In this document: piece after piece, positions 1-64,000 of the stretch
Numbering within the stretch: the first letter of the stretch is position 1
Layout: each line of letters opens with the position of its first letter
NCBI GenBank assembly: GCA_022646745.1
Contig: CP060262.1
Location: 3,897,188-3,961,187 of the forward strand
Origin: Planctomycetales bacterium
GTDB taxonomy: Bacteria > 4484-113 > JAFGCY01
Length of the DNA stretch: 64,000 bases
Direction of reading: 5' to 3'
Program-made: the position numbers and the translations under genes
Notes under the pieces: model-generated
Told to the model about the DNA's origin: nothing
Seen by the model: the letters and a program-made list of their open reading frames with translations, nothing else
Database searches by the model: none

Positions 1-17
1 TACTATGGTTGTTGGAT

Positions 18-365
18 TCATTGTGCCAATGCACTTAACCCCAAACCACCAACCATAGCAACCAAGAAATAGGCCAAGAATGGAAGCACAATGAACACCC
101 ATACAATGCAACCAAGTGATTGAGCAATTGAACTAAGTTTCTTGTGCGTCGTTTCTGTCAACTCTAGAACGTCATTGTGATAATTGCAAAGGTCTTGTCT
201 AAGAGCTCTATTTTCATTGACCAGCAATGTGAGTCTCTTACATACTCTGTCATTTTCCTTTTCTAATGCTTCAAGAAAGTCCTCTTGGCTTCTACCTGCA
301 GTATCCATAACTTCACCTTCTGGAATTGTTGGGCTCATTGTAACCATAGTGACCCTTTGAATCAA
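18..365 (-). CDS. hypothetical small tail-anchored protein (coiled-coil-like N-region, C-terminal TM helix)
   Basis: 115-aa ORF from track; C-terminal hydrophobic stretch IVWVFIVLPFLAYFLVAMVGGLGL; lies in a ~600-bp segment visibly more AT-rich than the rest of the window; no family recognised. Confidence 0.3.
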   Translation of the reverse strand: MIQRVTMVTMSPTIPEGEVMDTAGRSQEDFLEALEKENDRVCKRLTLLVNENRALRQDLCNYHNDVLELTETTHKKLSSIAQSLGCIVWVFIVLPFLAYFLVAMVGGLGLSALAQ

Positions 366-693
366 GGATTAGTCAGTCAGTAACTTGTTTCACGAGTCTC
401 AACTCAAGCGCTATGGCAACAGCATGGAAGGGAAGTTCAAGGTCATCAGACAAACCACGAGCTGGCGACTTCAAGTCGAAGGAATGGTTCAGCAAGAATT
501 CTGATGATTCCGCGGCAAATCAAAAAGGCTCCACGATTTCTCATGGAGCCCTACCAAGTTAGGGGGGATGGTAAGCGCTGTGTCATGGGCGCACACAACG
601 CAATTAAGTCATACCCGATCAGGGCAGGCTCTACAAGTGGCAATGCCCGATTTCTGCGGAATTCAGCCCAATTCAGATGTTTTGGGGCTGTTG

Positions 694-1113
694 TCAGTCG
701 CGCTGCGAGGCATTGTGCTCGCGCAGCACTCGCCTGACAATGCTGCGCAGACGGCGGGCGCGGTTGCCAGACAGGGGCTGCGTGTCAAGACTCGCAAGTA
801 CGGGGACAGCAGTCTCCCGCGCTGGCGGATCCGTTTCCAGGCCCAGCGACAGGCTGGCCTGTGCGTCGTCCCTGTGTGAGGCCAGTTCAGGTTGTCCGGC
901 ATGGCCAAGCCTGAGCGGCAGTTCGAGCCGGGCTGAACTGAGCAGCGCATGCTGGCCCAGCTCATCGCGGATCCGGCTGATGCCGGGCAGAGCATCAGCC
1001 AGCGGGATTGCCGGAGCGCGCAGGATATGCGGCAGGCTGCCGTCGCGGCCGTAGAGACCGAGCACCAGGTCGAGTTGTAATTCGCCGGGATCCTGCATTC
1101 TGACTGTCCGCAC
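694..1113 (-). CDS. hypothetical protein (weak call)
   Basis: 139-aa ORF in high-GC region between the low-GC segment and the promoter region of the PKD protein; no recognisable motifs; could be a shadow ORF. Confidence 0.2.
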   Translation of the reverse strand: MRTVRMQDPGELQLDLVLGLYGRDGSLPHILRAPAIPLADALPGISRIRDELGQHALLSSARLELPLRLGHAGQPELASHRDDAQASLSLGLETDPPARETAVPVLASLDTQPLSGNRARRLRSIVRRVLREHNASQRD

Positions 1114-1249
1114 AGTTAATCCGATCTTAACCGCTGCAACTGGACTTGTGGTATCAAACTGACGAATTGCCCGACAAATGTGTTCCCCACAGCAAGGTAA
1201 ACACTGGAAACACCTGGCTGGCCCGGAATACGGTTGCTGTGTTTGCTTT

Positions 1250-1279
1250 TTGGCACCTTTTATTTACCTGAAGTAAAAT
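1250..1279 (+). promoter_or_regulatory. candidate sigma70-like promoter (TTGGCA-N18-TAAAAT) upstream of the PKD surface protein gene
   Basis: TTGGCA at 1250-1255 and TAAAAT at 1274-1279, 18-nt spacer, about 80 nt upstream of ATG 1361; pattern match only. Confidence 0.25.
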
Positions 1280-1360
1280 CTCTTGTCCGGCGGATGCGCC
1301 GTTTCACGCACCGGCCGGGGGAGAGAGTTATCAATTCGCCCGCACAACCGGGAGGTTGCC

Positions 1361-4300
1361 ATGAGAACCGTTATTGTCGGTGCCATTGCACTTGTTATGC
1401 TCTGCCTGGGACTGGCGTCCTGCGGTGGAGGCGGAGGACAGAAGGGACAGTTTGAATTCACCGGGAACCCTGAGCGATTCAGCCTGAACGTGCTTGATGA
1501 CAGCGCACTGGGCGGGGAACTGCACGGTGAGTTCGAACTGAAGCGCCACGACGAGGGGGATACCGTGGTGCTTGAGCTGCAGGGTCGCTCAGTGGAGGAC
1601 CTGCGCGCGCTGTACTGCGAAGTCGAATTCAACCCGAACCTGTTCACCCCCGCCAGTGCGGAACGCAGCACGCTCTTGGGACAGGCCGGCGTACTGGAAC
1701 TGGCGGTGCTGGATGTACCGGGCACCGTCACACATGGCCAGCTGCTGATCCACCCGGATGAGCACAGCGGATTCAGTGGCGACGGCGTACTGGCAACGAT
1801 GCGCTTCACGCGCCGGCCGATGGAGGAGTTCCGCACGGTATCCACACCACCCTCTGACCCGGCCAGCCAGAGCATGCCGCAGTTCGACAGCGTCAGCGGA
1901 GAGCTGAGCTGGCTGTACCGCAGCACCGGCGACTACGACCAAAACGGCCTGATCACGATCTCCGACCTGACACCGATGGGTGTCAACTTCGGCGAGTCTG
2001 ACCCTGATGGATTCGCTGACACCAGCGTGCTGAGCGTGGTGGACGGCGACGGCAACAATGTGATCAACATTTCCGACATCACCCCGATCGGCATCGGCTT
2101 CGGCCGCAGCACCAGTGGCGGCTACAACATCTACCGCAGCGGATCAGCCGATGAATATCCGGCCACTCCCCTGGGAGAGAATGGCAATGGCGCACAGCTG
2201 CTGGGCAACCTGCCGTTCAGTACGGCGGTCGGCAACCCGACGGTGGACCGGCTGGCCTTCAGCTTCGAAGTCAGCGACCCGCAGACCCCCGGCTTCTACT
2301 GGATCCGGCCGCAGGACGGGGCCGGCAACGAGGGTTATGCGTCCACGATGGTCAGCCCGCCGGACGGCAGCCTGCCGGTGCTGAGCGTCCCGCTGCCGCC
2401 GGCCGAGGGCAGTGGCAGCCTGGCGGACCCCTACGTCGTCAAGGCGGATGACAGCGTGCAGTTCATGCTGGTGGACGCGGACTCCAATGACGTGACAACG
2501 GATATGCTCAGCAGCTTCACGGCAACGCCGGCTGAAGCGGCCGGCTTCGGCACGAATGACGGCCTGTTGACGGTCAAGCAGGGCTACGTCGGCGCGTTCA
2601 GCGTCAGTGCAAGCTTCGACGGGCTGTCCGCCGCTCAGGTGATTCGCTTCAGTGTCGGCCCACCGGACGGCAGCCCGGTGGCGATCCTGAATGCCAATAA
2701 GCAGTATGGCTCGATCCCGCTGAGCGTGAGCTTCGATGCCGGCGACTCGCTCTCCCCCGGTGGCGAGGGATTCATCGTGGACTACGCCTTTGACTGGGAG
2801 GATGACGGGGTCTATGACGACTTCGGCACCACCACCGTCAAAAGCCACAGCTACGCCGAGACCGGGCAGTACACGGCACGGCTGCGGGTGACTGACAACA
2901 AGGATCGAACGGCTGAAGCAACACTGAACATCCTGGCATACCTGCCAAACGGCCCGAATGCGCAGCTGGTCGCCACGCCGTTCAACGGGCAGGAACCCCT
3001 CCCGGTGGACCTCGACGCCTCAGGCAGCACGCCGAAGCCCGATACGGAGATCGTGGAGTTCCAGTTCGACTTCGACAACGACTTCGCCTTTGACGACGGC
3101 ACCAACAGCACGGGACTGCTGTCCACCGTGTTCGAGACCGCGGGGGTGATCCCGGCGCGCGTCAAGGTGATCGATGACAACGGGCTGTTCACGGTGGCCG
3201 AGCGCAAGGTCACCGTCAGTGCGAATGCGCCGCCGACTGCACTGCTGGCACTCGACCCTGAGGCACCGTACTACCTGCCGGCCACGATTGACATCGATGC
3301 ATCTGGCAGCTCCGATATTGACGGCAACATCATCGGCTACAGCTTCGACTTCGACGGTGATGGTGAATTTGACTACGAAGGACTGGATGCGAACCACCAG
3401 TACACCTACGACGTGGCCGGTGACTACACGATCACCCTCAAGGTGACTGACAACGGCCAGAAGACCGGCATGCAGAGCATCCCGATCTCAGTGTTCGAGG
3501 ATGACCGGCCGGTGGCTGAGCTGGTGGCGGACGTGACGAGCGGGCTCAACCCGCTGACGGTCAACTTCGATGCGACGGGCAGCACTGACCCGGAGAATAT
3601 GATCGTGGCCTACGAGTGGGACTTCAACGGCGACGGCGACTTCTCCGACCTGAGCGAAACGACAGGCGTGGCGCAGTTCGACTACATCAGCGCCGGCAAC
3701 TTCGAGGCCGGCGTACGGGTGCGGGATGCGGATGACAACACATCGATCGCCACGGTCACGATCGCGGTCACCGAGAACAAGGCACCGAATGCGGACGTGC
3801 GGGCGGACAAGCTCAGCGGCTTCACCCCGGTCACGGTCGAGTTCGACGGCAGCAACAGCACGGACCTGGATGGCACGATTGAGCTGTACGAATGGGACGT
3901 GGACGGCGATGACGACTTCGATGACGGCTATGGCAACGTGGATACGATCAGCATCTTCTACGACAACACCGGCGGAGCCTTCACGATCAAGCTGCGCGTG
4001 ACGGATGACAAATTCAAGAGCAGCACGGACAGCGTGACCGTGAACATCACGAACAACCTCCCGCCGGTGGCTGACATCCAGGCTGATGTGACGAGCGGCT
4101 TCAGGCCCCTGCATGTGAACTTCGACGCCACGGCTTCGATTGACCCGGACGGCACGATCGCCAACTACCGCTGGGACTTCGATTACGACGGTGTGAGCCC
4201 GAGCTTTGAGCTGGAAGGCGCTGAGGACCAGCCGCAGTGGATTTTCAATGATGCAGGCGGTAGCCCGTTTACAGTGCTGCTGGAAGTGATTGACAATGGC

Positions 4301-5950
4301 GGCAAGAGCAGCCAGGCAACGATCGAGATCACAGTGATGGACAATGATGACCCGGAAGCAAGCCTGACTGCTAATGGCATGGTATTCGACCTTAACACTC
4401 CTACGCCAATCGAATTCGACGCATCAGGCAGTATGGACGTCAACGGTGATGTCATCACGGCGGACTGGGACTTTGACGGCGATGGGACCTTTGAGATTGA
4501 AGATGCTGACAAGGAAGTTCCACAGCAGTATTCCGGATGGAGCCTACCCGGCATGTACCTGGCGACGGTGATCATCACTGATGAGCATGGCGCGAGCGAC
4601 TCCGCCATCTGGCCTGTGACGGTCACCGGCGGACAGCCGCCCCCGACCGTGACGATGAGCTCCCCCTGCGTGCAGGGTGAAGCCCCGCTGGCGGTGTACT
4701 TCGATGCCGACGGTTCCGATTCCAACGGCGTGATTGAGAAGTACGAGTTTGACTACGACGGCCCGGTCGGCGGCTGGAACTGGCAGGAGAGCGGCAAGGC
4801 GGACAAGGCCAGTGCGCTGTACACGAATACAGGCACCTACTTCGCCTGGGTGCGCGTGACCGATGACGACGGCGCCTACGGGCTGGCCAGCCTTGAGATC
4901 ACGGTGGATGACCAGTACGACCTGGTGATCGTGGACCCGACGGTGAACAGCTCAGACTGGATGGATGCGGCAATCGTGGATGGCCGGCCGGCGATCGCCT
5001 ATGCCAGCAGCACGAGCCAGCTGCGCTTCGTGATCGCCAATGATGCGCAGGGCACCAGCTGGCAGGATCCGCAGGTGCTGAACACTGACAACGCCTCGCA
5101 CATCAACATCGTCGAACTGGGCAACGGCCGCGCCGGGATCATGTACTACACCTCACTGGCCGGGATGAAGTTCCTGCGTGCGACGGACAGCACCAACAGT
5201 GCCTGGACAAGCCCGGTGGTGGTCGAGGCATCCGCTGACAACAAGGACATGCGGATGATCATGCTGGAGGATGACCACCCGGCGGTGGCCTACTTCGTCG
5301 GCACCAACCTGAAGTACAAGCGCTGCCTGGATGTGGATGGCGACCTGCCGGCCAGCTGGCCGGCCGCCGCGGTGACGATTGACACCACTGCCAGCCAGCC
5401 GATGGAGATGGAGCTGGTTTTCCTGCACCCGGCGATCGCCTACCGTGACGGCTATGCCCGCAGCGCGGACCAGGTCGGCACAAGCTGGCCGGACCTGTAC
5501 AGCACCGGCATCACCGGCGGCAGCTACTACAGCCTGCTGGACGTCGGCAACCAGCCGCGCATCCTACATGACCAGGGCGGCTATTCGCTGGTGGGCTCGA
5601 ATGACAGCGGGGCGACCTGGCCGGTGGACGTCGAGATTGACGGCGGCACCAGCGGCGGGCGTTTCAACACTGGCCTGCACAGCGGTACGCAGTACATCAC
5701 GGCAGCCAGCCGCACGATCAGCGCCAGCAACTTCACGGTGCCGATCTCGCGCCAGTTCTACCTGTTCGATTCGCTGGATGCCGCCGGGAACACATGGAAC
5801 ACGGCATACGCGCTGGACAGCCTGCTGGAGCAGGGGCTGGGGGCCGAGATGCTGGATATCGGCGGCGGCGAGATCGGTGTGGCCTACCGCGGCAGCCATA
5901 ACGGGAACAGCAAGATTCTCAAGTGGCAGGTCACGGCGCAGAACCCCTAG
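1361..5950 (+). CDS. giant surface lipoprotein: cohesin-like N-domain, dockerin-like Ca-binding repeats, ~10 PKD domains, C-terminal BNR/Asp-box beta-propeller
   Basis: ATG 1361 preceded by GGGAGG; lipoprotein signal MRTVIVGAIALVMLCLGLASC; dockerin-like DQNGLITISDLTP and DGDGNNVINISDITP; repeated PKD signature (FDASGS...DG.I..Y.WDFDGDG...Y); Asp-boxes (GTSWQD, NSAWTSP, GTSWPD, SGATWP). Track ORF 1283 is a TTG extension. Confidence 0.85.
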   Translation: MRTVIVGAIALVMLCLGLASCGGGGGQKGQFEFTGNPERFSLNVLDDSALGGELHGEFELKRHDEGDTVVLELQGRSVEDLRALYCEVEFNPNLFTPASAERSTLLGQAGVLELAVLDVPGTVTHGQLLIHPDEHSGFSGDGVLATMRFTRRPMEEFRTVSTPPSDPASQSMPQFDSVSGELSWLYRSTGDYDQNGLITISDLTPMGVNFGESDPDGFADTSVLSVVDGDGNNVINISDITPIGIGFGRSTSGGYNIYRSGSADEYPATPLGENGNGAQLLGNLPFSTAVGNPTVDRLAFSFEVSDPQTPGFYWIRPQDGAGNEGYASTMVSPPDGSLPVLSVPLPPAEGSGSLADPYVVKADDSVQFMLVDADSNDVTTDMLSSFTATPAEAAGFGTNDGLLTVKQGYVGAFSVSASFDGLSAAQVIRFSVGPPDGSPVAILNANKQYGSIPLSVSFDAGDSLSPGGEGFIVDYAFDWEDDGVYDDFGTTTVKSHSYAETGQYTARLRVTDNKDRTAEATLNILAYLPNGPNAQLVATPFNGQEPLPVDLDASGSTPKPDTEIVEFQFDFDNDFAFDDGTNSTGLLSTVFETAGVIPARVKVIDDNGLFTVAERKVTVSANAPPTALLALDPEAPYYLPATIDIDASGSSDIDGNIIGYSFDFDGDGEFDYEGLDANHQYTYDVAGDYTITLKVTDNGQKTGMQSIPISVFEDDRPVAELVADVTSGLNPLTVNFDATGSTDPENMIVAYEWDFNGDGDFSDLSETTGVAQFDYISAGNFEAGVRVRDADDNTSIATVTIAVTENKAPNADVRADKLSGFTPVTVEFDGSNSTDLDGTIELYEWDVDGDDDFDDGYGNVDTISIFYDNTGGAFTIKLRVTDDKFKSSTDSVTVNITNNLPPVADIQADVTSGFRPLHVNFDATASIDPDGTIANYRWDFDYDGVSPSFELEGAEDQPQWIFNDAGGSPFTVLLEVIDNGGKSSQATIEITVMDNDDPEASLTANGMVFDLNTPTPIEFDASGSMDVNGDVITADWDFDGDGTFEIEDADKEVPQQYSGWSLPGMYLATVIITDEHGASDSAIWPVTVTGGQPPPTVTMSSPCVQGEAPLAVYFDADGSDSNGVIEKYEFDYDGPVGGWNWQESGKADKASALYTNTGTYFAWVRVTDDDGAYGLASLEITVDDQYDLVIVDPTVNSSDWMDAAIVDGRPAIAYASSTSQLRFVIANDAQGTSWQDPQVLNTDNASHINIVELGNGRAGIMYYTSLAGMKFLRATDSTNSAWTSPVVVEASADNKDMRMIMLEDDHPAVAYFVGTNLKYKRCLDVDGDLPASWPAAAVTIDTTASQPMEMELVFLHPAIAYRDGYARSADQVGTSWPDLYSTGITGGSYYSLLDVGNQPRILHDQGGYSLVGSNDSGATWPVDVEIDGGTSGGRFNTGLHSGTQYITAASRTISASNFTVPISRQFYLFDSLDAAGNTWNTAYALDSLLEQGLGAEMLDIGGGEIGVAYRGSHNGNSKILKWQVTAQNP

Positions 5951-6203
5951 GCCGGTCGCAACGAAGGAATAACAGGCTCCCCGTGCTCCGGATAACCAGC
6001 CGGATGCGGGGAGCTTTTTCCTGTCCGGCTGAGACAGTCTGCGATTATGTGGGTATTATGTACTTCGCCACGCGGCACAGGGAGCGCGTGCTATGCGTCA
6101 ATACCGCCGTCCGGCGGCACACACGGCCTGTATGGGAGCAGGCCCGGCAGAGCGGGGACCGGCAATAGCCTGAGTCCACTGCGGATCAGGAGTCAGCAGC
6201 TAC

Positions 6204-8033
6204 ATGAAGCACTTCAAGTCCACTGAAGAAGCGGTGCGCTCCCAGAGCGTGCGCGAGCTGCTGCCCAAGATCATCCCGCTGTTCGCCGGCCAGAAGCGCC
6301 TGTTCTTCATCAGCGTCTCCCTGCTGGCCCTGACCACGACCACAGCGCTCGTCGGCCCGCTGGTGCTGCAGCACATCATTGACGTGGCGATCCCCAAGTC
6401 GGACACCAATGAGCTGTGGCTGGCGGCCGGGATCTACCTCGCGGTGATCGCGCTGGGCAGCGTCGTGAGCTACTACCAGGCGATCACCCTGTTCAGCATG
6501 GGAATCCGCATCATCACGGACCTGAAGGAACGGCTGTTCCGGCACGTGCTGTACCTCGGGCTGGGCTTCCACGGCGGCCATCCGCCGGGCAAGCTGATCA
6601 GCCGCGTTGAAAACGACACAGAGACACTAAAGGAACTGTTCGGCGATGTCAGCGTCAACCTGCTGCGCAACTTCGTGCTGTTCTTCGGGATCCTCACCGT
6701 GATGCTGCTGAAGGACCTGCGCATCGCCAGCTACGTGCTGATCATGATCCCGCTCCTGTTCGGCGCCACCTTCTGGTACCTGAACTTCATGAAGAAGTAC
6801 TGGCGCGAGACCCGCGCCCAGGTGGCGATCGTGATCGGCTACATCGCCGAGTACATGCAGGGCATGGATGTCATCCAGCAGTTCAACTACCAGAGGCGCG
6901 CCCGTGAGCGGATGGCGGATGTCAACATGGGCAAGTACCGGATTGACACCCTCAGCCAGTACATCGAGTACGGCTTCTGGGCCGGCTTCATCTTCGGCGA
7001 GATCATCGCGATCTGCGTGGTGCTGGTGGTCGCGATCCAGGGCGTGGTGGACGGCACGGTCAGCCTCGGCATCCTCGTGATGTTCATCGAGTTCATCCGC
7101 CAGATGTTCCAGCCGATCATGGAGCTTTCGGGCCAGCTCAATTTCGTGCAGCGCGGCCTGATCTCAGTCGAGCGCGTGTTTGGCATCCTCGAGACGGAGA
7201 TCTCGATCAAGGACGGCCCGCGCGACCCATCCGAACTGAAGTTCGAACGGGAGATCCGCTTTGAGAATGTCTGGTTCGCCTATGAGGACAATGCTGAGGG
7301 CGAGCCGGAGTGGATCCTGAAGGATGTGTCATTCACGGTCCAGAAGGGCCAGAAGATCGCATTCGTCGGCCCGTCCGGTGGTGGCAAGAGCACGACCATC
7401 AACCTGCTGCTGCGTTTCTATGACCCGCAGCAGGGACGCGTGACAGTGGACGGCATTGACATCCGCGAATTCCCGGTGAAGGCCTGGCGCGAGCTGCTCG
7501 GCCTGGTGCTGCAGGACATCTACCTGTTCCCCGGCAGCGTGAAGGACAACATCCGCGTATTTGACAACAGCATCAGCGATGAACAGGTGCAGAACGTGGC
7601 GCAGATCGCGCGGGCGGACGAGATCGTCGGCAAGCTGAAGGACGGCTATGACGGCGAGCTGGCGGAGCGCGGTGCCAACCTGTCGGTCGGCGAGCGCCAG
7701 CTGCTGAGCTTCGCCCGGGCGCTGGCCTATGATCCGCCGGTGCTTGTGCTGGATGAAGCCACAAGCAGCGTGGACCCGCACACTGAGCAGATGGTGCAGG
7801 AGGCGATCGACCGCCTGCTGGAGGGCCGCACCGCGATGATCGTGGCGCACCGCCTGAGCACGATCCTCAACAGTGACCGGATCCTCGTGATCAAGGGCGG
7901 GCAGCTGGTGGAAAGCGGCACGCATGAGGAGCTGTACCACACTGATGGTGTGTACACCCGGCTCGTCAAGCTGCAGTTCGGCGACAAGAGTGACCAGATC
8001 ACGGCCAACCTGGCGAAGGCGGCAGGGCGATGA
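6204..8033 (+). CDS. ABC transporter permease/ATP-binding protein (type I exporter half-transporter, subunit 1)
   Basis: N-terminal TMD then NBD with Walker A GPSGGGKST, signature LSVGERQLLSFARAL, Walker B VLVLDEATSSVD; AGGAG RBS upstream of ATG. Confidence 0.9.
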   Translation: MKHFKSTEEAVRSQSVRELLPKIIPLFAGQKRLFFISVSLLALTTTTALVGPLVLQHIIDVAIPKSDTNELWLAAGIYLAVIALGSVVSYYQAITLFSMGIRIITDLKERLFRHVLYLGLGFHGGHPPGKLISRVENDTETLKELFGDVSVNLLRNFVLFFGILTVMLLKDLRIASYVLIMIPLLFGATFWYLNFMKKYWRETRAQVAIVIGYIAEYMQGMDVIQQFNYQRRARERMADVNMGKYRIDTLSQYIEYGFWAGFIFGEIIAICVVLVVAIQGVVDGTVSLGILVMFIEFIRQMFQPIMELSGQLNFVQRGLISVERVFGILETEISIKDGPRDPSELKFEREIRFENVWFAYEDNAEGEPEWILKDVSFTVQKGQKIAFVGPSGGGKSTTINLLLRFYDPQQGRVTVDGIDIREFPVKAWRELLGLVLQDIYLFPGSVKDNIRVFDNSISDEQVQNVAQIARADEIVGKLKDGYDGELAERGANLSVGERQLLSFARALAYDPPVLVLDEATSSVDPHTEQMVQEAIDRLLEGRTAMIVAHRLSTILNSDRILVIKGGQLVESGTHEELYHTDGVYTRLVKLQFGDKSDQITANLAKAAGR

Positions 8034-9811
8034 AGCATATCCGCTGGATCTGGCGCTTCTGGCAGCCGCACCGCCCCTGGCTGTACGTGCTGGGTTTCCT
8101 CACACTGCTGAGCAGCGCGGCGACGATCGGCTTCCCGCTGGTGCTCAAGTTCGTGATTGACAACCTCGACGAGAACCTGAAGGACAACCCGAGCCTAGAC
8201 GCCACCGAGCTGACCTACAAGCTGGTGATGATGATCGTGATCGTCGGGCTGGTGCGCAGTGCCTCATGGATCTACCCCGGTGTGCGCGCGCAGGTGAACA
8301 ACCTGCTGGAGAAGGACGTACGCGAGTACTACTTCGGCCAGATCGTGCAGAAGGGCTACCGTTTCTTCCAGAAGTTCCGCACCGGCGACCTGGTGACCCG
8401 GCTCAGTGACGACATCTTCGGTTTCCCGAAGATCGCCTGGTTCTGCTGCTCGGGCATCTTCCGCGCGGTGGAAAGCAGCAGCAAGTTCGTGTTCTGCATG
8501 GCATTCATGTTCTACATGAACTGGCAGCTGGCGCTGTTGGCAATCATCCCGCTGCCGGTGATGCTGATGATCTTCTACCGCATCCGCATGGCGCTGACCA
8601 AGGCCAGTGCGGACCGCCAGCAGATCTTCAGCCGTACGAATGACGAACTGGAAGCCAGCTTCAGCGGGATCCGGATCCTGAAGGCCTTCTGCGGGGAGAT
8701 GCACCAGGTGCGCAACCTGCGCGGCATCCTGGACGAGCGCATCGCCGTCGAGCTGCGCCTGCAGCGATTGTGGATGGGCGTGCGCATGCTCTACCAGGGT
8801 GTGCAGTTCACCGGGCAGATCATCGTGATCGTGGCCGGCGGCTACATGGTGCTCAACGACCAGCTGAAGATCGGTGAGTTCTACGCGTTCTACGTCTACC
8901 TCTCGATCCTGCTGGCACCGCTGATGGACATCCCCAACCTGTTCGTCACCAGCCGCCAGGCCTTCGCCTGCATCGACCGCGAGATCGAGATCGAGGAGAC
9001 GCGTGGCGGCACCGAGGACATCTACACTGGCAGGGACACCGTCGGCCGCATCGAGCGCCTCGCGCTGGAGCGGGCCTCGTTCTGCTTCGACCCCGGCCTG
9101 CCGAATGCGGTTGACAATGTGGACCTCGAACTGGGTAGCGGGCGCAAGATCGCGATCGTCGGCCGCGTCGGCAGCGGCAAGAGCACGCTGCTCAAGGTGG
9201 TGGCCGGGCTGCTGCCGCCGCAGGAAGGGGCGCTGCTTGTCAACGGCAGGCCGCTGACGGAATACGCTCTGGATGACTACCGCCGCCATGTAGGCTACAT
9301 CCCGCAGGAGGCCACGCTGTTCAGCGAAAGTGTCAGTGACAACGTCAGCTTCGGCCGCGAGACTGATGCGGAGATCGTGATCCGCTCACTGGAGATGGCC
9401 CGCGTGCGCACTGAGCTTGAGGCCCTGCCGAAGGGACTGGAGACCGTGCTCGGGCAGAAGGGCCTGACGATCTCCGGCGGGCAGAAGCAGCGCCTGGCGA
9501 TTGCGCGTGCACTGGCCGGGCAGCCGGATGTGCTGCTGATGGACGACTGCACCGCCAGCCTGGATGCGGAGAATGAAAAGGCCTTCTGGGAGCTGCTGCG
9601 TGAGCATTACCCGCAGACCGCCTGCCTGATCGTGACGCACCGCCTGGCAACGGCCCAGGTGGCGGACCTGATCCACGTGATGGAGGACGGGCGGATCGTC
9701 GGCAGCGGTTCGCACATGCAGCTGCTGGCGGAGTGTGAGGCCTACCGCAATTTCCTCAGCCGGGAGGAGATGAAGGCGGACCTGGAGCTGGCGGGTAATG
9801 AAGCAGGCTGA
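8030..9811 (+). CDS. ABC transporter permease/ATP-binding protein (type I exporter half-transporter, subunit 2)
   Basis: Walker A GRVGSGKST, signature ISGGQKQRLAIARAL, Walker B LLMDDCTASLD; start overlaps previous stop (ATGA), consistent with a heterodimeric exporter. Confidence 0.9.
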   Translation: MKHIRWIWRFWQPHRPWLYVLGFLTLLSSAATIGFPLVLKFVIDNLDENLKDNPSLDATELTYKLVMMIVIVGLVRSASWIYPGVRAQVNNLLEKDVREYYFGQIVQKGYRFFQKFRTGDLVTRLSDDIFGFPKIAWFCCSGIFRAVESSSKFVFCMAFMFYMNWQLALLAIIPLPVMLMIFYRIRMALTKASADRQQIFSRTNDELEASFSGIRILKAFCGEMHQVRNLRGILDERIAVELRLQRLWMGVRMLYQGVQFTGQIIVIVAGGYMVLNDQLKIGEFYAFYVYLSILLAPLMDIPNLFVTSRQAFACIDREIEIEETRGGTEDIYTGRDTVGRIERLALERASFCFDPGLPNAVDNVDLELGSGRKIAIVGRVGSGKSTLLKVVAGLLPPQEGALLVNGRPLTEYALDDYRRHVGYIPQEATLFSESVSDNVSFGRETDAEIVIRSLEMARVRTELEALPKGLETVLGQKGLTISGGQKQRLAIARALAGQPDVLLMDDCTASLDAENEKAFWELLREHYPQTACLIVTHRLATAQVADLIHVMEDGRIVGSGSHMQLLAECEAYRNFLSREEMKADLELAGNEAG

Positions 9812-10478
9812 CACCCGCCTGCGCCTGCAGGCCGTGATCTTTGACATGGACGGCCTGTTGATTGACAGCGAACCCTTCTGGCGCGATGCCGAGGTGGCGG
9901 TGCTCAACCCGCTCGGCGTGCCGATCAGCCATGATGACTGCGCCCAGTTCGCCGGCCTTCGCATCCGCGAGGTTGTCGCGAACTGGCGCGAGCTATACCC
10001 CTGGGACGGTGAGTCCACGGAGAGTGTGGCGGACAGGATCCAGCAGCAGCTCTGCGATAGCATCCGCGAGCGCGGGCAGCTGCTGCCCGGTGCACAGGAA
10101 CTGGTCAGGGAGCTGCACGGGCGCGGCTACCCACTGGCGATTGCCACCAGCAGCGCACCGGACGTCGTCGACGCCGTGATGGCGGTCAGCGGACTGCGGG
10201 ACTGCTTCAGGGTGATTGCCAGCGCATCGGACGAGCAGTATGGCAAGCCCCACCCTGCCGTATATCTCAGTGCAGCCGGCCGGCTCGGCGTCGAGCCGCA
10301 GCACTGCCTGGTGTTCGAGGATGCCCTGCTGGGGATCATCTCCGCCAAGGCGGCGCGGATGACCGTTGTCGCCGTGCCTGAGGAGCTGAACCATGGCGAT
10401 GTTCGCTTCCAGCTGGCTGACCGGGTGATTGAAAGTCTCAGGGATTTCTGGGAAGATGCAGGGGAGCTGCTGGGCTGA
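9798..10478 (+). CDS. HAD-superfamily hydrolase (beta-phosphoglucomutase/sugar-phosphatase-like)
   Basis: HAD motif I VIFDMDGLLIDSEP with catalytic DxD; overlaps end of ABC gene (same operon). Confidence 0.85.
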   Translation: MKQADTRLRLQAVIFDMDGLLIDSEPFWRDAEVAVLNPLGVPISHDDCAQFAGLRIREVVANWRELYPWDGESTESVADRIQQQLCDSIRERGQLLPGAQELVRELHGRGYPLAIATSSAPDVVDAVMAVSGLRDCFRVIASASDEQYGKPHPAVYLSAAGRLGVEPQHCLVFEDALLGIISAKAARMTVVAVPEELNHGDVRFQLADRVIESLRDFWEDAGELLG

Positions 10479-10501
10479 ACCTCCGGCAGTGGAGGACCAG
10501 C

Positions 10502-10978
10502 ATGACTGACAACGCCAATCCAGATGCCAGGCCACAGGCCCGCATCAACTTCATCTACCTGCACGCGACTGACATGGAGGCGATGCGTGCCTTCTACAAG
10601 GATGCGCTGGGCTGCAGCGAGATCCACTACCGGCCGGTGGATGAGCATGGCTACGGCTGGTCGGTGATCGACATGGGCTGCTTCCAGTTCATGATCCATC
10701 CTGACAAGTCAGCCGTGAAGCTGGAGGGCTGGAGCATGCAGCCGGGCTGGGACGGCGGGACGGTACCGGGGATTTCCTGGAGCGTCGTTGTCAGGAATGA
10801 GGACATGCCGCAGGTGATTGTCAGGCTGCGTGAGATGCGCGCCCCGGCCTTCGATGAGGAACCGCAGTGGTGCCAGGACAGTTACTGGAGCTACCCGGTG
10901 CAGGACCCGATGGGCAACACGGTGGAAGTGCACAGCATACCGGATGAAAGGCCGGAGAGCACTGTGTGGACTGATTAG
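10502..10978 (+). CDS. VOC (glyoxalase/bleomycin-resistance fold) family protein
   Basis: 158 aa; N-terminal INFIYLHATDMEAMRAFYKDALGC and C-terminal DPMGNTVEV resemble VOC-fold motifs; assignment by pattern only. Confidence 0.5.
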   Translation: MTDNANPDARPQARINFIYLHATDMEAMRAFYKDALGCSEIHYRPVDEHGYGWSVIDMGCFQFMIHPDKSAVKLEGWSMQPGWDGGTVPGISWSVVVRNEDMPQVIVRLREMRAPAFDEEPQWCQDSYWSYPVQDPMGNTVEVHSIPDERPESTVWTD

Positions 10979-11000
10979 GTTGGAGGTTTGAGTTGGGAGG

Positions 11001-11025
11001 TTGGAGAGTAAGACAACATCTCCAA
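11001..11025. terminator. hairpin between convergent genes (VOC / lpd)
   Basis: TTGGAGA (11001-11007) pairs with TCTCCAA (11019-11025) around an 11-nt loop; AT-rich stem, so a weak terminator call. Confidence 0.3.
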
Positions 11026-11050
11026 AGTCCCCACTCCAAACGCAAAACGC

Positions 11051-12460
11051 CTACAGGCCGTGGATCGCGCGGCCGTCCACCGCAAACGCCGCTTCCTTCA
11101 CCGCTTCGCTCAGCGTCGGGTGAGCATGGCAGGTGCGCGCGATATCCTCAGCGCTGGCCTTGAACTCCATCGCCGTGGCGCATTCCGCGATCAGGTCGCC
11201 GGCCTGTGGGCCGATGATGTGCACACCGAGTACGCGGTCCGTCTTCGCATCCGCGAGGATCTTCACGCTGCCATCCGTTTCGTTCATTGAGTGCGCACGG
11301 CCATTGGCCTTGAAGATGAACTTGCCGGCCTTGAACTCGATGCCGGCCTCCTTAAGCTCCTCCTCGGTCTTGCCAACCGTGGCGATCTCAGGGTGCGTGT
11401 AGACGATGCCGGGAATCACGTCGTAGTTCACGTGGCCATAGCCTGTGGCGATCAGCTCCACGCAGGCGATGCCTTCCTCCTCAGCCTTGTGTGCGAGCAT
11501 CGGGCCGTGGATCACGTCGCCGATCGCGAAAATGCCGTCGACATTCGTACGGTAGTGGTCGTCAACCACCACCTGGCCACGCTCATTGAGCTTGACACCG
11601 GCTTCCTCGGCCCCGAGACCGTCCGTGTTGGCCCAGCGGCCGACCACGCTCAGCAGGCGGTCGCATTCCACCGGGTCCTGGCCCTCGATCTCGACGATCA
11701 CCTTCTTGCCCTTGACCTTGGCACCGGTGACCTTGGTCCCGAGGCGGAACTCGAGTCCCTGCTTCTTCATCACGCGCAGGCTCTCGCGGGCCAGGCCGCT
11801 GTCCATGCCGGGCAGGATGCGGTCGAGGTACTCAAGCACGATCACCTTGCTGCCGAGCCGGTGCCAGACACTGCCAAGCTCCAGGCCGATGTAGCCGGCA
11901 CCGATCACGACGAGGGTCTCCGGCACATCCGGGAAGCTCAGGCCGCCCTTCGAACCGCAGATGCGGTCGTTGTCAATTTCCACGCCCCTGAGCTGGGCCG
12001 GCTTGGAGCCGGTGGCGATCATGATGCGCGCGGTCTCGTAGACCTGCTTGTTGCCATCGAAGTCCGTCACCTCGACCTTGCCCGCCGACACAATCCGTCC
12101 GCTGCCACGCAGCCCGGTGACGCCGTTCTTCTTGAACAGGCCGTCAATCCCGCCGGCGTTGATCTGCACAACCTTGTCCTTGCGTGCCATCATCTGCGCC
12201 AGGTTGAGCTTGACGCCCTTGACCTCGATGCCGTGGTCGCCCAGCAGGTCCTTCGCCTGGTGGTAGCGGTAGCTGCTCTCCAGCAGCGCCTTGCTCGGGA
12301 TGCAGCCCACGCGCAGGCAGGTGCCGCCGAACAGCTCGTTCTTGTCAACGCAGGCCGTCTTCAGGCCGAGCTGGCCGGCACGGATCGCGGCGACGTAGCC
12401 GCCCGGGCCGCCGCCGATGACAATCAGGTCGAATTTCTCGTTGCTCATCTCATTCCCCAC
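11051..12460 (-). CDS. lpdA: dihydrolipoyl dehydrogenase (E3 component)
   Basis: FAD-binding GGGPGGYVAAIRAGQLG, redox-active disulfide GGTCLRVGCIPSKAL; downstream of sucAB. True start may be the second ATG at 12448 (MSNEKF...). Confidence 0.93.
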   Translation of the reverse strand: MGNEMSNEKFDLIVIGGGPGGYVAAIRAGQLGLKTACVDKNELFGGTCLRVGCIPSKALLESSYRYHQAKDLLGDHGIEVKGVKLNLAQMMARKDKVVQINAGGIDGLFKKNGVTGLRGSGRIVSAGKVEVTDFDGNKQVYETARIMIATGSKPAQLRGVEIDNDRICGSKGGLSFPDVPETLVVIGAGYIGLELGSVWHRLGSKVIVLEYLDRILPGMDSGLARESLRVMKKQGLEFRLGTKVTGAKVKGKKVIVEIEGQDPVECDRLLSVVGRWANTDGLGAEEAGVKLNERGQVVVDDHYRTNVDGIFAIGDVIHGPMLAHKAEEEGIACVELIATGYGHVNYDVIPGIVYTHPEIATVGKTEEELKEAGIEFKAGKFIFKANGRAHSMNETDGSVKILADAKTDRVLGVHIIGPQAGDLIAECATAMEFKASAEDIARTCHAHPTLSEAVKEAAFAVDGRAIHGL

Positions 12461-12522
12461 AGCAGGCGAACTGCTGTCTGCGCATTGCGCCGGTGTTGAT
12501 TAATCAGGTGATGGAACGCAGC

Positions 12523-12834
12523 TCAGCCCTTGTGGGCATTCCAGGCGTCGAAGCCGCCCTTGAGCACGTATGCGTTGTTCCAGCCTTCCCTCGTGTACTT
12601 GACTGCCCGACCGACAGCTGACGAATCGCCATGTCAATCTCAATAGAAGACGATTTCGCGGTCGCGGTCCAGCTCGTCCTGGATCTTGACGAACTCGTAC
12701 ATCGGGATCGCCGGCTCGATGCGTGTCGCATTGTAGCCAGCCTCCATCATGTACGTGTTGATCACGAGGATGTCAGGGTTCTCGGCAAGCCGCTGTTTCA
12801 GCTCGCTGACCGTCATATGCTTCAGGTCTGACAT
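12523..12834 (-). CDS. single-domain rhodanese-like sulfurtransferase with two in-frame TGA codons at the active-site position (candidate selenoprotein, alternatively pseudogene)
   Basis: ATG 12834 with AAGGAGG 6 nt upstream; rhodanese N-region (...DRDREIVFY); in-frame TGA at 12640-12642 and 12634-12636; same frame continues HGDSSAVGRAVKYTREGWNNAYVLKGGFDAWNAHKG to TGA 12523-12525. Confidence 0.6.
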
Positions 12835-12848
12835 GCGGTTCCTCCTTG

Positions 12849-14066
12849 CTAGATTTCCAGTAGCATGCGTGACGGGTCCTCGATGCAGTCCTTGATGCGC
12901 CTGAGGAATGTCACGCTTTCACGTCCGTCGATCACGCGGTGGTCATAGGTCAGCGCCACGTACATGATCGGCCGGATCTTCACCTCGCCATTGATGGCGA
13001 CGGGTCGCTCGACGATGTTGTGCAGCCCGAGGATGCCGGACTGTGGCGGGTTGAGGATAGGCGTTGACATCATTGAGCCGTACACACCACCGTTTGAGAT
13101 GGTGAAGGTACCGCCCTCCAGCTCTTCGAGCTCGATGTCATTGGCCTGGGCCCGCTTCGCGAAGTCGGCGATTGCCAATTCAGTCTGGGCGAAGCTGAGC
13201 AGCTCGGCATTGCGGATCACGGGTACCACGAGGCCCTTGCCACCACCGATCGCCACGCCGATGTCGTAGTAATTGTGGTAGACCAGGTGGCCGTCATCGG
13301 TGATTTCCGCATTGACCTGCGGGAACTCCTTGAGGGCGTCGATCGCGGCCTTGGCGAAGAAGCTCATGAAGCCGAGCTTGATGCCGTACTTCTTCTCGAA
13401 GCTGTCCTTGTAGCGGTTGCGCAGTTCCATCACCGCGCTCATGTCAATCTCGTTGAAGGTCGTCAGCTGGGCGGTACCCTGCTTGCTTTCCACCAGGCGG
13501 CGCGCGATGGTCTTGCGCATCGGGCTCATGCGCACCTTCTCGACACTGCGCGGTCCCTGCGGGGCAGAGCTATCGCGGGCGGCCTCGGTGTACTTCGCCG
13601 GTGTCGCGGCCTCGGCATCCTCCTTGAGGATGCGGCCGTCCTTGCCATTGCCCTTCACATCCGCGGCATCGATGCCCTTCTGGGCAAGGATGCGCTGGGC
13701 GGAGGGCATTGCCACTCCGGCGGAACCGTTGTCAGACTTTGATGCAGCCGGGGCTTCCTGCTTCGGAGCTTCAGCCCTGGGAGCCTCCTGCTTCGGCTGC
13801 TCCTGCGGCTTCTCGTCCGCCGGGGCCTCGGCCTCCTCCATCGTGGCAATCACCTCGCCGATCTCGCAGGGCTCGCCGGCCGGCTTGAGGATCTTCGTGA
13901 TGATGCCGGAGATCGGAGCCGGCAGCTCCATCGAGGCCTTGTCTGACTCCAGTTCACAGATGAAGTCATCCTCCTCGACGTAGTCACCTTCCTTCTTCAT
14001 CCATTCAGAGACGATCACCTCGGTCACCGACTCTCCGGCGCTCGGGATCCTGATTTCCACAGCCAT
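12849..14066 (-). CDS. sucB: 2-oxoglutarate dehydrogenase E2 component (dihydrolipoyllysine-residue succinyltransferase)
   Basis: N-terminal lipoyl domain ([17 protein letters not shown]), Ala/Pro-rich linker, C-terminal catalytic domain with DHRVIDGRE; AAGGAGA RBS; directly downstream of E1. Confidence 0.9.
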
Positions 14067-14087
14067 TGCCTTTTTCTCCTTGCTTGA

Positions 14088-16913
14088 CTAGGAACCGGCC
14101 TCTTCAGCCTGCTCCCCGGTGATGGCGAAGCTGATCAGTCGCTTCTGCTCCGCCTTGTGCACGGTCTCCGATCCGCTGGCCGGGCTCGGGCTGGCCGGCC
14201 GGCTGACAACGCTGAACGGATGGCCCGCGAATTCATTGCCCCACTTAACGCGCAGGAAGCGCCAGGCACCGAAGTTCTCCGGCTCCTCCTGTACCCAGAC
14301 CAGCGGGGTGCCGGCCTTGTACTTCTTCAGTTCCTTCTTGAGGCTGGCATCCGGCAGTGGATAGATCTGCTCCAGGCGCAGGATCGCCACATTGCTCAGG
14401 CCGCGTGCCTCACGCTCGGCCTCCAGCTCGTAGTACACCTTGCCGCTGCACAGCAGGATGCGTGAGACATCACGGTCCTGGTCGGGCAGGATATCGGGCA
14501 GCACTCGCTGGAAGCGCCGCTCGGACAGGTCATCCCAGTCAGACACCACGCGCGGGTGGCGGAACAGGCTCTTCGGTGACATCACGATCAGCGGCTTGCG
14601 CCAGATGCCCTTCACCTGGCGGCGCAGCAGGTGGAAGATCTGCGCCGGGGTAGTCACGTTGACGACCTGCATGTTGTCATTCGCACACAGGGTCAGGAAG
14701 CGCTCAAGCCTTGCGCTGGAGTGCTCACTGCCCATTCCCTCACTGCCGTGCGGCAGCAGCATCACGAGGCCGGTGAGGTACTCCCACTTCTCCTCGCAGC
14801 TTGAGATGAACTGGTCGATGATCACCTGGGCCGTGTTGACGAAGTCGCCGAACTGGGCCTCCCAGATCACGAGCGCATCCGGGTAGTCCAGGCTGTAGCC
14901 AAACTCGAAGCCGAGCACGCCGGCCTCTGACAACGGGCTGTTGTAGATCCGCACCGGGGCCTGGCCCGTCGAGACATGCTGCAAGGGGCGGTACATCTCG
15001 CCGGTCTCCTGGTCGTGGATCACGGCATAGCGGTGGGCGAAGGTGCCGCGCTCGCAGTCCTGGCCGCTCATGCGCACCGGGATGCCCTCATCCGCCAGGC
15101 TGGCGTAGGCCAGCGCCTCGGCGGCGCTCCAGTCCAGCGGGGCCTCGCCATCCAGCATCTGCTGGCGCTTGGCATTGTGCTTCACCACGTTGTCATGCGG
15201 ATGGAAGCCCTCCGGCAGCCTGATGGTGGCCGCCAGCAGCTCACGCAGGCGCGGTTCCGGCACACGGGTGTCAACCTTGAACAGGTCGCTGTCCAGCCCG
15301 CCCTTGTAGTGCGCCCAGACTTCGGCCAGCGTGCCGTGAGGGCTTTCGACTTCAGGCTTCTCGTCATTCTTGAGGAGATTCAGGTCCTCGCTGAGGGTGC
15401 TGCGGCGCTCCTTGGCAATCGCCTGCGCTTCTGCGCGGGTGATGCCGTTGAGCTTGAGCAGCTTCTCCTGGTAGTTGTCCTTCACCGAGGGGTGCGCCTT
15501 GATCTGCTTGTACATCAGCGGCTGGGTGAGCATCGGCTCATCCTGCTCGTTGTGCCCCCAGTAGCGGAAGCAGTACATGTCGATCACCACGTCGGTCTGG
15601 AAGCGCTGGCGGTAGTCCATCGCAACGTTGACGACCTGGGCCACGGCCTCCGGGTCCTCACCGTTGACGTGGAAGATCGGCACCTCGAGCATCTTGGCGA
15701 TGTCGGAGGCGTAGGTCGTCGAGCGGGAGTCCGCCGGGTCAGTGGTGAAGCCGAGCTGGTTGTTGACGATGATGTGCAGGGTGCCGCCGGTGCGGTAGCC
15801 CTTGAGCTGGCTCAGGTTGAGCGTCTCCTGCACGATGCCCTCGCCGATGAAGGCCGCGTCGCCGTGGATCATGATGCCCAGCCCGTTGCGGCGCTCGTTG
15901 TCTCCATGGCGGTCCATGTTGGCACGGACGCGGCCACTGACGACGGGATTGACAAATTCAAGGTGGCTCGGGTTGAAGCACAGTGACAGGTGCATCTCCC
16001 TGCCGTTGTCACATTGATACTTCGTGCCGTAACCAAGGTGGTACTTCACGTCACCGCGCTTGTTCTCGTAATGCGGGTGCGTGCCCAGGAACTCCTGGAA
16101 GATCTCATAGGGGCGCTTGCCCAGCAGGTTGATCAGCACGTTCATGCGGCCGCGGTGCGACATGCCGATTATCACGCCGTTCATGTCGTTCTCGCCGGCC
16201 TTCTCGAGCGCCATGTAGAGCAGCGGCATCAGGGTCTCGCCGCCCGAGAGCGAGAAGCTCTTCTTGCCCATGAATTTCTTGAAGATGAAGTCCTCAAGGA
16301 TGGTGGCGTCGATCAGGATCTGCAGGATCTTGCGCTGCATGGTGGCGCTCATCTCGAGCCTGTTGCGTGTGCTTTCCATGCGCTGCTCGAGCCAGTCCTG
16401 CTTCTCCGTCGAGTTGATGTGCATGAACTGCACACCGATGCTGCGACAGTAGGTCTCGCGCATCGCCTCGATGATCTCGCGCAGGGTGAGCGTATCCGGA
16501 CCCGCGATCGTCTTGGAGCTGAAGCGCTTCTCCATGTCGGCTTCGGTGAAGCCGTAGTAGTCCGGGTCGAGCTCTTCGAAGTGCGGGCGCGGGCGGCCCA
16601 GCGGGTCCAGCTTGGCGATCATGTGCCCACGGACACGGAACAGGCGGACCAGCTGGTCCACGCGATCCTGCAGGTCCGCAGCCGCCATGCTGGCGCCGTT
16701 GCTGCCATGGCCATTGCCGTTGAAGATGCTGCGCGCGGGAAAGCTCGGTCCGAGCTGGAATTCCCTGGCGCCGCTGTCCCCGTTACCCTCGAAGGACGCA
16801 AAGTACCTGCGCCAGCTCTCGGAAACGCTCTGAGGATCCCTCAGGTAGTCCTCATACAGGCCTTCCATGAAGGCCAGGCTCTGAACATCCAATGATTGGT
16901 CAGGATTATCCAT
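14088..16913 (-). CDS. sucA: 2-oxoglutarate dehydrogenase E1 component
   Basis: about 940 aa; N-terminus MDNPDQSLDVQSLAFMEGLYEDYLRDPQSV matches SucA-type N-termini; start set at internal ATG 16913 (track ORF to 16973 is a GTG extension). Confidence 0.9.
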   Translation of the reverse strand: MDNPDQSLDVQSLAFMEGLYEDYLRDPQSVSESWRRYFASFEGNGDSGAREFQLGPSFPARSIFNGNGHGSNGASMAAADLQDRVDQLVRLFRVRGHMIAKLDPLGRPRPHFEELDPDYYGFTEADMEKRFSSKTIAGPDTLTLREIIEAMRETYCRSIGVQFMHINSTEKQDWLEQRMESTRNRLEMSATMQRKILQILIDATILEDFIFKKFMGKKSFSLSGGETLMPLLYMALEKAGENDMNGVIIGMSHRGRMNVLINLLGKRPYEIFQEFLGTHPHYENKRGDVKYHLGYGTKYQCDNGREMHLSLCFNPSHLEFVNPVVSGRVRANMDRHGDNERRNGLGIMIHGDAAFIGEGIVQETLNLSQLKGYRTGGTLHIIVNNQLGFTTDPADSRSTTYASDIAKMLEVPIFHVNGEDPEAVAQVVNVAMDYRQRFQTDVVIDMYCFRYWGHNEQDEPMLTQPLMYKQIKAHPSVKDNYQEKLLKLNGITRAEAQAIAKERRSTLSEDLNLLKNDEKPEVESPHGTLAEVWAHYKGGLDSDLFKVDTRVPEPRLRELLAATIRLPEGFHPHDNVVKHNAKRQQMLDGEAPLDWSAAEALAYASLADEGIPVRMSGQDCERGTFAHRYAVIHDQETGEMYRPLQHVSTGQAPVRIYNSPLSEAGVLGFEFGYSLDYPDALVIWEAQFGDFVNTAQVIIDQFISSCEEKWEYLTGLVMLLPHGSEGMGSEHSSARLERFLTLCANDNMQVVNVTTPAQIFHLLRRQVKGIWRKPLIVMSPKSLFRHPRVVSDWDDLSERRFQRVLPDILPDQDRDVSRILLCSGKVYYELEAEREARGLSNVAILRLEQIYPLPDASLKKELKKYKAGTPLVWVQEEPENFGAWRFLRVKWGNEFAGHPFSVVSRPASPSPASGSETVHKAEQKRLISFAITGEQAEEAGS

Positions 16914-17152
16914 ATCCCGATAAGGCCAAATTCCTGATTTCCCGGCAGACAATATAAACAAAACAGCCCTCACCCGACCCTGCGGAAACAGTGTGGGTGA
17001 AGGTCAAACCTCACCGGGATGCATACCTCTGGCTTCTGAAGTGTACCATCGGTATAAGGTGCGATATCGTGCCTTAGGCTAATTTAGCCAGCGTTTTTCC
17101 CTGATTGGATCTAATGCTTAGCCAGTCTGCTAATTAAAACCAGCGGGAGCCT

Positions 17153-18355
17153 TTACTCCATCTCAAGTGAGTACTGTTCACTCAGATTCAGACCCTTTGA
17201 GCGAATTTCCAGGCGGCCGGCATGGATTTCCATCAATCCACCGGTAATCCAGCGTGGATTGACCGACTGGCCGCTTAGTTCGTGGCCCAGCCGGTTGCGC
17301 AGCTGCAGGAAACTGTCCGCCGGCGGGGCACTGGCTTTTGGATCGAGCTCCGCCATAGCCTGCCCCAGAGGATCGTCCGCACTACCGATGGATTCAATTG
17401 CGGTGTTCCAGACGATATGGCTTTTGGGGTTGCTCACTACCGCCGTTCCAAGGCGCGAGGCACTGCCCAGTCCGAGTCCGATGTAGTCCCCGCCCTGCCA
17501 ATAGCGGATGTTGTGCATGCTTTCATGACCTGGCATGGCATAGTTGTTGACTTCATAGCGGTAGTGGCCATAGCCGCGCAGCAGGCATTCCACGGCGTGC
17601 TGCTGGTACAGCACATCCCGGTCTGAAGGGATCTGCTGCGGGTAGCGCATGGCCCAGCGTGTGTAGGCGGTATGCGGCTCAGGTACCAGCCAATAGGCGG
17701 AGAAATGCGGCGGGCGGAATTCAAGCAGCCTGCGGCCACTTTCCAGCAATGTGCCGACACTCTGGTTGGGCAGGCCGTAGATCAGGTCGAAGCTGTAGTT
17801 GCGGATCGGACCATCCGCCACCATCTCCAGCACCGGAACCGTCTCGGCCCAGCGGTGGGTGCGCCCCATGAACTTCAGCAGGCGGTCGTTTGAGGACTGG
17901 ATGCCGATTGACAGCCGGTTAACGCCGGACTCGTGCATCGCTGCCAGTTTCTCCTGGTCAAGTGTGTCCGGATTGGCTTCGCAGGAGAATTCGACAGGGC
18001 CCCCTGCGGTAGGGAAACTGCTCATCAGTTCGCTGGCAATCCGTGCCAGGTCTGCCGCCGGGAGCATTGTCGGAGTACCGCCACCGATGAAGATGCTGTC
18101 CACGCGACGGCCAGTGCCTGCCAGTCTTGCCGTCAACCAGGCCCCGCGCGCTTCGATCTCGCGCAGCAGGCTGGATTCGTAACTGGCCTCGTCCAATCCC
18201 CTGGGGCGCTTCGGGCCGAACTTGAGGAAGTCGCAGTAGGTACAGATCGCCGGACAGAACGGGATGTGAACGTACACACCGAGGTTGCGTCTGAGCGCGG
18301 TGATGTCCCAGTTGCGCCACGGCCGGCGGATGCGCACGAATCTTGCCACCCGCAT
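17153..18355 (-). CDS. hemW: radical SAM protein, HemW/HemN-like (heme chaperone / coproporphyrinogen III oxidase-like)
   Basis: Radical SAM CxxxCxxC motif in VHIPFCPAICTYCDF; size about 400 aa fits HemW better than HemN. Confidence 0.8.
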   Translation of the reverse strand: MRVARFVRIRRPWRNWDITALRRNLGVYVHIPFCPAICTYCDFLKFGPKRPRGLDEASYESSLLREIEARGAWLTARLAGTGRRVDSIFIGGGTPTMLPAADLARIASELMSSFPTAGGPVEFSCEANPDTLDQEKLAAMHESGVNRLSIGIQSSNDRLLKFMGRTHRWAETVPVLEMVADGPIRNYSFDLIYGLPNQSVGTLLESGRRLLEFRPPHFSAYWLVPEPHTAYTRWAMRYPQQIPSDRDVLYQQHAVECLLRGYGHYRYEVNNYAMPGHESMHNIRYWQGGDYIGLGLGSASRLGTAVVSNPKSHIVWNTAIESIGSADDPLGQAMAELDPKASAPPADSFLQLRNRLGHELSGQSVNPRWITGGLMEIHAGRLEIRSKGLNLSEQYSLEME

Positions 18356-18371
18356 GTATTACCATACTGCC

Positions 18372-19094
18372 ATGCGCTGGCTGGTGCTTTGCACGCTGCT
18401 CCTGCTTGTCCCGGTCAGGTCCGAGGCCCGTTCCGAGCGCGTGAAATTCACCCTGACTGAAATCTGGCCACGGGACTGGATTGGCGAGGAAGTGGCTGAC
18501 TACCGCACTGAGCGCTTCTTCGAAGGCATCGACTGGCAACTCGGGACTGTGTCCCGTGGGGACGGGGACGTGATGAACGGCGGATTCACCGTGGTGCATC
18601 CCTACCAGGTCCAGCCCTTCTCTCTGCGCCACTGCTTCGTGCTGGCAGCCTTCGAGCTTAATCCGCGCGGCTACATGCTCGTGACGATCCGGGATCCCGA
18701 ATATTACTGGCCTGAATACAACGTTGCTGATTCCATCGTGGACCCGATTGAGCTTGTCTGGTATGACGAGGACTGGCAGGAGGAGTCGCATACGGTGCTC
18801 AGTTTCCCGGAGGGCTCCTATCCCGACAACTTCGTGCTGAGCCCGGACCGCCGCAGCCTGCTGGCCATCACCCATCCGATCACCGCTGAAGGCGAGCTGG
18901 CCGGCGAGGGCCAGGGCATCCGCCTGATCGACCTGCGCAGTGGCGTGGTGGATGATGTCTGGTTGCCCGAGGTGGATGGCTTTGGCAACCTGCCGACCGG
19001 CTGGTGGCCGGTGAAGATGCGCTGGGGCCGCAACAACAGCCTCGAGGTGCAGGCCGGCGCTGAGCTGCGCGTGTACCATATGCGCTGGGAGTGA
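18372..19094 (+). CDS. hypothetical secreted protein
   Basis: Signal peptide MRWLVLCTLLLLVPVRSEA; no recognised domain; stop 2 nt before the SpoIID-domain gene start. Confidence 0.55.
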   Translation: MRWLVLCTLLLLVPVRSEARSERVKFTLTEIWPRDWIGEEVADYRTERFFEGIDWQLGTVSRGDGDVMNGGFTVVHPYQVQPFSLRHCFVLAAFELNPRGYMLVTIRDPEYYWPEYNVADSIVDPIELVWYDEDWQEESHTVLSFPEGSYPDNFVLSPDRRSLLAITHPITAEGELAGEGQGIRLIDLRSGVVDDVWLPEVDGFGNLPTGWWPVKMRWGRNNSLEVQAGAELRVYHMRWE

Positions 19095-19095
19095 G

Positions 19096-20691
19096 ATGAA
19101 GCTTCGGACCACAGCCTGCCTGCTCTTTGCCCTGGCGCTGCTTGCCAGCGGCGGCCTGCCGGCCAGCGCCCAGTCCGAACAGATGATCCGCGTGGTGATC
19201 GACGACACTGCGGCCAGCGCCGGGATCAAGGGAGACATGGGCTGGAGCACCGTGAATGGCCCGGTCAGGTCCAGTGCCAATCCCGCTGAAGTGAAGGTCA
19301 ATGCCGGCAAGCTGCGGCTGGTGCTCGATGGCGGCAGCTACGACTCGACCCGCTTCATTGCCATGCCGCAGTCCGGGTATGTGCAGTACGGAGGACGGGG
19401 CTACCGCGGCCATATTGAGCTGTTCGTCGGCAAGAATGGCAACGTGGTCGTGCTCAACGTGCTGCCGCTGGAGGAGTACCTCTACGGGGTCGTGCCATCG
19501 GAGATGTCCCCGAGCTGGCCGTTTGAAGCCTTGAAGAGCCAGGCCGTCGCCGCACGAACCTATGCCCTGAGCCGGATCATGGCCAACATGGAACGGACCT
19601 ACGACGTGTACGGCAATGTCAGCGACCAGGCCTACAAGGGCGTCAGTGGCGAGCATGACACCAGCACGCGCGCCGTGCAGGAGACCACAGGCCAGGTGAT
19701 TGACTACCACGGCCAGGTGATCACGGCCTTCTACTGCGCCTGCGCCGGCGGCATGACCAAGCAGGGCACCGAGCCCTACCTGCGCAGTGTGCCGACTGAC
19801 CACCCGGACTCCCCGCACCATGGCTGGGAAGTGACGATCAGCCTTGAGGACCTGAGCCGGATGGTGAAGGACAGCGGGGCCGACATCGGCCCGATCAAGG
19901 ACGTGACGGCTGAGTATGATGCCAACAGCGGGCACCTGCTGTCCCTGATCGTGCATGGGGCAAATGACAGTAAGCAGCTGTTCGGAACCACCCTGCGCAA
20001 GCTGGTGGGACGCAGCCGGATGAAGAGCACGCGTTGCCGGATCTACCCCGCCGGCGGCACTCCGCAGCCTGTGATCGCGAGTGCTCCACAAGGCCAGGTA
20101 CACCATGCACCGGAGAGCAGCGTCGTCAATGTAGCTACTGAAGTCAGCGTCAGCGGTGCCTCCTATACTGACAGTGACGGCAACTACGCCACACAGGAGA
20201 GCTTCGGCTGGCTCAAGCCCTGGGTGGCAAGCGCGGACATGCAGGTCATGGTGAAGATGCGCAACATGTTCGCCTACGACGGCAGCTCGCTGATGCAGTG
20301 CAACCGCGACATGCACATGCTCAGCGCGCAGGATGGTGGAGCCGTTGCCACGATGGCTTCAGCCGGTGGAGCCCCGGCAGCCACAGTGCCCGCTGAACCT
20401 TTGCCCGCAGTCGAGGTTGTCAATGCGCGCATGAGCCGTAGTGAACTGTCTGGCGGGCTGGTGATCAGGGGTGACGGCTATGGTCATGGTCTGGGGATGA
20501 GCCAGTGGGGTGCACGCAAGCTGGCAGAGGACGGGCTGGACTACCAGGCGATCCTGAAGTACTTCTACACCGGAGTTGACATAGTCAGCCTGCAGGCGAC
20601 GCCCCTGATGCCAGGTGAACAGCCGGACATCGATGAGGTGGAGGACCAGGGTGGCTTCTACGATGCCTTCACAGCGGTAGAGCTTGACTGA
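19096..20691 (+). CDS. SpoIID/LytB domain protein
   Basis: Signal peptide; conserved SpoIID-like block YLYGVVPSEMSPSWPFEALKSQAVAARTYAL. Confidence 0.8.
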   Translation: MKLRTTACLLFALALLASGGLPASAQSEQMIRVVIDDTAASAGIKGDMGWSTVNGPVRSSANPAEVKVNAGKLRLVLDGGSYDSTRFIAMPQSGYVQYGGRGYRGHIELFVGKNGNVVVLNVLPLEEYLYGVVPSEMSPSWPFEALKSQAVAARTYALSRIMANMERTYDVYGNVSDQAYKGVSGEHDTSTRAVQETTGQVIDYHGQVITAFYCACAGGMTKQGTEPYLRSVPTDHPDSPHHGWEVTISLEDLSRMVKDSGADIGPIKDVTAEYDANSGHLLSLIVHGANDSKQLFGTTLRKLVGRSRMKSTRCRIYPAGGTPQPVIASAPQGQVHHAPESSVVNVATEVSVSGASYTDSDGNYATQESFGWLKPWVASADMQVMVKMRNMFAYDGSSLMQCNRDMHMLSAQDGGAVATMASAGGAPAATVPAEPLPAVEVVNARMSRSELSGGLVIRGDGYGHGLGMSQWGARKLAEDGLDYQAILKYFYTGVDIVSLQATPLMPGEQPDIDEVEDQGGFYDAFTAVELD

Positions 20692-20693
20692 AC

Positions 20694-21392
20694 TCAGGCG
20701 CTGCGCCTGAAGGCCATCGCTTCCACCAGTTCGATCTCGCTGCGGCTGACATTCAGGTTGCGGCAGATGTCGGCGAAGTCTGCGTTGCGGATCATCATCT
20801 GAGCGATCTGTTCATACTTCTCATTGCTCAGCAGGAACTGGGAGGCGGCGGGAGAGATGCTGCGCCCGGCTGCCACTGCAGCCAGGTCCTCCTGGTCAGC
20901 AGTAAACTGGGGATCGATCCGCCTGAGGTGGTCCTCAAGCAGTTCCACCCGTTGCACCAGCCGGCGCTTGGTGTCCTGCTCGGCGGCAAGGCTGATGTCA
21001 AGCTCCTGCAGCTGCTCACGTGTCTCAAGCAGGGCATCCCTCACCACAGTGGTATCCCCATTGCCACCGTAGCGCTCAAGCTCAGACAGCCTGGCTGACA
21101 ATGTTGCCAGCTGGGACTGCATCAGGCTGCTGGTGCGCTCAAGGGCCACACGGCCCTGGCTCTGGAATTCACGCAACTCACCGGCCAGCCGTTCAGCAAG
21201 TTCCGGATCCGGCCGGGCAGCCTGCTGCATTGCCTGCTCCAGGCGCCGTAGGCGATGCTCGAAATGCTCGCGCTGCTCGTCCTCGCGGTTGAGGCGGGTA
21301 TGGTCCAGTCGCTGGAATGAGCGCTGGTTGAGGAGCATGTACAGGATGATCCCGGACATGATCGCCAGAAGAACTATTATCAAACCTTCCAC
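20694..21392 (-). CDS. hypothetical membrane-anchored coiled-coil protein
   Basis: N-terminal TM helix (LIIVLLAIMSGIILYMLL), long heptad-like charged region, C-terminal helix-turn-helix-like segment; GTG start at 21392. Confidence 0.5.
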   Translation of the reverse strand: MEGLIIVLLAIMSGIILYMLLNQRSFQRLDHTRLNREDEQREHFEHRLRRLEQAMQQAARPDPELAERLAGELREFQSQGRVALERTSSLMQSQLATLSARLSELERYGGNGDTTVVRDALLETREQLQELDISLAAEQDTKRRLVQRVELLEDHLRRIDPQFTADQEDLAAVAAGRSISPAASQFLLSNEKYEQIAQMMIRNADFADICRNLNVSRSEIELVEAMAFRRSA

Positions 21393-21431
21393 TTGTCAGG
21401 AATATACCGACCGAAGGTCAGATTGTCATCA

Positions 21432-22094
21432 TCATCTGGATGTTTTCACGCCGATTTTAGGACATTGAGCACTGATTAAACAGCGGCTGCACCAGGGGCT
21501 GACCGGGTTGCAGACCTGCTGGCCGTGGTTGACAAGCACACGGTTCAGGGTGGCCCAGTGCTTCTCGTCGATGATATCCATCAGGGCGAACTCGCTCTGC
21601 TCCGGGGTCTCAGTCTCGATCCAGCCGAGCCGGTTGCAGATCCGGTGCACGTGCGTGTCAACGCAGATCGCCGGGATGTCAAAGCAGATGTTCAGCACGA
21701 GGTTGGCAACCTTGCGGCCGACTCCGGGCAGCATGAGCAGCTCATCACGGGTGCGCGGAATCTCCCCGCCGAAGTCATTGATCAGCATCTCGCACATGGA
21801 ATGCAGGTTTTTCGCCTTCGCATTGTAGAAGCCGACCGGCTTGAGCAGCAGGGCCAGCTGGGTCTCCGGGATTGCCAGGATTCCCTCCGGAGTCCTGGCA
21901 ACGGCCCACAGCCTGGCAATCGCATCATTGGTGACCGGGTCCTTTGTGCGCGCGGACAGGATCGTGCCGACGAGCACCCGGAATGGGTCATCAGGTGTCA
22001 CATCCAGTGGATGGGTGGTGTAGAGCTTCGACAGCTTGTTGAAGAATGCGGTCGCAGCCTGTTTGCTGGGAGCTTTGGGGTAGTCGCCTGACAC
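21432..22094 (-). CDS. nth: endonuclease III (HhH-GPD DNA glycosylase with 4Fe-4S cluster loop)
   Basis: HhH-GPD region (LLMLPGVGRKVANLVL), C-terminal Cys cluster CNPVSPWCSRCLISAQC. Confidence 0.88.
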   Translation of the reverse strand: MSGDYPKAPSKQAATAFFNKLSKLYTTHPLDVTPDDPFRVLVGTILSARTKDPVTNDAIARLWAVARTPEGILAIPETQLALLLKPVGFYNAKAKNLHSMCEMLINDFGGEIPRTRDELLMLPGVGRKVANLVLNICFDIPAICVDTHVHRICNRLGWIETETPEQSEFALMDIIDEKHWATLNRVLVNHGQQVCNPVSPWCSRCLISAQCPKIGVKTSR

Positions 22095-22282
22095 CGGGAA
22101 ATGCTATCAGATGCCCCTGTTCATCTGTTTTTAACTTCATTTGTTAAATAGATGTCAAAACCGGGTTAACAGTCCAAATCAGCAAAGTTTCACGCCTATA
22201 CTGCGCAACGAACTGCCTCAGGCAGGGCTCGATAGACCACACAGGTTCAATTGACTGAATTCGAAAGTGACCAAGACTGTAG

Positions 22283-23935
22283 ATGTTCAAACAAGCTGAA
22301 CAGGATGGCCGGTTCTCCGAGGCAACCAAGGCATCACCGAATGTGCTGCCAGTCGACGCACGCATGTGTCCGGTTCCTGACAGCGCTGAACTGCTTTCGC
22401 AGACCGCCTCAAGTTTGGATGAAGGCCTGTGCATCATTGACAGTGATGGACGGCTGATCTTTGCAAATGAATCACTGCGCAAAATGGTCCATGAACAGCA
22501 CTCGATCGAAGGTCGCTTGCTTCCCGATGTGATTCCGCACCATGAGCGCTTCAAGCTGCAGGTCCATATGAAGCGGATCTGCCGTGGTGAACGTCAGAGC
22601 CTTGAACTGACCCTGTCTGACATCAGCGGCCAGACACGCAATGTGCTGGTCAGCACCGGTCCGTGCCAGGATGCCGGAAGTGTATACAACTTCGTGATGT
22701 TCACTGACATCACTTCCATCAGGCGCGCTGAGCAGGAAAAGCTCTACCTGATGGAACAGGTCCTCGGTTCCCGCCACATGGACCGGATCGGGACCCTTGC
22801 CGGCGGCCTGAGCCACGAGATGAACAATATCCTGCAGGTAATCCGCGCCAACGCCGAGTATTGCCAGCTGCTGGCTTCCGAGCCTGGAATGCCGCGGGAA
22901 AAACTGCAGGACATCATTGCCAGCACCCAGCGGGCCGAACGGATCCTCAAGCAGTTGCTGAGCTTCAGCAAGGACGAGCAGCCGGATGGCAGCGAGTTCA
23001 GGATGTCTGAGCTTGTGCGTCGCGTGATAGGTGTTGCTGCCCTGAGGAAATCAATTCCAGCCGGATGCAGCCTCGAGCTACTTACCCAGAATGACCTGTT
23101 GAAGGCTGACGAGCAGCAGATTGAACAAGTACTGGTACAGCTGATCCGCAATGCGATGCAGTACCTCCCTGAAGAGTCCGGGATACTGCGGATCAGGCTG
23201 GCTGACCCGACTGAGAGCATGCTCGACCGCCTGCCGGTGGCTGACTGCCGGCTTGAGAACTACCTGCTGATTGAGGTCCAGGACAATGGTGCCGGGATCC
23301 CCGGTGAGTACATCGACCGTATTTTCGACCCCTTCTTCACTACGCGGTCCGTTGGCCAGGGATTCGGCCTTGGTCTGACCATGGTGATGGGCATCGTAAG
23401 CTCCCTGGGTGGTGCAATCTGGGCCAGCCCAGTCCATGGAGGTGGAACATGCATCAGGATCATGCTGCGCCGGGTGCCTGCCAAGAGCACGGTTGAGCCT
23501 GTCGCACATGCACTCGCACCAGAGTTCCGGGTGATGCTCGTCGATGATGAGGAGATGATACTGCGCCTTGGACGCCGCATGCTTATGAAATCCGGCATGG
23601 ATGTTTTTGCAACAACTGACCCGCATGAAGCACTGCATGAGCTGCAGACCAATGCAGGTTCGTATGCACTGCTAGTCACGGACCAGAACATGCCTGAATT
23701 CAATGGAATGGACCTGGCTGAGGCTGCGCGCTATGCCAATCCCGAGATCAAGGTAGTGCTGTGCACGGGCTACACGCCGGACCTGGATGAGGAAAGAATA
23801 TCCGAACTGGAGATTGACGCAGTGCTGGCCAAGCCTTTTGACATCCACGAGCTAAGCAGGCTGGCACAGAAGTTGCTTGAAGCCGGGGCTGTGAACAGTG
23901 GCAGCTGTCCCGATTCCGTTTACCGATCAGCCTGA
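22283..23935 (+). CDS. hybrid sensor histidine kinase (PAS - HisKA - HATPase_c - receiver)
   Basis: H-box LSHEMNNILQVI, G-box VQDNGAGIP / GQGFGLGL, C-terminal receiver domain (VMLVDDEEM...LLVTDQNMPEFNG). Confidence 0.85.
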   Translation: MFKQAEQDGRFSEATKASPNVLPVDARMCPVPDSAELLSQTASSLDEGLCIIDSDGRLIFANESLRKMVHEQHSIEGRLLPDVIPHHERFKLQVHMKRICRGERQSLELTLSDISGQTRNVLVSTGPCQDAGSVYNFVMFTDITSIRRAEQEKLYLMEQVLGSRHMDRIGTLAGGLSHEMNNILQVIRANAEYCQLLASEPGMPREKLQDIIASTQRAERILKQLLSFSKDEQPDGSEFRMSELVRRVIGVAALRKSIPAGCSLELLTQNDLLKADEQQIEQVLVQLIRNAMQYLPEESGILRIRLADPTESMLDRLPVADCRLENYLLIEVQDNGAGIPGEYIDRIFDPFFTTRSVGQGFGLGLTMVMGIVSSLGGAIWASPVHGGGTCIRIMLRRVPAKSTVEPVAHALAPEFRVMLVDDEEMILRLGRRMLMKSGMDVFATTDPHEALHELQTNAGSYALLVTDQNMPEFNGMDLAEAARYANPEIKVVLCTGYTPDLDEERISELEIDAVLAKPFDIHELSRLAQKLLEAGAVNSGSCPDSVYRSA

Positions 23936-24271
23936 AATCGAATTGTCACGAACAAAATCCACCAGCCGCGCGAATTCCTCGCGGAGTTCGGTGAATTTAC
24001 GTTCTGCGCCGTCCAGGCTGTCCTCCCGTCCCATATGCTCTAGGTCCGCTGACAGTGCAGCCATCCTTGATGCAAGCAATTCTGCGCTGCTGCCCTTCAC
24101 TGCGTGGGAATCCTGCCTGAGCTTCTGTGCATCCCCTGCTGCAATGCTGTTGCCGATTTCAGTGATCAGCCCTTCGCATACATCTATGTAGTCCTGCACG
24201 ATCTCCTGCCAGATCTCGGCATCCCCAAGACGTGCTATTCCTCCGGCAACATCAAGCGGTGACTGCTCCAC
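23927..24271 (-). CDS. Hpt (histidine phosphotransfer) domain protein
   Basis: Conserved HAVKGSSAELLASRMA motif with phospho-acceptor His; GTG start with GGAG 8 nt upstream; convergent with hybrid kinase. Confidence 0.7.
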   Translation of the reverse strand: MEQSPLDVAGGIARLGDAEIWQEIVQDYIDVCEGLITEIGNSIAAGDAQKLRQDSHAVKGSSAELLASRMAALSADLEHMGREDSLDGAERKFTELREEFARLVDFVRDNSISG

Positions 24272-24472
24272 GGTTCACTCCAATTCGCTACAAGCAAGTA
24301 ATACGCCTCAGGCGCATGATAGTGCGTAGAGCCTACAGTCAGGACTTTTCCGGCGGGTACATATATAATGTTAACTGGGTGAAATCCAGGTCTGCCAGGG
24401 TTCCCCCTACTCCAGGGCCACAATCCTTCCAACGGCAGCCTTCTGGTTTGGCACATTCAGCGAGGTACTTCT

Positions 24473-25105
24473 ATGCTCAGACGCCGACTGGCATACATCA
24501 TTCCCAGCCTGACGCTGGTCATGACCGCGATGCTGTTCATCGCATGCGGTGGTAACGGTGGACCGATCCAGCAGGAGCAACTGAATGCCGCTCCCCAGGT
24601 GGACCGCCAGCTTCCGCAGCAGGAACAGCTTGCCGATGGGGCCGGCCTGCCCTTCGCAAATGGCGATGCGGGTTCAAACCTTGTCACCCTGCGTACACCG
24701 TCACTTGCTGAACTGGGTGCCGGTGATGAATTCACGGTCCGGCTGGACGTGGACCTCCGTGAGGAAGTACACCAGGGTGTACTGCGACTGATGTTTGACA
24801 GCCAGGACATGCAGCCCGTCGAGGTTGTGCCGGGGTCCATGCTGCCCTCCGGCATGGTCCGGATTGCCGACCTCGACAAGCCGGGATTCATTCCGCTGGC
24901 CTTCACGGCCCTGCCGGGTGGCACTGACGTGGCCGCCGGCAGCGGTGAGCTGTTCAGCATTCGCTTCCGCCTGCTGAAGGCCGGCAATGAAGCCGGACGG
25001 ATTTCCTTCATCAGTGACAACGACTTCCTGCAGCTGCGAGACCGCGATGGCGAGCGCCTGCGCTTCAACCTCGGAACCGAGGCGGGAGGCAGTGATGTCA
25101 ATTAA
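24473..25105 (+). CDS. cohesin-like domain lipoprotein
   Basis: Lipoprotein signal ...MLFIACGG; beta-sandwich pattern resembling cohesin modules (GDEFTVRLDVDL...VLRLMFDSQDMQPVEVVPGSML...ELFSIRFRLLKAGNEAGRISF). Confidence 0.45.
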   Translation: MLRRRLAYIIPSLTLVMTAMLFIACGGNGGPIQQEQLNAAPQVDRQLPQQEQLADGAGLPFANGDAGSNLVTLRTPSLAELGAGDEFTVRLDVDLREEVHQGVLRLMFDSQDMQPVEVVPGSMLPSGMVRIADLDKPGFIPLAFTALPGGTDVAAGSGELFSIRFRLLKAGNEAGRISFISDNDFLQLRDRDGERLRFNLGTEAGGSDVN

Positions 25106-28100
25106 GCACATCCTCCTTCTCAGCATCCTTGCCATCCTGCTTGGCAGCAATGCCGCGCTTGCCACCTACCCGCCCCCGGAAGGCATGCTTGAGCGCATGG
25201 CGCAGGAAGGCACCCTGGCCGATGCCCAGGAGTTTGCCCGCCAGCTTGGCAACCATGAAATGAAGCGTCCAAAGCGCGGAGCGCTGGACATTGACCAGTA
25301 CAGCCCGCAGCAGGTCGCGGACCTGATTTCCGCAAACCTCGGTCGCAGCCTCGATGAGCGCACCACGAGCGAAGTCGGTAAGATGACCAGCACTGAGCTG
25401 GCCTGGGTCGAACTGGACCTGAACCACGACGGGATGGTTGATGAGCGTGACCTGCTGGTGCTCGGCCATCCGCAACCGAAACAGACAGCCACGATCCCAA
25501 GCCTCGGCTACAACAAGATGCTGACGATCCTGATCGAGTTCCCGGACTACCCGCAGTATTTCGATCCGCAGTCAATCCATGACGTCTGCTACAGCCCGAC
25601 CCCGCTGCCGAACTACCACCTTGGCAGCATGCGCTGGTTCTACGACCAGGCCAGCTATGGTGCATGCACCCTCGATGGCGACACCTTCGGCTGGTATATG
25701 GCACAGAACCCCCGCACCTACTACCATCCCGATGACAACAGCGGCGGAGGCAAGCGCGAGGAGCTGATCCTCGAGGCCTGTGACGCGGCCGATGCTGCGG
25801 GACTCGACTTCAATGACTACGATAACGATGGCGACGGTGTAGTGGACGAATTCATCGTGATCTGGACCGGCCCGCATGGCGACTGGGCAACCTTCTGGTG
25901 GGGCTACCACACCGGGATGGGCAACGGCAAGACCTACGACGGCGTGCGCCTCGGCAGCTATTCCTGGCAGTGGGAGCGCGGCTACTACTTCAACAACGAA
26001 CCCCCGACTCCCGACATCTGGAGTGCGGACGTAGTGATCCACGAGACTGGCCACGGCTTCGGCCTGCCGGACTACTACGACTATGACGGCAGTGTCGGAC
26101 CGGACGGCGGTGTTGGCTCAATGGACCGCATGGATGGTTACCGCGGTGAACATGGCTGCTTCTCCAAGTACATCCTCGGCTGGCTGCAACCGACGATCGC
26201 ATACACGAACCTCGATGACGAAGCATTGGATGTGGCGGATGCCAACCCGGACTGCGTGCTGTTCATGCCGGGCTATGACCCGGCCACGCCCTGGGACGAA
26301 TATTTCATGGCCCAGAACCGCGGGCGCGGCGGGATCGACTACCAGATGCCAACGGACGGCGTGCTGATCTGGCATGCTGATGCCCGCCTGAATGCAGGTG
26401 GTGGCTTCCTGTTCAACAACAGCTATACCGACCACAAGCTGATCCGCCTGATGGAAGCTGACGGACTCGAGGAGATCGAGAACGGCCCGAACCACAGCGG
26501 TGATGCAGGCGACTACTATGACCTCGGCGAAAGCCTCGCTCCCGGCACGACTCCCAGCAGTGACGGATACGATGCCCCGACCGGCATGGTGGTGGACGAC
26601 ATCTCGGCTGACGGCGCCACGATGACGGCGGACTTCACGCTTTACCCGACCGCCCCGCCGACGGTGACCCTCAGTGGAATCACACCGGGCAGCACGGTCA
26701 GTGGCAACGTTCCGCTGACGATCACGACGACCTCAGCTGCGGGTATAGCGGAGATCCAGCTCTGGGTGGATGGAGTACTGGTGGACGTGAAGACCGGTTC
26801 CGGCAGCTCCACTCCGCTGTGGAACACGCTGGTGGACTTCAACAAGACGATGGACGTGATGGCCCGGGCCTACGATGTGAATGGCCAGAGCGCCACTGAC
26901 ACCGTGAGCGTCACTGTCAGCAACAGCGGCGTGGTGAGCTTTGCCGACTACTTCAACATCGGCTTCAAGCTGTGGCGCAGCATCAACTTCCCGGACGTGC
27001 GCCGCGGCACCTGGACACAGTGGGAGACCCGGGCCTGCCCGGCCAGCCCGCCGCCGATCTCCGGTGGCAACGAGGCCTACGTGGCCCCGATGCTGAATGA
27101 CAATGAGTGGCACAACGCGCTGGACAACCTGCGCAGCCAGCGTGTCAACGCGGTGGACTTCGAATACCTCGTGAGCATCAGCTTCGAGTACCGCGCCCGT
27201 GACGGATTCTCCCTGTGGTACACGACTGACGAGGGGCAGAACTGGACCCTGCTTGACAACCTCACGCAGACGAACGACTGGTCCACCTACAACCGGGTGG
27301 TGGACCTGCGCGGCAGCCAGTTCTACCTGGAGTTCCGCTACAGCGGCAACGTGCGCGGTGATAACCAGAGCGGCCGTGGGGCGAACATCGACAACATCAG
27401 CGTGCATGAGGCTCCGAGTGACCCGCCGACCGTGCAGATCACGAGCCACGTTGATGGCGACCACATCAGCAACAGTACACTGTTCACGGCGGACGCGAAC
27501 GACGACTTCGGCATCGATCACGTGGATTTCTACGTGAATGGCGGACTGGCCTTCACTGACAGCGAGGCGCCGTATGAATACGAACGCAATCTGGTCAACG
27601 ATGACAACCGCCCGGACATCCCGGTCAGGGTGGTCGCCACCGACAGTGACGGCCTGACCAGTGTGCCGGACGAGGTCGCGATCAGCTGGGACACGGAGCG
27701 CCCGTTCCCACTGTTTGACGACTGTGAGATCAGCGATGACACAGGCCCGAACGCCTGGTCATTCCAGAATGGCGGAAGCTCAGTACCGAACTGGCAGTGG
27801 AGCACGGCGGACGCTTTCAGCGGCGTGCAGTCGATGGCCTGGACCGGCGACGGCAGCTTCTCCGGTGACAGTGAGGGCGTCTGGTTCTGGGGCAGCCGCG
27901 GGGTGAGCGAGGGCCGGATCTGCGTCGACCTTGCCAACCCGAAGGTCGTGGATCCGGTGCTGCGCTACAAGATGACAGGAAACTTCCCGGATGGCAGCGG
28001 CCGCGGCCTGTACCTCTACACCACATGGTATGGCTGGGAGCAGATCGGTGGCTGGGGTGACAACTGGGCTGAGTGGACCGATGTTGAGTTCGACCTGTCA

Positions 28101-28493
28101 GGCCGCATCGGCCACAGTGGCCGCATCGTCTGGTGGGTGTTCGGCTCCAGTGGCGACGCAGCCGGCATCTGGCTTGATGATGTTGAGGTCACGAATGCCA
28201 CTCCGGTGATTGACAGCATCAGCCCAGGCATCGCGATTGACGGCGAGATCATCACCCTGAGCGGACTGGGCTTCAGCAGCTGCGACATCTCGAAGCAGCT
28301 CAACTTCACCGAGGGAACCGTGCTGATGCCGCTGGACGTCGTGAGCTGGACCGATGAGGAGATCCAGTTCGCCGTACCTGCCGGGGCGCGCGGTGGCAAC
28401 CTGAGCGTGACCGTCAACGGCCGCCAGAGCAATGAGGTGAGCCTTGTTGTCAGGCTGGCCAGCCCGCAGCTGACGGAGATCGGCGGACTGTAA
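25095..28493 (+). CDS. secreted M6-family (immune inhibitor A-like) zinc metalloprotease with dockerin-like repeat and C-terminal Ig/IPT-like domains
   Basis: Signal peptide MSIKHILLLSILAILLGSNAALA; zincin motif VVIHETGHGFGLPDYYDYDG; dockerin-like LDLNHDGMVDERDLLVL; ATG 25095 with GGGAGG upstream (track ORF 24987 is an extension). Confidence 0.8.
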   Translation: MSIKHILLLSILAILLGSNAALATYPPPEGMLERMAQEGTLADAQEFARQLGNHEMKRPKRGALDIDQYSPQQVADLISANLGRSLDERTTSEVGKMTSTELAWVELDLNHDGMVDERDLLVLGHPQPKQTATIPSLGYNKMLTILIEFPDYPQYFDPQSIHDVCYSPTPLPNYHLGSMRWFYDQASYGACTLDGDTFGWYMAQNPRTYYHPDDNSGGGKREELILEACDAADAAGLDFNDYDNDGDGVVDEFIVIWTGPHGDWATFWWGYHTGMGNGKTYDGVRLGSYSWQWERGYYFNNEPPTPDIWSADVVIHETGHGFGLPDYYDYDGSVGPDGGVGSMDRMDGYRGEHGCFSKYILGWLQPTIAYTNLDDEALDVADANPDCVLFMPGYDPATPWDEYFMAQNRGRGGIDYQMPTDGVLIWHADARLNAGGGFLFNNSYTDHKLIRLMEADGLEEIENGPNHSGDAGDYYDLGESLAPGTTPSSDGYDAPTGMVVDDISADGATMTADFTLYPTAPPTVTLSGITPGSTVSGNVPLTITTTSAAGIAEIQLWVDGVLVDVKTGSGSSTPLWNTLVDFNKTMDVMARAYDVNGQSATDTVSVTVSNSGVVSFADYFNIGFKLWRSINFPDVRRGTWTQWETRACPASPPPISGGNEAYVAPMLNDNEWHNALDNLRSQRVNAVDFEYLVSISFEYRARDGFSLWYTTDEGQNWTLLDNLTQTNDWSTYNRVVDLRGSQFYLEFRYSGNVRGDNQSGRGANIDNISVHEAPSDPPTVQITSHVDGDHISNSTLFTADANDDFGIDHVDFYVNGGLAFTDSEAPYEYERNLVNDDNRPDIPVRVVATDSDGLTSVPDEVAISWDTERPFPLFDDCEISDDTGPNAWSFQNGGSSVPNWQWSTADAFSGVQSMAWTGDGSFSGDSEGVWFWGSRGVSEGRICVDLANPKVVDPVLRYKMTGNFPDGSGRGLYLYTTWYGWEQIGGWGDNWAEWTDVEFDLSGRIGHSGRIVWWVFGSSGDAAGIWLDDVEVTNATPVIDSISPGIAIDGEIITLSGLGFSSCDISKQLNFTEGTVLMPLDVVSWTDEEIQFAVPAGARGGNLSVTVNGRQSNEVSLVVRLASPQLTEIGGL

Positions 28494-28503
28494 GCAGGAA
28501 GGG

Positions 28504-29688
28504 TCAGGCGCCCTGGCTTGTGATCGGCAGTCCTACACGCCACAGCGTGACCGGCAGGTTGGTCTGCACACTGAGGTCGACGAGCCAGCACTGGCGGTCG
28601 TGCGCCGGGATTATACGCATGCCTGTCTGCAAGCCCTGGTACAGCCAGAGCCGGTTGCCTGCGGAGTCATAACAGAACAGCAGTCCGGTGACGGGGGTTG
28701 CCACCATTGATGTTGCATTTGGAGATCCGGCAGTGGGATCCGGATACTCCGCCGGGAAACCGCTTACGAATGTCTCACCGTTGAGGCCAGCCACGATGTC
28801 ACGCACGACGAGATCATCCGGCCACCGGAGTGCAAGCGACTGCCCATCAGCATCGAGGCCCTGCAAGCCATCGCCGATCCGCAGCCACAGGTTGCCTCCG
28901 CTGCTGCGCAATTCCCTGATCTCTGCTCCTGGCAATGCATTCCAAAGCACTTCGCCGGATGGATCCGCGCACTCCACACCGCCGTCAATTGCGGGATAGG
29001 CAATCCTCCCCGCATCCAGCAGGCCGGCATGGTGGCTGGCACTGTACTTCTTCCAGCGCAGTTCACCCTCCAAGTCCAGGCAGTACAGGAACCCGTCGTC
29101 ACTTGCCGCATAGGCATTGCCATCATCCAGCAGCAGGCGGGCCGGCGCTCCCATCAGGAAATTCCATTGCTCCTGCCCTTCGTAACTGAAACAGGTCACG
29201 GACTGTTCAAGGATCGTCGTCAACAGCACATCATCCAGCAATATACATGTGTCGGCAGCGGGATACTGCGAACCGGGCCAGAATGGCTCCGGTGTCCAGA
29301 GTTCACCGCTGCGGGCGAAGCCGGTATCCGGGACATCGTTGCGCCAGACCTCGAGGTAGCCGTCTCGCCGGGTTGTTGCCAGCCAGCCGTCCGGTCCCAG
29401 CAGCAGTTCACGGTCGGCCAGCACCTCCTGGTCGGGCAGCATCATCGGCCGGCTGCCGTAGTAGTTCCAGCCACCCAGTGAGGCATCGTCCTCAATCAGT
29501 CCATCGTTGAAGTTCATCATCACTCGCAGCCGGTTGCCGGCCTGCAGCTGGTAATGGCCGCCGGGGTAATCGCCACTGGCCAGCTCCATCGCCTTTGGCA
29601 CGCGGCTCTTGCCAGCCTGCCCGCTGCAGCCTGTAAGCAGGCTGATTGAAATGAGAACTGCGAACGAAAAACTTGCCAGCCGGCTCAT
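28504..29688 (-). CDS. PQQ-like (BamB-type) beta-propeller repeat lipoprotein, paralog 1 of 8
   Basis: Lipobox LLTGC; repeated G.LY.LD..G.L.W blade motifs (FLYCLDLEGELRW); ATG overlaps upstream stop (ATGA); GGGAGG RBS. Confidence 0.75.
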   Translation of the reverse strand: MSRLASFSFAVLISISLLTGCSGQAGKSRVPKAMELASGDYPGGHYQLQAGNRLRVMMNFNDGLIEDDASLGGWNYYGSRPMMLPDQEVLADRELLLGPDGWLATTRRDGYLEVWRNDVPDTGFARSGELWTPEPFWPGSQYPAADTCILLDDVLLTTILEQSVTCFSYEGQEQWNFLMGAPARLLLDDGNAYAASDDGFLYCLDLEGELRWKKYSASHHAGLLDAGRIAYPAIDGGVECADPSGEVLWNALPGAEIRELRSSGGNLWLRIGDGLQGLDADGQSLALRWPDDLVVRDIVAGLNGETFVSGFPAEYPDPTAGSPNATSMVATPVTGLLFCYDSAGNRLWLYQGLQTGMRIIPAHDRQCWLVDLSVQTNLPVTLWRVGLPITSQGA

Positions 29689-30911
29689 CGCGCACCTCCC
29701 AGCCTGCAGATGCGGTCAGGCCCGTCATCGCTGACAAGCAGCAGCTTGTCCTCGCCAAAACCGTAGATGCGGTCGCAGTGCAGTTCCAGCCAGACCGGCA
29801 CATTGACCGGCACGCTGAGGGCCGCGGTTTCAAGCTGCAACTGCAGAGTCCCCGCGCTGGATGAAGATACGTAAGCGAACTCGAAGTCCGGCAACTCGCC
29901 ACGCATCATCCCGCTGAGCATGCCTGGCAGGCCTGCCAGCAGCGGATACTGCGCGCGGCCGGCATACATCAGCAGCTGGTCATCCTGGATCGCCGTGCCA
30001 TCCAGCAGGTACAGCTCGCTCAGTTCAGTGCTGCGTGTCTCGGTCCCATCCACGCTGTAGCGTGCATACTTGCCATCCCGGAAGCGGGCGATGCCATCCT
30101 CTGTCAGCCAGCAGTACCTGCTTGGTCCGGCGCTGTAACTGCTGAGCTGGCCCAGCTGACTGGCAACAAGCTTCCCGTCCAGCCTGCTGAGGCTGGTGCT
30201 CCTGCCCCGCTCCAGCACCATGCCACTTTCGGCCAGCTCAATCCCGGAGACATCCCAGATGTTGCCACCTCCGACCAGCTCCATCTGCCCGTCCCGACTG
30301 ACCCGCACACGTCCGCCATTGGAGACAGTCTGCAGGTTTCCCTCACTGTCCACCTCCATCCAGGGCCGGCTGGCCAGAATAGATGTCGCATTGGGTATCC
30401 TGCGGACCCAGAGCTTCTTGCCATTGGCATCAAGCCCGTAAACCAGGGCGGTTGCCATAGTGAAGAATGTCGCCTGCGCTTCGTTGCCTCGACGCACGCG
30501 AGTATGCATTTCATTGTGTACAGGCTCGTAACGCCAGGATTCCGATCCCTCTGCATCGATTGCGATAGCCCTGCCATAGCGACCGGTCAGCACCATCAGG
30601 CCATCCCCTGCCTGCACGCTGCTGAGTGTGAAATGGGCCGGTGCCGCGAATTGCCAGTCCAGCCTGCCTTCCGTGCTGATCCGCGTTATTCGGCCGGAAC
30701 GCTCCTGCAGTACCAGGCCGCCCAGTCCATCGTCAATCGGTTCAAGCAGCAGCTCGCCGAAATCCGGATCGCCAAGTGTATGCAGGCTCAGCAGTTCATT
30801 CGGACTGAACAGGCGGGATGCAAGCATCATCAGCATGCCGGCCAACCAGCAAAGCAGCAGCGCGGCACTCACCATCACGGCCCTGCGTTGCCAGCGCTGC
30901 ATTGTATCCAT
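29685..30911 (-). CDS. PQQ-like beta-propeller repeat protein with N-terminal membrane anchor, paralog 2 of 8
   Basis: N-terminal TM (VMVSAALLLCWLAGMLMMLA); blade motif ALVYGLDANGKKLW. Confidence 0.75.
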   Translation of the reverse strand: MDTMQRWQRRAVMVSAALLLCWLAGMLMMLASRLFSPNELLSLHTLGDPDFGELLLEPIDDGLGGLVLQERSGRITRISTEGRLDWQFAAPAHFTLSSVQAGDGLMVLTGRYGRAIAIDAEGSESWRYEPVHNEMHTRVRRGNEAQATFFTMATALVYGLDANGKKLWVRRIPNATSILASRPWMEVDSEGNLQTVSNGGRVRVSRDGQMELVGGGNIWDVSGIELAESGMVLERGRSTSLSRLDGKLVASQLGQLSSYSAGPSRYCWLTEDGIARFRDGKYARYSVDGTETRSTELSELYLLDGTAIQDDQLLMYAGRAQYPLLAGLPGMLSGMMRGELPDFEFAYVSSSSAGTLQLQLETAALSVPVNVPVWLELHCDRIYGFGEDKLLLVSDDGPDRICRLGGAR

Positions 30912-30984
30912 GACCTGATTCTAGCTCAGCGGGGCACTGTCCCTGAGCTTTCCCTCCCATTACATGACTGGATCACCAACAGTG

Positions 30985-32124
30985 TTACTCGGGTGCGGAA
31001 AGCAGGACGAGGCCCTGCTTATCCTGCGTTGCGGTAAACAAGGTGCCATTGCTTCCGGTATGGGCAAAATAGGGGTAACCTTCCATCTTTTCACCGCGCC
31101 AGAGTACCTTTCCCTGTGGATTGATGCACAGCCAGTGGAAGGGAGTATTCACACGGTTTGCTATCCGGCCCCCAAACCAGCTGTTGCGGAAATCCCTGTC
31201 ATAGATCCTCAAAAAGGTGTATCCATCCCTGGAAAGCTCCAAACTGGACCAGCCAATTGATTCCAGCCTGCAGCGCCAGAGCCGCTTTCCATCCGCATCG
31301 TAGCAATCAACCCCCCAGCTCCGCTGGATCGCAAATCGATTTCCGGCATCATCGACTTTTGCATACACGTGGCCCAGCTTCTCACCGGAGTGATCCTGGA
31401 TCCAGAGTTCCGTTCCTTCCCAATCCAGGCATACGAGGTTCAGTGAATCAGATCCCGTGACAAGTATCCTGTCACCGAAGGCCTGAGCCTGCTGCACACC
31501 CTTGCGGGTCCAGCTGACCCGCCCCTGGCTGTCCAGGCAGGCAAGCTCCCCGTCCCGCCCGAACACCAGCAGGTGCTGGTAGTCCTGCGACTGGCTGAAG
31601 CTGATCATGTATCCGCCCATGTATTCCCAGCTGGGATTGCCCTGCTGGTCAAATCCGACAATCTGCTGCTGGTCATACATCACGAACGGATCCGTTCCGA
31701 GGAAGCCCATGCTGCCATCCTGGCCGGAGTACCTGACAAAGTTGCCAGAACTTCCATCAGATGCGGTATCCGGCCGACTCAGCAATACTGAGTCATTGCC
31801 ACGGTCGCTGAAAACGAGCCGCACCCCGCCACTGGGCCCGTTGTCGGGGAAGAGGTACTGTCCGTCCGGCCCCGCTACCATCTCGGTCAGCTGGCTCGAA
31901 TAGACCGGGTAGCCCTGTTGCGATGCCTGGCTGGCGGTTGGCTTGTCACCTGCCTCCTTCTCCGCATCGATGCTGAGCATGCCGCTGCCCTGCCAGTTGA
32001 GCACAGTATTGTCATCTGAAACAAGCATCGGCCCGAGCACATTCAGTTCACGCTCCATGGCAACAGGAACCCTGCCGCAGGATACCAGTAGCAGCAATGC
32101 CATCAACAGGACAGCGCTATACAT
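30985..32124 (-). CDS. PQQ-like beta-propeller repeat lipoprotein, paralog 3 of 8
   Basis: Lipobox LLLVSC; blade motif LLVFGRDGELACLDSQGRVSW. Confidence 0.75.
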   Translation of the reverse strand: MYSAVLLMALLLLVSCGRVPVAMERELNVLGPMLVSDDNTVLNWQGSGMLSIDAEKEAGDKPTASQASQQGYPVYSSQLTEMVAGPDGQYLFPDNGPSGGVRLVFSDRGNDSVLLSRPDTASDGSSGNFVRYSGQDGSMGFLGTDPFVMYDQQQIVGFDQQGNPSWEYMGGYMISFSQSQDYQHLLVFGRDGELACLDSQGRVSWTRKGVQQAQAFGDRILVTGSDSLNLVCLDWEGTELWIQDHSGEKLGHVYAKVDDAGNRFAIQRSWGVDCYDADGKRLWRCRLESIGWSSLELSRDGYTFLRIYDRDFRNSWFGGRIANRVNTPFHWLCINPQGKVLWRGEKMEGYPYFAHTGSNGTLFTATQDKQGLVLLSAPE

Positions 32125-33412
32125 CGGCAGCCTCCAGCGCCAGGCACCTGAGCTGCTTGTCGTTGCTGATCAGGTAGATCCGGTCCTTGCTGCAGTGCAT
32201 CGCCGAGAAGCCGTTGAAGTTCTGCCCGCTGCCGATATCCAGTGCAGCCAGCCTCTCCCCTTCGCGGATCACTTCCAAGCGGAACACCTGGGACTGCTGC
32301 AGCCTCGGATTCAGCTGGCCGGCAGCCGGCGAAGCGAAAGGCAGGGCTGCAGAGACCATGGGAAACAAGGCGGACAGGTGTTCCAGTGCGGTCAGCAGGT
32401 TGTCAGTCCTGCCCGTCACCAGTGCGAATGCATCCCCCAGGTCCTGGGCATCCGAAACACTGCCGGCTTCAAGTGGAATGCTCCATTGCTCCTCAAGCTG
32501 GTAGTCCAGCGCACGCACCACGGCATCACTGGTCGGCACGAGGATCAGCCCGGCTGAACTGGCAACCTGGTTGGGACTGATGTAGAAACCGGGCGATGTA
32601 CCCAGCTGATTGATCTTCTTGTGGATCTGCTCCCCGTCCCTGACCAGGCAGAGCTGGTTGCCACCGGAGTACAGCAGTTCGCCGTTGCCGACAACTCCAC
32701 GCAGGTCCAGTATCTCCCCGCTGAAGTAGATCTGCTGTCCACCGGCCGTCTTCGCGGGAGTTTTCGGCTTGCTGGGACGTTCGAGCGGAATGCGCTCGCC
32801 ACTAATTGTGTAAATGCTCACGCTGGAGAAATCGTTGCACAGGAAGCTGTAGCTGCCGGCGTACTCGAAATAGCTTGGCAGCCCAAACGGGTCATACATC
32901 TGCCTGGTATTGACAACCCAGCATGGCTCGCCGGCCGCGCTGATTCCGTAGAGCAGGATGCCCTGCTTGAGGAAGGCGACCGCCTGGCTGCCTTCCCGTG
33001 GCTCAAGCAATTCACGGTACCGCTGCGGATCGGGCCGGCAGTTCCACAGTTCCTGTCCCTGTGCATCGAGGGCAAGCAGCTCACCCTTGCCTGTGGTCAG
33101 GTAGGTGATGGCATCTACCCGCTGGATCGGTGAGCGGATACTGTCAATCGTGTGCTCCCGGCTCCATAACACCCTGCCATCGGGAGTGATCATCTGGAGC
33201 TGTCCGGCCAGCATGTCCTGGGTGTAGACAAGGCAGCCATCTTCGGATGCATCCACTACGGCACACCATGTCGCATCAAGCTGCCTGCTCCAGAGCTGCG
33301 TGAGCCCACTGTCCCTGCCGATTGCCAGCCTGAGCGTAATCCAGCCAGCCGCCCACAGCACGGCGTAAACTGCAATTGCCAGCACCATTTTCCGGTGGAT
33401 CCTGCTTGCCAT
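32117..33412 (-). CDS. PQQ-like beta-propeller repeat protein with N-terminal membrane anchor, paralog 4 of 8
   Basis: N-terminal TM (MVLAIAVYAVLWAAGWITL); blade motif LLALDAQGQELW; 8-nt overlap with next gene. Confidence 0.75.
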   Translation of the reverse strand: MASRIHRKMVLAIAVYAVLWAAGWITLRLAIGRDSGLTQLWSRQLDATWCAVVDASEDGCLVYTQDMLAGQLQMITPDGRVLWSREHTIDSIRSPIQRVDAITYLTTGKGELLALDAQGQELWNCRPDPQRYRELLEPREGSQAVAFLKQGILLYGISAAGEPCWVVNTRQMYDPFGLPSYFEYAGSYSFLCNDFSSVSIYTISGERIPLERPSKPKTPAKTAGGQQIYFSGEILDLRGVVGNGELLYSGGNQLCLVRDGEQIHKKINQLGTSPGFYISPNQVASSAGLILVPTSDAVVRALDYQLEEQWSIPLEAGSVSDAQDLGDAFALVTGRTDNLLTALEHLSALFPMVSAALPFASPAAGQLNPRLQQSQVFRLEVIREGERLAALDIGSGQNFNGFSAMHCSKDRIYLISNDKQLRCLALEAADV

Positions 33413-33510
33413 GTTTCCCTGCCAGTCCCTGCAAAGATGCCCGTTCAGTTATTGCTCCGGGCAAACAATGGTTCAATTGTAAATCAGGACGCTGCCGGAC
33501 CGTCCCGGGT

Positions 33511-34692
33511 TCAGAAGCCACGCCACATGGAACCCGGCGGGCCATGGAAGGTGAGTACGCTGTTGTTCCCCACCTCGAACTGGCCGATCAGACCACCGGA
33601 GAAGGTCAGGGCTCCGTGGCTGCGCACCATCTCCCCATCGGCGGCCTGCCAGATGACCTGCCCGTCGGGATCCACACAGAACCCAAGCTCAGAGATGCGG
33701 AACGGGAACATCCCTTCGCGCTCGACAGAGCCGTTGTAGGCTTGCTGGTAACGGACAAAGGCAAACATATGACCGTCCGGCGCACCAACGAAGTAGGAGA
33801 AGCCGGTGTCGCCAACCGGCAGTTCGGTACGCCACAGCTCCTCACCTGCCGTGCTGATGCATAGTGCGGTCCTGCGATAATCGTGAGCAAAAATCCGTCC
33901 ATTGGACACGGCGGTCGGCAGGCAGGTAATGTCCATCTCGAGCTCCCATAGCAGCTTGCCATCGCTGTCCAGGGCTCGAAGCCTGCCGTCAGTGCTGTAA
34001 CCGTAGAAGCTGCTGCCATCCGTCACGCAGCTCTGCATTTCGGGATTGCTCCAGAGCAATTCTCCGTTCCCGTCCAGCGCAAGGATCATCCCGTAGAAGC
34101 AGCTGATATACAGCCTTTCCCCATTCGTACTCGATTGGAGTTGGGCATTGCTCCCTACATTGAATTCCCAAAGCGGATTGCCCTGCAGGTCGAATGCTCC
34201 GAGCATCTGTGCGTCATCGTCGGCAATCACCACCATCCCGTCCAGGAACGCCGCCTCATTGCCAAACTGGCAGTCAAAGGAACGGCCATAGGTTGACAGC
34301 GTAAGTTCGGTTTCCAGCGGCACCATCACGGACGGGTCCGCCCGCGACACAAGCAGGGGCCGGGAGTATGAATCAGTGATGGCCAACCAGTCGTCATTCC
34401 AGCCGCGGATCTCGAGTCGACCGGGATTGAATGTCATTTCCGAGCCATCCGGCCAGACGGCATCCATGCCTGTACCCTGTGCAATCAGCTGCTCCGGTTC
34501 ACCGGGCACCATGCGATAAAGGCTGAAAGTCGGCATGTCCAGTGAAAGGATGCTGCCATCCTCCAGCTCGGCATAGTAGTAACCGGAGAGGGAGTAACTG
34601 CGCGTGTCTGATGCCGGCAGCACTTCAGGCTGGGCTTGCAACATAGCTGATGGGATGGCAACAAGCAGCAGTGCGATGACGAGCGCTTTCAT
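33511..34692 (-). CDS. PQQ-like beta-propeller repeat exported protein, paralog 5 of 8
   Basis: Signal peptide MKALVIALLLVAIPSAMLQA; blade motifs AFDLQGNPLW, ILALDGNGELLW, LRALDSDGKLLW, VDPDGQVIW. Confidence 0.8.
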   Translation of the reverse strand: MKALVIALLLVAIPSAMLQAQPEVLPASDTRSYSLSGYYYAELEDGSILSLDMPTFSLYRMVPGEPEQLIAQGTGMDAVWPDGSEMTFNPGRLEIRGWNDDWLAITDSYSRPLLVSRADPSVMVPLETELTLSTYGRSFDCQFGNEAAFLDGMVVIADDDAQMLGAFDLQGNPLWEFNVGSNAQLQSSTNGERLYISCFYGMILALDGNGELLWSNPEMQSCVTDGSSFYGYSTDGRLRALDSDGKLLWELEMDITCLPTAVSNGRIFAHDYRRTALCISTAGEELWRTELPVGDTGFSYFVGAPDGHMFAFVRYQQAYNGSVEREGMFPFRISELGFCVDPDGQVIWQAADGEMVRSHGALTFSGGLIGQFEVGNNSVLTFHGPPGSMWRGF

Positions 34693-35888
34693 AGTCCCGC
34701 CTCCAGACCATATACCCAGACGCCTTGCCTCGCATGCCAGACCACTATGCCTCCTCCCGCAATCGCTGACATGTGATAGTCCTCGGAAAGTACGGGGCCA
34801 AACAGCGACTGCTGCCAGGCGATCCGATCGTCTGAAACCTCAAGCATGATGATGTCACTTACGAATGCTGATCCATCCTTGCCCGCAGGTAGCTCCTCGG
34901 CGGCAGGCAGGCCCACGAGAGCAGTCCCGGCTGCCTGGCCATCCGCCAGTGGCGTGCTGCCCAGCAGCAGCACGCGAGTCCCGGACTGCACCACATCAAG
35001 CACCTGCCCTGGCAGGTCCAGCGCGTCACTGTGAACCACCAGGCTGTCGTCAAGCAGGCCAAACACCCTGCCCCAGCGCCTGCCTCCCCAGCCAATGTTG
35101 CCAGTTCCGAACTGGAAGTCCTTGAATCCGCCGCTGTCAAGCGACTCCGTGCGCATGCTCGACTCCAGCGAGAAGCTGAGCTGTTGGTCCAGCAGCTGCA
35201 TACGGCCATCATCGCCATACACCAGCATCCGTCCGTCCGGCAGCACCGCCGCATGGTCCCCCCAGCGGGTGCCTTCCGGGCCGTTGATACTGTGCTTGAT
35301 GCCTTGGCTGTCCAGCCAAAGGAGCTCCCGGTCCGGCGTACGATACATCCACAGCAGGTCCAGCGGCAGCTGCTGCGGGTCAAATGGATCCAGCCAGGTG
35401 TCGTAGAGTTCTCCGTTGTCAGACATCCAGCACAAGCCGCCGCTGCTGTCCAGTCCGTAATCGAAGCGCCCGTCGGAGGTCCGCACTACTGCAGGCGCTG
35501 CGTCCGTCCCCGGCAGGTGCTCCAGTGCTTTCCACGGTTCGGGATGGAATTCCCAGGCCGGCTGCCCTTGCCTGTCCACTGCCCAAGCCTGGCCACCCAT
35601 GCCGGTGAATATCGTGAACCCGGGAAACTCGTAGCAGCGCCAGGCAATGTTCCAGCGCAGCCAGTCCGCATGCCAGATGTGCTGTCCCGTGGCATCATAG
35701 TGGGAGATGCCAAGGTTGACATCCTTGACATACAGGCCGCCCTTGTTGCCAACGACCACGGATGATTCGCCTGCTGCCGCTGGCAGGCTCCACTTCAGCT
35801 GCAGCGGATCATCCTGCGCCATCGCCACCCCGCCAGCCAGCAGGCATGCCAGCAAGGCCATAAGTCCCGTCACCCTTGTTCGTGTCAT
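34689..35888 (-). CDS. PQQ-like beta-propeller repeat exported protein, paralog 6 of 8
   Basis: Signal peptide ...LLACLLAGGVAMA; blade motif AWAVDRQGQPAW; stop overlaps next start (ATGA). Confidence 0.75.
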   Translation of the reverse strand: MTRTRVTGLMALLACLLAGGVAMAQDDPLQLKWSLPAAAGESSVVVGNKGGLYVKDVNLGISHYDATGQHIWHADWLRWNIAWRCYEFPGFTIFTGMGGQAWAVDRQGQPAWEFHPEPWKALEHLPGTDAAPAVVRTSDGRFDYGLDSSGGLCWMSDNGELYDTWLDPFDPQQLPLDLLWMYRTPDRELLWLDSQGIKHSINGPEGTRWGDHAAVLPDGRMLVYGDDGRMQLLDQQLSFSLESSMRTESLDSGGFKDFQFGTGNIGWGGRRWGRVFGLLDDSLVVHSDALDLPGQVLDVVQSGTRVLLLGSTPLADGQAAGTALVGLPAAEELPAGKDGSAFVSDIIMLEVSDDRIAWQQSLFGPVLSEDYHMSAIAGGGIVVWHARQGVWVYGLEAGL

Positions 35889-35941
35889 GGATGGATTGTA
35901 AGGCAGGGACGCTTACTATGCACAATCGCTGTTCTACCGGC

Positions 35942-37105
35942 TTATTGTTGGCTTCCTGATGAATCGACCGGATCGAGGCAGACCAAGGTTTCCGGCTTGC
36001 GCTCATAGACGTACAACCGGCCATCATAACCAGGCAGGTAGTTGCCATTGTGAGAAGCAGTCTTAGTCGAACTCCAGAGGAACCTGCCCTGTGGATCAAT
36101 GCAGCTCCACCGACTATCCCTGACGGTACTACCTGTTGTGAATCTCGATAAAAACATGCTGCGTCCAATACTCCAGTCAATTCGCCAGATAAAGACATAT
36201 CCATCCGGACTGATGTAATACGGCGAAGTGAACTCGTCGCCCATGTCATACACCCATTGTTCCTTGCCTTCCCGGTCATAGGCATGCAGGAACTGGCCAC
36301 TGCCGACAACGCACAGCGGGCTGCGTGGCTCCGTCAGCAGGCGTGGGAATTCCATGTCCAGAAGTGGAACCTGCCACTGCTCTTTGCCATCCCAATCAAG
36401 GCACAGCAGGTTTCCCTTATCGTCCAGCGTAACCAGCCTGTCACCCATGGACAGGGTGGAGAAGCAGCCCATGCGCTTCCAGAGCAGCTCTCCCTGCGGG
36501 CTGAGGCAATGCAACGAGCCGGACTGGCAACCAAGAGCAATTCGCTTGTCGTCATCTGCCCTTAGCAGGTAGCTGCCTGCGTCGCCGTTGAAGCGCCAGG
36601 CAGGCTGCAGCGCAGAGTCATATGCCTGCACGAACTGGCTGTTGTAGAGGATGACCGGATTGCCATCTAGGGAGCATGCGTCAAAGCGGTCACTCATGTT
36701 TACTCGCGGGGGCCAGCCGGATCCTTCCGGAATGCCGAGTTCGACATATTCATTGCCAGCATTGCCATCCAGCACCCAGGTCCGTCCGTCAGCGGCGACG
36801 ATGTAGCGTCCCTCACCGATCGGGACGAGCTGGTTGAGGCCCTGGCTCCTGAGGGCATCCGGCAGCAAAGGACTTCCGGATCCAGCGGAGCTGGCCTGCC
36901 CCAGGTCTACGCCGGAAAACTCACCAGCTGCTGAAACCTCTGCCATTCCCCTGCCGTGGTAAAGCCGCAGGCTGTTGTCAGGCAGCACTTCCATGCTGCC
37001 ATACAACCTGGTCTCATATGTGTGCTGTACGTTCTCCTCTTCCGCACGGGACATATCGCAGGCGGACAGGATCATTGCGCAAAGCAGCAGGGCGATGATC
37101 CTCAC
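35942..37105 (-). CDS. PQQ-like beta-propeller repeat lipoprotein, paralog 7 of 8
   Basis: Probable GTG start at 37105 (GGAG upstream, GTGA overlap with upstream stop) giving lipoprotein signal MRIIALLLCAMILSAC; blade motifs LHCLSPQGELLW, LLCLDWDGKEQW. Track ORF extends to 37138 (TTG). Confidence 0.7.
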   Translation of the reverse strand: MRIIALLLCAMILSACDMSRAEEENVQHTYETRLYGSMEVLPDNSLRLYHGRGMAEVSAAGEFSGVDLGQASSAGSGSPLLPDALRSQGLNQLVPIGEGRYIVAADGRTWVLDGNAGNEYVELGIPEGSGWPPRVNMSDRFDACSLDGNPVILYNSQFVQAYDSALQPAWRFNGDAGSYLLRADDDKRIALGCQSGSLHCLSPQGELLWKRMGCFSTLSMGDRLVTLDDKGNLLCLDWDGKEQWQVPLLDMEFPRLLTEPRSPLCVVGSGQFLHAYDREGKEQWVYDMGDEFTSPYYISPDGYVFIWRIDWSIGRSMFLSRFTTGSTVRDSRWSCIDPQGRFLWSSTKTASHNGNYLPGYDGRLYVYERKPETLVCLDPVDSSGSQQ

Positions 37106-38376
37106 TGGCCTGCTCCAATCACATAGCAGTCCAGCCAATCTCCATTGCTTATGTACACCCGGGAGCCGCTGACTGCCAGGCGAAACCTCACATTCCCGAT
37201 GTACGGGATGCTGATGCTGCCAAGTATCCGCTCATCACTGACGAGCTGTAACCTGCGGTCCGTGTTATAGCCGTAGAACCCCTGGCTTTTGAGGTACTGT
37301 GTCTTGCCGGGGAACAGGAAGCTGTCCAGTGGCTTGATGCTGTCACCGAGTTTGCGCAGGCTGCGAGCAATGTTGTCAGCATCCTGGGTCATCAATACGA
37401 AGCCGGCGTCACAGGGCTTCACTTCGTCAATCCGGCTGCTGATCGGTGCATGCTCCGCAATCTGCCGGCCCTGCAGGTCAAGGATTGCCAGGCTGGAATC
37501 ATTGAACAGCACGAGCAGGCGATTGCCGCCACAGAATGACTTATCAATCCTGACAGCGGTGGAGGGAATTGGAACCGTGAAGATCTGTGCGTCCTTGCCA
37601 TCCATTAGCTGGAAGCGATCCTCACATCGCAGCAGGGGCACCTCTCCTTCAGTCAGTCCAACCAGCTGGACCAGCTCAGGAGCTGGTGCCAGTGAAGCAT
37701 GCTCAACCGGCTTTGGCTCACTGAGCAATTCAGTGGACGGAACGGAGACGCTGCCATCCGGCCAGGCAGTTGTCATGTTGGCCCAGTTGATCACATAAGC
37801 CGCCTGCCCGTTGATTGTCATCCGGGAGTGCAGGTGCTCGATCCACGGGTCTGCTCCAGGGTTGACCGTCCAGCACAATTCTCCATCAGTCCTCAGGCCG
37901 TACAGCATGGAGCCATTCTGGCTGTATAACTCGGCAGTTGGCGCAGTTGCCAGTTTCAGTGGGTCGCTGAATTCGCGGGACTGCTCATCGTATGACCACT
38001 GCCTGTTCCCGGCTGCATCCACTGCATACATCCGGCCGTCAGTCAGGCTGATGTAGCAGTTGCCATCCTGCTCATGGACGCAGTCCTTCAAGTAGACTCC
38101 TGACTCGCGAAACGTCCAACGGACCTCTCCACTCTGTGGGTCGATCGAGATTACGCCTGCACTTATTCCACGGTTGTCCAGCAGGTACAGCCCGCCCTCA
38201 TTTCCAGCCTGCAGATTCATGTACTCGTAAGCCAAGGGGATCCGCCAGGCGTGTGTGAATGGGGATTGCTCGCGTCGGCCCTGCCCCAGGTACAGCGCTC
38301 CCGCCAGCCACAGCAGCAGGCAGGCCAGCATCGTGCCGGCAATCAGCCTGTGCTCGCGGGATGTCGCTTGCTGCAT
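37102..38376 (-). CDS. PQQ-like beta-propeller repeat protein with N-terminal membrane anchor, paralog 8 of 8
   Basis: Start set at ATG 38376 (track extension to 38472 overlaps upstream gene); TM LIAGTMLACLLLWLAGALYL; blade motifs MYAVDAAGNRQW, LYGLRTDGELCW. Confidence 0.7.
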   Translation of the reverse strand: MQQATSREHRLIAGTMLACLLLWLAGALYLGQGRREQSPFTHAWRIPLAYEYMNLQAGNEGGLYLLDNRGISAGVISIDPQSGEVRWTFRESGVYLKDCVHEQDGNCYISLTDGRMYAVDAAGNRQWSYDEQSREFSDPLKLATAPTAELYSQNGSMLYGLRTDGELCWTVNPGADPWIEHLHSRMTINGQAAYVINWANMTTAWPDGSVSVPSTELLSEPKPVEHASLAPAPELVQLVGLTEGEVPLLRCEDRFQLMDGKDAQIFTVPIPSTAVRIDKSFCGGNRLLVLFNDSSLAILDLQGRQIAEHAPISSRIDEVKPCDAGFVLMTQDADNIARSLRKLGDSIKPLDSFLFPGKTQYLKSQGFYGYNTDRRLQLVSDERILGSISIPYIGNVRFRLAVSGSRVYISNGDWLDCYVIGAGQ

Positions 38377-38399
38377 CTGCTGCAAGCATAGCGCAGAAG

Positions 38400-38795
38400 C
38401 TAGTGTTCCTCCCAGACGATCAGCGCCGCATCCGCCAGGTCGTTGTCTGGCATTCCGAACAAGCGCCGCCACATCTGCTTGAACTCGGCCTCGTCATGCG
38501 GCCACTGTTCCAGCCACTCCCTGAATTGCGGCCACTGGAACAGCGTCGGGATGTCCCCCACCCCGCGGCAGTAGTCGTGGATCATCTCCCAGCAGATCGG
38601 CACCACCGTGCCCGGCTTCTGTGCCGTGCTGCCGCGCATGAAATTCACCAGCACGCCGCGCTCGGGCTTGTCCTCGCCGCGCACCATCGCCACCCCGGTG
38701 CCCCGGTCCACGGCGTAGTAATGCGGCTCGATGTATACGATCTGCACGGCTAGGATGATAGCCGAGGGCGGCTGCTGGGAACCTCTGGCTTGCAC
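38400..38795 (-). CDS. hypothetical Trp-rich small protein, first gene of the minus-strand propeller operon
   Basis: 131-aa ORF (GTG start) ending 21 nt before paralog 8; no recognised domain. Confidence 0.4.
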   Translation of the reverse strand: MQARGSQQPPSAIILAVQIVYIEPHYYAVDRGTGVAMVRGEDKPERGVLVNFMRGSTAQKPGTVVPICWEMIHDYCRGVGDIPTLFQWPQFREWLEQWPHDEAEFKQMWRRLFGMPDNDLADAALIVWEEH

Positions 38796-38863
38796 TCTGT
38801 AACGATTTGCCCAACAATTGCATCAGGTAATCGGACAGTCCGTGGGAAGGAGGGGAACAGCAG

Positions 38864-40042
38864 ATGGATGGATTGCAGGAGCAGGCCGGTATCCGGCGAA
38901 AGGGCCTGACAATTCTGCCGGCCTGGCTGCAGGACAACCCCCTGCCCGCAATCTGGCAGCTGACCCTGCTGAAGCGCAGGCGCAAGCGCCCGATCTTCCA
39001 GTTCTACTCCGCCGCTGTGCTGTTCTTCCAGGTGCTGGCGCTGCTCTGTGTCCCGGCCTACCTGATTGACTGGTACACCAATGCCTACTTCCTCACCGAG
39101 CTGCTGATGGCGGAATCGCTTCTCTCATTCTTCTGGCTGCTGCTGGAATTCACGTCATGCCTGAACTTCGCCGGCAACCTGATGCGCAGCGAGACTTCCT
39201 CCACCTTCCCGATCATCGACGAGGCGCTGGCGGCCAGCAGCCTGCAGGACCGGGACTTCATCCTGGCAATGCTGCAGGCCAGCCTGCCGCGCCTGATGAT
39301 TCCATCCGCGCTGCTCTGTCTCGCGGTGGTGATGCTATTCCAGACTGACTTCCTGCTGTATTCATACGGGTACAACGGGCTTGGCATAGCACAGTGGCTT
39401 TCACTGACAACATTGTCAATGGTTTCGATGTCCGGCCTGCTGCTGCTGCACTTCGGCCTCGGGATGCAGCAGGAGAAACGCTTCGCCGCCAGCACCGGGA
39501 CAGTGATGGCCGGACTGGCCCAGCTGCTGACAATCGCCAGTTGGTTCCTGACCTACGACGAGGAGTGGATGACAGATTTCAGCAGCTACTGGCGCTACCA
39601 GTATTTCAACCCGCACCTGCTGGATCTCCAGAATTACTACTGCAATTCGCAGCTTGGGATGCTGCTGATCCAGTTCATGCTGGTGCTGCTGCTGCTGCAC
39701 CTGGCAACGCACAACGGATGGCTGCGCCGCCTGCTGCTGCTGGGCTGGCCGGCGCTCTGCGGCATCCTACTGACAACCTTCCTCCTCAGTCTGCAGTACA
39801 TCGATCCAGAGAATTTCTCCTACCTGACCGGACTAAGGTTCATCAGCCGCGCAGGCCAGCCGCTGTCCTTCGTCAACCTGGATGTGATATACATGCATTT
39901 TGTCGGTAACGACACCTCCGTGCAATCTGCCCATGTCGGCAGGCTGCAGGCATTGACGGTGCTGCTGCAGTTCGCATACGCGTTCACTTTCCTGCAGTTC
40001 GCCAGGAGAATGCTGTCCATCCATCGAAGGGGGACAGCATGA
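38864..40042 (+). CDS. polytopic membrane protein, family A paralog 1 (conserved N-terminal NPLP..W..L...R motif)
   Basis: ATG 38864 with AGGAGG upstream; N-terminal DNPLPAIWQLTLLKRRRKR followed by multiple hydrophobic helices. Confidence 0.7.
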   Translation: MDGLQEQAGIRRKGLTILPAWLQDNPLPAIWQLTLLKRRRKRPIFQFYSAAVLFFQVLALLCVPAYLIDWYTNAYFLTELLMAESLLSFFWLLLEFTSCLNFAGNLMRSETSSTFPIIDEALAASSLQDRDFILAMLQASLPRLMIPSALLCLAVVMLFQTDFLLYSYGYNGLGIAQWLSLTTLSMVSMSGLLLLHFGLGMQQEKRFAASTGTVMAGLAQLLTIASWFLTYDEEWMTDFSSYWRYQYFNPHLLDLQNYYCNSQLGMLLIQFMLVLLLLHLATHNGWLRRLLLLGWPALCGILLTTFLLSLQYIDPENFSYLTGLRFISRAGQPLSFVNLDVIYMHFVGNDTSVQSAHVGRLQALTVLLQFAYAFTFLQFARRMLSIHRRGTA

Positions 40043-41280
40043 TCAACAGGCTCATTGCTCATATCATGCGTATCACCCGCGGCTGGGTCACTGCCCTGCT
40101 GGATATCCGCCGCAATCCGTTGCCCGCGGCCTGGGGCATGTCCGAATCACGCGGCAATGCGGCCTACCTCAAGCGCTTCGCGATCGGGATGGGCCTGTAC
40201 GGCATTGCCAGCTGGCTTGGGATCATCGCGAGCGCTAGTTACCTGACCGGTGACCAGCTGGCCAACAACAAACAGAGCTTCGTGAACAACTACTTCTTCG
40301 AGCTGGAGGACCTTGGCAACTGGCTGCTGCAGCAGCCCGGCGCTGCCTGGTGCCTGCTGCTGGCCCTGGCCTGGCTGCTTGTAACTTTCCGCAAGGCAAT
40401 CACCACTTCGCTGGGCTTCCTCGACAGCGAACCACGCCAGCAGACGCATATCACCTATGACGACATGCTGGCCTGTTCGCAACTCAACGAGTACGAGGTG
40501 CTGCTCGGTGCGCTTTACTACTGTGTCCGCCTCGTGTTCCTGCCCCTGCTGGCATTCTCAATCTGTTGTGCCTATTCCACATACAGCTTCTTCGAGGCTG
40601 AGATTGCCGGCAATTTCAACGGCGGACTCGCCGGCCTGCTGGCGCACATGTTCGCTGCAGTGCCACTGCTGTTCACCTCCGGCATGCTGGCGGCAATCGC
40701 ATTGTTCCTGCTGACAATCAGCCTGAGCCTGAGCTCCCGCCAGCGTACCGCTCCGCAGGTCGGCGGCTTCCTGCACACCACGGTGCAGTTCCTGCTGATC
40801 GTGCTGGCAGCCTACCTGCTCTACTCGCAGTTCCAGTACTGGGGCTTCACGAATGACGCAGTGTTCCGCGATTTCGGCAACGTGATGTTCAGCATCAGCT
40901 TCCTGGTGACAACCCTGATGCTCTACCTCGCCCGGCGGCTGAACTGGCTGCGCATGCTGCTGCAGCAGGGCTTCCCGGTGCTGCTTGGAGCCTTCCACCT
41001 GTTCTGTGCACTGCCGCTGGCCTATGCCTATACACTGGACAGCGACTGGCTGAACATGCTCAGCATTGCGGCTGACGGCCTGCGTCCACTGAGCCTGTCA
41101 GCCACGGCGCTACAGGCCAGCTGGCTGCAGCAGATCCAACATCCCTACTGGGCGCGGGGCGACCGCGGCTTTGAGTACTACGCGATCGTCTCGCAGCTGA
41201 TCGTGCAGTTGGCCTACCTCGCCCTGTTCGCTGAGTTTGCCCGTGACGCAGTGCGCCGTCGCAAGTGGGGCGTGATGTGA
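40039..41280 (+). CDS. polytopic membrane protein, family A paralog 2
   Basis: ATGA overlap with previous gene; N-terminal RRNPLPAAWGM...; multiple TM helices. Confidence 0.7.
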   Translation: MINRLIAHIMRITRGWVTALLDIRRNPLPAAWGMSESRGNAAYLKRFAIGMGLYGIASWLGIIASASYLTGDQLANNKQSFVNNYFFELEDLGNWLLQQPGAAWCLLLALAWLLVTFRKAITTSLGFLDSEPRQQTHITYDDMLACSQLNEYEVLLGALYYCVRLVFLPLLAFSICCAYSTYSFFEAEIAGNFNGGLAGLLAHMFAAVPLLFTSGMLAAIALFLLTISLSLSSRQRTAPQVGGFLHTTVQFLLIVLAAYLLYSQFQYWGFTNDAVFRDFGNVMFSISFLVTTLMLYLARRLNWLRMLLQQGFPVLLGAFHLFCALPLAYAYTLDSDWLNMLSIAADGLRPLSLSATALQASWLQQIQHPYWARGDRGFEYYAIVSQLIVQLAYLALFAEFARDAVRRRKWGVM

Positions 41281-43913
41281 ATCAGGGCTGGATCGCTGCG
41301 TTTCGTGAGGCATGGCATAGCCCGCTGCTGGAGCTCTGGCAGCGGCAGGATTCACGGCGAAGCACCCGTGGTTTCTGGCTGTCCAGCCCGGGACTGCTGC
41401 TGCTGGCCACTCCGCTTGTAATCCTGCTCTACTGGCTTCTGGTCCGCCAGCTGGGCATCCTTGCACATGCAGCTGGCAATGAAGGCATGAACCCGATCCT
41501 CGCATCGGCAGTATTCTGGCTGGCAATCAATGCCAGCATCAAATACCTGGTCCTCATCGTTACCTTCATCTGCTGCGCCAGGCTGTATCGCGTGCTGGCG
41601 GACAGTGGCAGCCTGCTGGATGGAAGGAGCGGCAAGCGTGCACAGCTTGACAATGCAATGGCTGTCAGCATGCTGGATGACCGGCACCTGGTCGCCGCCC
41701 AGCACATCAGCAACTTCCGCCTGCTGTATCCATGGATCGTCCTGCTGTCCCTTTTGCTGGGCCTGCACCGGGTTGTGTGCGCATTTGGCCACGCCGCTGT
41801 CGAAGCCCCGGATGCCATCGGGCTGGCAGTCCGGCTTGTGCTTCATCCGCTTTGGTCCAGCCTGCTGGCGGCAGTGGCCCTGTTGATCCTCGGCAACTTC
41901 GCCATCGCGGCCGGCAGCGCAGCAGCAGCAAGCCGCCTGTTCCTGATTGGTGTTGCTGGGATGTCTGTCTGCCAGTTCGGCGTGGCGGCGACGCTCTACT
42001 ATTTCGCAACTGACAATTTCATTGGCATTGACGACTGCCTGGTCATGCTGCCAGCCCTGACGGGCCTGTTGCCCGGCCTGCTGCTGGTGTTCGTCGCCGG
42101 CTTCGCATCCAGATCCGCAGGCTTGCTTCGCATTTTTTCCAGCGGGCTGGGTATGATCCCACTCGCCGGCATTGCCCTGGCGGGCCTGCTCTGTGACAGG
42201 ATGTTCATGTTGAGTTTCAGCGACCAGAACATCGAGTCGGGCCTCTGCGTCTTCCAGGCCTGCGTGAACCTCCAGGCAATCTCGGTATTGCCTGTTCTGC
42301 CGGACACGCTCGAATTCATGGGCCTGGTTGGCAATCCATATGGCAGCCCGGATGCAGTGTTCCCGGGGATGATGCTCAGCTTTCTCGTCGGGATGCAGCT
42401 CCTGCTACTGCGTGTGTCCTCCCATTTTGCTACCAGCTGCCTTGCTGAGCGCCGCGCACGACAGGAATCCGCCAATGAATCCCCCCGAAGCACTGCAAGC
42501 AAGGCAAGGAAGCAATCAGGGAATCCTCAACGAGTAGATGCAGTGTTCGCTGTCCTGCTCGTCGGTATTCCACTGCTGCTGACTATGGCAACGATGATCT
42601 CCGCCAGGTTGATTCGTCCCCCATTGCTGGAGTCAAAAGATCCCTTCGAGCAATGGTTCCTGGACTGTTTCCAGCGCGGACAATCGCAGGCAGCATGGAC
42701 CAGCGGCCTGCGCAACGGCACGATGAGCCTGCGGATGTCGGAGGTCCTTGGACAGGATTATAGCTACACTGACGACCTGATCGACCAGTCAATCCACTAC
42801 CTGATGCAGGATGCTGCCGTCCGGCTCGAAACCGGCAATCCCGGCGATGTAGATCCCAGGCTGGCTCGCCTGTGCTTCATCGCCTATGAAACCAATCACT
42901 CCGTGGCTTATCCCCAGCTGACAGAGGAATGGAACAAGTTATATGAGCAGTATCCATGCCTGCAGCATGACCCCCAGGCGATTGCCATCATTGCCGAGAT
43001 CAGATTGCAGAAGCTTGGCTGGGAGGATTTCGCGCCGGCGTACATGAATACGCGGCCGGCCTTTTCGTCAGATCCGAAATCAGCTTTCTACAGCCGCGAC
43101 TGGATGCCGGAGGATGACTACCAGGCACTGAAGCAGCTTTATGCCTCAATTGACGATTCGCTCGCAGACAATGCATTTCCATACCATCTGGAGGTCTGCC
43201 GCCGTTTGGCAAATGACGACCTGAATGGGGCAATGGAAGTGATTCGTGGCAGCAGCAAAGCCCAGCTGGCAGACACGCGGCTCAATCTGCTCGCCGCGCT
43301 TGCGTTGGACGAACCAGAGAAATTTGATCCATTGAGCCGATACTGCCTCTACTGGCCGGGGTTCAATCGGATACAGAGCATGAATAATCAATATTTCTCA
43401 GACTTCTTTTCAGCCAGTCGCCAGCTTTGTAAGGAAAGCCGTACAGACGACCTGCAACTCCTGCATGACTACATCCTCCGATTCAGCAAGCTGCTTGGGC
43501 CATATGATGCCAACGAGATCCACCGAGCCATGCTGCAGGGGATTCCGGCAAACTACATTGGCATTGAAAGTAACCGTGCATTTAAGGATGCCAAGTCTGC
43601 CGCCAACAGCCTGCAGTACTCCGAGGCTCTATATGGTCCCAGTCCCTCAATCATCTATGGGAATAATCACACGGTGGGCATACAGTTGCTGGAAGGACAT
43701 CTGGCATTTACCCGCCCTCATCCGGATTCCGTTGCGATGTATACATATTTCCTGGGACTGAATGATGAGAAGCTCGTACTGGAAGCAATGACTCAGGCTG
43801 AGCAAAGGGAATATGAATCCATCATCTCACTTGACTGGACAGCACTGGATTGCTCACCGGCGGCGGACTCGACTGATTCCGCTGAGGAAGCAGGAGAATC
43901 GCAATCCCCTTAA
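41265..43913 (+). CDS. fusion protein: family A polytopic membrane domain + family B membrane-anchored extracytoplasmic domain
   Basis: N-terminal HSPLLELWQRQDSRRSTRGFWLSSPG and TM helices; internal anchor VDAVFAVLLVGIPLLLTMA followed by ~500-aa soluble region whose C-terminus (ISLDWTALD) resembles family B (IRNLDWTSLD); GTG start overlapping previous gene. Confidence 0.7.
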   Translation: MGRDVNQGWIAAFREAWHSPLLELWQRQDSRRSTRGFWLSSPGLLLLATPLVILLYWLLVRQLGILAHAAGNEGMNPILASAVFWLAINASIKYLVLIVTFICCARLYRVLADSGSLLDGRSGKRAQLDNAMAVSMLDDRHLVAAQHISNFRLLYPWIVLLSLLLGLHRVVCAFGHAAVEAPDAIGLAVRLVLHPLWSSLLAAVALLILGNFAIAAGSAAAASRLFLIGVAGMSVCQFGVAATLYYFATDNFIGIDDCLVMLPALTGLLPGLLLVFVAGFASRSAGLLRIFSSGLGMIPLAGIALAGLLCDRMFMLSFSDQNIESGLCVFQACVNLQAISVLPVLPDTLEFMGLVGNPYGSPDAVFPGMMLSFLVGMQLLLLRVSSHFATSCLAERRARQESANESPRSTASKARKQSGNPQRVDAVFAVLLVGIPLLLTMATMISARLIRPPLLESKDPFEQWFLDCFQRGQSQAAWTSGLRNGTMSLRMSEVLGQDYSYTDDLIDQSIHYLMQDAAVRLETGNPGDVDPRLARLCFIAYETNHSVAYPQLTEEWNKLYEQYPCLQHDPQAIAIIAEIRLQKLGWEDFAPAYMNTRPAFSSDPKSAFYSRDWMPEDDYQALKQLYASIDDSLADNAFPYHLEVCRRLANDDLNGAMEVIRGSSKAQLADTRLNLLAALALDEPEKFDPLSRYCLYWPGFNRIQSMNNQYFSDFFSASRQLCKESRTDDLQLLHDYILRFSKLLGPYDANEIHRAMLQGIPANYIGIESNRAFKDAKSAANSLQYSEALYGPSPSIIYGNNHTVGIQLLEGHLAFTRPHPDSVAMYTYFLGLNDEKLVLEAMTQAEQREYESIISLDWTALDCSPAADSTDSAEEAGESQSP

Positions 43914-43934
43914 CATGCTCGTCTGTGGGCGGGA

Positions 43935-45344
43935 TTGAATGCCGGGCAGCCCTCGGCTATGATCAAGGAAGAGTACCGGAGATGGCTGGAGCCATCGTAT
44001 CCGGGTGGGAGCAGTATGGCGGTTCGACAACATGAACCTGAAGCAAAGCTGGACGGAGCTGTCCGGCCTGCTGCTGCGCCAGCAAAATTCCCCTCTTCAC
44101 TGCGGCAGGAAAGTGGGAAAGCAGGCAGCTGGCTCGGAGCTGCCCTTGCCATCCGCCAGAATCCATTGCTGAATCTCTGGATCCTGCAGGAGAGGCGCAG
44201 GGCGGAATCCAGAAGCTTCTGGCTGTCAAACCCGGCGCTGCTGGCGGGAACATCAATTGTCAGCGTGCTCGCCTGCATCATACTGGTCCGGCAGTTACTG
44301 GCACTTGTCGAGGCCCGGACCGCCGGTGCAGTCAACCCGATGCCGGCCTCAGCCGCCTTCTGGACTGCAGTCAATGCGATCCTCTGGCTGGCGATAATCT
44401 ACTTCGGCATGCTCTCCATCGGGCGGATCTTCCTCGCGATGCGCAATTCAGTCGCGCTACTGGAGACCGGCCAGGGCAACCAGCGCCTGCGGCTCGATGA
44501 CAACCTCGTGATCACGGAAATGGGCAGCCACCAGATCATCATGGCCCAGATCGCCGACAACCTGCGCCTGGTGCTGCCGGCCAACATCCCGCTGACCCTG
44601 TTGCTCGGGCTGCAGTCCCAGCTCAGCGGCTATGCAAGAATCCTTGACAACCTGCCAGGCGCGATGGACAGCCTGCAGAACCTGCTGCTGATTCCCCTGC
44701 TGTCGATAATCGGCAGCATCCTTGGCACTGTGCTCCTGGGCGCAATCCTGATCGGGGCCGGCCTGCTGGCTGACAGCACCCGCCTGCAGGTCGGGGCGGC
44801 GGTCGGTGTTTTACTGATCCAGGCCTGGCTGTTGTTCCTGATGGCAACCGGCAGGGAGGTATTCAATCTAGGTATGGTTGAGGGCAGCGGCTGGGTGATC
44901 TCAGCGCTTGGGCTGTTCCCCCTGCTTGTAATGATGCTGCCGGTTTTCCTCGCTGGCTTCAGCCCCTTGTTTAGGCGTATCCTGGCAGGCGGACTGATCC
45001 TCTGGATGGGTTTTGCCCTGACCCTGCTGTATGGCATCTGCCTGTTGTCAGACCTGCGCATCTGGCTGGCAGAACCGAATGCTGTCGGGATGGGCCTGCA
45101 GGTCGGAAAGCAGAGCTTGCAGGTCTTCAGTTGCACGCCCCTGACAGGGATTGTCTACCAGCACTTGCAGGCGGTCATCCTCGGCAACCGGCAGGATCCT
45201 GCATTCTTCCTGAGTGTCTGGCAACCTGTCTACACCTATAGCGTCCCGCTGGCAGGATTCCTTCTGCAGGCAGCCTGCATCACCGGAGCCCTGCGCTTTG
45301 CGCTCTTGATGATGGACAAACGGAGGCTTGGCAGCCATGACTGA
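43935..45344 (+). CDS. polytopic membrane protein, family A paralog 4
   Basis: Motif IRQNPLLNLWILQERRRAESRSFWLSNPA then TM helices; start uncertain (TTG 43935 per track; ATG 43959 or ATG 44016, the latter with GGGAG upstream). Confidence 0.65.
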   Translation: MNAGQPSAMIKEEYRRWLEPSYPGGSSMAVRQHEPEAKLDGAVRPAAAPAKFPSSLRQESGKAGSWLGAALAIRQNPLLNLWILQERRRAESRSFWLSNPALLAGTSIVSVLACIILVRQLLALVEARTAGAVNPMPASAAFWTAVNAILWLAIIYFGMLSIGRIFLAMRNSVALLETGQGNQRLRLDDNLVITEMGSHQIIMAQIADNLRLVLPANIPLTLLLGLQSQLSGYARILDNLPGAMDSLQNLLLIPLLSIIGSILGTVLLGAILIGAGLLADSTRLQVGAAVGVLLIQAWLLFLMATGREVFNLGMVEGSGWVISALGLFPLLVMMLPVFLAGFSPLFRRILAGGLILWMGFALTLLYGICLLSDLRIWLAEPNAVGMGLQVGKQSLQVFSCTPLTGIVYQHLQAVILGNRQDPAFFLSVWQPVYTYSVPLAGFLLQAACITGALRFALLMMDKRRLGSHD

Positions 45345-46764
45345 CAACCATTCGGCCATGCCAGTCGAACACTCACCTGCACCTGGTCCTCCGCGGCGCT
45401 TCCTCAGGTTCGACCGTGCACTCAGCCTGCTGCTGTTTGGGCTGCCCGCATTGCTTGCATTCACAGTCTCACTTACTGCAGTTACGGTGCCTGTTGTTCA
45501 TTTCAACAGCGGTGATGAGTTTGCCGACTGGCTGTTCAATGCCGCCCTGCAGGCCCAGCATGATGCATGCTGGCAGGGTGTGAAGGCGAGCCGGGCTGCG
45601 GATAACTGGCTTCCGGAGAGCTACTATTTCAGGTCAAATGCATACTATCGGGAAAGCGTCCTCTTCGGCAACAAGCTGGCAGACGCGATCCAGCAGCAGC
45701 TGGATCTTGACCCGCATGATCCGCGGGTGATCTGGCTGGCTGCAGCTGGAATGCCCATTGATTATCGCGATTATGACAACAGCTTGCAGACAAAGTCGCG
45801 TTTCCTTCTCGAGCAGGATGCAGGGGGGATGCTGGACCGCCAGGGCCTGGAACTGCTGGCATATTTCATCAACCAGGTCGGACCGTTTGAACTGGTTGAA
45901 CAGGAACGCTGGCGGGGACTTAACATTTCCTACTTCGACCTCGGCGATCCATCACAATCTGCCCTGACAGCCGAAGTCCGTGAGCAGGTGACCGATATTC
46001 TGCGGCGGGTTGACAGTCTGCCTCCCGGCAATGCCCAGCACCTTGAACTGCGGTTCACTCAGCTGATGAACAACGACGACTTTGCCGAGGCCCTGGCACT
46101 GCTTGGCCGGTATCCCGGGCTCGAGGCAGCGCCCAGTGACGTTGGCATGCTTGCCAGCCTCGGACTGCAGGAACCGGACGGCCTGGATGACATAACGCGT
46201 GCCCAGCTGCAGTTCTTCGGGCTTGCCAACTGGAACAACACCCTGCGCATGGACTACCAGAAAGTGCAACAGGCCAGCCGTGAGTTGCTGGCAAGCGGCA
46301 GCCTTGACAAGCTTCAGCAGCTCCACGAATTCCTCTGGAAACTCGGAGGGATGGGCAGCCCGGGCGACCAGCTTGGGCACACAGCTGAAATGCTGTCTGC
46401 CTTGCCACCATCTGTCCTGCATGACCCTGCCAACCAGGAATTCCGACTTTCACAGCAGGACATATATGCGCTGACCTCCAATTCGTGGACGGCTAATGAC
46501 CCAGGCCTGCTGCAGCAGGCTGTCCTGCTCCTCGATTACCAACTCAGCGGAGAAAGGCTCGGTCTGTATGGACCGAACCCCATGTACCAGGATTACTACA
46601 CTTCACAGCCAACTCGTTCCAGGATAATCGAACAACTTGGCCCCAATGCTGCAGAACAGTTTGAGCGGATCCGCAATCTCGACTGGACATCCCTTGACCT
46701 CAGCTCAGCCCAGCCTGCTGACTTCGTTGATCCAGCTGAACAGGCCGCCTCGACTGATACATGA
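45337..46764 (+). CDS. bitopic membrane-anchored protein, family B paralog 1
   Basis: ATG 45337 with GGAGG upstream, overlaps end of previous gene; single N-terminal anchor RFDRALSLLLFGLPALLAFTV then ~430-aa W/Y-rich domain. Confidence 0.7.
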   Translation: MTDNHSAMPVEHSPAPGPPRRFLRFDRALSLLLFGLPALLAFTVSLTAVTVPVVHFNSGDEFADWLFNAALQAQHDACWQGVKASRAADNWLPESYYFRSNAYYRESVLFGNKLADAIQQQLDLDPHDPRVIWLAAAGMPIDYRDYDNSLQTKSRFLLEQDAGGMLDRQGLELLAYFINQVGPFELVEQERWRGLNISYFDLGDPSQSALTAEVREQVTDILRRVDSLPPGNAQHLELRFTQLMNNDDFAEALALLGRYPGLEAAPSDVGMLASLGLQEPDGLDDITRAQLQFFGLANWNNTLRMDYQKVQQASRELLASGSLDKLQQLHEFLWKLGGMGSPGDQLGHTAEMLSALPPSVLHDPANQEFRLSQQDIYALTSNSWTANDPGLLQQAVLLLDYQLSGERLGLYGPNPMYQDYYTSQPTRSRIIEQLGPNAAEQFERIRNLDWTSLDLSSAQPADFVDPAEQAASTDT

Positions 46765-48179
46765 GACAATCAGCAACGGGGATGGATACAGCAGGCACAC
46801 AACCTGGAGCGAGGAGCCGCCCACGCTGGCAGCTGATAGACCGCGCGCTGGATCTGCTGGTTGTCGGGCTGCCCCTGCTGCTGGCGCTTGCCTGTGTGAT
46901 TGCCAGTTACGTCGTCAAGCCCTACCGCATGGATACCGGAGATCCCTACCTGAACTGGTATGGCAACCAGCTGATGGACAGTGCCGACCAGGTGCTGGCA
47001 ACGGATCCGCTCCTGCCGGATTACTACAGCACAGGCGACTACTATCTGTTGCCTGATTTCCGCAAGCGCTTCGAGGAAGCACGAACCTCTTTCAGTGGCG
47101 ATCCACGCTACTGGATGGAGTATGCCGATCTGACACGCGCCGAGATCTGGTTCGGAAGTGGTGACAACTATTCCGAACAGGACTCGGAAGCGGCTTATGA
47201 GGCAGTGATGCGTGAGGGCCTGTCCAGCCCCGGCGCCAGCCCTGAAATGTTCATCCCGCTTGAGTGCCGCCCGATCGAGACCTCAGTGCTGGCGGACGGT
47301 GTGACCCGCGGCAACAAGGAAGGCCGACCGAATTTCCTCTGGAACCATCCGGAAGAAGTGACAGCAATGCTTGAGCAGGCCGGACGGCTGCCGGTGCAGG
47401 ATACCGTCAGCCGCCTGCTGCAGGCAACATACTGGAGCTGCGGCGGGGAGTACGGGCGCGCCCGTGAACAGCTGCTGGCAATCCGGGACCAGCCGGGCCC
47501 TTCCCTGCCTGACATGAATGAGCTGATGATCAAGTCGGCAGCCAGACCAAACACGGCGGTCATGGCCAGCCGGGGCTGGTCCATGCAGTATCCGTCCAGC
47601 ATTTACGTGGTGAATTCTGACCTGCGCAGCGGACTGGACGAGCTGGCGGAACAGGCCTGGCTGGCCGGAGACTACGAGGTGATTGACATCCTGCGCCAGT
47701 CCATCATCGATGGCAGGGGCGCTTCCGGCACGATCCTCGGCCAGCTGATGACGACTGTCAACCTCGGCAAGGTTGACAGCCGCATCTACAAGGTCACTAC
47801 CGACCCTGCTGAACTGTCAATGATGCTAGAGCTGCGTGCCCGCAAGAATGTGTGGCGAGACAAGGTCCGCTCAACAATCGGGCGGGAACTCAGTCCCTGG
47901 GTGGTCGGACGCTGCACGCTGGAAGGTGCCCTCAGCGGTGGACGGGGCTTTCACAGCGGATACGGTATTGCCTATGGCCGTCTGCTTCAGGATGAGTATG
48001 CCGACCTGCTGGGCATCCAGCCCCAGTGGGATGCGGTTGCGAATTTCAGTTACAGCAAATTGGCCTTCCCAGACGGCTGGACACCATCTGAATCGGACCT
48101 GCGGATTGCCGAGGGAGAAATTGCCAACAATCCCGGCGAGCGCCTGTACCGCGAGGTTTCCGACGGTGAGCAACCGTGA
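46761..48179 (+). CDS. bitopic membrane-anchored protein, family B paralog 2
   Basis: ATGA overlap; anchor IDRALDLLVVGLPLLLALACVIA paralogous to preceding gene. Confidence 0.7.
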   Translation: MRQSATGMDTAGTQPGARSRPRWQLIDRALDLLVVGLPLLLALACVIASYVVKPYRMDTGDPYLNWYGNQLMDSADQVLATDPLLPDYYSTGDYYLLPDFRKRFEEARTSFSGDPRYWMEYADLTRAEIWFGSGDNYSEQDSEAAYEAVMREGLSSPGASPEMFIPLECRPIETSVLADGVTRGNKEGRPNFLWNHPEEVTAMLEQAGRLPVQDTVSRLLQATYWSCGGEYGRAREQLLAIRDQPGPSLPDMNELMIKSAARPNTAVMASRGWSMQYPSSIYVVNSDLRSGLDELAEQAWLAGDYEVIDILRQSIIDGRGASGTILGQLMTTVNLGKVDSRIYKVTTDPAELSMMLELRARKNVWRDKVRSTIGRELSPWVVGRCTLEGALSGGRGFHSGYGIAYGRLLQDEYADLLGIQPQWDAVANFSYSKLAFPDGWTPSESDLRIAEGEIANNPGERLYREVSDGEQP

Positions 48180-49384
48180 GTGCCAACTGGACCAGCGCAA
48201 TCCGTGGCCTGCGTGACAATCCCCTGCCGGCACTGTGGCAGCTGCAGGAACTGCGCCAGCACGGGCAGCGCAGCCGCTGGCTGTCCAGCCCCGGCTATAT
48301 GCTGCTTGCCATCCTGGTCAGTGCGCTGGCCTGTTACCTGCTGCTGCTGCAACTCGGAATGGCAGGTGCGGTCTGGCAGGAGGGAGCGCACCCGGTGATT
48401 CGCCACAGCCTGCGCGGGATGGGCTTTGGCGTGTCCCTGGCTTTCACCGGAGCCATCTCCTTTCTACTGGCAATGGCCCGGCTGCACCATGGAATCCTGT
48501 TCTGCGGCAGCCTGCTGGCAATGCGGGACAGCCGCCGGCGCTGGGCCTTTGATGAGGTTGTGGCATCAACTGAGCTTGGCAACCGGGAGATCATCGCCGC
48601 GGCGATCTGGCATTCGCTGCGCCGCGTGATGCCACCACTCGCACTCAGCCAACTGGTGTTTTCGGTGATGTCCGGCATCTGGGTGGCTGACATGCTGCAT
48701 GACCACTCCCTCCCGGATGCAGCATGGCGCTGGCTGCTGCCCCTACTGTTCCTGCTGGGCATGCTGCTGCTGTCCACGCTGGCTGTCGCCACCCTTTGCG
48801 CCCTCTCGATCTCCACCAGCAGTCCTGACCAGCACCCGGCCCAGCCAATGCTGCTGGCAGCGAATGCCTACCCGCTGCAACTGCTGATGCTGGCGGCCCA
48901 GCTTCTGTTGCCGATCTGGCGTCCAGATGAGTATTACACCGAAGCCCCATCTTTACTGGTGGTGAATCCACTGGATGTCGTCTCGCTGGGGTTCGGAATG
49001 CTGATGCCCGTCATCATGGTCCTGCTGCTGGAACTGATGTGCCGGGCTGGCAACACCCGAAGTTATGCGGCCTTTGCCCTGCTGCCGGTGGTCGGCCTGC
49101 TGCTTGCCTTTGGCTGGGGCGTGATGTCAATTGTCTATGACGAGCTGCTGTCCTCCACATATCCGCTGGATGGACCCCTTTTCAGCCTCGCATCCAACTG
49201 GTGCATCTTCCCGTTGTACCTCAGCTATCCACTGCAGGACCTGGCCCGCAACGGTATTCCAGGCTATGCGATTCACTGGATGAGTCTCTGCCTGTTTCCC
49301 GTACATTTGCTCCTGCTCCTAGGTGCCCTTTACAAATTTGCGCAACGAGCAGCCGGGAACCTGGACCGCGAACTGCGGGTCTGA
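48176..49384 (+). CDS. polytopic membrane protein, family A paralog 5
   Basis: GTGA overlap; N-terminal RDNPLPALWQLQELRQHGQRSRWLSSPG; about 8 predicted TM helices. Confidence 0.7.
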   Translation: MSANWTSAIRGLRDNPLPALWQLQELRQHGQRSRWLSSPGYMLLAILVSALACYLLLLQLGMAGAVWQEGAHPVIRHSLRGMGFGVSLAFTGAISFLLAMARLHHGILFCGSLLAMRDSRRRWAFDEVVASTELGNREIIAAAIWHSLRRVMPPLALSQLVFSVMSGIWVADMLHDHSLPDAAWRWLLPLLFLLGMLLLSTLAVATLCALSISTSSPDQHPAQPMLLAANAYPLQLLMLAAQLLLPIWRPDEYYTEAPSLLVVNPLDVVSLGFGMLMPVIMVLLLELMCRAGNTRSYAAFALLPVVGLLLAFGWGVMSIVYDELLSSTYPLDGPLFSLASNWCIFPLYLSYPLQDLARNGIPGYAIHWMSLCLFPVHLLLLLGALYKFAQRAAGNLDRELRV

Positions 49385-49476
49385 ACCAGCGCTTCTCCCG
49401 GGATTGTGGCGGGAACCACTGCTCCGGGTTAGAATCAAACGGCTGAAATCTGTTTCGATACTTGGGGGTATCGGAT

Positions 49477-52400
49477 ATGCGAACTGGTACTGCAGGCCAT
49501 AAAAGAATGTGGCCAATTGTCGTGCTCGCCCTTGCATTGAGTGCCTGCGGCGGCAACATGGGTTCGGGCATTGTCCCTGGACCGGCACAGATAAGAAATG
49601 AAACCGCACCGGTCTATCGCAATGCGATTGGCGAATCCGAAATCGGCACACTGAATGACTGGCAGCGAGCGCTGCTTGCCGACCCAGGCTGGAATGAAGC
49701 CCCTGCTCCGGTTGAGCGGGATGGGTTTAACGCGCTGCCTGCTCCGAGCACTGAACTGCTATTGGAGCTGCTCCAGCAGCAGGCAGTTGCAGGCATAGAT
49801 CAAGCTGGATTCGTGCGTGGCACTTCCGCGCTTGACCCGGTTCCGGTCGGCGCGTACAAGCCTGGCGATGTTGATGTTAATGGCATTCCCGCTTTCGGCT
49901 GCAATGCCGACCCGGCAATGATCGACATTTACCACATTGAGGATGTGATTGGCAATTACAGCCTGGATGCTGATCTGCAATTGCAGTCACCAGTTGGTTA
50001 CGTTATGTATGGCGTACCTACAGTCAACCATTTCAACAAGCATGGAGACTCAGCCTCGATTCCGGCTGCCATTTCACAGGTGCTGGCCCAGCAGGACGAC
50101 CAGTCCCAGAACATTGCGATCAGCAGCATTGCTTATCTCGCTGCGCAGGATTTCTCCGTCTCACCCGGTGAGGGCAGTGGCCCTGGAGGCCCGAATGACT
50201 GCGGCCTGGCGGCATACAGTATCCGCAATGCCTACTGGATGAGCTGGAATGAGAAATCCTTCGCTCTGCCTTCGGGCCAGACCACTGCGCTATTCAACAT
50301 TTTGCCTGGTCCGTTGGATGAAGCACAGACCGGGCTAACCAACCCCATCACTTCCACCACGGCGGGCCAGCAGCCCTTCCTGTTCGGTTCCTGGATCGAG
50401 CATTATGGCAAGTCCTACATCGTCGGCATAGAATCTGCCAACAGCGGTTGCCAGATGTTCGATGACATTGCCAACACCGAATGGCGCCACAGGGTGATCG
50501 GTGGCGACCAGCCCTACCCGAACATCCTGCACAACCCGCTGTACGGCATCCTTGCGGAACGCTGGCAGCAGTCAGCCATTCCGGATACGGAGGAATGGAA
50601 CAGCCAGCTCGGCTGGCCCGTGGCCCGTCCCTTTGCCTACAACAATGGAGCGCAGCTGCTCAGTGCGGACGGCCCCTACTATGCATTTGGACAGTTCTTC
50701 GAGCGGGGATTCATCTGGTGGCTGGACTACGACCAGCAGGCCAATCCGACAGCAAGCGACCGGGCAATCCTCTACACTTTCGATGGCAGCAACACATTCT
50801 GCGATGGCACGTTTACGCGCAGCTACCCTTACCTGCATTACAACAATCAAGCAAGTGCCCCGCTTGCCGCTGACCTGCTGGTGGACCAGTATCTCGCGGG
50901 TGGCTCCGACTGGCGCCAGATCAGCCAGCAGCCTGATGGCCGCCTGCTGCGGGTTCCCTGGACTGACGAGGGAGCCAGCCAGCGCAGTGCCACTGTCCGC
51001 GCCCTTGCCAACCCCAGTGGAGGGGTGACCATCAACGGTGACGACATCGGCCATCCGGAATGGGGCAAGGGCCTGTACCGCAGCTGCACATGGCTGTGGC
51101 AGGATGGCACTGTCACCCCTGCCGGCATGGATTACGACCCGGCGCAGTTTGACATGCAGCACACCTACCTTGGCGACGGAGCTGGCATTGAAGCCATCCG
51201 CCGCATCAGGGCGCAGGTGGTGGATGCCGACGGCAACATCGCCTATGTGGACAGCCTGCCGCTGCAGATCGGCGACGGCAGCCCGGGGGCCGCCCCGGCA
51301 CTGAGCGTGCTGCGGGCTGACAACGGCATGTTCCCGGATGGCTACGAAGCCCTGATTGATGATCTCGGTGAACTCGGCCTGCCCTTCAGCACCCGCAGCT
51401 GGGAAGCGGGTATCGAACAGCAACTCGCAGACGAGGGCTGCCAGCTGGCAATCTGGTACGACGGCGGACCGGGCAGCCAGGCTGAACTTGGAAACACACA
51501 GGCCGGCTGGACCGCTGGGGAAAGGGACTCACTGATCGGCCTGCTGGAGAAGGGCATTGACGTGCTGCTGCTCAGCCAGGATGTCGCTGACAACCCGGAC
51601 CCCAACCCGGGAAACTCATGGACAGACCGCTTCGGTATGCAGCTGCTGCCCGGCGGCCAGTCCGGCACCGGCCTGCAGGGTGCATGGGGGCAGTTGCCCG
51701 GTGGCCGGATTGCCGATTTCGGCGGCGGATGGCTTCCCTCGTCCGCCCAGTACATGTCTGCCGCTTCACTGGCTTCGCTCGAGGCGATCTGTGGCGCCGT
51801 GGAACGCGGCTCCGCCGATGATGGTACCCAGCCGATGCTTGTGTCAGTCGACCCCGCCCTGCCCGTCTGCGGCATTGGCAGCGCCACCAACTGGCCGGGA
51901 GCCAGCCCCGCATTCACTGCGGGCAGCTTCCTGTCTTCAACATCCACAGGTCCGGCCCAGGCCCTGCTGAGCTGGGGCAGCAGCGCAGCTCCGCATTCCA
52001 TTGATGGCAACCTGCCTGACCCGGTCATCGCCGATGGCAATGCGCACCTGTGGGTCTATGGCCTCAGCTGGGCAGCCAGCTCTCCCGTAGGCTACCAGGG
52101 CAGCGATCGCGTGCCCGTTGCCAGGAGCAGGATGCTTCAGAATATCCTGAGCTGGCTGGACAATGATTCCCGCTACTTTGACCCGCTGCGACCACGTGGC
52201 TATTCAGGTGAGCCGGAAATCCTCTCGGTCACGCCATACCTGATCCAGTCAGACGGGCAGATCACTCCCGGCTCGACTTCACATACTGGAGTTGACTATC
52301 CGGACCCGAGCGGCAGCGATGTGCTGCGCAGCAGCCCCAACCTGCCGGATGAGAAGCACCTCGTTGTCAGTCCGGAGCATGACTCGGATGAGGACGGCAT

Positions 52401-53574
52401 CAATGCCAATGACCTTGACCTGCAGTTCCCCTTCTACGCCTACATCACCTGGGATGACAGCAAGGGGCAGGCAAACGGCGTGATCGAACCTGAAGAGATC
52501 CTCGACATCAGCTATGGCGGCCTGCTGCTGAAGGACGATATTGACTGGCAACGGGCCAATCCCAATGCCGGCAATTATGTCCAGCCGAGCCAGCTCAACA
52601 TTCAGCGTCCAGTGGCCGGTTACTACCTGTCATTCACGGGCGACAGCGGCGATGAGCTGCGCGCTTCCTATGGCTCTGCAGCGCCGCAACTTGTTACAAC
52701 TCAGTACAGGCCAAAGCTGCTTGTGGAGGCAGTTGCCCACTGGCCGGCAGATGCAGCCTACGGTGGCCAGACACCAGTGCTGCGCTGGAGTATGTTCCCT
52801 GGCCATAAGGTCCAGTCTCGCAACTACATCACCGGCACCAGCTGGGTTGATGGATATGCCGGTGAATCCCCCATCCCCTGGGGCTTCTTTGTCGGAACGA
52901 ACGATATCGACCCCGGCATGAAGAATTTCAGCGATGCAGATGTACTTCGCCTGCATGGAGATTTCAGCCATGTCGGCGATGGCAATGGCCGCAGCATGCT
53001 GTTTGATTACGCTACGGTACTGGCCTTTGACGGTGACCTGGATGATGACAATGCTGCCGGCACGGCAGACAAGATTCCGATTCGTGTCCGCCTGATCACT
53101 GATTACGAAGCATATGGCAAGTATGCAGCTGAGGGCGGGACCTGGCCTGACCAGTTCCCCCCGGCGGACAGCTTCATTGAAGGAGGCTGCTATGTATCCC
53201 TTGCGGGCAAGGGCAACAGCTGCATGGTTGTGATGGACAATCCGGAGAAGTACGATCCCCATGAGCTGATTACCAAGGATGAAGATGGCCAGTATAGATT
53301 TGACGTCGAACTGCACTTCATCGTCGACTGCGCACCCGGACCGCTGGATGTTGATTTGGACTGGAATTACGATGGAATTGCATGGGGCAACTCCGGAAAC
53401 ACGCAGTATGTAGGCGTTTTCCCAGTCGAAGGCGAACTTGATGAAACAGTGAATGTGGATTTCACACCGGCAGGTGGACCTGGTACCTACTATTTCTCAA
53501 TCAAGGTTTCTGATGGTTCCGTACCTTCCCAAACTGCAACCTACACCTGGCCGGTTCCAGTTGTAATAGAGTAG
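49477..53574 (+). CDS. giant surface lipoprotein with LGFP-like repeat, paralog 1
   Basis: Lipoprotein signal MRTGTAGHKRMWPIVVLALALSAC; LGFP-like segment QLGWPVARPFAYNNGAQLLSADGPYYAFGQFFERGFIWW; shares many blocks with 54019-59040. Confidence 0.8.
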   Translation: MRTGTAGHKRMWPIVVLALALSACGGNMGSGIVPGPAQIRNETAPVYRNAIGESEIGTLNDWQRALLADPGWNEAPAPVERDGFNALPAPSTELLLELLQQQAVAGIDQAGFVRGTSALDPVPVGAYKPGDVDVNGIPAFGCNADPAMIDIYHIEDVIGNYSLDADLQLQSPVGYVMYGVPTVNHFNKHGDSASIPAAISQVLAQQDDQSQNIAISSIAYLAAQDFSVSPGEGSGPGGPNDCGLAAYSIRNAYWMSWNEKSFALPSGQTTALFNILPGPLDEAQTGLTNPITSTTAGQQPFLFGSWIEHYGKSYIVGIESANSGCQMFDDIANTEWRHRVIGGDQPYPNILHNPLYGILAERWQQSAIPDTEEWNSQLGWPVARPFAYNNGAQLLSADGPYYAFGQFFERGFIWWLDYDQQANPTASDRAILYTFDGSNTFCDGTFTRSYPYLHYNNQASAPLAADLLVDQYLAGGSDWRQISQQPDGRLLRVPWTDEGASQRSATVRALANPSGGVTINGDDIGHPEWGKGLYRSCTWLWQDGTVTPAGMDYDPAQFDMQHTYLGDGAGIEAIRRIRAQVVDADGNIAYVDSLPLQIGDGSPGAAPALSVLRADNGMFPDGYEALIDDLGELGLPFSTRSWEAGIEQQLADEGCQLAIWYDGGPGSQAELGNTQAGWTAGERDSLIGLLEKGIDVLLLSQDVADNPDPNPGNSWTDRFGMQLLPGGQSGTGLQGAWGQLPGGRIADFGGGWLPSSAQYMSAASLASLEAICGAVERGSADDGTQPMLVSVDPALPVCGIGSATNWPGASPAFTAGSFLSSTSTGPAQALLSWGSSAAPHSIDGNLPDPVIADGNAHLWVYGLSWAASSPVGYQGSDRVPVARSRMLQNILSWLDNDSRYFDPLRPRGYSGEPEILSVTPYLIQSDGQITPGSTSHTGVDYPDPSGSDVLRSSPNLPDEKHLVVSPEHDSDEDGINANDLDLQFPFYAYITWDDSKGQANGVIEPEEILDISYGGLLLKDDIDWQRANPNAGNYVQPSQLNIQRPVAGYYLSFTGDSGDELRASYGSAAPQLVTTQYRPKLLVEAVAHWPADAAYGGQTPVLRWSMFPGHKVQSRNYITGTSWVDGYAGESPIPWGFFVGTNDIDPGMKNFSDADVLRLHGDFSHVGDGNGRSMLFDYATVLAFDGDLDDDNAAGTADKIPIRVRLITDYEAYGKYAAEGGTWPDQFPPADSFIEGGCYVSLAGKGNSCMVVMDNPEKYDPHELITKDEDGQYRFDVELHFIVDCAPGPLDVDLDWNYDGIAWGNSGNTQYVGVFPVEGELDETVNVDFTPAGGPGTYYFSIKVSDGSVPSQTATYTWPVPVVIE

Positions 53575-53583
53575 CAACCTACC

Positions 53584-53625
53584 AATCATATCAGTTTCAC
53601 GGGATCTCGTGAAACTGATATGATT
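53584..53625. repeat. perfect 18-bp inverted repeat (hairpin), 6-nt spacer, immediately 3' of giant lipoprotein 1
   Basis: AATCATATCAGTTTCACG (53584-53601) / CGTGAAACTGATATGATT (53608-53625); possible terminator or protein-binding palindrome. Confidence 0.6.
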
Positions 53626-54018
53626 AAAGGTACTTGAAATTTGATTAATGTGTACGTATACTGTTTCCATAGCTTCGGCTGCGCTCTGGGAGCCAGCTGG
53701 AAGACACGCGCAATTGAGGAAGTAGGAATTGCTTGATCAGCATTCGAACTTTCGGATCACAGGGGCTGCTGTGAACCTCGCAGTCCTTTGCGCGCATATT
53801 TACTACCCCGGCACCGCATGCAATTGCCGTGCTGCGACACATGCTTCCCAGTACTCCGGCCGTCCTGGACCGGTCGAGATAATCCGGCTGAAACATACTG
53901 CATGAGGAGGTATCTGATGTCCAGTCGTGGCAGCAGTGTTGCCACTCGAAACCCTGCCTACCGGGCGGGTCAATTGCGCTTATTAATTATTTCCATACCA
54001 ACATCTATAGGAGTTATC

Positions 54019-57000
54019 ATGAAGACTCATGTGAACTGGTGTAAGCATCTCGGGCTAACGCTTGTGGCGCTTACGGTAGTCTTCGTAGCAGCTTCCTGCG
54101 GTGGTAGTGGTAGCAACGGGCTCACTTCAAATGTTGAGCTGGGAACTACCACTTCTGTTGCCCCGGGCAATGATGTCCGCGGCAATGTTTCCGCTGAGAT
54201 GACCGTCTCTGAGAACGAGATCGGCCAGCTCAGTGCGGAGCAGCAGGCTCTGCTTTCAGACGCGGGCTGGAACCAGCCCTACATCGTCCCCAAGGCCGGC
54301 ACCCCGATCCAGGGCCCGAGCCATGAGATGCTGATGGCACAGCTTCGTGAGATGGCTGAGCGCGGCGTCGAGATGCTGCCCCGCGGCGTCGAGGGAGAAG
54401 GCACGAAGGGAGCCAGCTGGCTTGACCAGCGCGGCTTCAACCCGGGTGTTGACAGTGGCCTTGTGAAGGGCCAGTACAAGCCCGCCGACACCGGCGCCAA
54501 CGGCGTGCCGGACTTCGGTTGCAACGCCTCCGGTGCACTGATGGCTGACAACGGCCAGTCCGACATCGAGGACGTGATCTTCGCCTACGGCGGCAGCATG
54601 CCGGCCCAGGCGATCAGCTGGGTGGCTGAGGGTCTTTCGACCATCAACCACTTCAACAGCGTCGGTGGAGGTGGTGACGATGCGTACACCGCCGTTTACC
54701 AGCTGTTCGCTGACAGCGAGACCGCGAACCCGAACAACCAGGGCAACAATGACATCGGTGAGATCGGCTACCGTGCCGACCTCGGCCCATATGGCGTCGG
54801 TTACGGCCAGGGCAGCGGCCCCAGCGGCACGCTGTGCGACGGAACCGCCTACGGTGTCCGCAATGCGTTCTGGATGACCTTCAACGAGAAGTTCTTCGCC
54901 CTGCCGAGCGGCCAGGCGACTGCCCTGTACAACGTGCTGATCGCCCCCAGCGGTGATGAGGGTGCGGACCAGGTCAGCCCGATGGACACCTCCGCGAACT
55001 TCCAGACCTTCTACTTTGGCAACGTGTCCTCCTGCTATGGGGATGCGATGATCGTCGGCATCAACGCCGCTGACAGCGGTTGCGACATGTTCGACGAGGC
55101 CTCCAATGCGCCGTGGCAGGACCGTACGGCGGATGGCAACAGCTACCCGAACATCCTGCACAACCCGATCTTCGGCGTGATCCTGGCCCGCTGGGCCGGC
55201 GGCAACGCCAACTCGGACAGCCAGTTCTTCGGCGACGGCAGCTTCCCGAGTGCGGCAAGCATCGTCGGCTGGCCCGTGGCCCGTCCGTTCGCATACAACA
55301 ACGGCGCCGCGCTGCTCAATGCCAACGGTGCCTACTACGCCTTCGGCCAGTTCTTCGAGAAGGGTTTCATGTGGTGGATCGACTACGACCAGAACAGCAA
55401 CCCGACCGCGAGCGACGAAGCGCAGATGTACGTCTACGATGGCAACAACACCTTCTGCGAGGGTGAGTACTCCAAGGTCGAGCCCGACGTGTTCTACGGC
55501 GGCAGCGGCGACCTCGGTGTCGGCGTGACCGTGGACGGCGTGCGCTACGGTGCCGGCGACTGGTCCGCCCCGCAGCTGTCCGACGACGGTACCTATTACC
55601 AGATCGGCATGCTGCTGGACGAGAACACCGGCATCAGCAGCGTGACCATCGCTGCCAGCGCGCACGGCTTCGGCGGTGTGACGGCTGATGGCCTTGACAT
55701 CGAGCACCCCGAGTGGGGCGCCTGCCTGTACAAGCACAGCACATGGTCATGGCGTGACGGTACGGTCACGGCAGCCGGCACGGCTTTCGATCCGAGCCAG
55801 TTCGCCCGTACCCACACCTACAGCAGCAATGCGATCAAGACCAATGTCGAGGGTGTGTACACGATCCGTAACCAGGTCGTGGACGCCGATGACAACATCG
55901 CCTACGGTGACAGCCTTCCGATGCACCTCGGACACGGCGGCGCCGGTGGTGGCGGTGGCGACACCGAAGTCTGGGTCATCCGCAACGACGGCGGTGACTT
56001 CCAGCTCAACCTCGACGCCCTGACCGGCGACCTTGACGCCCTTGGCGTTGGCTACAGCGTGGTCGACTACAGCGCAACCGTCGCTGACGACTTCGCCGCC
56101 AACCCGAACGCGAAGGTCGCGATCTGGTACCGTGGTGGACCGGGTGGCGCGGGTGAGTCCGCGACCTACACCACCGCCTGGACCAGCGGTGAGATGGACA
56201 ACTACATCCAGCTGATGAGCGACGGCTTCGGCGTGATGCTGATGAGCCAGAACCACGGCTACGATGGAGACCTGTTCTTCACCAACGGCTGGAGTGGCAT
56301 CTACGGTTATGCGACCCTGCCGGCCTCCGTCCCGGATGCCGACCGCCGCATGCCCTGGGCCTCCAGCCTGTGCACCGATGACGGTATCGGTTTCGGTGGT
56401 TCGCTTGGTTTCATCCCGACCGCCCCGAGCAACTTCATCGGTAACCCGAGCGGCGCTAACTTCGGTGCCGACGGTACCAACGCCGCGGAGCGCTACACCG
56501 GTAGTGGTTCCTCGGGTGAGCTGCCGATCAGCTTCGGCATGGCAACCGGCCGCCAGTACTGCGGTATCGGTTACTACAGCTCCTTCTTCGCGGGCTCCTG
56601 CGCAGGTCCGGCCTTCCGTGCCGGTATCGGCCACCAGCCCAACGCGCTTGGCTTCGACCTGGGCTTCCTGTCCTGGGGTAACAGCCAGGCCCCGGATGCC
56701 AACATCGGCTTCTTCCCGAGCTACAGCCACAGCTTCGGCACCGGCAAGGTGTGGAACGTTGGCTACAGCTGGGCAGGCACCAGTGTGACGGCTTCCGCTT
56801 CCGGCACGATGGACCGCGCCGACCTGCTGAACAACATCCTCGGTTGGCTGGATGACAGCCTGACCTTCGGTGGTGGCGGCGGCGGTGGCGCCGGCTTCGA
56901 GGAGTACGATGGTCCTCCGGAGATCGTCTGCGTGACCCCGATCGCCTGGGACAAGGTGAACGGCGCCGTGACGCAGGGTACCGCCGGTGTGGGTGGCCAG

Positions 57001-59040
57001 AACTACCCCGACCCGAACGGTTCCAACGTCTTCGGTCCGGATGTGACCCCCGGCTTCGATTACGCTGTCGAGTACGACACCGGCGTCCGTACCCCGGGCG
57101 ACGATGACGGCGGCGTGAATGGCAACGACATGGACTTCCAGTTCCCGTTCTACGGCTTCCTGCAGTGGGACGACACCCTCGGCGCCATCCCCGGCGACGT
57201 GGAGGCTGCTGAGATCATCGATGTCAACTACAGCGGTATCGCCCTGAGCGACATCTCCGCTGACTGGACCAAGTTCTCCGCCCCCTACGGTGGTGTGTTT
57301 GATCCTTCCGCCCTCGGCCTTGGCCGCGCAGCCGCGTGGTTCCTGACCGAGACCGACACCTTCGGTAACATCAACACCGCCAGCTACGGCGATGCCTTCG
57401 GCCCGAACCTGGTGTTCAACAACGACACCGACCTGGTTGCCACCGAGGCGATCGCGCACTGGGCACAGGGCACGATGTACGGTGGCTCCCCGGCGTACCT
57501 CGCCTGGGCGATGTATCCCGGCCACAAGTCCGTCCAGTACGACAACTCCGACACCCCCGTGGGTTACTACGGTGAGGGTGGCATCCAGTGGTACGAGTTC
57601 ATCGAGGACCACGACATCCAGGTCGGACGTGACCTGTATGCCTACCTGCGCAGCGACTACTCCTTCACCACCCCCGGTGAGGGCCGCACCGTGGACTTTG
57701 ACTACGCAGTGGTCAAGGGCTGGGATGGCGACCTGAACCGTAACGGCGTGATCAGCGAGGCCGCTGACAAGTTCCCGGTCCGTGTCCGCTTCTTCACCGA
57801 TGTGGATGCCTACGATGATTACTTCGATGACCTGAACGGCTACCCGAACTTCTGGCCTGATGGCGACTCCTTCATCGAGGGTGGTTGCTACATGGTGGAC
57901 GAGGGCGACCCGAACTATCCGGTTGCAATCTTCGATGATCCGGACCTGGATGATCCGATGGCTACCGTCACCGGTTCCGGCCCGGCCTATGATGTGACCC
58001 TGAGCTACATCATCGCCAACGGCTTCCCGAACTACGACATGAGCCTTGACTGGAACTACGACTTCATCTCCTGGGGCAACAGCGGCAACGTGATCAATGA
58101 CTATGTCAGCCACAATGCCAACGGTGCCTGGAGTGATGTCGTCAGCGTCGACCCGACCGCTGCCGGCGGCGATGGAGACTACTTCTTCGCCCTCAGGGTC
58201 GATGACGGTGACGTGCCCTCCGCCAGCGCTAACTTCTTCTGGCCCGATGCGGTGCCGCTGAAGCCCGGCCTGAGCTATGCGATCGTCGATGACAACCTCA
58301 ACGCCCTCGACGACAGCCCGGCCCAGATGCTGGCTGCGATTGACAGCTTCCTGCCCGGCCAGACCGTGATCCCGCGCGCCAGCGTCACCGCCGGCAGCGA
58401 CCTCTACGGTTATGACCTGGTGATCTGGCTCACCGAGCATGAGTGGTATGGCCTTGGTAGCCCGGGTATCCTGGCTGCCGAGATGACGATCCTCAAGGAC
58501 TACCTGAACAATGGTGGTTCCGGCGGGACCGGTGGTAACCTGATCCTCTTCATGCCCGGCGAAACCGCCTGGGAGACCTTCGACGTCGGTCTGGACATGC
58601 ACATCAACTACATGGGTGGTGGTACGTCCTTCATGAACGAGCGTCACCAGTTCGACAGTGAGTGGTACAACCAGCACATCACCAACGCCGGCCTGCAGAA
58701 CGGACCCGGTGGATCCGGCATGATGATGGTTGACCATTACAGCCAGGTCGGCCCGAACCCGGGTGTCGATCCCTGGTACACCAGCGGTTACTTCGACACT
58801 CCGGCCCTGACTGCCGGCGCCGTCCAGGCGTCCTGGCTGTTCAGCACGGACCGTTCCGACGTGACCAAGTTCGACAAGAACGGCGGCGGCACCCCTGGTG
58901 GTGTCTGCGTCTGGGTTGGCCACTACTTCAAGGGCTGCATCCCCTACTTCGGCGGTGACATCTTCACCGGTGTTGCCGGAACGCAGGGCCAGTACATGCA
59001 GAACCTGATCAACTGGACCGATCCGACCCTGCTTCCGTAG
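54019..59040 (+). CDS. giant surface lipoprotein with LGFP-like repeat, paralog 2
   Basis: ATG 54019 with AGGAG upstream; lipoprotein signal MKTHVNWCKHLGLTLVALTVVFVAASC; LGFP-like segment IVGWPVARPFAYNNGAALLNANGAYYAFGQFFEKGFMWW; track ORF from 53788 is an upstream extension. Confidence 0.8.
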   Translation: MKTHVNWCKHLGLTLVALTVVFVAASCGGSGSNGLTSNVELGTTTSVAPGNDVRGNVSAEMTVSENEIGQLSAEQQALLSDAGWNQPYIVPKAGTPIQGPSHEMLMAQLREMAERGVEMLPRGVEGEGTKGASWLDQRGFNPGVDSGLVKGQYKPADTGANGVPDFGCNASGALMADNGQSDIEDVIFAYGGSMPAQAISWVAEGLSTINHFNSVGGGGDDAYTAVYQLFADSETANPNNQGNNDIGEIGYRADLGPYGVGYGQGSGPSGTLCDGTAYGVRNAFWMTFNEKFFALPSGQATALYNVLIAPSGDEGADQVSPMDTSANFQTFYFGNVSSCYGDAMIVGINAADSGCDMFDEASNAPWQDRTADGNSYPNILHNPIFGVILARWAGGNANSDSQFFGDGSFPSAASIVGWPVARPFAYNNGAALLNANGAYYAFGQFFEKGFMWWIDYDQNSNPTASDEAQMYVYDGNNTFCEGEYSKVEPDVFYGGSGDLGVGVTVDGVRYGAGDWSAPQLSDDGTYYQIGMLLDENTGISSVTIAASAHGFGGVTADGLDIEHPEWGACLYKHSTWSWRDGTVTAAGTAFDPSQFARTHTYSSNAIKTNVEGVYTIRNQVVDADDNIAYGDSLPMHLGHGGAGGGGGDTEVWVIRNDGGDFQLNLDALTGDLDALGVGYSVVDYSATVADDFAANPNAKVAIWYRGGPGGAGESATYTTAWTSGEMDNYIQLMSDGFGVMLMSQNHGYDGDLFFTNGWSGIYGYATLPASVPDADRRMPWASSLCTDDGIGFGGSLGFIPTAPSNFIGNPSGANFGADGTNAAERYTGSGSSGELPISFGMATGRQYCGIGYYSSFFAGSCAGPAFRAGIGHQPNALGFDLGFLSWGNSQAPDANIGFFPSYSHSFGTGKVWNVGYSWAGTSVTASASGTMDRADLLNNILGWLDDSLTFGGGGGGGAGFEEYDGPPEIVCVTPIAWDKVNGAVTQGTAGVGGQNYPDPNGSNVFGPDVTPGFDYAVEYDTGVRTPGDDDGGVNGNDMDFQFPFYGFLQWDDTLGAIPGDVEAAEIIDVNYSGIALSDISADWTKFSAPYGGVFDPSALGLGRAAAWFLTETDTFGNINTASYGDAFGPNLVFNNDTDLVATEAIAHWAQGTMYGGSPAYLAWAMYPGHKSVQYDNSDTPVGYYGEGGIQWYEFIEDHDIQVGRDLYAYLRSDYSFTTPGEGRTVDFDYAVVKGWDGDLNRNGVISEAADKFPVRVRFFTDVDAYDDYFDDLNGYPNFWPDGDSFIEGGCYMVDEGDPNYPVAIFDDPDLDDPMATVTGSGPAYDVTLSYIIANGFPNYDMSLDWNYDFISWGNSGNVINDYVSHNANGAWSDVVSVDPTAAGGDGDYFFALRVDDGDVPSASANFFWPDAVPLKPGLSYAIVDDNLNALDDSPAQMLAAIDSFLPGQTVIPRASVTAGSDLYGYDLVIWLTEHEWYGLGSPGILAAEMTILKDYLNNGGSGGTGGNLILFMPGETAWETFDVGLDMHINYMGGGTSFMNERHQFDSEWYNQHITNAGLQNGPGGSGMMMVDHYSQVGPNPGVDPWYTSGYFDTPALTAGAVQASWLFSTDRSDVTKFDKNGGGTPGGVCVWVGHYFKGCIPYFGGDIFTGVAGTQGQYMQNLINWTDPTLLP

Positions 59041-59073
59041 TCACGAGCCTGATCAACTGAACTGATCAAACTG

Positions 59074-59107
59074 CCCCGGGGCCCTGTGCCCCGGGGTTTC
59101 CTTTTTT
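59074..59107 (+). terminator. rho-independent terminator after giant lipoprotein 2
   Basis: GC-rich stem CCCCGGGGC / GCCCCGGGG with 5-nt loop followed by TTTCCTTTTTTC. Confidence 0.75.
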
Positions 59108-59344
59108 CTACACGTATAAGCTCCTTGCGTTGCCCAGTGCAGAAGGGCCAACTTCTCTAGTCCCAGACTGGTCTCAGCTCAGTTGGCAAACCTCAGACCC
59201 TCCTGAAACTTCTCGGAATTCTACTAATTTTCGAATTTTTTCGAAATATCTGTTTAGAACCTCCCGGGGGCGGGAATTACAGACGGTTTGGAAAAGGAAG
59301 CAGGAACTTCCCCGAACTGAATAATCTAATCTGAGGTGACTGAC

Positions 59345-59989
59345 ATGGAAGCTAAGAAGAACATCAACGGAAACGACAACAAGCAGAACAGTGGCGTGAT
59401 CATCGTGATCCGCAACCTGATGGCCCTGGTGGTCATGCTGGCCCTGGGCCTCCTGGCCTCCTGCGGTGGCGGCAGCTCAGCGATGGCTGAGCTGGATGCC
59501 CCGGCGGATGACGCCAAGGCGGTGGACTACACGATGGCCCCCTCATTGGATGAGGTGGTCGCGGACCGCGAGGCCAGCTCCAGCTGGTACGTCGCCACCA
59601 GCGATGCGGCCTACATCGACGGCATCGACTACCTCTACCAGCTGCTGACGGACGGCAACGGCAAGTACCAGTTCGTGATGAAGGTCACCAACAACTCCAG
59701 CCAGGCCCGCCACATCACCTACAACAGCACCAAGCGCGCCGACTTCTCGATCGTGAAGAACGGCCAGGAGCTGTACCGCTGGAGCGAGGGCCGCTTCTTC
59801 GGGTTCGTCTTCGAGACCCGCACGCTGAGCCCGTACCAGACCTTCGAGTACAAGGCTGACTGGAACGGACGTGACCGCCACGGCAACCCGATCAGCGGCA
59901 ACGTGATGGCCAACGGCTTCCACACAAGCGTCAGCAACCCGGCCAGCCTCGGTCAGGTGGCCTACCTGAACGGCAAGGTCAGCAACTAG
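59345..59989 (+). CDS. BsuPI-like (intracellular proteinase inhibitor fold) lipoprotein
   Basis: Lipobox LLASC; C-terminal region with BsuPI-like pattern (YQFVMKVTNNSSQARHITYNSTKRADFSIVKNGQELYRWSEGRFF...TLSPYQTFEYKADW); ATG 59345 with GAGG upstream. Confidence 0.55.
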   Translation: MEAKKNINGNDNKQNSGVIIVIRNLMALVVMLALGLLASCGGGSSAMAELDAPADDAKAVDYTMAPSLDEVVADREASSSWYVATSDAAYIDGIDYLYQLLTDGNGKYQFVMKVTNNSSQARHITYNSTKRADFSIVKNGQELYRWSEGRFFGFVFETRTLSPYQTFEYKADWNGRDRHGNPISGNVMANGFHTSVSNPASLGQVAYLNGKVSN

Positions 59990-60011
59990 CCCCGGCCTCC
60001 CCCTCGGAAAC

Positions 60012-60040
60012 AAAAGCCCCGCCACGGCGGGGCTTTTTGT
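60012..60040. terminator. bidirectional rho-independent terminator between convergent genes
   Basis: AAAAGCCCCGCC-ACG-GCGGGGCTTTTTG: GC stem flanked by A-run and T-run. Confidence 0.8.
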
Positions 60041-60060
60041 ATTTCTGGATCTGCTTGCTG

Positions 60061-60666
60061 CTACTCAGCGACAGCTGGCTGCAGGTTGAAATGTTCCTTG
60101 TCCTGCAGCATCCGCACACCCGGCGGCCGGTGGAAGTACCGGCGCTGGAAGAAGGCGATGCTTCCGTCAGGATTCACACCGACAACGCTGCGCTCCTGCA
60201 GCACGGTCCCGCCATCCTTCGAAGCGCAGCCGTACTGCTCAGAGATCTTCAGCCCGGGATCGTACAGGACGGGAACAGTAATCCCCTCTTCCTGCATGAA
60301 CTGCCTGGTTTCAGCCTTGTCGGCTGGATTGATGGCGAAAATCCTGATCCCGAGACCTTCCTTGTCCAGGTCATCCTGCAGCTTCCCCAGCTGCCTGAGC
60401 TGGTTTGCACTGTTGGGCGTATTGTTCGCCGGATAGAAGAACAACACCACCGGACCGGCCTGCAATGCTTCCGAGAGTTCAAATGCAGCTCCATCCTGGT
60501 CAGTGGTCGAAATGGCCGGAGCCTTCTGGCCAGCTTCAGGATGGACGTAACCTTCCTTCTCCAGCTTCGCTTCATTGACGGCGATCTGGTGCTTGTAGTC
60601 CGGCATCATGCAGCTGCTGAGCATGCCCAGGGCCGCCAGCAACACTATTAATAACAGGCTTTTCAT
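60061..60666 (-). CDS. peroxiredoxin-fold (AhpC/TSA/BCP-like) lipoprotein lacking the peroxidatic cysteine
   Basis: Lipoprotein signal MKSLLLIVLLAALGMLSSC; Prx-like VLFFYPANNTPNSANQL where the canonical T-P-x-C has Ser in place of Cys. Confidence 0.6.
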   Translation of the reverse strand: MKSLLLIVLLAALGMLSSCMMPDYKHQIAVNEAKLEKEGYVHPEAGQKAPAISTTDQDGAAFELSEALQAGPVVLFFYPANNTPNSANQLRQLGKLQDDLDKEGLGIRIFAINPADKAETRQFMQEEGITVPVLYDPGLKISEQYGCASKDGGTVLQERSVVGVNPDGSIAFFQRRYFHRPPGVRMLQDKEHFNLQPAVAE

Positions 60667-60763
60667 GAAGGCAAAGTATAACAGACCAGACCATCCCACC
60701 TGGCTCAAACGGTTTTCCCACTGTTATCCACACATGCGACCGGATTGAGCATTTCCATGACAG

Positions 60764-60830
60764 AATGTGGTTTCCACATTGCAATTTATTTAGCTATAAT
60801 CTAACTGGGGTACATTTAACTGTCGGTTAA
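60764..60830 (+). promoter_or_regulatory. candidate promoter with two flanking palindromes upstream of NrtR-like gene
   Basis: Palindrome AATGTGG-TTT-CCACATT (60764-60780); TATAAT (60795-60800); palindrome TTAAC-TGTCG-GTTAA (60816-60830). Confidence 0.35.
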
Positions 60831-60848
60831 CTCAATCGACAATTATGT

Positions 60849-61565
60849 GTGCACCAGATGACACACCAGGTGGGTCAACTGGACTACACGGGGCAAGTTA
60901 CAGGCGGAATCGGGATTTCGGTGGTGATCATCCTGCTCACCATCCGTGATGATGCGCTCAAGACCCTGCTGGTCCGGTCGGACGGCGGAACTTGGCGCCT
61001 GCCCTCCGGTTCACCGGGAGTTGCGGAGCCGCTCAGGCGGGCGGCTGAACGAGTTGTGCGGGAGTTTGCCACGATCAGCGTGGATTACCTCGAACAGCTC
61101 TATACCTTCGGGAACCGCATCCCCGATGGACAGCAGAGGGTGATCGAGATCGCCTACTACGGTCTGGTTCCTCCTGACCTGATTCCCGGTGTGGAGCAGC
61201 ATGCGGCCGGCCACCTTGCCTGGTTCTCTGAAGAGGACGAACCGGACTTGCAGGGTGAGCATGGCCTGATCGTGCGTGTTGCGCGCAACAGGCTGCAGGG
61301 CAAGCTGGCCTATACCGCGGTCGGCTTTGAGCTGCTGCCTGAGCTGTTCACGATGGCTGAACTGCAGAGGCTGTACGAAATCATCCTCGGCAGGGAGCTG
61401 GACAAGAGGAACTTCCGCAAGAAGATCCTCGACCTTGGCATCGTTGAGGACACGGGTGAGTTCCGTGCCGCAGAACACCAGCGCGGGAGACCGGCGGCGC
61501 TTTACCGCTTCCAGTCCCAGGTGTTCCGCAACCTCGAGGCCAAGCGGGATATCCTTGCGTTTTAA
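60849..61565 (+). CDS. Nudix-domain transcriptional regulator-like protein (NrtR-like: Nudix fold + C-terminal winged-helix region)
   Basis: N-terminal Nudix-fold pattern (ISVVIILLTIRDDALKTLLVRSDGGTWRLPSG); C-terminal basic segment; GTG start. Confidence 0.55.
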   Translation: MHQMTHQVGQLDYTGQVTGGIGISVVIILLTIRDDALKTLLVRSDGGTWRLPSGSPGVAEPLRRAAERVVREFATISVDYLEQLYTFGNRIPDGQQRVIEIAYYGLVPPDLIPGVEQHAAGHLAWFSEEDEPDLQGEHGLIVRVARNRLQGKLAYTAVGFELLPELFTMAELQRLYEIILGRELDKRNFRKKILDLGIVEDTGEFRAAEHQRGRPAALYRFQSQVFRNLEAKRDILAF

Positions 61566-61575
61566 GGAGCGACGG

Positions 61576-62871
61576 ATGTACGAACAGGATGTCAAACTCG
61601 CCAGGATGCTGGTGGAGAAGATCAAGGCCCTGCGGTCTGAGGAGGACTCAGTCAAGCATGACCTTGACCAGGCCCGCCAGGAGCTCTCGAGGGTTGAGCA
61701 GATCCGTGAGGAACGCGATGCCTACCTGGCGATCCTCTCTGAGGCCGCTGACCTGCTGGACAGCAAGGACCTCGTGGTGGACAACCCGGACACCACTGAG
61801 CAGAAGGAACAGGTTGACAACCTGGAATTCAAGCTCGAGGAGCTTGATGAGGAATCGCAGAAGTACAGCCGCCTGATCGACGCCCTGCGCGAGAAGGCCC
61901 CGCAACTGTTTGAGTCCGTCAATGAGGACGATCCGGATGCCGCCCCCGAGCTGAGTGAGGAAGCCCGCGAGGCCAGCAGCGAGGAGACGGTTGCCAGCGC
62001 GGAAGTCGCTGATGCCGTCGCCGAGCCGGTTGAGCAGGATGAGGATGAAGAGGAAGCCGGGGAGGAAGTGGCAGAGGCCGGTGAGGCTCCGGCCGAAGAG
62101 TCAGCCCCCGAGGAGGAGCCTGCCGTCGAGGTGAACGCAGGTGAGGACCAGTCCGAAGACCAGCAGGAAGAGGATGATGATGAAAGTGCTGAAGATGAGC
62201 AGCCCGAGCCCGAGACGCTTGAGGTGCACGTCAGCAGCAACGGCCATGCCGGTGATGCCGAGCATGTGAATGGCAACGGCGCGCACGAAGCCGTTGCCAT
62301 CGACGAGGACGACTCCGCCGACATGCCTGCCGCGGCTGCCGAGGCTGAGGACCAGCCGGCCCCGGGTGAGGCCACCCAGGTAGAAGCCACCGTCGTCAAG
62401 GTGGCGGTTGAGAGTCCCGAACGCACGCTGAGTCGCTTCAACCTGGACCACCTGAAGAAGAAGGAAGCCTTCACATTCGGCCGTGGTGCCGCATACATCG
62501 TCGACGGGGACAGCGTGCTTGATCGCCTGCCCTACTACGATTACAGCCTGCGTGGCGTGCTGGAAGCGCAGACCCGTGATGAGCTGGCGCGTGACATCGA
62601 CGTGCTGTCAACCGAGCTGCACGGCAAGTTCCACATCGTCTACAGTTCACAGTACAACCCGAGCATCCAGCTCGGCGAGCATGTCAGCCTGAGTTGTGCG
62701 AATGGCGAGGGAGGCAAGGAAGCAGCGGATGATCACATTCGTGAGTTGGTCAGTGAACTGATCGCCAAGCACACCTGTGTCTGCGTGATCACTGGCGACG
62801 TGGCCCTTGCTGACAGCGTCCGCGGCCAGAGCATCCACATCCTGCAGCTGCACGATTTCTTCCGCGCCTGA
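61576..62871 (+). CDS. coiled-coil / acidic low-complexity protein with C-terminal YacP-like NYN (PIN-like) nuclease domain
   Basis: ATG 61576 with AAGGAG upstream; ~150-aa D/E-rich linker; C-terminal AAYIVDGDSVLDRLPYY ... CVCVITGDVALADSVRGQSIHILQL. Track ORF from 61276 is an extension overlapping the NrtR-like gene. Confidence 0.6.
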   Translation: MYEQDVKLARMLVEKIKALRSEEDSVKHDLDQARQELSRVEQIREERDAYLAILSEAADLLDSKDLVVDNPDTTEQKEQVDNLEFKLEELDEESQKYSRLIDALREKAPQLFESVNEDDPDAAPELSEEAREASSEETVASAEVADAVAEPVEQDEDEEEAGEEVAEAGEAPAEESAPEEEPAVEVNAGEDQSEDQQEEDDDESAEDEQPEPETLEVHVSSNGHAGDAEHVNGNGAHEAVAIDEDDSADMPAAAAEAEDQPAPGEATQVEATVVKVAVESPERTLSRFNLDHLKKKEAFTFGRGAAYIVDGDSVLDRLPYYDYSLRGVLEAQTRDELARDIDVLSTELHGKFHIVYSSQYNPSIQLGEHVSLSCANGEGGKEAADDHIRELVSELIAKHTCVCVITGDVALADSVRGQSIHILQLHDFFRA

Positions 62872-62907
62872 TCAAAGAACGAACCCGTCCCGATCCTGCG
62901 CCTGCAC

Positions 62908-62913
62908 TATAAT
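62908..62913 (+). promoter_or_regulatory. candidate -10 box (TATAAT) 6 nt upstream of the GTG start of the PhnD-like gene
   Basis: TATAAT at 62908-62913, GTG at 62920; no room for an RBS, suggesting a leaderless transcript if real. Confidence 0.25.
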
Positions 62914-62919
62914 CAGTGC

Positions 62920-63816
62920 GTGCACAGACTGCTACACATCGCCCTGCTGCTGAGCCTGCTGGCAGCAGGCTGCTACAAGCCCGAGGCTGAATCCCACGCC
63001 CTCGGCTCCGAGAAGAACCCCATCACCATGGCCTTCGTGCCCTCGACAGAGGCGGAAAAGGTCGTCAGCTCCGGCGACGAACTGTGCGAGCTGCTTGGTG
63101 AGCAGACGGGACTGCACTTCAAGTCAATGGTGGCAACCTCCTACGTAGGCATCGTCGAGGCAATGGCTGCTGACAAGGTACAGGTCGGCTGGCTGCCTCC
63201 GATGGCATACGTCTTCGCGCATGAGCGCAACGGCGACCAGGCGATCCTCAAGGTGGTGCGCCACGGCAAGAGCAGCTACCGCGGACAGATCCTCGTTGGC
63301 ACTGACAGCGGCATTGAAAGCATCGCCGACCTGAGGGGCAAGCGCATCGCCTACCCGGAGCATGCTTCCACCAGCGGGCACCTCTACCCGGCCACACTGC
63401 TGATCGAGGCCGGGCTGGACCCCGAGGTTGACCTGGAGGAAAGCTACAGCGGCAGCCATGACGCGGCCGTGCTGGCACTGGCCAAGGGCAGCGTTGACGC
63501 CGCCTGCTGCTTCGAGGATGCCCGCCAGAAGCTTGTTGACAACGGCATGGATGACCTGATGCAGACGACGCGCGTGCTGGCATACACGCCTGAGATCCCC
63601 GCTGACAACGTGTCGGTCAGCGCCGGGCTGGACCCGGAACTGACGTCGAAGATCAGCAGCGGGCTGCTCGCGCTGGCAGCCAGCGAGGAAGGCAAGCGGG
63701 TGCTGTTTGAGCTGTATGAGGTGGAAGGGCTGGTCCCGGCGGCTGATGCGGACTACGATCCGGTGAGAAACATGGCGAACCTGCTCGGCCTGGATGTTGA
63801 AAAGGAAATTGACTGA
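62920..63816 (+). CDS. phosphonate/phosphite-type ABC transporter substrate-binding lipoprotein (PhnD-like)
   Basis: Lipobox LLAAGC; PhnD-like blocks (ITMAFVPSTEAEKV, GWLPPMAYVFA, LRGKRIAYPEHASTSGHLYP). Confidence 0.7.
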   Translation: MHRLLHIALLLSLLAAGCYKPEAESHALGSEKNPITMAFVPSTEAEKVVSSGDELCELLGEQTGLHFKSMVATSYVGIVEAMAADKVQVGWLPPMAYVFAHERNGDQAILKVVRHGKSSYRGQILVGTDSGIESIADLRGKRIAYPEHASTSGHLYPATLLIEAGLDPEVDLEESYSGSHDAAVLALAKGSVDAACCFEDARQKLVDNGMDDLMQTTRVLAYTPEIPADNVSVSAGLDPELTSKISSGLLALAASEEGKRVLFELYEVEGLVPAADADYDPVRNMANLLGLDVEKEID

Positions 63817-63979
63817 ACCCGTTTGACTATTGGCCTTCACGTACGCTTTACCCAATCCACATATTCCCATTTTGCTGAATTCCCTGTATTGATGCGGGCT
63901 GAGGCTGCATCTTCACATACTTCTGTTACACTTCACACAGTGCCGACACATAGTGTGGCGGACGAAGGAGACCATCTAC

Positions 63980-64000
63980 ATGGCTAAGAAGCAGAAGAAG
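63980..64000 (+). CDS. 5' end of an unidentified gene truncated by the window edge (MAKKQKK...)
   Basis: ATG 63980 preceded by AAGGAG at about 9 nt; only 7 codons in window. Confidence 0.35.

Follow-up and report, generated by a model that had tools for sequence, protein, structure and literature searches.

The described systems closest to the present locus are the ABC-2 (type V) permeases (Wzm, TarG, KpsM, NosY, PmtD and CcmB, and the transmembrane domains of ABCA and ABCG), which have a bundle of six transmembrane (TM) helices (TM1-TM6) and an N-terminal interface helix, the genes of which normally adjoin those of their ATPases (recognisable by Walker A and LSGGQ), and in many families of which the coupling region after TM2 reads E-x-E-x-G-T-x-E-x-L-L-x-x-P; the elements of type V exporters that contact the NBD are known from the structures of Wzm, TarG and NosY. 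In NosDFY(L), KpsMT-KpsE and GldA/F/G a permease is combined with a large periplasmic or membrane-anchored partner, and NosDFYL has a lipoprotein client encoded nearby (both being established knowledge, apparent also from PDB entry titles). In cytochrome c maturation system I, CcmB occurs with the bitopic TPR protein CcmI/CcmH, and the type VII permeases FtsX, MacB and LolC are likewise membrane proteins with a periplasmic domain, force being passed on to the periplasm.

The window (the whole stretch of 64,000 nucleotides that was analysed) holds a plus-strand operon of seven genes, g1 to g7, all of which were located as real ORFs, as the sequence-only reading had proposed. The operon, its parts and its neighbours are:

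28504..38472, minus strand: propeller array, eight BamB/PQQ-like beta-propeller proteins, several with lipoboxes; divergent neighbour of the operon
38400..38795, minus strand: small conserved ORF between the propeller array and g1, listed at 131 aa (about 115 aa in locus L001)
38864..40042, plus strand: g1, polytopic paralog of 392 aa, no adjoining bitopic partner; AGGAGG 8 nt 5' of the ATG
40039..41280, plus strand: g2, polytopic paralog of 413 aa
41265..43913, plus strand: g3, fusion protein of 882 aa; likely start GTG 41277
42525..43910, plus strand: bitopic-type part of g3, anchor TM and ecto-domain; C-terminal end SLDWTALD
43935..45344, plus strand: g4, polytopic paralog; longest ORF 469 aa, probable start ATG 44016 (442 aa)
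45328..46764, plus strand: g5, bitopic partner; probable start ATG 45337, C-terminal NLDWTSLD
46761..48179, plus strand: g6, second bitopic protein, a divergent member of the g5 family at profile level only
48176..49384, plus strand: g7, polytopic paralog of 402 aa, the copy chosen for modelling
48188..48238, plus strand: N-terminal family motif of g7 (W5 ... N15 P16 L17 ... W21), on predicted cytoplasmic amphipathic helices
48524..48607, plus strand: TM2-TM3 cytoplasmic loop of g7 (aa ~117-144), with near-invariant D126 and a local alignment to the ABC-2 'RErE.GT.e.LL.sP' region
49507..53574, plus strand: big1, giant lipoprotein, lipobox LALSAC; syntenic with the operon in relatives
54019..59040, plus strand: big2, giant lipoprotein, lipobox VAASC; directly after the operon in L001

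The genes form a tightly packed, largely translationally coupled operon encoding two membrane-protein families without curated annotation. The 4-nt start/stop overlaps noted earlier at most junctions were present at g1/g2, g5/g6 and g6/g7, and also at g2/g3 if GTG 41277 is the start of g3, but g4/g5 overlapped by 8 nt (with ATG 45337) and g3 and g4 were separated by a gap of 21-102 nt. The conserved N-terminal motif of g4 is lost from the deposited 392-aa call (P0009). Promoter and terminator scans performed no better than chance level, and the only direct repeats within the operon were Leu-codon-rich or reflected paralog motifs.

A single family profile matched all five polytopic parts (g1, g2, the N-terminal half of g3, g4 and g7), and significant pairwise homology was detected between g3N and g4 (7e-22), g4 and g7 (2e-14), g3N and g7 (6e-13), g1 and g7 (4e-7), and g1 and g2 (7e-5). 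The N-terminal motif that had been read as common to five polytopic proteins, W-x(9-10)-NPL-x3-W, was recovered in each of them; g3, however, is not simply polytopic, since a polytopic domain (aa 1-~400) is followed by a K/R-rich cytoplasmic linker, a TM anchor (aa ~421-450) and a periplasmic all-alpha domain. Residues ~421-882 of g3, the anchor and ecto-domain, are homologous to g5 (4e-17) and add a third bitopic-type domain to the two bitopic proteins already noted, g5 and g6, each with one N-terminal TM anchor and a tail of ~415 aa (in g5 a periplasmic all-alpha domain), so that the operon comprises five polytopic and three bitopic-type domains. Homology between g5 and g6 was visible only by iterated or profile search; the anchor motif D-R-A-L..LL..GLP.LLA is indeed common to both, but the C-terminal 'DWT.LD' assigned to the two is shared by g3 and g5 instead, g6 having 'DGWTPSESD'. 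The copy nearest to the polytopic family consensus is g2 (C-terminal FAEFARDAVRRRKWG), which is also the most constrained (dN/dS 0.065).

The conservation of the neighbourhood showed that the polytopic and bitopic genes belong together. In relatives, the basic unit was a polytopic gene (A) followed immediately by a bitopic gene (B), or both fused, in at least nine independent loci; A and B were adjacent or fused in the window and in loci L001, L002/L007, L005, L006, L008, L009, L010, L013, L014, L023, L024, L026 and L030, with 4-nt A/B overlaps in L009, L026 and L030. Pairing or fusion was found in every relative with the canonical form, and g3 is itself such a fusion. Because of the natural fusion and the conserved gene pairing, the two families constitute one two-component module. 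A hydantoinase-like (ASKHA ATPase) gene adjoins polytopic paralogs in L012 and L013 but was set aside because it did not recur in L019, L020 and L021.

The polytopic family is real but rare. Exhaustive HMMER profile search, which revealed the family, gave, out of 1.84 billion cluster representatives, 111 at E<=1e-3, of which 64 reached E<=1e-10, whereas a word-indexed homologue search was nearly blind here, probably because hydrophobic words saturated its candidate list, and returned only the queries themselves, their close orthologues and, for g7, two distant orthologues (37-41% identity). A scan of GTDB genomes yielded two loci, a low number that resulted from the use of a single peptide pattern with confirmation against g2. 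In line with the earlier statement that no known domain was evident, none of the seven proteins matched Pfam or NCBIfam; no Pfam domain occurred in any of the 111 representatives, and a Pfam scan of the 64 members gave nothing even at E<=10, ABC2 models included. PDB sequence searches returned no match for either family, big1 or big2, PADLOC models matched none of the seven proteins, big1, big2 or the small ORF, and the small ORF had no family match.

Topology prediction gave eight TM helices with an N-in/C-in orientation for the polytopic family. This was the arrangement in the AlphaFold model of g7 (pLDDT 68, pTM 0.73), and over 64 members the positive-inside rule was followed (K+R 16.3 inside versus 1.5 outside). 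Conservation was highest in the cytoplasmic elements (the N-terminal W..NPL..W helix, the TM2-TM3 loop and the C-tail) and lowest in the periplasmic loops, with W5, N15, P16, L114, D126 and A392 near-invariant. The only widely conserved polar residues in the predicted TM helices were Gln235 and a second Gln near position 381 in the last helix, and no His/Glu/Ser set was found there. The intramembrane proteases (CPBP/Abi, site-2, rhomboid and PrsW) were accordingly rejected, their catalytic EExxR/HxxxN, HExxH and Ser-His residues being absent from the conserved positions of the family and no Pfam match being obtained. The FtsX-like (type VII) assignment suggested in the sequence-only reading was also rejected, as neither an FtsX profile match nor a four-TM core with a large TM1-TM2 periplasmic domain was found.

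The predicted fold may resemble that of ABC-2 exporter permeases. A Foldseek search of the g7 model against the PDB returned nothing at E<0.48, and the best TM-scores in this non-significant list belonged to ABCG25 and NosY. The TM2-TM3 loop, TM3 and the following conserved Pro could be aligned co-linearly, at profile level, with E. coli YbhR/YbhS/YhhJ/RbbA, where hhalign matched the family pattern 'R....LDDmLAvS.Ls..Eil.G' weakly (E 0.025, probability 2%) to 'RErE.GT...Ll-vsP.T..Ei..gK'. Only L-D-D-x-L is kept in the family, the acidic/Gly-Thr half of the coupling signature not being conserved. ABC-2 membership was supported by none of Pfam, NCBIfam, PDB profile search and hhalign; in the PDB profile search PmtD appeared only at a non-significant E of 1.4-2, and nothing appeared with the A4 profile. 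The family differs from ABC-2/type V permeases in lacking significant sequence or profile similarity to them, in having eight predicted TM helices instead of six, and in carrying motifs of its own (N-terminal W..RDNPL..W and C-terminal FARDAxRRRKW). An alternative that we consider unlikely is that the resemblance is spurious, the model being only of moderate quality and the protein an all-helical one of the membrane; the family would then represent a new fold or an unrelated class of transporter or enzyme, and known systems would give no guide to its mechanism. No transporter or protease family already described gave a confident profile match to these proteins.

The absence of an ATPase, already remarked on for the operon, where no NBD was found, is a feature of the family neighbourhoods generally. 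All ORFs of the window and of about 20 family loci were searched with a regular expression and a purpose-built NBD HMM, and no ABC ATPase was found within about 10 kb of the family loci (about 250 kb of context); the NBDs that were detected were unrelated (ABC_membrane-fused half transporters at 6204-9811 of the window, and one next to a BPD_transp_1 gene in L010). An ATPase gene is neither adjacent nor fused in any family locus examined, unlike the usual situation for ABC-2 permease genes, which weakens the ABC-2 reading. The energy source of the module would be either encoded elsewhere in the genome or absent. A somewhat doubtful explanation is that the same fold dispenses with an ATPase altogether and serves as a passive or pmf-linked scaffold, a flippase or a signal-transmitting anchor for the periplasmic helical domain, its cytoplasmic face binding a non-ABC partner or itself (N-terminal helix against C-tail). 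The lack of adjoining NBDs and the lack of conservation in the Glu/Gly/Thr part of the coupling signature would agree with this, as would the family N- and C-terminal motifs, which have no counterpart in the aligned E. coli ABC-2 proteins. The two elements through which type V exporters touch their NBD are, however, precisely those that are strongly conserved, which would fit an NBD partner equally well, and literature searches, which gave nothing relevant on NBD-less ABC-2 permeases or UBP7 biology, provided no precedent for an ABC-2-fold machine of this kind.

The reading that we tentatively favour, while putting it at slightly below an even chance, is that the operon encodes an array of divergent ABC-2-fold membrane subunits and periplasmic adaptors, of putative function, with the ATPase partner plausibly supplied in trans. 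The array would be an expansion of the two-component inner-membrane module. Component A (g1, g2, the N-terminal half of g3, g4 and g7) would be very distantly related to ABC-2/type V exporter permeases, or at the least structurally analogous to them, with in-plane cytoplasmic N-terminal helices (W..NPL..W), a basic C-tail and a conserved TM2-TM3 loop placed where ABC-2 proteins have their coupling helix, and component B (the C-terminal half of g3, g5 and g6) would extend from one membrane helix an all-alpha domain of ~420 aa, partly TPR-like, into the periplasm. A and B may form a stoichiometric complex, and, like ABC-2 permeases, the paralogous modules may assemble into homo- or hetero-oligomers. 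A partner encoded at another site, for which a shared ABC ATPase is the most plausible candidate, would dock on the conserved cytoplasmic face, and its work would be passed on to the periplasmic domain for the handling of envelope cargo.

In architecture the module may be analogous to NosDFY(L), KpsMT-KpsE and GldA/F/G, but in these comparisons the present partner is all-alpha and has no Pfam family, and the ATPase subunit is missing from the locus. Since component B is all-alpha and without a Pfam match, it is not a NosD, Wzz/PCP or GldG-like (ABC_transp_aux) protein, and the known ABC-2 periplasmic adaptors (PCP/Wzz-KpsE, GldG/ABC_transp_aux and NosD) were rejected for want of a profile match or the characteristic fold. 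The likeness to CcmB with CcmI/CcmH is architectural only, as homologues of CcmA, C, E and F and haem-handling motifs are lacking here. As with the lipoprotein client of NosDFYL, giant lipoproteins follow the operon, possibly in an analogous role, and both carry lipoboxes, in keeping with their earlier description as lipoproteins. They could be the cargo in the present clade, which is a guess; they accompany the operon in this clade only (not in L006, L008, L009, L013 or L014). On the other side, the operon is divergent from the propeller array as stated earlier (the array being on the minus strand), although the small conserved ORF stands between the array and g1.

Between genomes otherwise ~93% identical (93-95% for the flanking genes), the operon proteins were only 35-53% identical, and the operon therefore behaves like a cassette that is swapped within an island of envelope-protein genes. 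Synonymous divergence (dS) was also raised in the operon genes, close relatives differed by the gain or loss of one module at a ~40-nt repeat, and neighbouring envelope proteins were variable too. The same observations would suit a variable locus that serves mainly in immunity, defence or surface variation (protection from phage or from toxins that target membranes, for instance), in which recombination would diversify both the number and the sequence of the paralogs. This we regard as very unlikely, given the absence of a PADLOC match, the occurrence of the two-gene module alone among housekeeping genes in other lineages, and dN/dS values of 0.07-0.25 across the operon genes, which indicate purifying and not diversifying selection. 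This explanation is about biological role, and each of the proposed mechanisms could go with it. In the favoured reading of ABC-2-fold subunits with periplasmic adaptors, the whole array would be gained, lost and swapped as a cassette. A bolder version, which we think improbable, is a new class of envelope machine in which an ABC-2-fold protein without a dedicated ATPase (having none, or one encoded in trans and shared by the paralogs) would drive an anchored periplasmic helical arm, the modules being duplicated, fused and exchanged together with the giant surface lipoproteins that they serve.

Overall, the sequence-only reading was partly confirmed in its observations and partly supported in its interpretation, its core holding. 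Two protein families are defined that have no Pfam, NCBIfam or PADLOC entry, and the locus is an example of envelope genes being replaced in the manner of a cassette between uncultured genomes (labelled UBP7/Planctomycetales) that are closely related. Should the ABC-2 assignment fail, two lineage-restricted families of unknown function remain. If the ABC-2 fold holds, the family would be a permease lineage without an accompanying ATPase gene in any locus examined, and either the type V fold may work without a dedicated NBD or one ATPase may serve many permeases.

Seven long, co-directional + strand ORFs were confirmed at 38864-49384, as the sequence-only reading had proposed, and lie in the following neighbourhood.

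28504-38472, - strand: eight BamB/PQQ-like beta-propeller paralogs, several with lipoboxes, upstream of the operon
38400-38795, - strand: small ORF, located between propellers and g1; its counterpart in the same position of locus L001 of a relative (GCA_041395205.1) is a 115-aa gene sharing 95% identity
38864-40042, + strand: g1, ORF call
40039-41280, + strand: g2, ORF call
41265-43913, + strand: g3, ORF call
43935-45344, + strand: g4, ORF call
45328-46764, + strand: g5, ORF call
46761-48179, + strand: g6, ORF call
48176-49384, + strand: g7, ORF call
49507-53574, + strand: big1, giant Gly/Asp/Ser-rich lipoprotein with lipobox
54019-59040, + strand: big2, giant Gly/Asp/Ser-rich lipoprotein with lipobox

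The described setting also held, with all eight propellers upstream on the - strand and lipoboxes found in both giant downstream genes. AGGAGG lies 8 nt 5' of the g1 ATG. The 4-nt start/stop overlaps said to predominate were found at g1/g2, g5/g6 and g6/g7, and at g2/g3 if g3 begins at GTG 41277 (the start of its deposited protein, P0008), but not at g4/g5 (8 nt, with g5 starting at ATG 45337) or at g3/g4, the sole separated junction (gap of 21-102 nt, depending on the start). The deposited g4 protein P0009 (392 aa, MLNLWILQ...) begins within a conserved W..NPL..W motif (window 43935-44250); this N-terminal motif and the L001 orthologue show that the true start would lie upstream, at ATG 44016 or earlier. 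For the last propeller ORF (37102-38472), the start as listed is probably too far upstream, and the small ORF at 38400-38795 had no Pfam or PADLOC match. Scans for consensus promoters and terminators gave chance-level results, uninformative on the operon limits. The remaining window is ordinary chromosome (2-oxoglutarate dehydrogenase operon, ABC half-transporters, histidine kinase and others). Other large secreted-type proteins are encoded at 24987-28493 (1168 aa, Peptidase_M6 catalytic domain and Big_7 domain) and 1283-5950 (1555-aa PKD-repeat protein).

Among the seven products, BLASTP ties the polytopic proteins to one another (g3 N-terminal half with g4, 7e-22; g4 with g7, 2e-14; g3 N-terminal half with g7, 6e-13), with weaker pairs g1/g7 (4e-7) and g1/g2 (7e-5). 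All five (g1, g2, g3, g4, g7) carry W-x(9-10)-N-P-L-x3-W at the N-terminus, so the shared motif reported earlier is backed by significant paralogy. Both g5 and g6 have a single N-terminal TM segment, a common anchor motif and a tail of about 415 aa. In g3, a polytopic part (aa 1 to about 400) is followed by a K/R-rich linker, an anchor helix (aa about 421-450) with the GxP.LL motif of the bitopic proteins, and a g5-homologous domain (4e-17, BLASTP). As judged from these homologies, g3 is a fusion of both families, giving an operon of five polytopic and three bitopic-type domains; the original count of five polytopic and two bitopic proteins was right for the former and missed the bitopic part of g3. 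The signature ascribed to the two bitopic proteins stands for the g5/g6 anchor, whereas the 'DWT.LD' ending is common to g3 and g5; g6 ends DGWTPSESD and joins the family only by iterated/profile search. Conserved bitopic-family motifs are GD(P/E)..DW after the anchor, DPR.W, LSGGR and C-terminal (L/F)D(W/Y/F)(T/S).L..W.

Pfam and NCBIfam scans of all seven proteins returned nothing under E = 0.01, PADLOC had no match to the operon proteins, profiles of either family found no significant match among PDB sequences, and none of 64 family members matched a Pfam model, in agreement with the earlier description of uncharacterised families without a known domain. A word-indexed search with g7 retrieved 4 proteins only, such searches being almost blind for these proteins even with alignments as queries. 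Exhaustive HMMER searching of 1.84 billion cluster representatives with an 8-sequence profile returned 111 at E<=1e-3, of which 64 reached E<=1e-10; most are of about 400 aa and matched end to end, and a few are fusions of 770-880 aa. By these profile matches, the polytopic family is rare but real. Its motifs are W..A.RGLRDNPL...W....RR....W.RSPGL at the N-terminus, L-D-D-M-L-A-x-S after the second TM helix and AEFARDA(I/V)RRRKWG at the C-terminus, g2 being the window copy closest to the consensus. The membrane part holds no conserved catalytic residue set, as had been claimed, and all names given by sources, including that of a deposited protein identical to g7, are 'hypothetical protein'.

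Locus contexts in relatives were obtained by exact protein look-up, a genome scan and a metagenome DNA-pattern scan for the C-terminal motif, and their genes were assigned with local HMMs for the two families. A polytopic gene is directly followed by a bitopic gene in L006, L008 (same as L022, L025, L027 and L029), L009, L013, L014, L023, L024, L026 and L030, with two bitopic partners in L023 and a 4-nt overlap in L009, L026 and L030; in L010 the two families are fused, as in g3. Proteins that work as a physical complex commonly show it in the genome through natural fusion, conserved adjacency or translational coupling of their genes, and from these signs we infer that the two families form one module. 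This module logic, like the g3 fusion, had escaped the first interpretation, which was correct that the families are unannotated. Polytopic genes of a divergent subgroup (L011/L012, L019, L020/L021) have no bitopic partner; at L020 3115-7821 (same as L021), three polytopic paralogs form a tandem array in which a 253-aa soluble helical protein is encoded between the first and the second and the bitopic family is absent, an array style different from that of the window. The fused member of L010 (P0056, 5084-9852) divergently adjoins an ECF sigma factor gene (Sigma70_r2/r4_2) and also a 587-aa protein without Pfam match. A hydantoinase/oxoprolinase-type gene (ASKHA ATPase superfamily) lies beside a partner-less polytopic paralog on unrelated contigs (L012 1479-3338, L013 16607-18895) and was not seen again in L019, L020 or L021.

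Compared with L001, flanking proteins (small ORF, NrtR-like regulator, phosphonate-binding protein) are 93-95% identical (dN 0.03-0.05, dS 0.26-0.50) and big2 85-88%, against 35-53% for g3-g7 (dN 0.42-0.78, dS about 1 or more). L001 is without g1, g2 and big1, and its propellers are unrelated copies. Around 38864-53574 (L001 3058-11357), DNA identity is 88% as far as 38860, falls to <=67% or becomes undetectable over g3-g7, and returns to 84% from 53624. Since dS is raised along with dN, the comparison argues that the operon and big1 were exchanged as a cassette between conserved flanks, a divergent allele taking their place, and did not merely evolve fast. Against a UBP7 relative (L007), proteins are 82-95% identical with dN/dS of 0.07-0.25, indicative of purifying selection on the operon genes, strongest on g2. 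From one gene to the next dS varies between 0.06 and 0.98, as seen in the adjacent propeller copies (window 28504-38472, - strand, versus L007 1-8434), and propeller 35942-37138 has no close counterpart there; this mosaic suggests recombination. Between its g2 and g3 the UBP7 relative also carries an extra polytopic (459 aa) and bitopic (481 aa) pair, with a direct repeat of about 40 nt on either side (g2 3' end and g3 start; L007 11213-11254 and 14240-14281) that is single-copy in the window (41261-41292), where it creates the g2/g3 overlap; recombination has thus added or removed a whole module. That the system serves immunity or surface variation, a proposal about role and not mechanism, we consider improbable. 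In L001, L002 and L005 a gene resembling big1/big2 is found after the g7 orthologue, and synteny within this clade is the only basis for linking the giant lipoproteins to the module. The two are 38-40% identical to each other by way of relatives, have no detectable domain and match no Pfam model or PDB sequence. The L001 copy of big2 seems to be split (ORFs 11651-14515 and 14272-16770), and long antisense ORFs within big2 (for example 55747-58923, - strand) look like GC-rich artefacts.

An AlphaFold2 model of g7 (8-sequence alignment; pLDDT 68, pTM 0.73) has two short N-terminal helices and eight long helices, with a short helix (125-132) between long helices 2 and 3. Its ten best structural matches were all ABC-2/type V exporter permeases (PmtD 10.4, TarG 10.2, Wzm 10.1, NosY 10.0, a second Wzm 9.4, KpsM 9.4, Cdr1 8.8, ABCA4 8.7, Rv1217c 8.2, CcmB 8.2), with 190-225 residues aligned to bacterial single-domain permeases, about 77-88% of the target in each case; Xkr proteins and GPCRs, the fold class ranking next, scored 7-8. 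Foldseek, however, gave nothing significant with this model, its highest-probability rows again being ABCG25 and NosY, and in hhalign the 64-member alignment had one non-significant local match to E. coli YbhR/YbhS/YhhJ/RbbA-C (E 0.025, probability 2%), placing the TM2-TM3 loop on the ABC-2 'RErE.GT.e.LL.sP...gK' region, co-linear through TM3 to a conserved Pro. An ABC-2-like fold is therefore moderately supported by the model, and membership in the ABC-2 superfamily is unproven. That the fold assignment is wrong and the family entirely new we regard as unlikely. With helices taken from the model, K+R over the 64 members is 16.3 in cytoplasm-assigned loops versus 1.5 in periplasm-assigned ones, which fixes the predicted topology as 8 TM, N-in/C-in; the basic g3 linker agrees, predicting an in-to-out anchor helix and a periplasmic large domain.

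ATPases were sought in every ORF of the window and of about 20 family loci, by a regex combining Walker-A with LSGGQ and by an HMM trained on eight nucleotide-binding domains (NBDs). No NBD was found beside family genes, and none within 38864-49384, as the sequence-only reading had held; the only ones were in the ABC_membrane-fused half-transporters at 6204-9811 and one in L010 beside a BPD_transp_1 permease. Across these loci, having no ATPase gene alongside is thus characteristic of the family. A machine without any NBD would fit this absence and is judged rather unlikely. Column conservation (mean relative entropy) is highest in the C-tail (2.15), N-terminal helices (1.75) and TM2-TM3 loop (1.57), lower in TM helices (about 0.9-1.2) and lowest in periplasmic loops (0.4-0.75). 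In type V exporters (Wzm, TarG and NosY structures), the NBD contacts are the N-terminal interface helix and the TM2-TM3 coupling helix, and by this analogy the pattern points to a conserved cytoplasmic partner. The best reading, tentative and somewhat short of an even chance, is that divergent ABC-2-fold membrane subunits, as homo- or hetero-oligomers of the polytopic paralogs, would pair 1:1 with membrane-anchored periplasmic helical adaptors; the conserved cytoplasmic face would dock a partner from another locus, in the simplest case a shared ABC ATPase, and the periplasmic arm would act on envelope cargo. In architecture, NosDFY(L), KpsMT-KpsE, GldAFG and CcmB/CcmI come closest.

Follow-up and report, generated by a model that had tools for sequence, protein, structure and literature searches.

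Adjacent genes for two giant predicted lipoproteins of a rare bacterial family in which a conserved N-terminal part precedes a hypervariable C-terminal region

Results

The window, i.e. the entire stretch of DNA that was analysed (64,000 nucleotides of contig CP060262.1, from a Planctomycetales bacterium), contains two giant genes in tandem; both genes and the elements mapped in them and in their spacer lie on its forward strand. Gene A (49477..53574; open reading frame 49462/49477-53574) encodes 1365 residues counted from the ATG at 49477, and gene B (54019..59040; open reading frame 53788-59040), for which 24 homologs were available, encodes 1673 residues counted from the ATG at 54019, a start preceded at 8 nt by the ribosome-binding sequence GGAG. 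Congruent with the first-pass annotation, which had proposed an adjacent paralogous pair of these sizes, BLASTP aligns the two products collinearly over the full length of A, signal peptide included, and far beyond chance (764 bits, E = 0.0, 37% identity, 1435 columns). The blocks quoted there as shared, NHFN, WPVARPFAYNNGA...FE.GF.WW.DYDQ, QVVDAD.NIAY and EGGCY, are indeed all found in both proteins in the same order. At this level of identity A and B are old paralogs, and recent exchange between them was not seen within the window. Gene A is of a 'headless' type that stops after a second Ig-like domain, and its orthologs P0001-P0003 (53-90% identity) are without a C-terminal domain in all three cases; B extends into a C-terminal 'head'. 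Both proteins are acidic (pI ~4.1) and enriched in Gly, Asp, Asn and aromatic residues. A comparison of divergence had been proposed as a check on selection; run against relatives, it gave dN/dS values of 0.14 (B versus L007) and 0.24 (A versus L001), and purifying selection acts on both genes.

Each protein opens with a signal peptide and the lipobox ascribed to it earlier (A, 49477..49548, MRTGTAGHKRMWPIVVLALALSAC24 followed by GG; B, 54019..54099, MKTHVNWCKHLGLTLVALTVVFVAASC27 followed by GG, the first of these being G28), with a positively charged N-region and a hydrophobic core ahead of the lipobox, and the Cys-Gly pair is invariant in 26 of 26 aligned family members. Judged by these signals, A and B are predicted to be lipidated as substrates of signal peptidase II. 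Upstream, seven same-strand open reading frames (38864-49384) include five polytopic membrane paralogs, and the pair does follow a membrane operon, the last membrane gene ending 92 bp before A. The membrane proteins match no family; a role as ABC-2/GldF-like permeases paired with a GldG/GIFT-like domain was considered, and found no Pfam support at E <= 10. An M6-like peptidase gene and a gene for a BsuPI-like inhibitor lipoprotein also lie close by, the latter downstream of B.

The two genes are separated by an AT-richer spacer of 444 bp (53575-54018; 445 bp had been claimed) with a GC content of 0.495, versus 0.59-0.63 in the genes. The perfect 18-bp palindrome reported for it is present as an inverted repeat with 18-nt arms, a 6-nt loop and no T-run, beginning 10 nt past the A stop (53584..53625), and was dropped as a conserved regulatory element, since L001 does not conserve it and L002 does so only in part. 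The conserved part of the spacer is rather a promoter-like site plus leader, which the first reading had missed. A promoter-like site for gene B, TTGAAA-17-TATACT (53634..53662), is conserved in four orthologous spacers; chance alone predicts 0.01 copies of the motif in the window, which has one. It is followed by a leader of ~355 nt with conserved blocks and hairpins (53663..54018), whose mean column identity is 74%, the flanking A orthologs sharing 53-61% as proteins, and for which RNAalifold reports compensatory changes at 14 base pairs. An Rfam search of the spacer returned no family match (a mir-255 match is noise), and covariance model R1 matches only orthologous spacers, plus L006 weakly. 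Downstream of B, a terminator-like hairpin of 10 pairs, 9 of them G-C, is followed by a T-run (59073..59107).

We found nothing above threshold for A or B in Pfam, NCBIfam and PADLOC scans or in PDB sequence and profile searches, and the whole-family alignment, used as a profile against the PDB, had 0 matches at E <= 10; matches to Big_9 (E 0.12, in A) and TY-Chap3 (E 0.01) are treated as noise. Thus the initial view that no catalytic family is recognisable holds, and no known enzyme family surfaced for the bulk of either protein. The same applies to catalytic motifs, with HExxH occurring in neither protein and GxSxG being absent from A and present in B as two G-rich strings that are not conserved. 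Relatives are rare, with only ~27 clusters among 5.8 billion proteins and 124 representatives among 1.84 billion. The family is new and uncharacterised, and it is assembled largely from known folds; AF2 models of B were computed in two pieces (B 55-645 and B 640-1673). The domain searches and modelling that had been suggested partly bore out an LGFP-like region, and in addition revealed amidotransferase-like and PKD-like domains that the first reading had missed.

The N-module of B comprises a helical plus beta subdomain (N1, aa 61-270; 54199..54828), an LGFP-like region (N2, aa 271-470; 54829..55428) and a PKD/FN3-like Ig domain (N3, aa 471-640; 55429..55938). MytA-type domains are tandem arrays of 4-5 LGFP units; in N2 one unit is recognisable (aa 383-458), with a helix, a VGWP turn (family consensus LGWP) and strands, matching the MytA-repeat profile weakly and with two insertions of 10-15 residues each. 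Its counterpart in A (aa 352-420; LYGILAERWQ...LGWPVARPF...FFERGFIWWLDYDQ; 50530..50736) was located by alignment with, and homology to, the block of B, the modules being 53% identical. An LGFP unit has been described as ~54 aa in which an N-terminal helix is combined with an L-G-F/Y-P turn and an antiparallel sheet of 3-4 strands, and the LGFP domain of MytA as a binder of peptidoglycan-arabinogalactan (PMC11299179). The likeness to MytA (C. glutamicum PS1/mycoloyltransferase A; 6SWZ, 6SX4; PF08310) extends over the helix, L-G-[FW]-P and a hairpin ending in F-E-x-G-x-I-[YW]-W, and hhalign of the family N-module against the MytA-repeat profile places its best match exactly on WPVARPF...FEKGFMWW (columns 1-49 of 54, P = 0.003-0.005). 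On the other hand, Pfam LGFP matches neither A nor B at E <= 1, nor the isolated block or the family consensus even at E <= 10, an HMM of MytA repeats scores the family at just 0-5 bits, which is not significant, and MytA is not in the Foldseek listing. Furthermore, hhalign detects no internal sequence repeats in the N-module, and the LGFP-like block makes up ~5% of each protein. The 'LGFP-like repeats' of the first-pass annotation are therefore supported in part: the fold is LGFP-like and a single unit can be recognised, but the plural overstates the case. The placement differs as well: in A and B the unit is found near the N-terminus of a lipoprotein from a non-actinobacterial MAG, in MytA in a C-terminal array of a mycomembrane enzyme. 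Ig/PKD-like domains are found in the family, although they do not reach the Pfam gathering score for PKD (PF00801 / PF18911); the homologous region of P0010 scores 21 bits against PKD_4, with a cut-off of 27.

The middle module of B (aa 645-960; 55951..56898) shows the flavodoxin-like alpha/beta fold of class-I glutamine amidotransferases (GATase1), in a ThuA / GH42-domain-like form. Conserved positions are D657, D671, W703, Y704, G706, G707, E713, Q744, W758, E824, S885 and N939. As no Cys or His is conserved, the canonical Cys-His-Glu triad is absent. The fold is common to GATase1-like non-catalytic domains (ThuA-like 4JQS and 1T0B, Planctomyces 3RHT, GH42 3TTS and 4OIF, and the IFT52 GIFT domain 5FMS), with which B shares a GGPG turn after the third strand. 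Unlike these, the module has no ThuA, GATase or Glyco_hydro_42M Pfam match, is ~120 residues longer and belongs either to the proposed stalk of a lipoprotein or to the terminus of PKD/dockerin-like proteins. Such homologs form the C-terminus of P0053, P0055, P0058, P0060, P0063, P0070, P0075 and P0089 (profile E 1e-72 to 1e-32), proteins that we take to be extracellular and that have PKD-array N-terminal parts without the N-module, third module or EGGCY junction of the A/B family. No similarity to the middle module was found in the PKD protein of the window itself (1283-5950). As a side note, the form of the GATase1-like fold seen here is the one found as a non-catalytic domain of GH42, other glycosidases and ThuA-like proteins.

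The third module of B (aa 964-1300; 56908..57918), beta-rich and with a DLNxNG loop in AF2 model 2, is kept in P0024, a protein without the middle module. It ends in F-I-E-G-G-C1290-Y (57877-57891), which generalises to F-[IV]-E-G-G-C-Y at the end of this module in the family; the alignment places EGGCY of A at aa 1235-1239, with Cys1238 (53179..53193). Next, a second Ig-like domain follows in B (aa 1301-1416; 57919..58266), an AF2 beta sandwich with a PKD-like G.Y...V.D motif, and finally the head of 257 residues (aa 1417-1673; 58267..59037), which is absent from A. A phmmer search of the PDB gave only chance matches for the third module and the C-terminal domain. The head is probably a second flavodoxin-like alpha/beta domain: its AF2 model has a beta-alpha-beta pattern, but pLDDT is below 50 for half of it, and hhalign relates it to the middle module at P = 0.03. 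Separately, N1 and the third module, together ~550 residues of unassigned fold, could conceal an active site.

EGGCY had been listed as one more shared block; it is present and collinear, but that the motif delimits a hypervariable C-terminal region had been overlooked. Close relatives and tandem paralogs share 90-100% identity up to the motif, ~55% after it and 10-30% in the C-terminal domain. For B versus P0005 and P0006, the corresponding values are 91-100%, 57-61% (second Ig domain) and 17-33%. More broadly, the second Ig domain of B is semi-variable, at 53-61% identity to relatives that reach 90-100% upstream, and the head is hypervariable, at 16-33% to P0004, P0005 and P0006. The C-terminal type of B is common only to P0005, P0011 and P0012 (~30% identity). 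At least six mutually unrelated types exist in the family, and A-type proteins have none; P0024 consists of the base, the third module, a clostripain-type peptidase (Peptidase_C11) and an SBBP propeller. In DNA, the tandem copies of L011 are 100% identical over 2.4 kb, then 40-55%, then 91-94% at the 3' end. The family thus displays a conservation gradient and cassette-like mosaicism, the mosaic pattern being documented mainly in relatives and not between A and B. MAG contigs of relatives end inside B-like genes, as fits multi-copy genes.

Discussion

The reading that we favour, with a confidence that falls somewhat short of even, is that A and B are stalks fixed in the envelope by a lipid anchor, with a base that binds wall or glycan and a distal head subject to recombination; localisation, glycan or wall binding, stalk orientation and head role are what we infer here. 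Anchored in the cell envelope by their lipidated N-termini, both proteins would form chains of domains that are probably exposed at the surface rather than held in the periplasm. The conserved N-module, with its LGFP-like fold and PKD-like Ig domain, would serve as the membrane-proximal base and attach to cell-wall or envelope glycan, and the amidotransferase-like domain, the third module and the second Ig domain would constitute the stalk. At the far end, an exchangeable head would be presented, which may bind or process external macromolecules; it would be the alpha/beta domain in B and, in relatives, a beta-propeller, a combination of clostripain-type peptidase and propeller, or some other unrelated domain, and A has none. 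The identical 5' parts of tandem copies would supply homology for recombination, through which heads could be swapped downstream of EGGCY. A fuller version of this proposal, a previously undescribed head-swapping system in which an identical 5' substrate several kilobases long and the exchange of unrelated distal domains at a fixed point right after the junction motif give an uncultured lineage a programmable repertoire for surface binding or degradation, with an LGFP-type wall anchor outside Actinomycetota and with B under its structured leader, appears doubtful as a whole.

Alternatively, the proteins could be structural partners of the upstream membrane paralogs, acting in the periplasm or across the envelope as parts of a clade-specific envelope machine, for instance for transport or envelope tethering, rather than as free-standing surface proteins. 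The same-strand arrangement with the short gap ahead of A is congruent with such a role, as is the order of membrane genes followed by a giant lipoprotein, which is retained in L001, L002 and L004; an LGFP-like wall-binding fold would moreover suit a periplasmic tether. However, the membrane operon is wholly absent at the more distant loci L010, L011, L012 and L003, a conserved promoter-like site and leader precede B itself, the membrane proteins lack a family match, and hypervariability at the distal end fits poorly with a fixed machine. We consider this arrangement unlikely.

Similarly improbable in our view is that A and B are secreted or envelope enzymes, in which the amidotransferase-like domain, N1 or the third module would act as a hydrolase or transferase on glycan or peptide and the other domains would provide targeting. 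N1 contains invariant polar residues (E65, D81, S133, C168, N210 and Q228), as does the middle module (E713, Q744, E824, S885 and N939), one relative carries the C11 peptidase, and the M6-like peptidase and BsuPI-like inhibitor lipoprotein are encoded nearby. Yet the missing triad, the motif search and the empty family searches all argue against it, and in GH42 and ThuA-like structures the domain matched by the middle module is not the catalytic one.

The organisation also resembles polymorphic toxins of the Rhs, CdiA and MafB type, in that a big conserved N-terminal part (1290 aa in B) leads to a conserved junction motif, the C-terminal domains of close relatives are unrelated, and the genes occur in tandem or as orphans. 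Contact-dependent competition, in which the conserved part would deliver a variable C-terminal effector demarcated by EGGCY, is nevertheless very unlikely: the C11 peptidase of P0024 as one C-terminal type, an ankyrin-repeat gene 3' of P0004 and the BsuPI-like gene after B speak for it, but no cognate immunity gene lies immediately downstream in L010, L011 or at B, where a strong terminator and 296 bp come before the BsuPI-like gene, the other C-terminal types are propellers and alpha/beta domains without Pfam toxin families (B and most types having no Pfam match), and PADLOC is empty. Toxin-immunity was rejected as the main model because no gene, however small, is called between the tandem copies of L010 and L011. 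The A/B family is further set apart by the semi-variable Ig domain between motif and head and by an entirely headless A-type subfamily.

A second likeness of the A/B family is to recombining variable surface lipoprotein families, such as Mycoplasma Vsp/Vlp and Borrelia Vls, which are also lipoproteins from paralog arrays with identical 5' and variable distal parts. In contrast to these, the A/B-family proteins are ten times larger and built from globular domains instead of short repeats, neither an invertase nor silent-cassette machinery was found, and the family occurs in free-living, sludge-type bacteria, with no host immune system involved.

A/B-type genes fill ~9 kb here and up to ~25 kb in relatives, all poorly known uncultured bacteria, and are unannotated in databases. 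The domain map, with a wall-binding-like base, a stalk and an exchangeable head, yields testable hypotheses on attachment to, or feeding on, external polymers. An LGFP fold outside actinobacteria, if true, would widen the range of a wall-binding module with a single solved structure. Finally, cassette-like diversification is clearly exemplified by the sharp drop in conservation at EGGCY together with 5' regions that are 100% identical between tandem copies, which also accounts for the breaking of short-read assemblies of these genomes at these genes.

A pair of giant lipoprotein paralogs

Gene A (49477-53574, + strand, 1365 aa from its ATG) and gene B (54019-59040, + strand, 1673 aa from its ATG), as delimited in the ORF list, align in BLASTP with 37% identity over 1435 columns (764 bits, E = 0.0), collinearly over the length of A, signal peptide included; B extends about 257 residues further. 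The first-pass annotation had described adjacent giant paralogs with lipoboxes and no catalytic motif. Indeed, both proteins carry predicted lipoprotein signal peptides (...LALSAC24GG in A, ...VAASC27GG in B), neither contains HExxH or a conserved GxSxG, and the observation was confirmed in all particulars. All 26 aligned family members share the Cys-Gly of the lipobox, and the start of B has GGAG 8 nt upstream and an ATGAAGA that is kept in the orthologs.

Both genes are under purifying selection, with a dN/dS of 0.14 for B against its ortholog in the related locus L007 and of 0.24 for A against L001. They form an old pair, and recent exchange between them is not evident within the window. 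L001 and L002 also have the order A then B. L004 lacks A, and directly 3' of its membrane operon lies a gene of B type preceded by a B-type leader.

Conservation gradient and C-terminal variation

The most informative result of the analysis is the conservation gradient obtained when per-module identities were computed from the family alignment. Against the homologs P0005 and P0006, respectively, B is 95% and 98% identical in N1, 91% and 100% in N2, 96% and 98% in N3, 100% and 100% in the middle module, and 91% and 87% in the third module, falling to 61% and 57% in Ig2 and to 33% and 17% in the C-terminal domain. In a sliding window, identity breaks directly after F-I-E-G-G-C-Y (B 1285-1291), which places the break at the very 'GGCY' block that had been singled out earlier as shared by A and B. 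The same gradient recurs in same-contig pairs elsewhere (P0005/P0006, P0008/P0009, P0011/P0012, P0015/P0016 and P0021/P0023). All-against-all BLAST of the regions past Ig2 yielded at least six unrelated C-terminal types, and none in A or its orthologs P0001-P0003.

Tandem arrays display the pattern at the DNA level. Locus L011 (3697-25718) holds three tandem 1905-aa genes followed by a 1313-aa relative; the three are 100% identical over the first 2.4 kb and 95-99% up to 3.9 kb. Between 4.2 and 5.1 kb their identity is 40-55%, and it recovers to 91-94% at the very 3' terminus. The variable stretch is a cassette with homology on both flanks. The regions upstream of these copies are unrelated to one another (32-46%). 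Another three tandem genes, of 2124-2166 aa, occupy L010 (2933-26381). Short-read MAG contigs terminate within B-like genes (L001/L005, L006, L007 and L009, with three in HKST-UBA01), as expected if each genome holds several near-identical 5' regions, which suggests that assembly broke at nearly identical gene copies, several to a genome.

The N-terminal base and the LGFP question

B was modelled in two pieces, with an alignment of 28 family sequences as input. Model 1 (B 55-645) reached a pLDDT of 77 and a pTM of 0.82; in its structure-match list, Ig, PKD and FN3 modules make up the entries from a score of 7.2 onwards. Foldseek confirmed the Ig/FN3 part (probability 0.97-0.99) and did not list MytA, the mycoloyltransferase A of C. 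glutamicum from which the LGFP structure derives (PDB 6SWZ, 6SX4); the top Foldseek matches were meaningless (TM 0.1). For a sequence test of the LGFP link, the MytA LGFP sequence was taken from a PDB search. An HMM of its five repeats gave 0-5 bits on the family, with weak matches clustering on the LGWPV block. Aligning the family N-module (N1-N3, the conserved base next to the lipid anchor) to the MytA repeat profile with hhalign placed the best match exactly at B 386-458 (GVILARW...VGWPVARPF...FFEKGFMWWIDYDQ), with P = 0.003-0.005 and 49 of the 54 repeat columns (1-49) covered. Internal repeats were not detectable by sequence within the N-module, and no fold was assigned to N1 (B 61-270) or the third module.

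The plural in the 'LGFP-like repeats' proposed originally is an overstatement: we conclude that the base of the A/B family is LGFP-like in fold, that a single unit of it can be recognised, and that it lies outside the Pfam LGFP family (PF08310). The LGFP domain of MytA is reported to bind peptidoglycan-arabinogalactan (PMC11299179), and by analogy we infer that the N-module may attach to wall or glycan in a comparable manner.

Distal modules

Model 2 (B 640-1673; pLDDT 68, pTM 0.46, in keeping with a beads-on-a-string architecture) comprises four parts: an alpha/beta domain (middle module, B 645-960) with a pLDDT of ~90 over the first 110 residues, a beta-rich module (third module, B 964-1300), an Ig-like sandwich (Ig2, B 1301-1416) and a second alpha/beta domain (B 1417-1673), half of it under pLDDT 50. 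Structure matches of the middle module include the beta-1,2-glucosyltransferase 7vkw (13.8), the ThuA-like 4jqs (12.5), the GH42 beta-galactosidase 3tts (12.5), the GATase1-like 3rht of Planctomyces (11.9) and IFT52, 5fms (10.8). Since no Cys or His is found among its family-conserved residues, the amidotransferase triad is absent. Classification of A and B extends to 'bacterial lipoprotein' and 'GATase1-like fold' only; comparison with LGFP, the GATase1 catalytic triad, PKD at the Pfam threshold and polymorphic toxins gave no firm match.

Between B's C-terminal domain and the first four beta-alpha units of the middle module, hhalign gives a weak but in-register alignment (P = 0.03). About 25 other proteins have the middle module alone at their C-terminus, preceded by PKD arrays with dockerin-like segments. 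P0024 (1786 aa, Logan assembly) aligns to B 10-634 and then straight to B 960-1294, skipping the middle module; its FVEGGCYVMD is followed immediately by Peptidase_C11 (clostripain) and then by SBBP propeller repeats, and in no other relative can an enzyme domain be recognised. The C-termini of other family members are PQQ-like or DUF5122-like propellers.

A possible stalk with exchangeable heads

We tentatively favour, at somewhat below even confidence, a reading in which the A/B-family proteins are stalks anchored in the envelope and bear an exchangeable head at the distal end. The invariant N-terminal lipid anchor, the adjacent wall-binding-type fold and the Ig-like spacers argue for it, as do variability that rises with distance from the anchor and an amidotransferase-like domain of a type that extracellular glycosidases use non-catalytically, present also in the PKD/dockerin-like proteins. 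The lipid would anchor the protein in the envelope next to the wall-binding-type base, the Ig-like and amidotransferase-like domains would form the stalk, and the variable head would sit, exchangeable, at the far end. By analogy with the propellers and C11 peptidase of relatives, the heads may bind or degrade external polymers. Known large modular surface proteins are similar in having a variable tip and being encoded in paralog arrays. That the conserved core instead hides an unrecognised enzyme appears unlikely.

Rarity and database status

Pfam, NCBIfam and PADLOC returned nothing meaningful for A or B, and a whole-family profile gave zero matches at E <= 10 against PDB sequences. Among 5.8 billion protein clusters, A has 4 relatives and B 24, and a profile search added three fragments only. 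Exhaustive HMMER searching of 1.84 billion representatives with a profile of N-module plus middle module recovered 124 proteins at E <= 1e-3, roughly half with the N-module. All relatives are 'hypothetical proteins' from metagenome-assembled genomes, labelled 'bacterium isolate UBP7 HKST-UBA01/03', 'AC1.30' or 'Planctomycetales bacterium' by depositors. A study of saline activated sludge reports three UBP7 MAGs, and its naming matches HKST-UBA (PMC8495973). The genomes of GTDB's UBP7 are described as 0.8-1.4 Mb in size, with 36-53% GC (PMC11382960), whereas the window has 60% GC and one close relative is located on a 4.1-Mb contig; the UBP7 label of the closest genomes (records L004-L009) is therefore doubtful.

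The resources searched contain no description of the family, of its combination of domains, of the EGGCY junction or of an LGFP-like base outside Actinomycetota. As an uncharacterised family, A/B is solid and sharply bounded, and its evolutionary signature is clear.

Spacer and leader of B

The A-B spacer, annotated at first as 445 bp and AT-richer, measures 444 bp and is AT-richer indeed (GC 0.495 vs 0.59-0.63 in the genes). Its reported perfect palindrome is an inverted repeat at 53584-53625 with 18-nt perfect arms; as a conserved spacer element it was rejected, conservation being absent in the L001 spacer and only partial in that of L002, and it may mark the end of the A transcript. Leader-bearing spacers are conserved at 53626-54018 in the window, L001 14106-14512, L002 14182-14590, L004 9431-9860 and L007 9446-9870, with a mean column identity of 74%, as compared to 53-61% to A for the upstream A proteins of L001 and L002. 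A promoter-like site, TTGAAA-17-TATACT (53634-53662), is conserved among them, as are several blocks of the ~355-nt leader 3' of it. RNAalifold folds the leader into hairpins with 86 pairs, 14 showing compensatory changes. No Rfam family was found for it, and a covariance model of its 3' part matches only B-type upstream spacers in close relatives and a weak copy in L006. The leader may be a novel cis-regulatory RNA.

The stretch 53905-53919 holds GAGGAGG and, after it, an in-frame ATG at 53917, 34 codons 5' of the start of B, and by eye the frame upstream of B is open in L001 and L002 too. Conservation here is at the nucleotide level, as a different frame reads the conserved nucleotides in L002; the ATG could be an alternative start, a leader ORF or chance.

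Genomic neighbourhood

Upstream, the same-strand membrane operon was borne out as seven + strand ORFs (38864-49384), for which no family match was found even at E <= 10. Five are paralogous polytopic membrane proteins (+ strand, starting at 38864, 40039, 41265, 43935 and 48176) sharing an N-terminal NPLPxxWxLxExR motif. The paralog at 41265-43913 (882 aa) carries a fused soluble domain whose C-terminus resembles, by eye, that of the single-pass protein at 45328-46764 (...LDWT.LD...); a second single-pass protein is encoded at 46761-48179 (+). The operon adjoins the giant genes in L001, L002 and L004 and is absent in L003, L010, L011 and L012, rendering the linkage clade-specific; a clade-specific envelope machine formed together with these membrane proteins is an improbable alternative. 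A polymorphic toxin system is highly improbable, as immunity genes between the copies and toxin-like heads are both absent.

Further upstream, eight tandem, mutually related ORFs of ~400 aa (28504-38472, - strand) form four adjacent pairs; the two ORFs scanned gave PQQ-like beta-propeller Pfam matches. In each pair, one protein is membrane-anchored at its N-terminus; of the four partners, three carry a lipobox and one (34689-35888) has what looks like an ordinary signal peptide. In L001 and L002, too, the locus is flanked by these propeller genes, and 24987-28493 of the window encodes an M6-like peptidase with Big_7 domains. On the other side, a strong terminator 3' of B is followed by a gene for a small lipoprotein (...LLASCGG; 59336-59989, + strand) with a BsuPI proteinase-inhibitor domain (Pfam E 4.6e-18).

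Follow-up and report, generated by a model that had tools for sequence, protein, structure and literature searches.

The nrtR operon and its divergent neighbour

The window, that is, the whole 64-kb stretch of DNA analysed here, carries a gene for an NrtR-family regulator at 60858..61565 on the plus strand (235 aa from its ATG; assigned through Pfam, PDB and alignment). The gene that is co-transcribed with it at 61576..62871 on the plus strand has the Shine-Dalgarno sequence AAGGAG, and its product combines a coiled-coil, an acidic linker and a C-terminal YacP-like NYN domain (Pfam NYN_YacP, 7.1e-06, 26.6 bits against a cutoff of 24.6). PADLOC and PDB searches of the operon proteins returned nothing informative on this NYN-like domain. 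The third gene of the operon encodes a PhnD-like (Phosphonate-bd) periplasmic binding protein (62920..63816, plus strand; Pfam 5.7e-64). On the minus strand lies an AhpC/TSA (Prx-like) gene, here called prx (60061..60666; Pfam AhpC-TSA 1.5e-21 and ORF list), whose product starts with MKSLLLIVLLAALGMLSSC, a lipoprotein-type signal. Neither the operon nor the annotated ORFs of the window include NAD genes.

The assignment of the first gene to NrtR-like Nudix regulators, originally made from the sequence alone, agrees with Pfam: NrtR_WHD matches over its full length (2.4e-27) together with AraR_C, and NUDIX gives a weak match of 0.0016, below the cutoff. Among solved structures, the product matches AraR (5bs6, 2.2e-27) and the Shewanella NrtR (3gz5, 4e-19), with NadQ also matched, and it aligns with both 3gz5 and 5bs6 across the Nudix domain, supporting the Nudix fold. 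The winged helix is intact and its helix LDKRNFRKK is invariant in the homologue alignment. The Nudix box is degenerate (G-x5-E-x7-R-V-V-R-E-F-A-T-I), the glutamates of REUxEE being partly lost. The NCBIfam equivalog model NtrR gives it 105 bits where 400 are required, so the product is regarded as a member of the family and not as an orthologue of the characterised ADPR-responsive repressor.

A protein search identified close homologues of the regulator at 75-93% identity. Their orthologous loci (L001, L004, L005/L006, L007, L008, L092/L093 and L094) provide, together with the window, a set of 8 promoters. Wherever the contig extends far enough, the locus order is prx on the minus strand, followed by nrtR, the NYN-like gene and the PhnD-like gene on the plus strand. 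The divergence from the Prx-like gene, pointed out in the sequence-only reading, is kept in the 6 orthologous loci that hold the upstream gene (L001, L004, L005, L007, L008 and L092). The NYN-like gene follows nrtR in every related operon and the PhnD-like gene takes the same place in all related operons that reach far enough; with these two as the operon partners, no linkage to genes of NAD, ADP-ribose or pentose metabolism was found. A scan of genome contigs yielded, among the matches listed, nearly exclusively homologues of about 40-46% identity, with L009 (56%) as the single closer one. A metagenome scan using the NYN-like alignment added 8 distant operons and no further close orthologues.

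The orthologue alignment also bears on the divergent gene. In each of the 6 orthologues containing the gene, a putative extended -10 element of prx, TGTTATACT on the minus strand (60675..60683, within 60664-60684), stops 8-9 nt short of the start codon, and AAGTATAACAG is nearly invariant beside this ATG in the same number of orthologues. The element TGTTATACT may serve as the prx promoter, and since it ends 8 nt before the ATG, the prx mRNA is probably leaderless. Between prx and a convergent BsuPI-like gene (59336-59989), a GC-rich, strong hairpin flanked by A/T runs (AAAAGCCCCGCCACGGCGGGGCTTTT, 60012-60037) is probably a bidirectional terminator.

Promoter elements and the two palindromes

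For the region 60764-60830, the sequence-only reading described a promoter-like region with two palindromic operators, one at the -35 position and the other across the likely transcription start. Its promoter component is borne out by comparison. TATAAT is read directly at 60795-60800 and is present in 8/8 close orthologues, and GCTATAAT recurs upstream of nrtR genes at 52-60% identity (L089, L090, L091, L096, L097 and L100). The -10 region GCTATAATCT (60793..60802, plus strand, with the hexamer at 60795-60800) was delimited by the orthologue alignment: nine of its ten positions (60793 and 60795-60802) are identical in all 8 sequences, C60794 is found in 7/8, and the preceding base is T or G, giving (T/G)GCTATAATCT. 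A consensus scan paired this box with the -35-like hexamer TTTCCA (60771..60776, plus strand) over an 18-bp spacer, with a score of 10/12 for TTTCCA-18-TATAAT, and found 2 promoter-like sites where 0.5 were expected. The promoter alignment shows that TTTCCAyATT is kept in most orthologues. The hexamers, a spacing within 16-18 bp, the retention of the -10 box in orthologues and its correct placement before the gene are those of a sigma-70-type promoter. What was flagged is a genuine promoter, conserved among relatives and preceding a regulator gene of the NrtR type. Transcription would start at about 60807-60810.

The alignment additionally reveals an upstream box, CATTTCCATGACAG (60750..60763, plus strand), containing a TTTCCA that recurs in direct orientation 19 bp downstream as the -35-like hexamer. 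This box has 0-2 mismatches in L004, L005, L007 and L092 and is missing from L001 and L008. Mean pairwise identity amounts to 0.84 in the -10 region and to 0.85-0.90 between 60838 and 60882, compared with 0.22-0.33 for the unconstrained intergenic background; for the gene it averages about 0.77, with 0.63-0.8 in much of the coding sequence and 0.92-0.94 in the part coding for the winged helix. Two orthologues show local rearrangements at the promoter. In L007 (3255-3285), the -10 region is duplicated (GGATATAATCTTATAATCTA), resulting in two TATAAT boxes, and L001 carries a 5-nt insertion after the -10 box. Due to these two changes, the distance from the -10 box to the invariant box described below ranges from 11 to 23 nt.

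Palindrome 1, AATGTGG-TTT-CCACATT, occurs exactly at 60764..60780 (no strand assigned), and its proposed location over the -35-like position was confirmed by the consensus scan, in which it overlaps the hexamer TTTCCA. Its symmetry is held in 2 of the 7 orthologous promoters that cover the site, namely the window and L092. The L092 variant, AATATGG-TTT-CCATATT, is perfect through a symmetric change, and the per-element alignment assigns it 6/7 through a gap in the left arm. The score falls to 5/7 in L004 and to 1-4/7 in L001, L005, L007 and L008. At positions -5 and +5, all four combinations of bases occur, and the two arms are therefore uncoupled. Only the right arm is conserved, as the TTTCCAyATT that holds the -35-like hexamer. 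When the 191-bp intergenic region was subjected to 5000 dinucleotide shuffles, 10% of these contained a perfect inverted repeat with a spacer of 3-11 and arms of 7 or more, and palindrome 1 is consequently marginal with respect to chance (P~0.10). It could well be a by-product of the conserved -35 region and a lineage-specific left arm.

Palindrome 2, TTAAC-TGTCG-GTTAA, is likewise found exactly at 60816..60830 (no strand assigned). It had been placed across the likely transcription start and lies at about +9 to +23, downstream of the start deduced above. Its left arm belongs to the invariant box and its right arm to 60824-60836, the most variable segment of the orthologue alignment, so that full symmetry (5/5) is restricted to 2 of the 8 promoters, the window and L094; elsewhere 1-4/5 positions match. 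Among the same shuffles, 79% had a perfect inverted repeat whose arms reach 5 or more, and a repeat of this size is expected (P~0.79) and not above chance. Palindrome 2 would then be a by-product as well, formed by the invariant box and a fortuitous match in a variable loop.

The operator claim was further followed through the search for additional copies that accompanied it. Both palindromes are present in the 64-kb window as single copies, and no more copies were found in about 45 kb of orthologous flanks; looser matches in the window are at or near the shuffle expectation. When mismatches were allowed, searching the window with the two palindromes, TGTCG-N11-CGACA and ACATTTAACTGTCGG recovered the original sites only. 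The 12-mer and the leader model introduced below are, like the dyad and the palindromes, single-copy in the window and the orthologous flanks. Absence of the palindromes from orthologous promoters, together with a lack of further genomic copies, had been named beforehand as the observation that would speak against operators. With symmetry preserved in 2/7 and 2/8 promoters, respectively, and without further copies in the window or these flanks, the two palindromes are unsupported as operators, and by its own yardstick the operator reading appears largely to fail. A plausible-looking operator call is thereby corrected: palindromes seen in a single genome are mostly not kept, and the conserved signals adjoin them.

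Known and predicted sites of the family offer a second standard. Operators of NrtR proteins have been described as 21-bp palindromes with a GT-N7-AC core (PMC2330246), the Mycobacterium NrtR autorepresses through a 23-bp GTTTTCGA-N7-TCGAAAAC site (PMC6800001) and the Bacteroides thetaiotaomicron AraR (BtAraR) utilizes tandem 21-bp sites 3 bp apart (PMC4666351). A canonical motif, TTAGTGTA-N5-TACACTAA, was derived de novo from 94 related loci. It is located at -55 to -100 from the start in many relatives of 40-50% identity, often as two copies about 24 bp apart. Its carriers are found among L010-L088 (e.g. L016, L021, L022, L023, L031, L039 and L071) and span Chloroflexota, Gammaproteobacteria, Planctomycetota and DPANN archaea. 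Some copies are placed far upstream or downstream of nrtR, presumably at regulon genes. The canonical motif was found neither in the window (within 5/16 mismatches) nor in any locus of the clade of 52-93% identity (within 4/16 mismatches).

Against this standard, the model in which an NrtR dimer autorepresses the promoter from both palindromes can be weighed. In its favour, both palindromes are exact in the window, palindrome 1 resembles known NrtR sites in its TGT-N7-ACA core geometry and shares A at +/-8 with the canonical sites, a GT-N7-AC core is published for the family (PMC2330246), the L092 variant changes symmetrically, and autorepression and paired operators are typical of NrtR-family proteins (PMC6800001, PMC4666351). 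The resemblance of palindrome 1 to the canonical motif nevertheless covers 8/16 positions and leaves mismatches at the other 8/16. The uncoupled -5/+5 bases and the scores of 1-4/7 in four orthologues argue against palindrome 1 as an operator. Palindrome 2 is expected by chance, its right arm is variable and scores 1-3/5 in four orthologues, and its AA-N7-TT geometry differs from the family core. Moreover, the two palindromes are unrelated in sequence and lie 51 bp apart, in comparison to about 24 bp for tandem sites, and no other copies were found in the window or the orthologous flanks. Taken together, this makes the two-operator model improbable.

Sites for other regulators were tried and rejected. 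A Rex/CRP-type site would need TGTG-N8-CACA, and the spacing here is N5; LexA (CTGT-N8-ACAG) and IHF sites were discarded on spacing as well. A DnaA-box cluster was dismissed as TTATCCACA at 60724 is not conserved in orthologues. This perfect DnaA-box-like 9-mer (60724-60732), which lies 46 bp upstream of the similar GTTTCCACA inside palindrome 1, is probably due to chance.

The predicted leader hairpins and the start codon

The invariant or near-invariant elements of the orthologue set are (T/G)GCTATAATCT, ACATTTAACTGT at 60812-60823, CGA at 60837-39, TGTG at 60848-51 and nearly all of 60862-60883. As far as the alignment can tell, what is kept in relatives is thus the -10/-35 region, a 12-nt box and two leader hairpins, and the flagged palindromes mostly are not. 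Folding of the leaders of the 8 orthologues with RNAalifold and ViennaRNA gave hairpin 1 followed by hairpin 2 in every case.

The 12-nt box ACATTTAACTGT (60812..60823, plus strand) is identical at all 12 positions in 8/8 sequences. It is itself near-palindromic (ACAnTTAAnTGT) and forms the left arm of hairpin 1; a second copy was not found in the window or the orthologous loci. The box contains UUAACU, the hexamer that also forms the core of 'epsilon', a translational enhancer in phage T7 gene 10 (UUAACUUUA). This likeness may be relevant to a start that lacks a Shine-Dalgarno sequence, or it may be a coincidence. Hairpin 1 (60810..60852, plus strand) is predicted by minimum-free-energy folds in 8/8 orthologues, with a loop of variable sequence. 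Within it, the dyad TGTCG-N11-CGACA (60821-60841) is complete (5/5) in 5 of 8 orthologues. In L092, the TGTCG/CGACA dyad is lost, and ACUGUGU pairs with GCACGGU in an alternative inner stem that retains the same invariant left arm. Overall, 89% of the cells of hairpin 1 are paired, with 0 double compensatory changes. The invariant left arm, as opposed to a variable right arm, suggests recognition of the sequence rather than of pure structure. Hairpin 1 was also flagged by a scan for intrinsic terminators and rejected as such, given its AT-rich stem and interrupted U-tract, and an upstream ORF starting at ATG 60845 was rejected as it is not kept in L001 or L008.

Hairpin 2 (60854..60882, plus strand; folds and alignment) is a 29-nt imperfect palindrome, CCAG-A-TGAC-A-CAC-CAG-GTG-G-GTCA-A-CTGG, that encloses ATG 60858-60860. 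In the window, 11/13 arm positions pair, and 7/8 orthologues have 10-11 Watson-Crick pairs plus 0-1 G-U pair. Most changes in the stem preserve RNA pairing: one compensatory double change turns G-C into A-U in L008 (G60A with C76U), and A-U becomes G-U at column pair 53/67 in 4 sequences (A61G) and at 48/72 in L004 (A56G). Pairwise identity reaches 0.90 over this hairpin, against the intergenic background of 0.22-0.33. The codons right after it vary freely. Dyads of the quality of hairpin 2 number 9 in the window and about 3 in shuffles.

ATG 60858 is the likely start of the nrtR gene, with GTG 60849 as an alternative. The ATG is kept in 7/8 orthologues, and the resulting MTHQV aligns with MSRQL/MKRQI of distant homologues. 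No Shine-Dalgarno sequence was found before nrtR, in contrast to the next gene with its AAGGAG. The exception is L008, a 75% orthologue, in which ATA replaces the start codon and hairpin 2 is followed by a 1-nt deletion. In this locus (3995-4075), the sole upstream canonical start is a GTG in the loop of hairpin 1, from which a different N-terminus would result. Since the L008 block is in another frame or untranslated, the constraint acts on nucleotides and not on protein.

This observation bears on the simplest explanation of the region, a promoter only, in which conservation beyond the -10 box would reflect N-terminal coding, the initial transcribed region and close kinship of the genomes. 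The set comprises 8 related sequences, 60858 onward is coding in 7 of them, and the excess of comparable dyads in the window means that a hairpin of this grade is not very rare. Yet identity among these genomes has dropped to 0.22-0.33 in other parts of the intergenic region and to 0.63-0.8 over much of the coding sequence, the 12-nt box stays invariant without being coding, the block is kept in L008 despite a different frame and the lost ATG, and the codons immediately following hairpin 2 are free to vary. A promoter without a functional leader is accordingly considered very unlikely.

Several measures bear on how far the structure can be read. In the window, hairpins 1 and 2 each have a z of about -3.7 to -3.9. 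For the leader structure, 93% of the cells are paired, with one double-changed pair and several changes from A-U to G-U among the 8 sequences. The observed covariation scores, which draw on 8 sequences and a single double compensatory change, are reached by 49-64 of 500 shuffles, and the stem positions, being mostly invariant, are uninformative on structure. In L008, two pairs of hairpin 2 are broken and its hairpins are no more stable than shuffles. Rfam returned no match at E up to 10 in 60600-61100, and at the gathering threshold it annotated only tRNAs, located in distant loci, when the window and 8 related loci were searched. A covariance model of the leader (R1) matched the orthologous leaders only and nothing else in the window or the other loci.

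Proposed RNA-level control and the wider NrtR family

The reading preferred here takes 60750-60885 as a sigma-70-type promoter followed by a structured leader of about 50 nt that acts at the RNA level; as a composite, it is given about even odds. RNA polymerase would use TTTCCA (60771-76) and TATAAT (60795-800) and start near 60807. The transcript of the nrtR / NYN-YacP-like / PhnD-like operon would then fold into two hairpins, of which hairpin 1 would be 5'-proximal, with the invariant box ACAUUUAACUGU as its left arm, and would serve either in protection of the 5' end or as a sequence-specific recognition site. The stem of hairpin 2 would hold the AUG, keeping translation of the regulator low in comparison to the downstream genes that bear a Shine-Dalgarno sequence. 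Action at the RNA level is the most likely mode of the leader on the sequence evidence, and the nrtR promoter itself may be autoregulated.

Bacteria are known to mask start codons within leader hairpins and to stabilise mRNAs through stem-loops at the 5' terminus. The predicted leader resembles start-occluding leaders in the pairing of the AUG within a conserved hairpin, the missing Shine-Dalgarno sequence and a further hairpin near the presumed 5' end. Unlike described leader RNAs, it has no Rfam match and displays weak covariation.

A DNA operator in the region remains likely a priori, because NrtR-family proteins are autorepressors (PMC6800001), and the conserved blocks could themselves be diverged operators, which makes up the main rival to the preferred reading. 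Here, the ACATTTAACTGT box with TGTCG-N11-CGACA and/or the 29-bp palindrome would block open-complex escape or elongation, and the protein bound to them would be NrtR or another factor; both parts of this explanation are possible, if rather unlikely. The blocks are invariant or nearly so, dyad-symmetric and positioned right after the -10 box, and the 12-mer is invariant as a sequence, which fits recognition by a protein. The element is also confined to this promoter, as expected of an autoregulatory site. Furthermore, family motifs are highly variable, such as the GTTTTCGA-N7-TCGAAAAC site of Mycobacterium, in which TCGA half-sites are likewise present (PMC6800001, PMC2330246). The geometry is nonetheless not that of the family: the dyads downstream of the -10 box are TGT-N15-ACA with arm centres 15-16 bp apart, and family sites are 21-bp TGT-N7-ACA palindromes (PMC2330246). 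In addition, the sequence opposite the invariant box in the dyad is variable or missing in L008, L092 and L094, substitutions in the 29-bp palindrome are mostly compatible with G-U pairing and not symmetric, and L092 re-registers its stem, which an operator of fixed spacing would not tolerate. Finally, no motif was found to be shared with the operons of 52-60% identity despite a nearly identical DNA-binding helix.

Characterised systems show both sides of this comparison. The M. smegmatis nrtR-nadABC operon and the NrtR promoters of Rodionov et al. 2008 are governed by the same type of regulator, Nudix-like with a winged helix, and as in these autoregulated promoters, dyads lie beside the regulator's own promoter and palindrome 1 shares TGT-N7-ACA. 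They differ from the present locus, which has no conserved 21-23-bp palindrome and no NAD genes, and whose conserved elements are situated in the transcribed leader. The AraR of B. thetaiotaomicron (5bs6) is the best solved-structure match and a precedent within the NrtR family for control of functions other than NAD metabolism. Its tandem sites resemble the tandem canonical sites of the relatives; the window is without tandem 21-bp semipalindromes.

It is conceivable, though at this stage improbable, that the ACAUUUAACUGU box and the two hairpins form a regulatory leader RNA that is specific to the clade and recognised by one of the operon's own products. The candidate recognisers, equally speculative, would be NrtR, bound to the transcribed region, or the YacP/Rae1-like NYN nuclease, which would act in cis on the mRNA that encodes it. 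On that reading, an NrtR-family operon with no relation to NAD metabolism would be under post-transcriptional control.

The operon persists across NrtR identities between 93% and about 52%, with differing upstream neighbours. Homologues of 52-60% identity (L009, L089-L091 and L095-L102) present nrtR followed by NYN-like and PhnD-like genes, and often then by DUF58/VWA. Their operons keep GCTATAAT and have leaders of 55-125 nt, in which a GC-rich two-tier hairpin, GCGCA-GGGGC-CCGGn..nCCGG-AC-GGCGC, starts 8 nt after the -10 box. The stability of these distant leaders is not above that of shuffles, and an nhmmer profile built from them detected no homology to the window beyond the -10 box. The operon looks like an uncharacterised NrtR-family regulon. 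It delineates, among uncultivated bacteria, a clade of NrtR-like regulators that are without the canonical operator and without linkage to NAD genes, whose genes always share a transcript with those for a putative RNase of the NYN type and for an orphan PhnD-like binding protein, and that have a conserved leader with hairpins and no Shine-Dalgarno sequence. A leader that proves functional would represent an uncommon RNA-level control of an NrtR-family regulator; otherwise, the promoter is an ordinary one. As it stands, the region is ordinary regulatory DNA with a modestly unusual leader.

The distant operons also differ from the window in what precedes them. In L090/L091 (1-3800), a radical SAM / SpoIID / unknown / HhH-GPD block lies directly upstream of the nrtR operon, with a tRNA in between. 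In the window, which contains no tRNA, the block of the same composition is located at 17153-22094, about 38 kb from the nrtR operon. The intervening gap holds a hybrid histidine kinase, an M6 peptidase, seven paralogues (five of them with a PQQ-like beta-propeller) and very large proteins without Pfam matches. It includes a run of large plus-strand ORFs of 392 to 1750 aa at 38864-59040; nine ORFs at 38864-53574 have no Pfam match at 1e-5, and the largest one (1750 aa, 53788-59040) lies outside that scan. The content of the gap of about 38 kb suggests a large insertion or rearrangement in the window.
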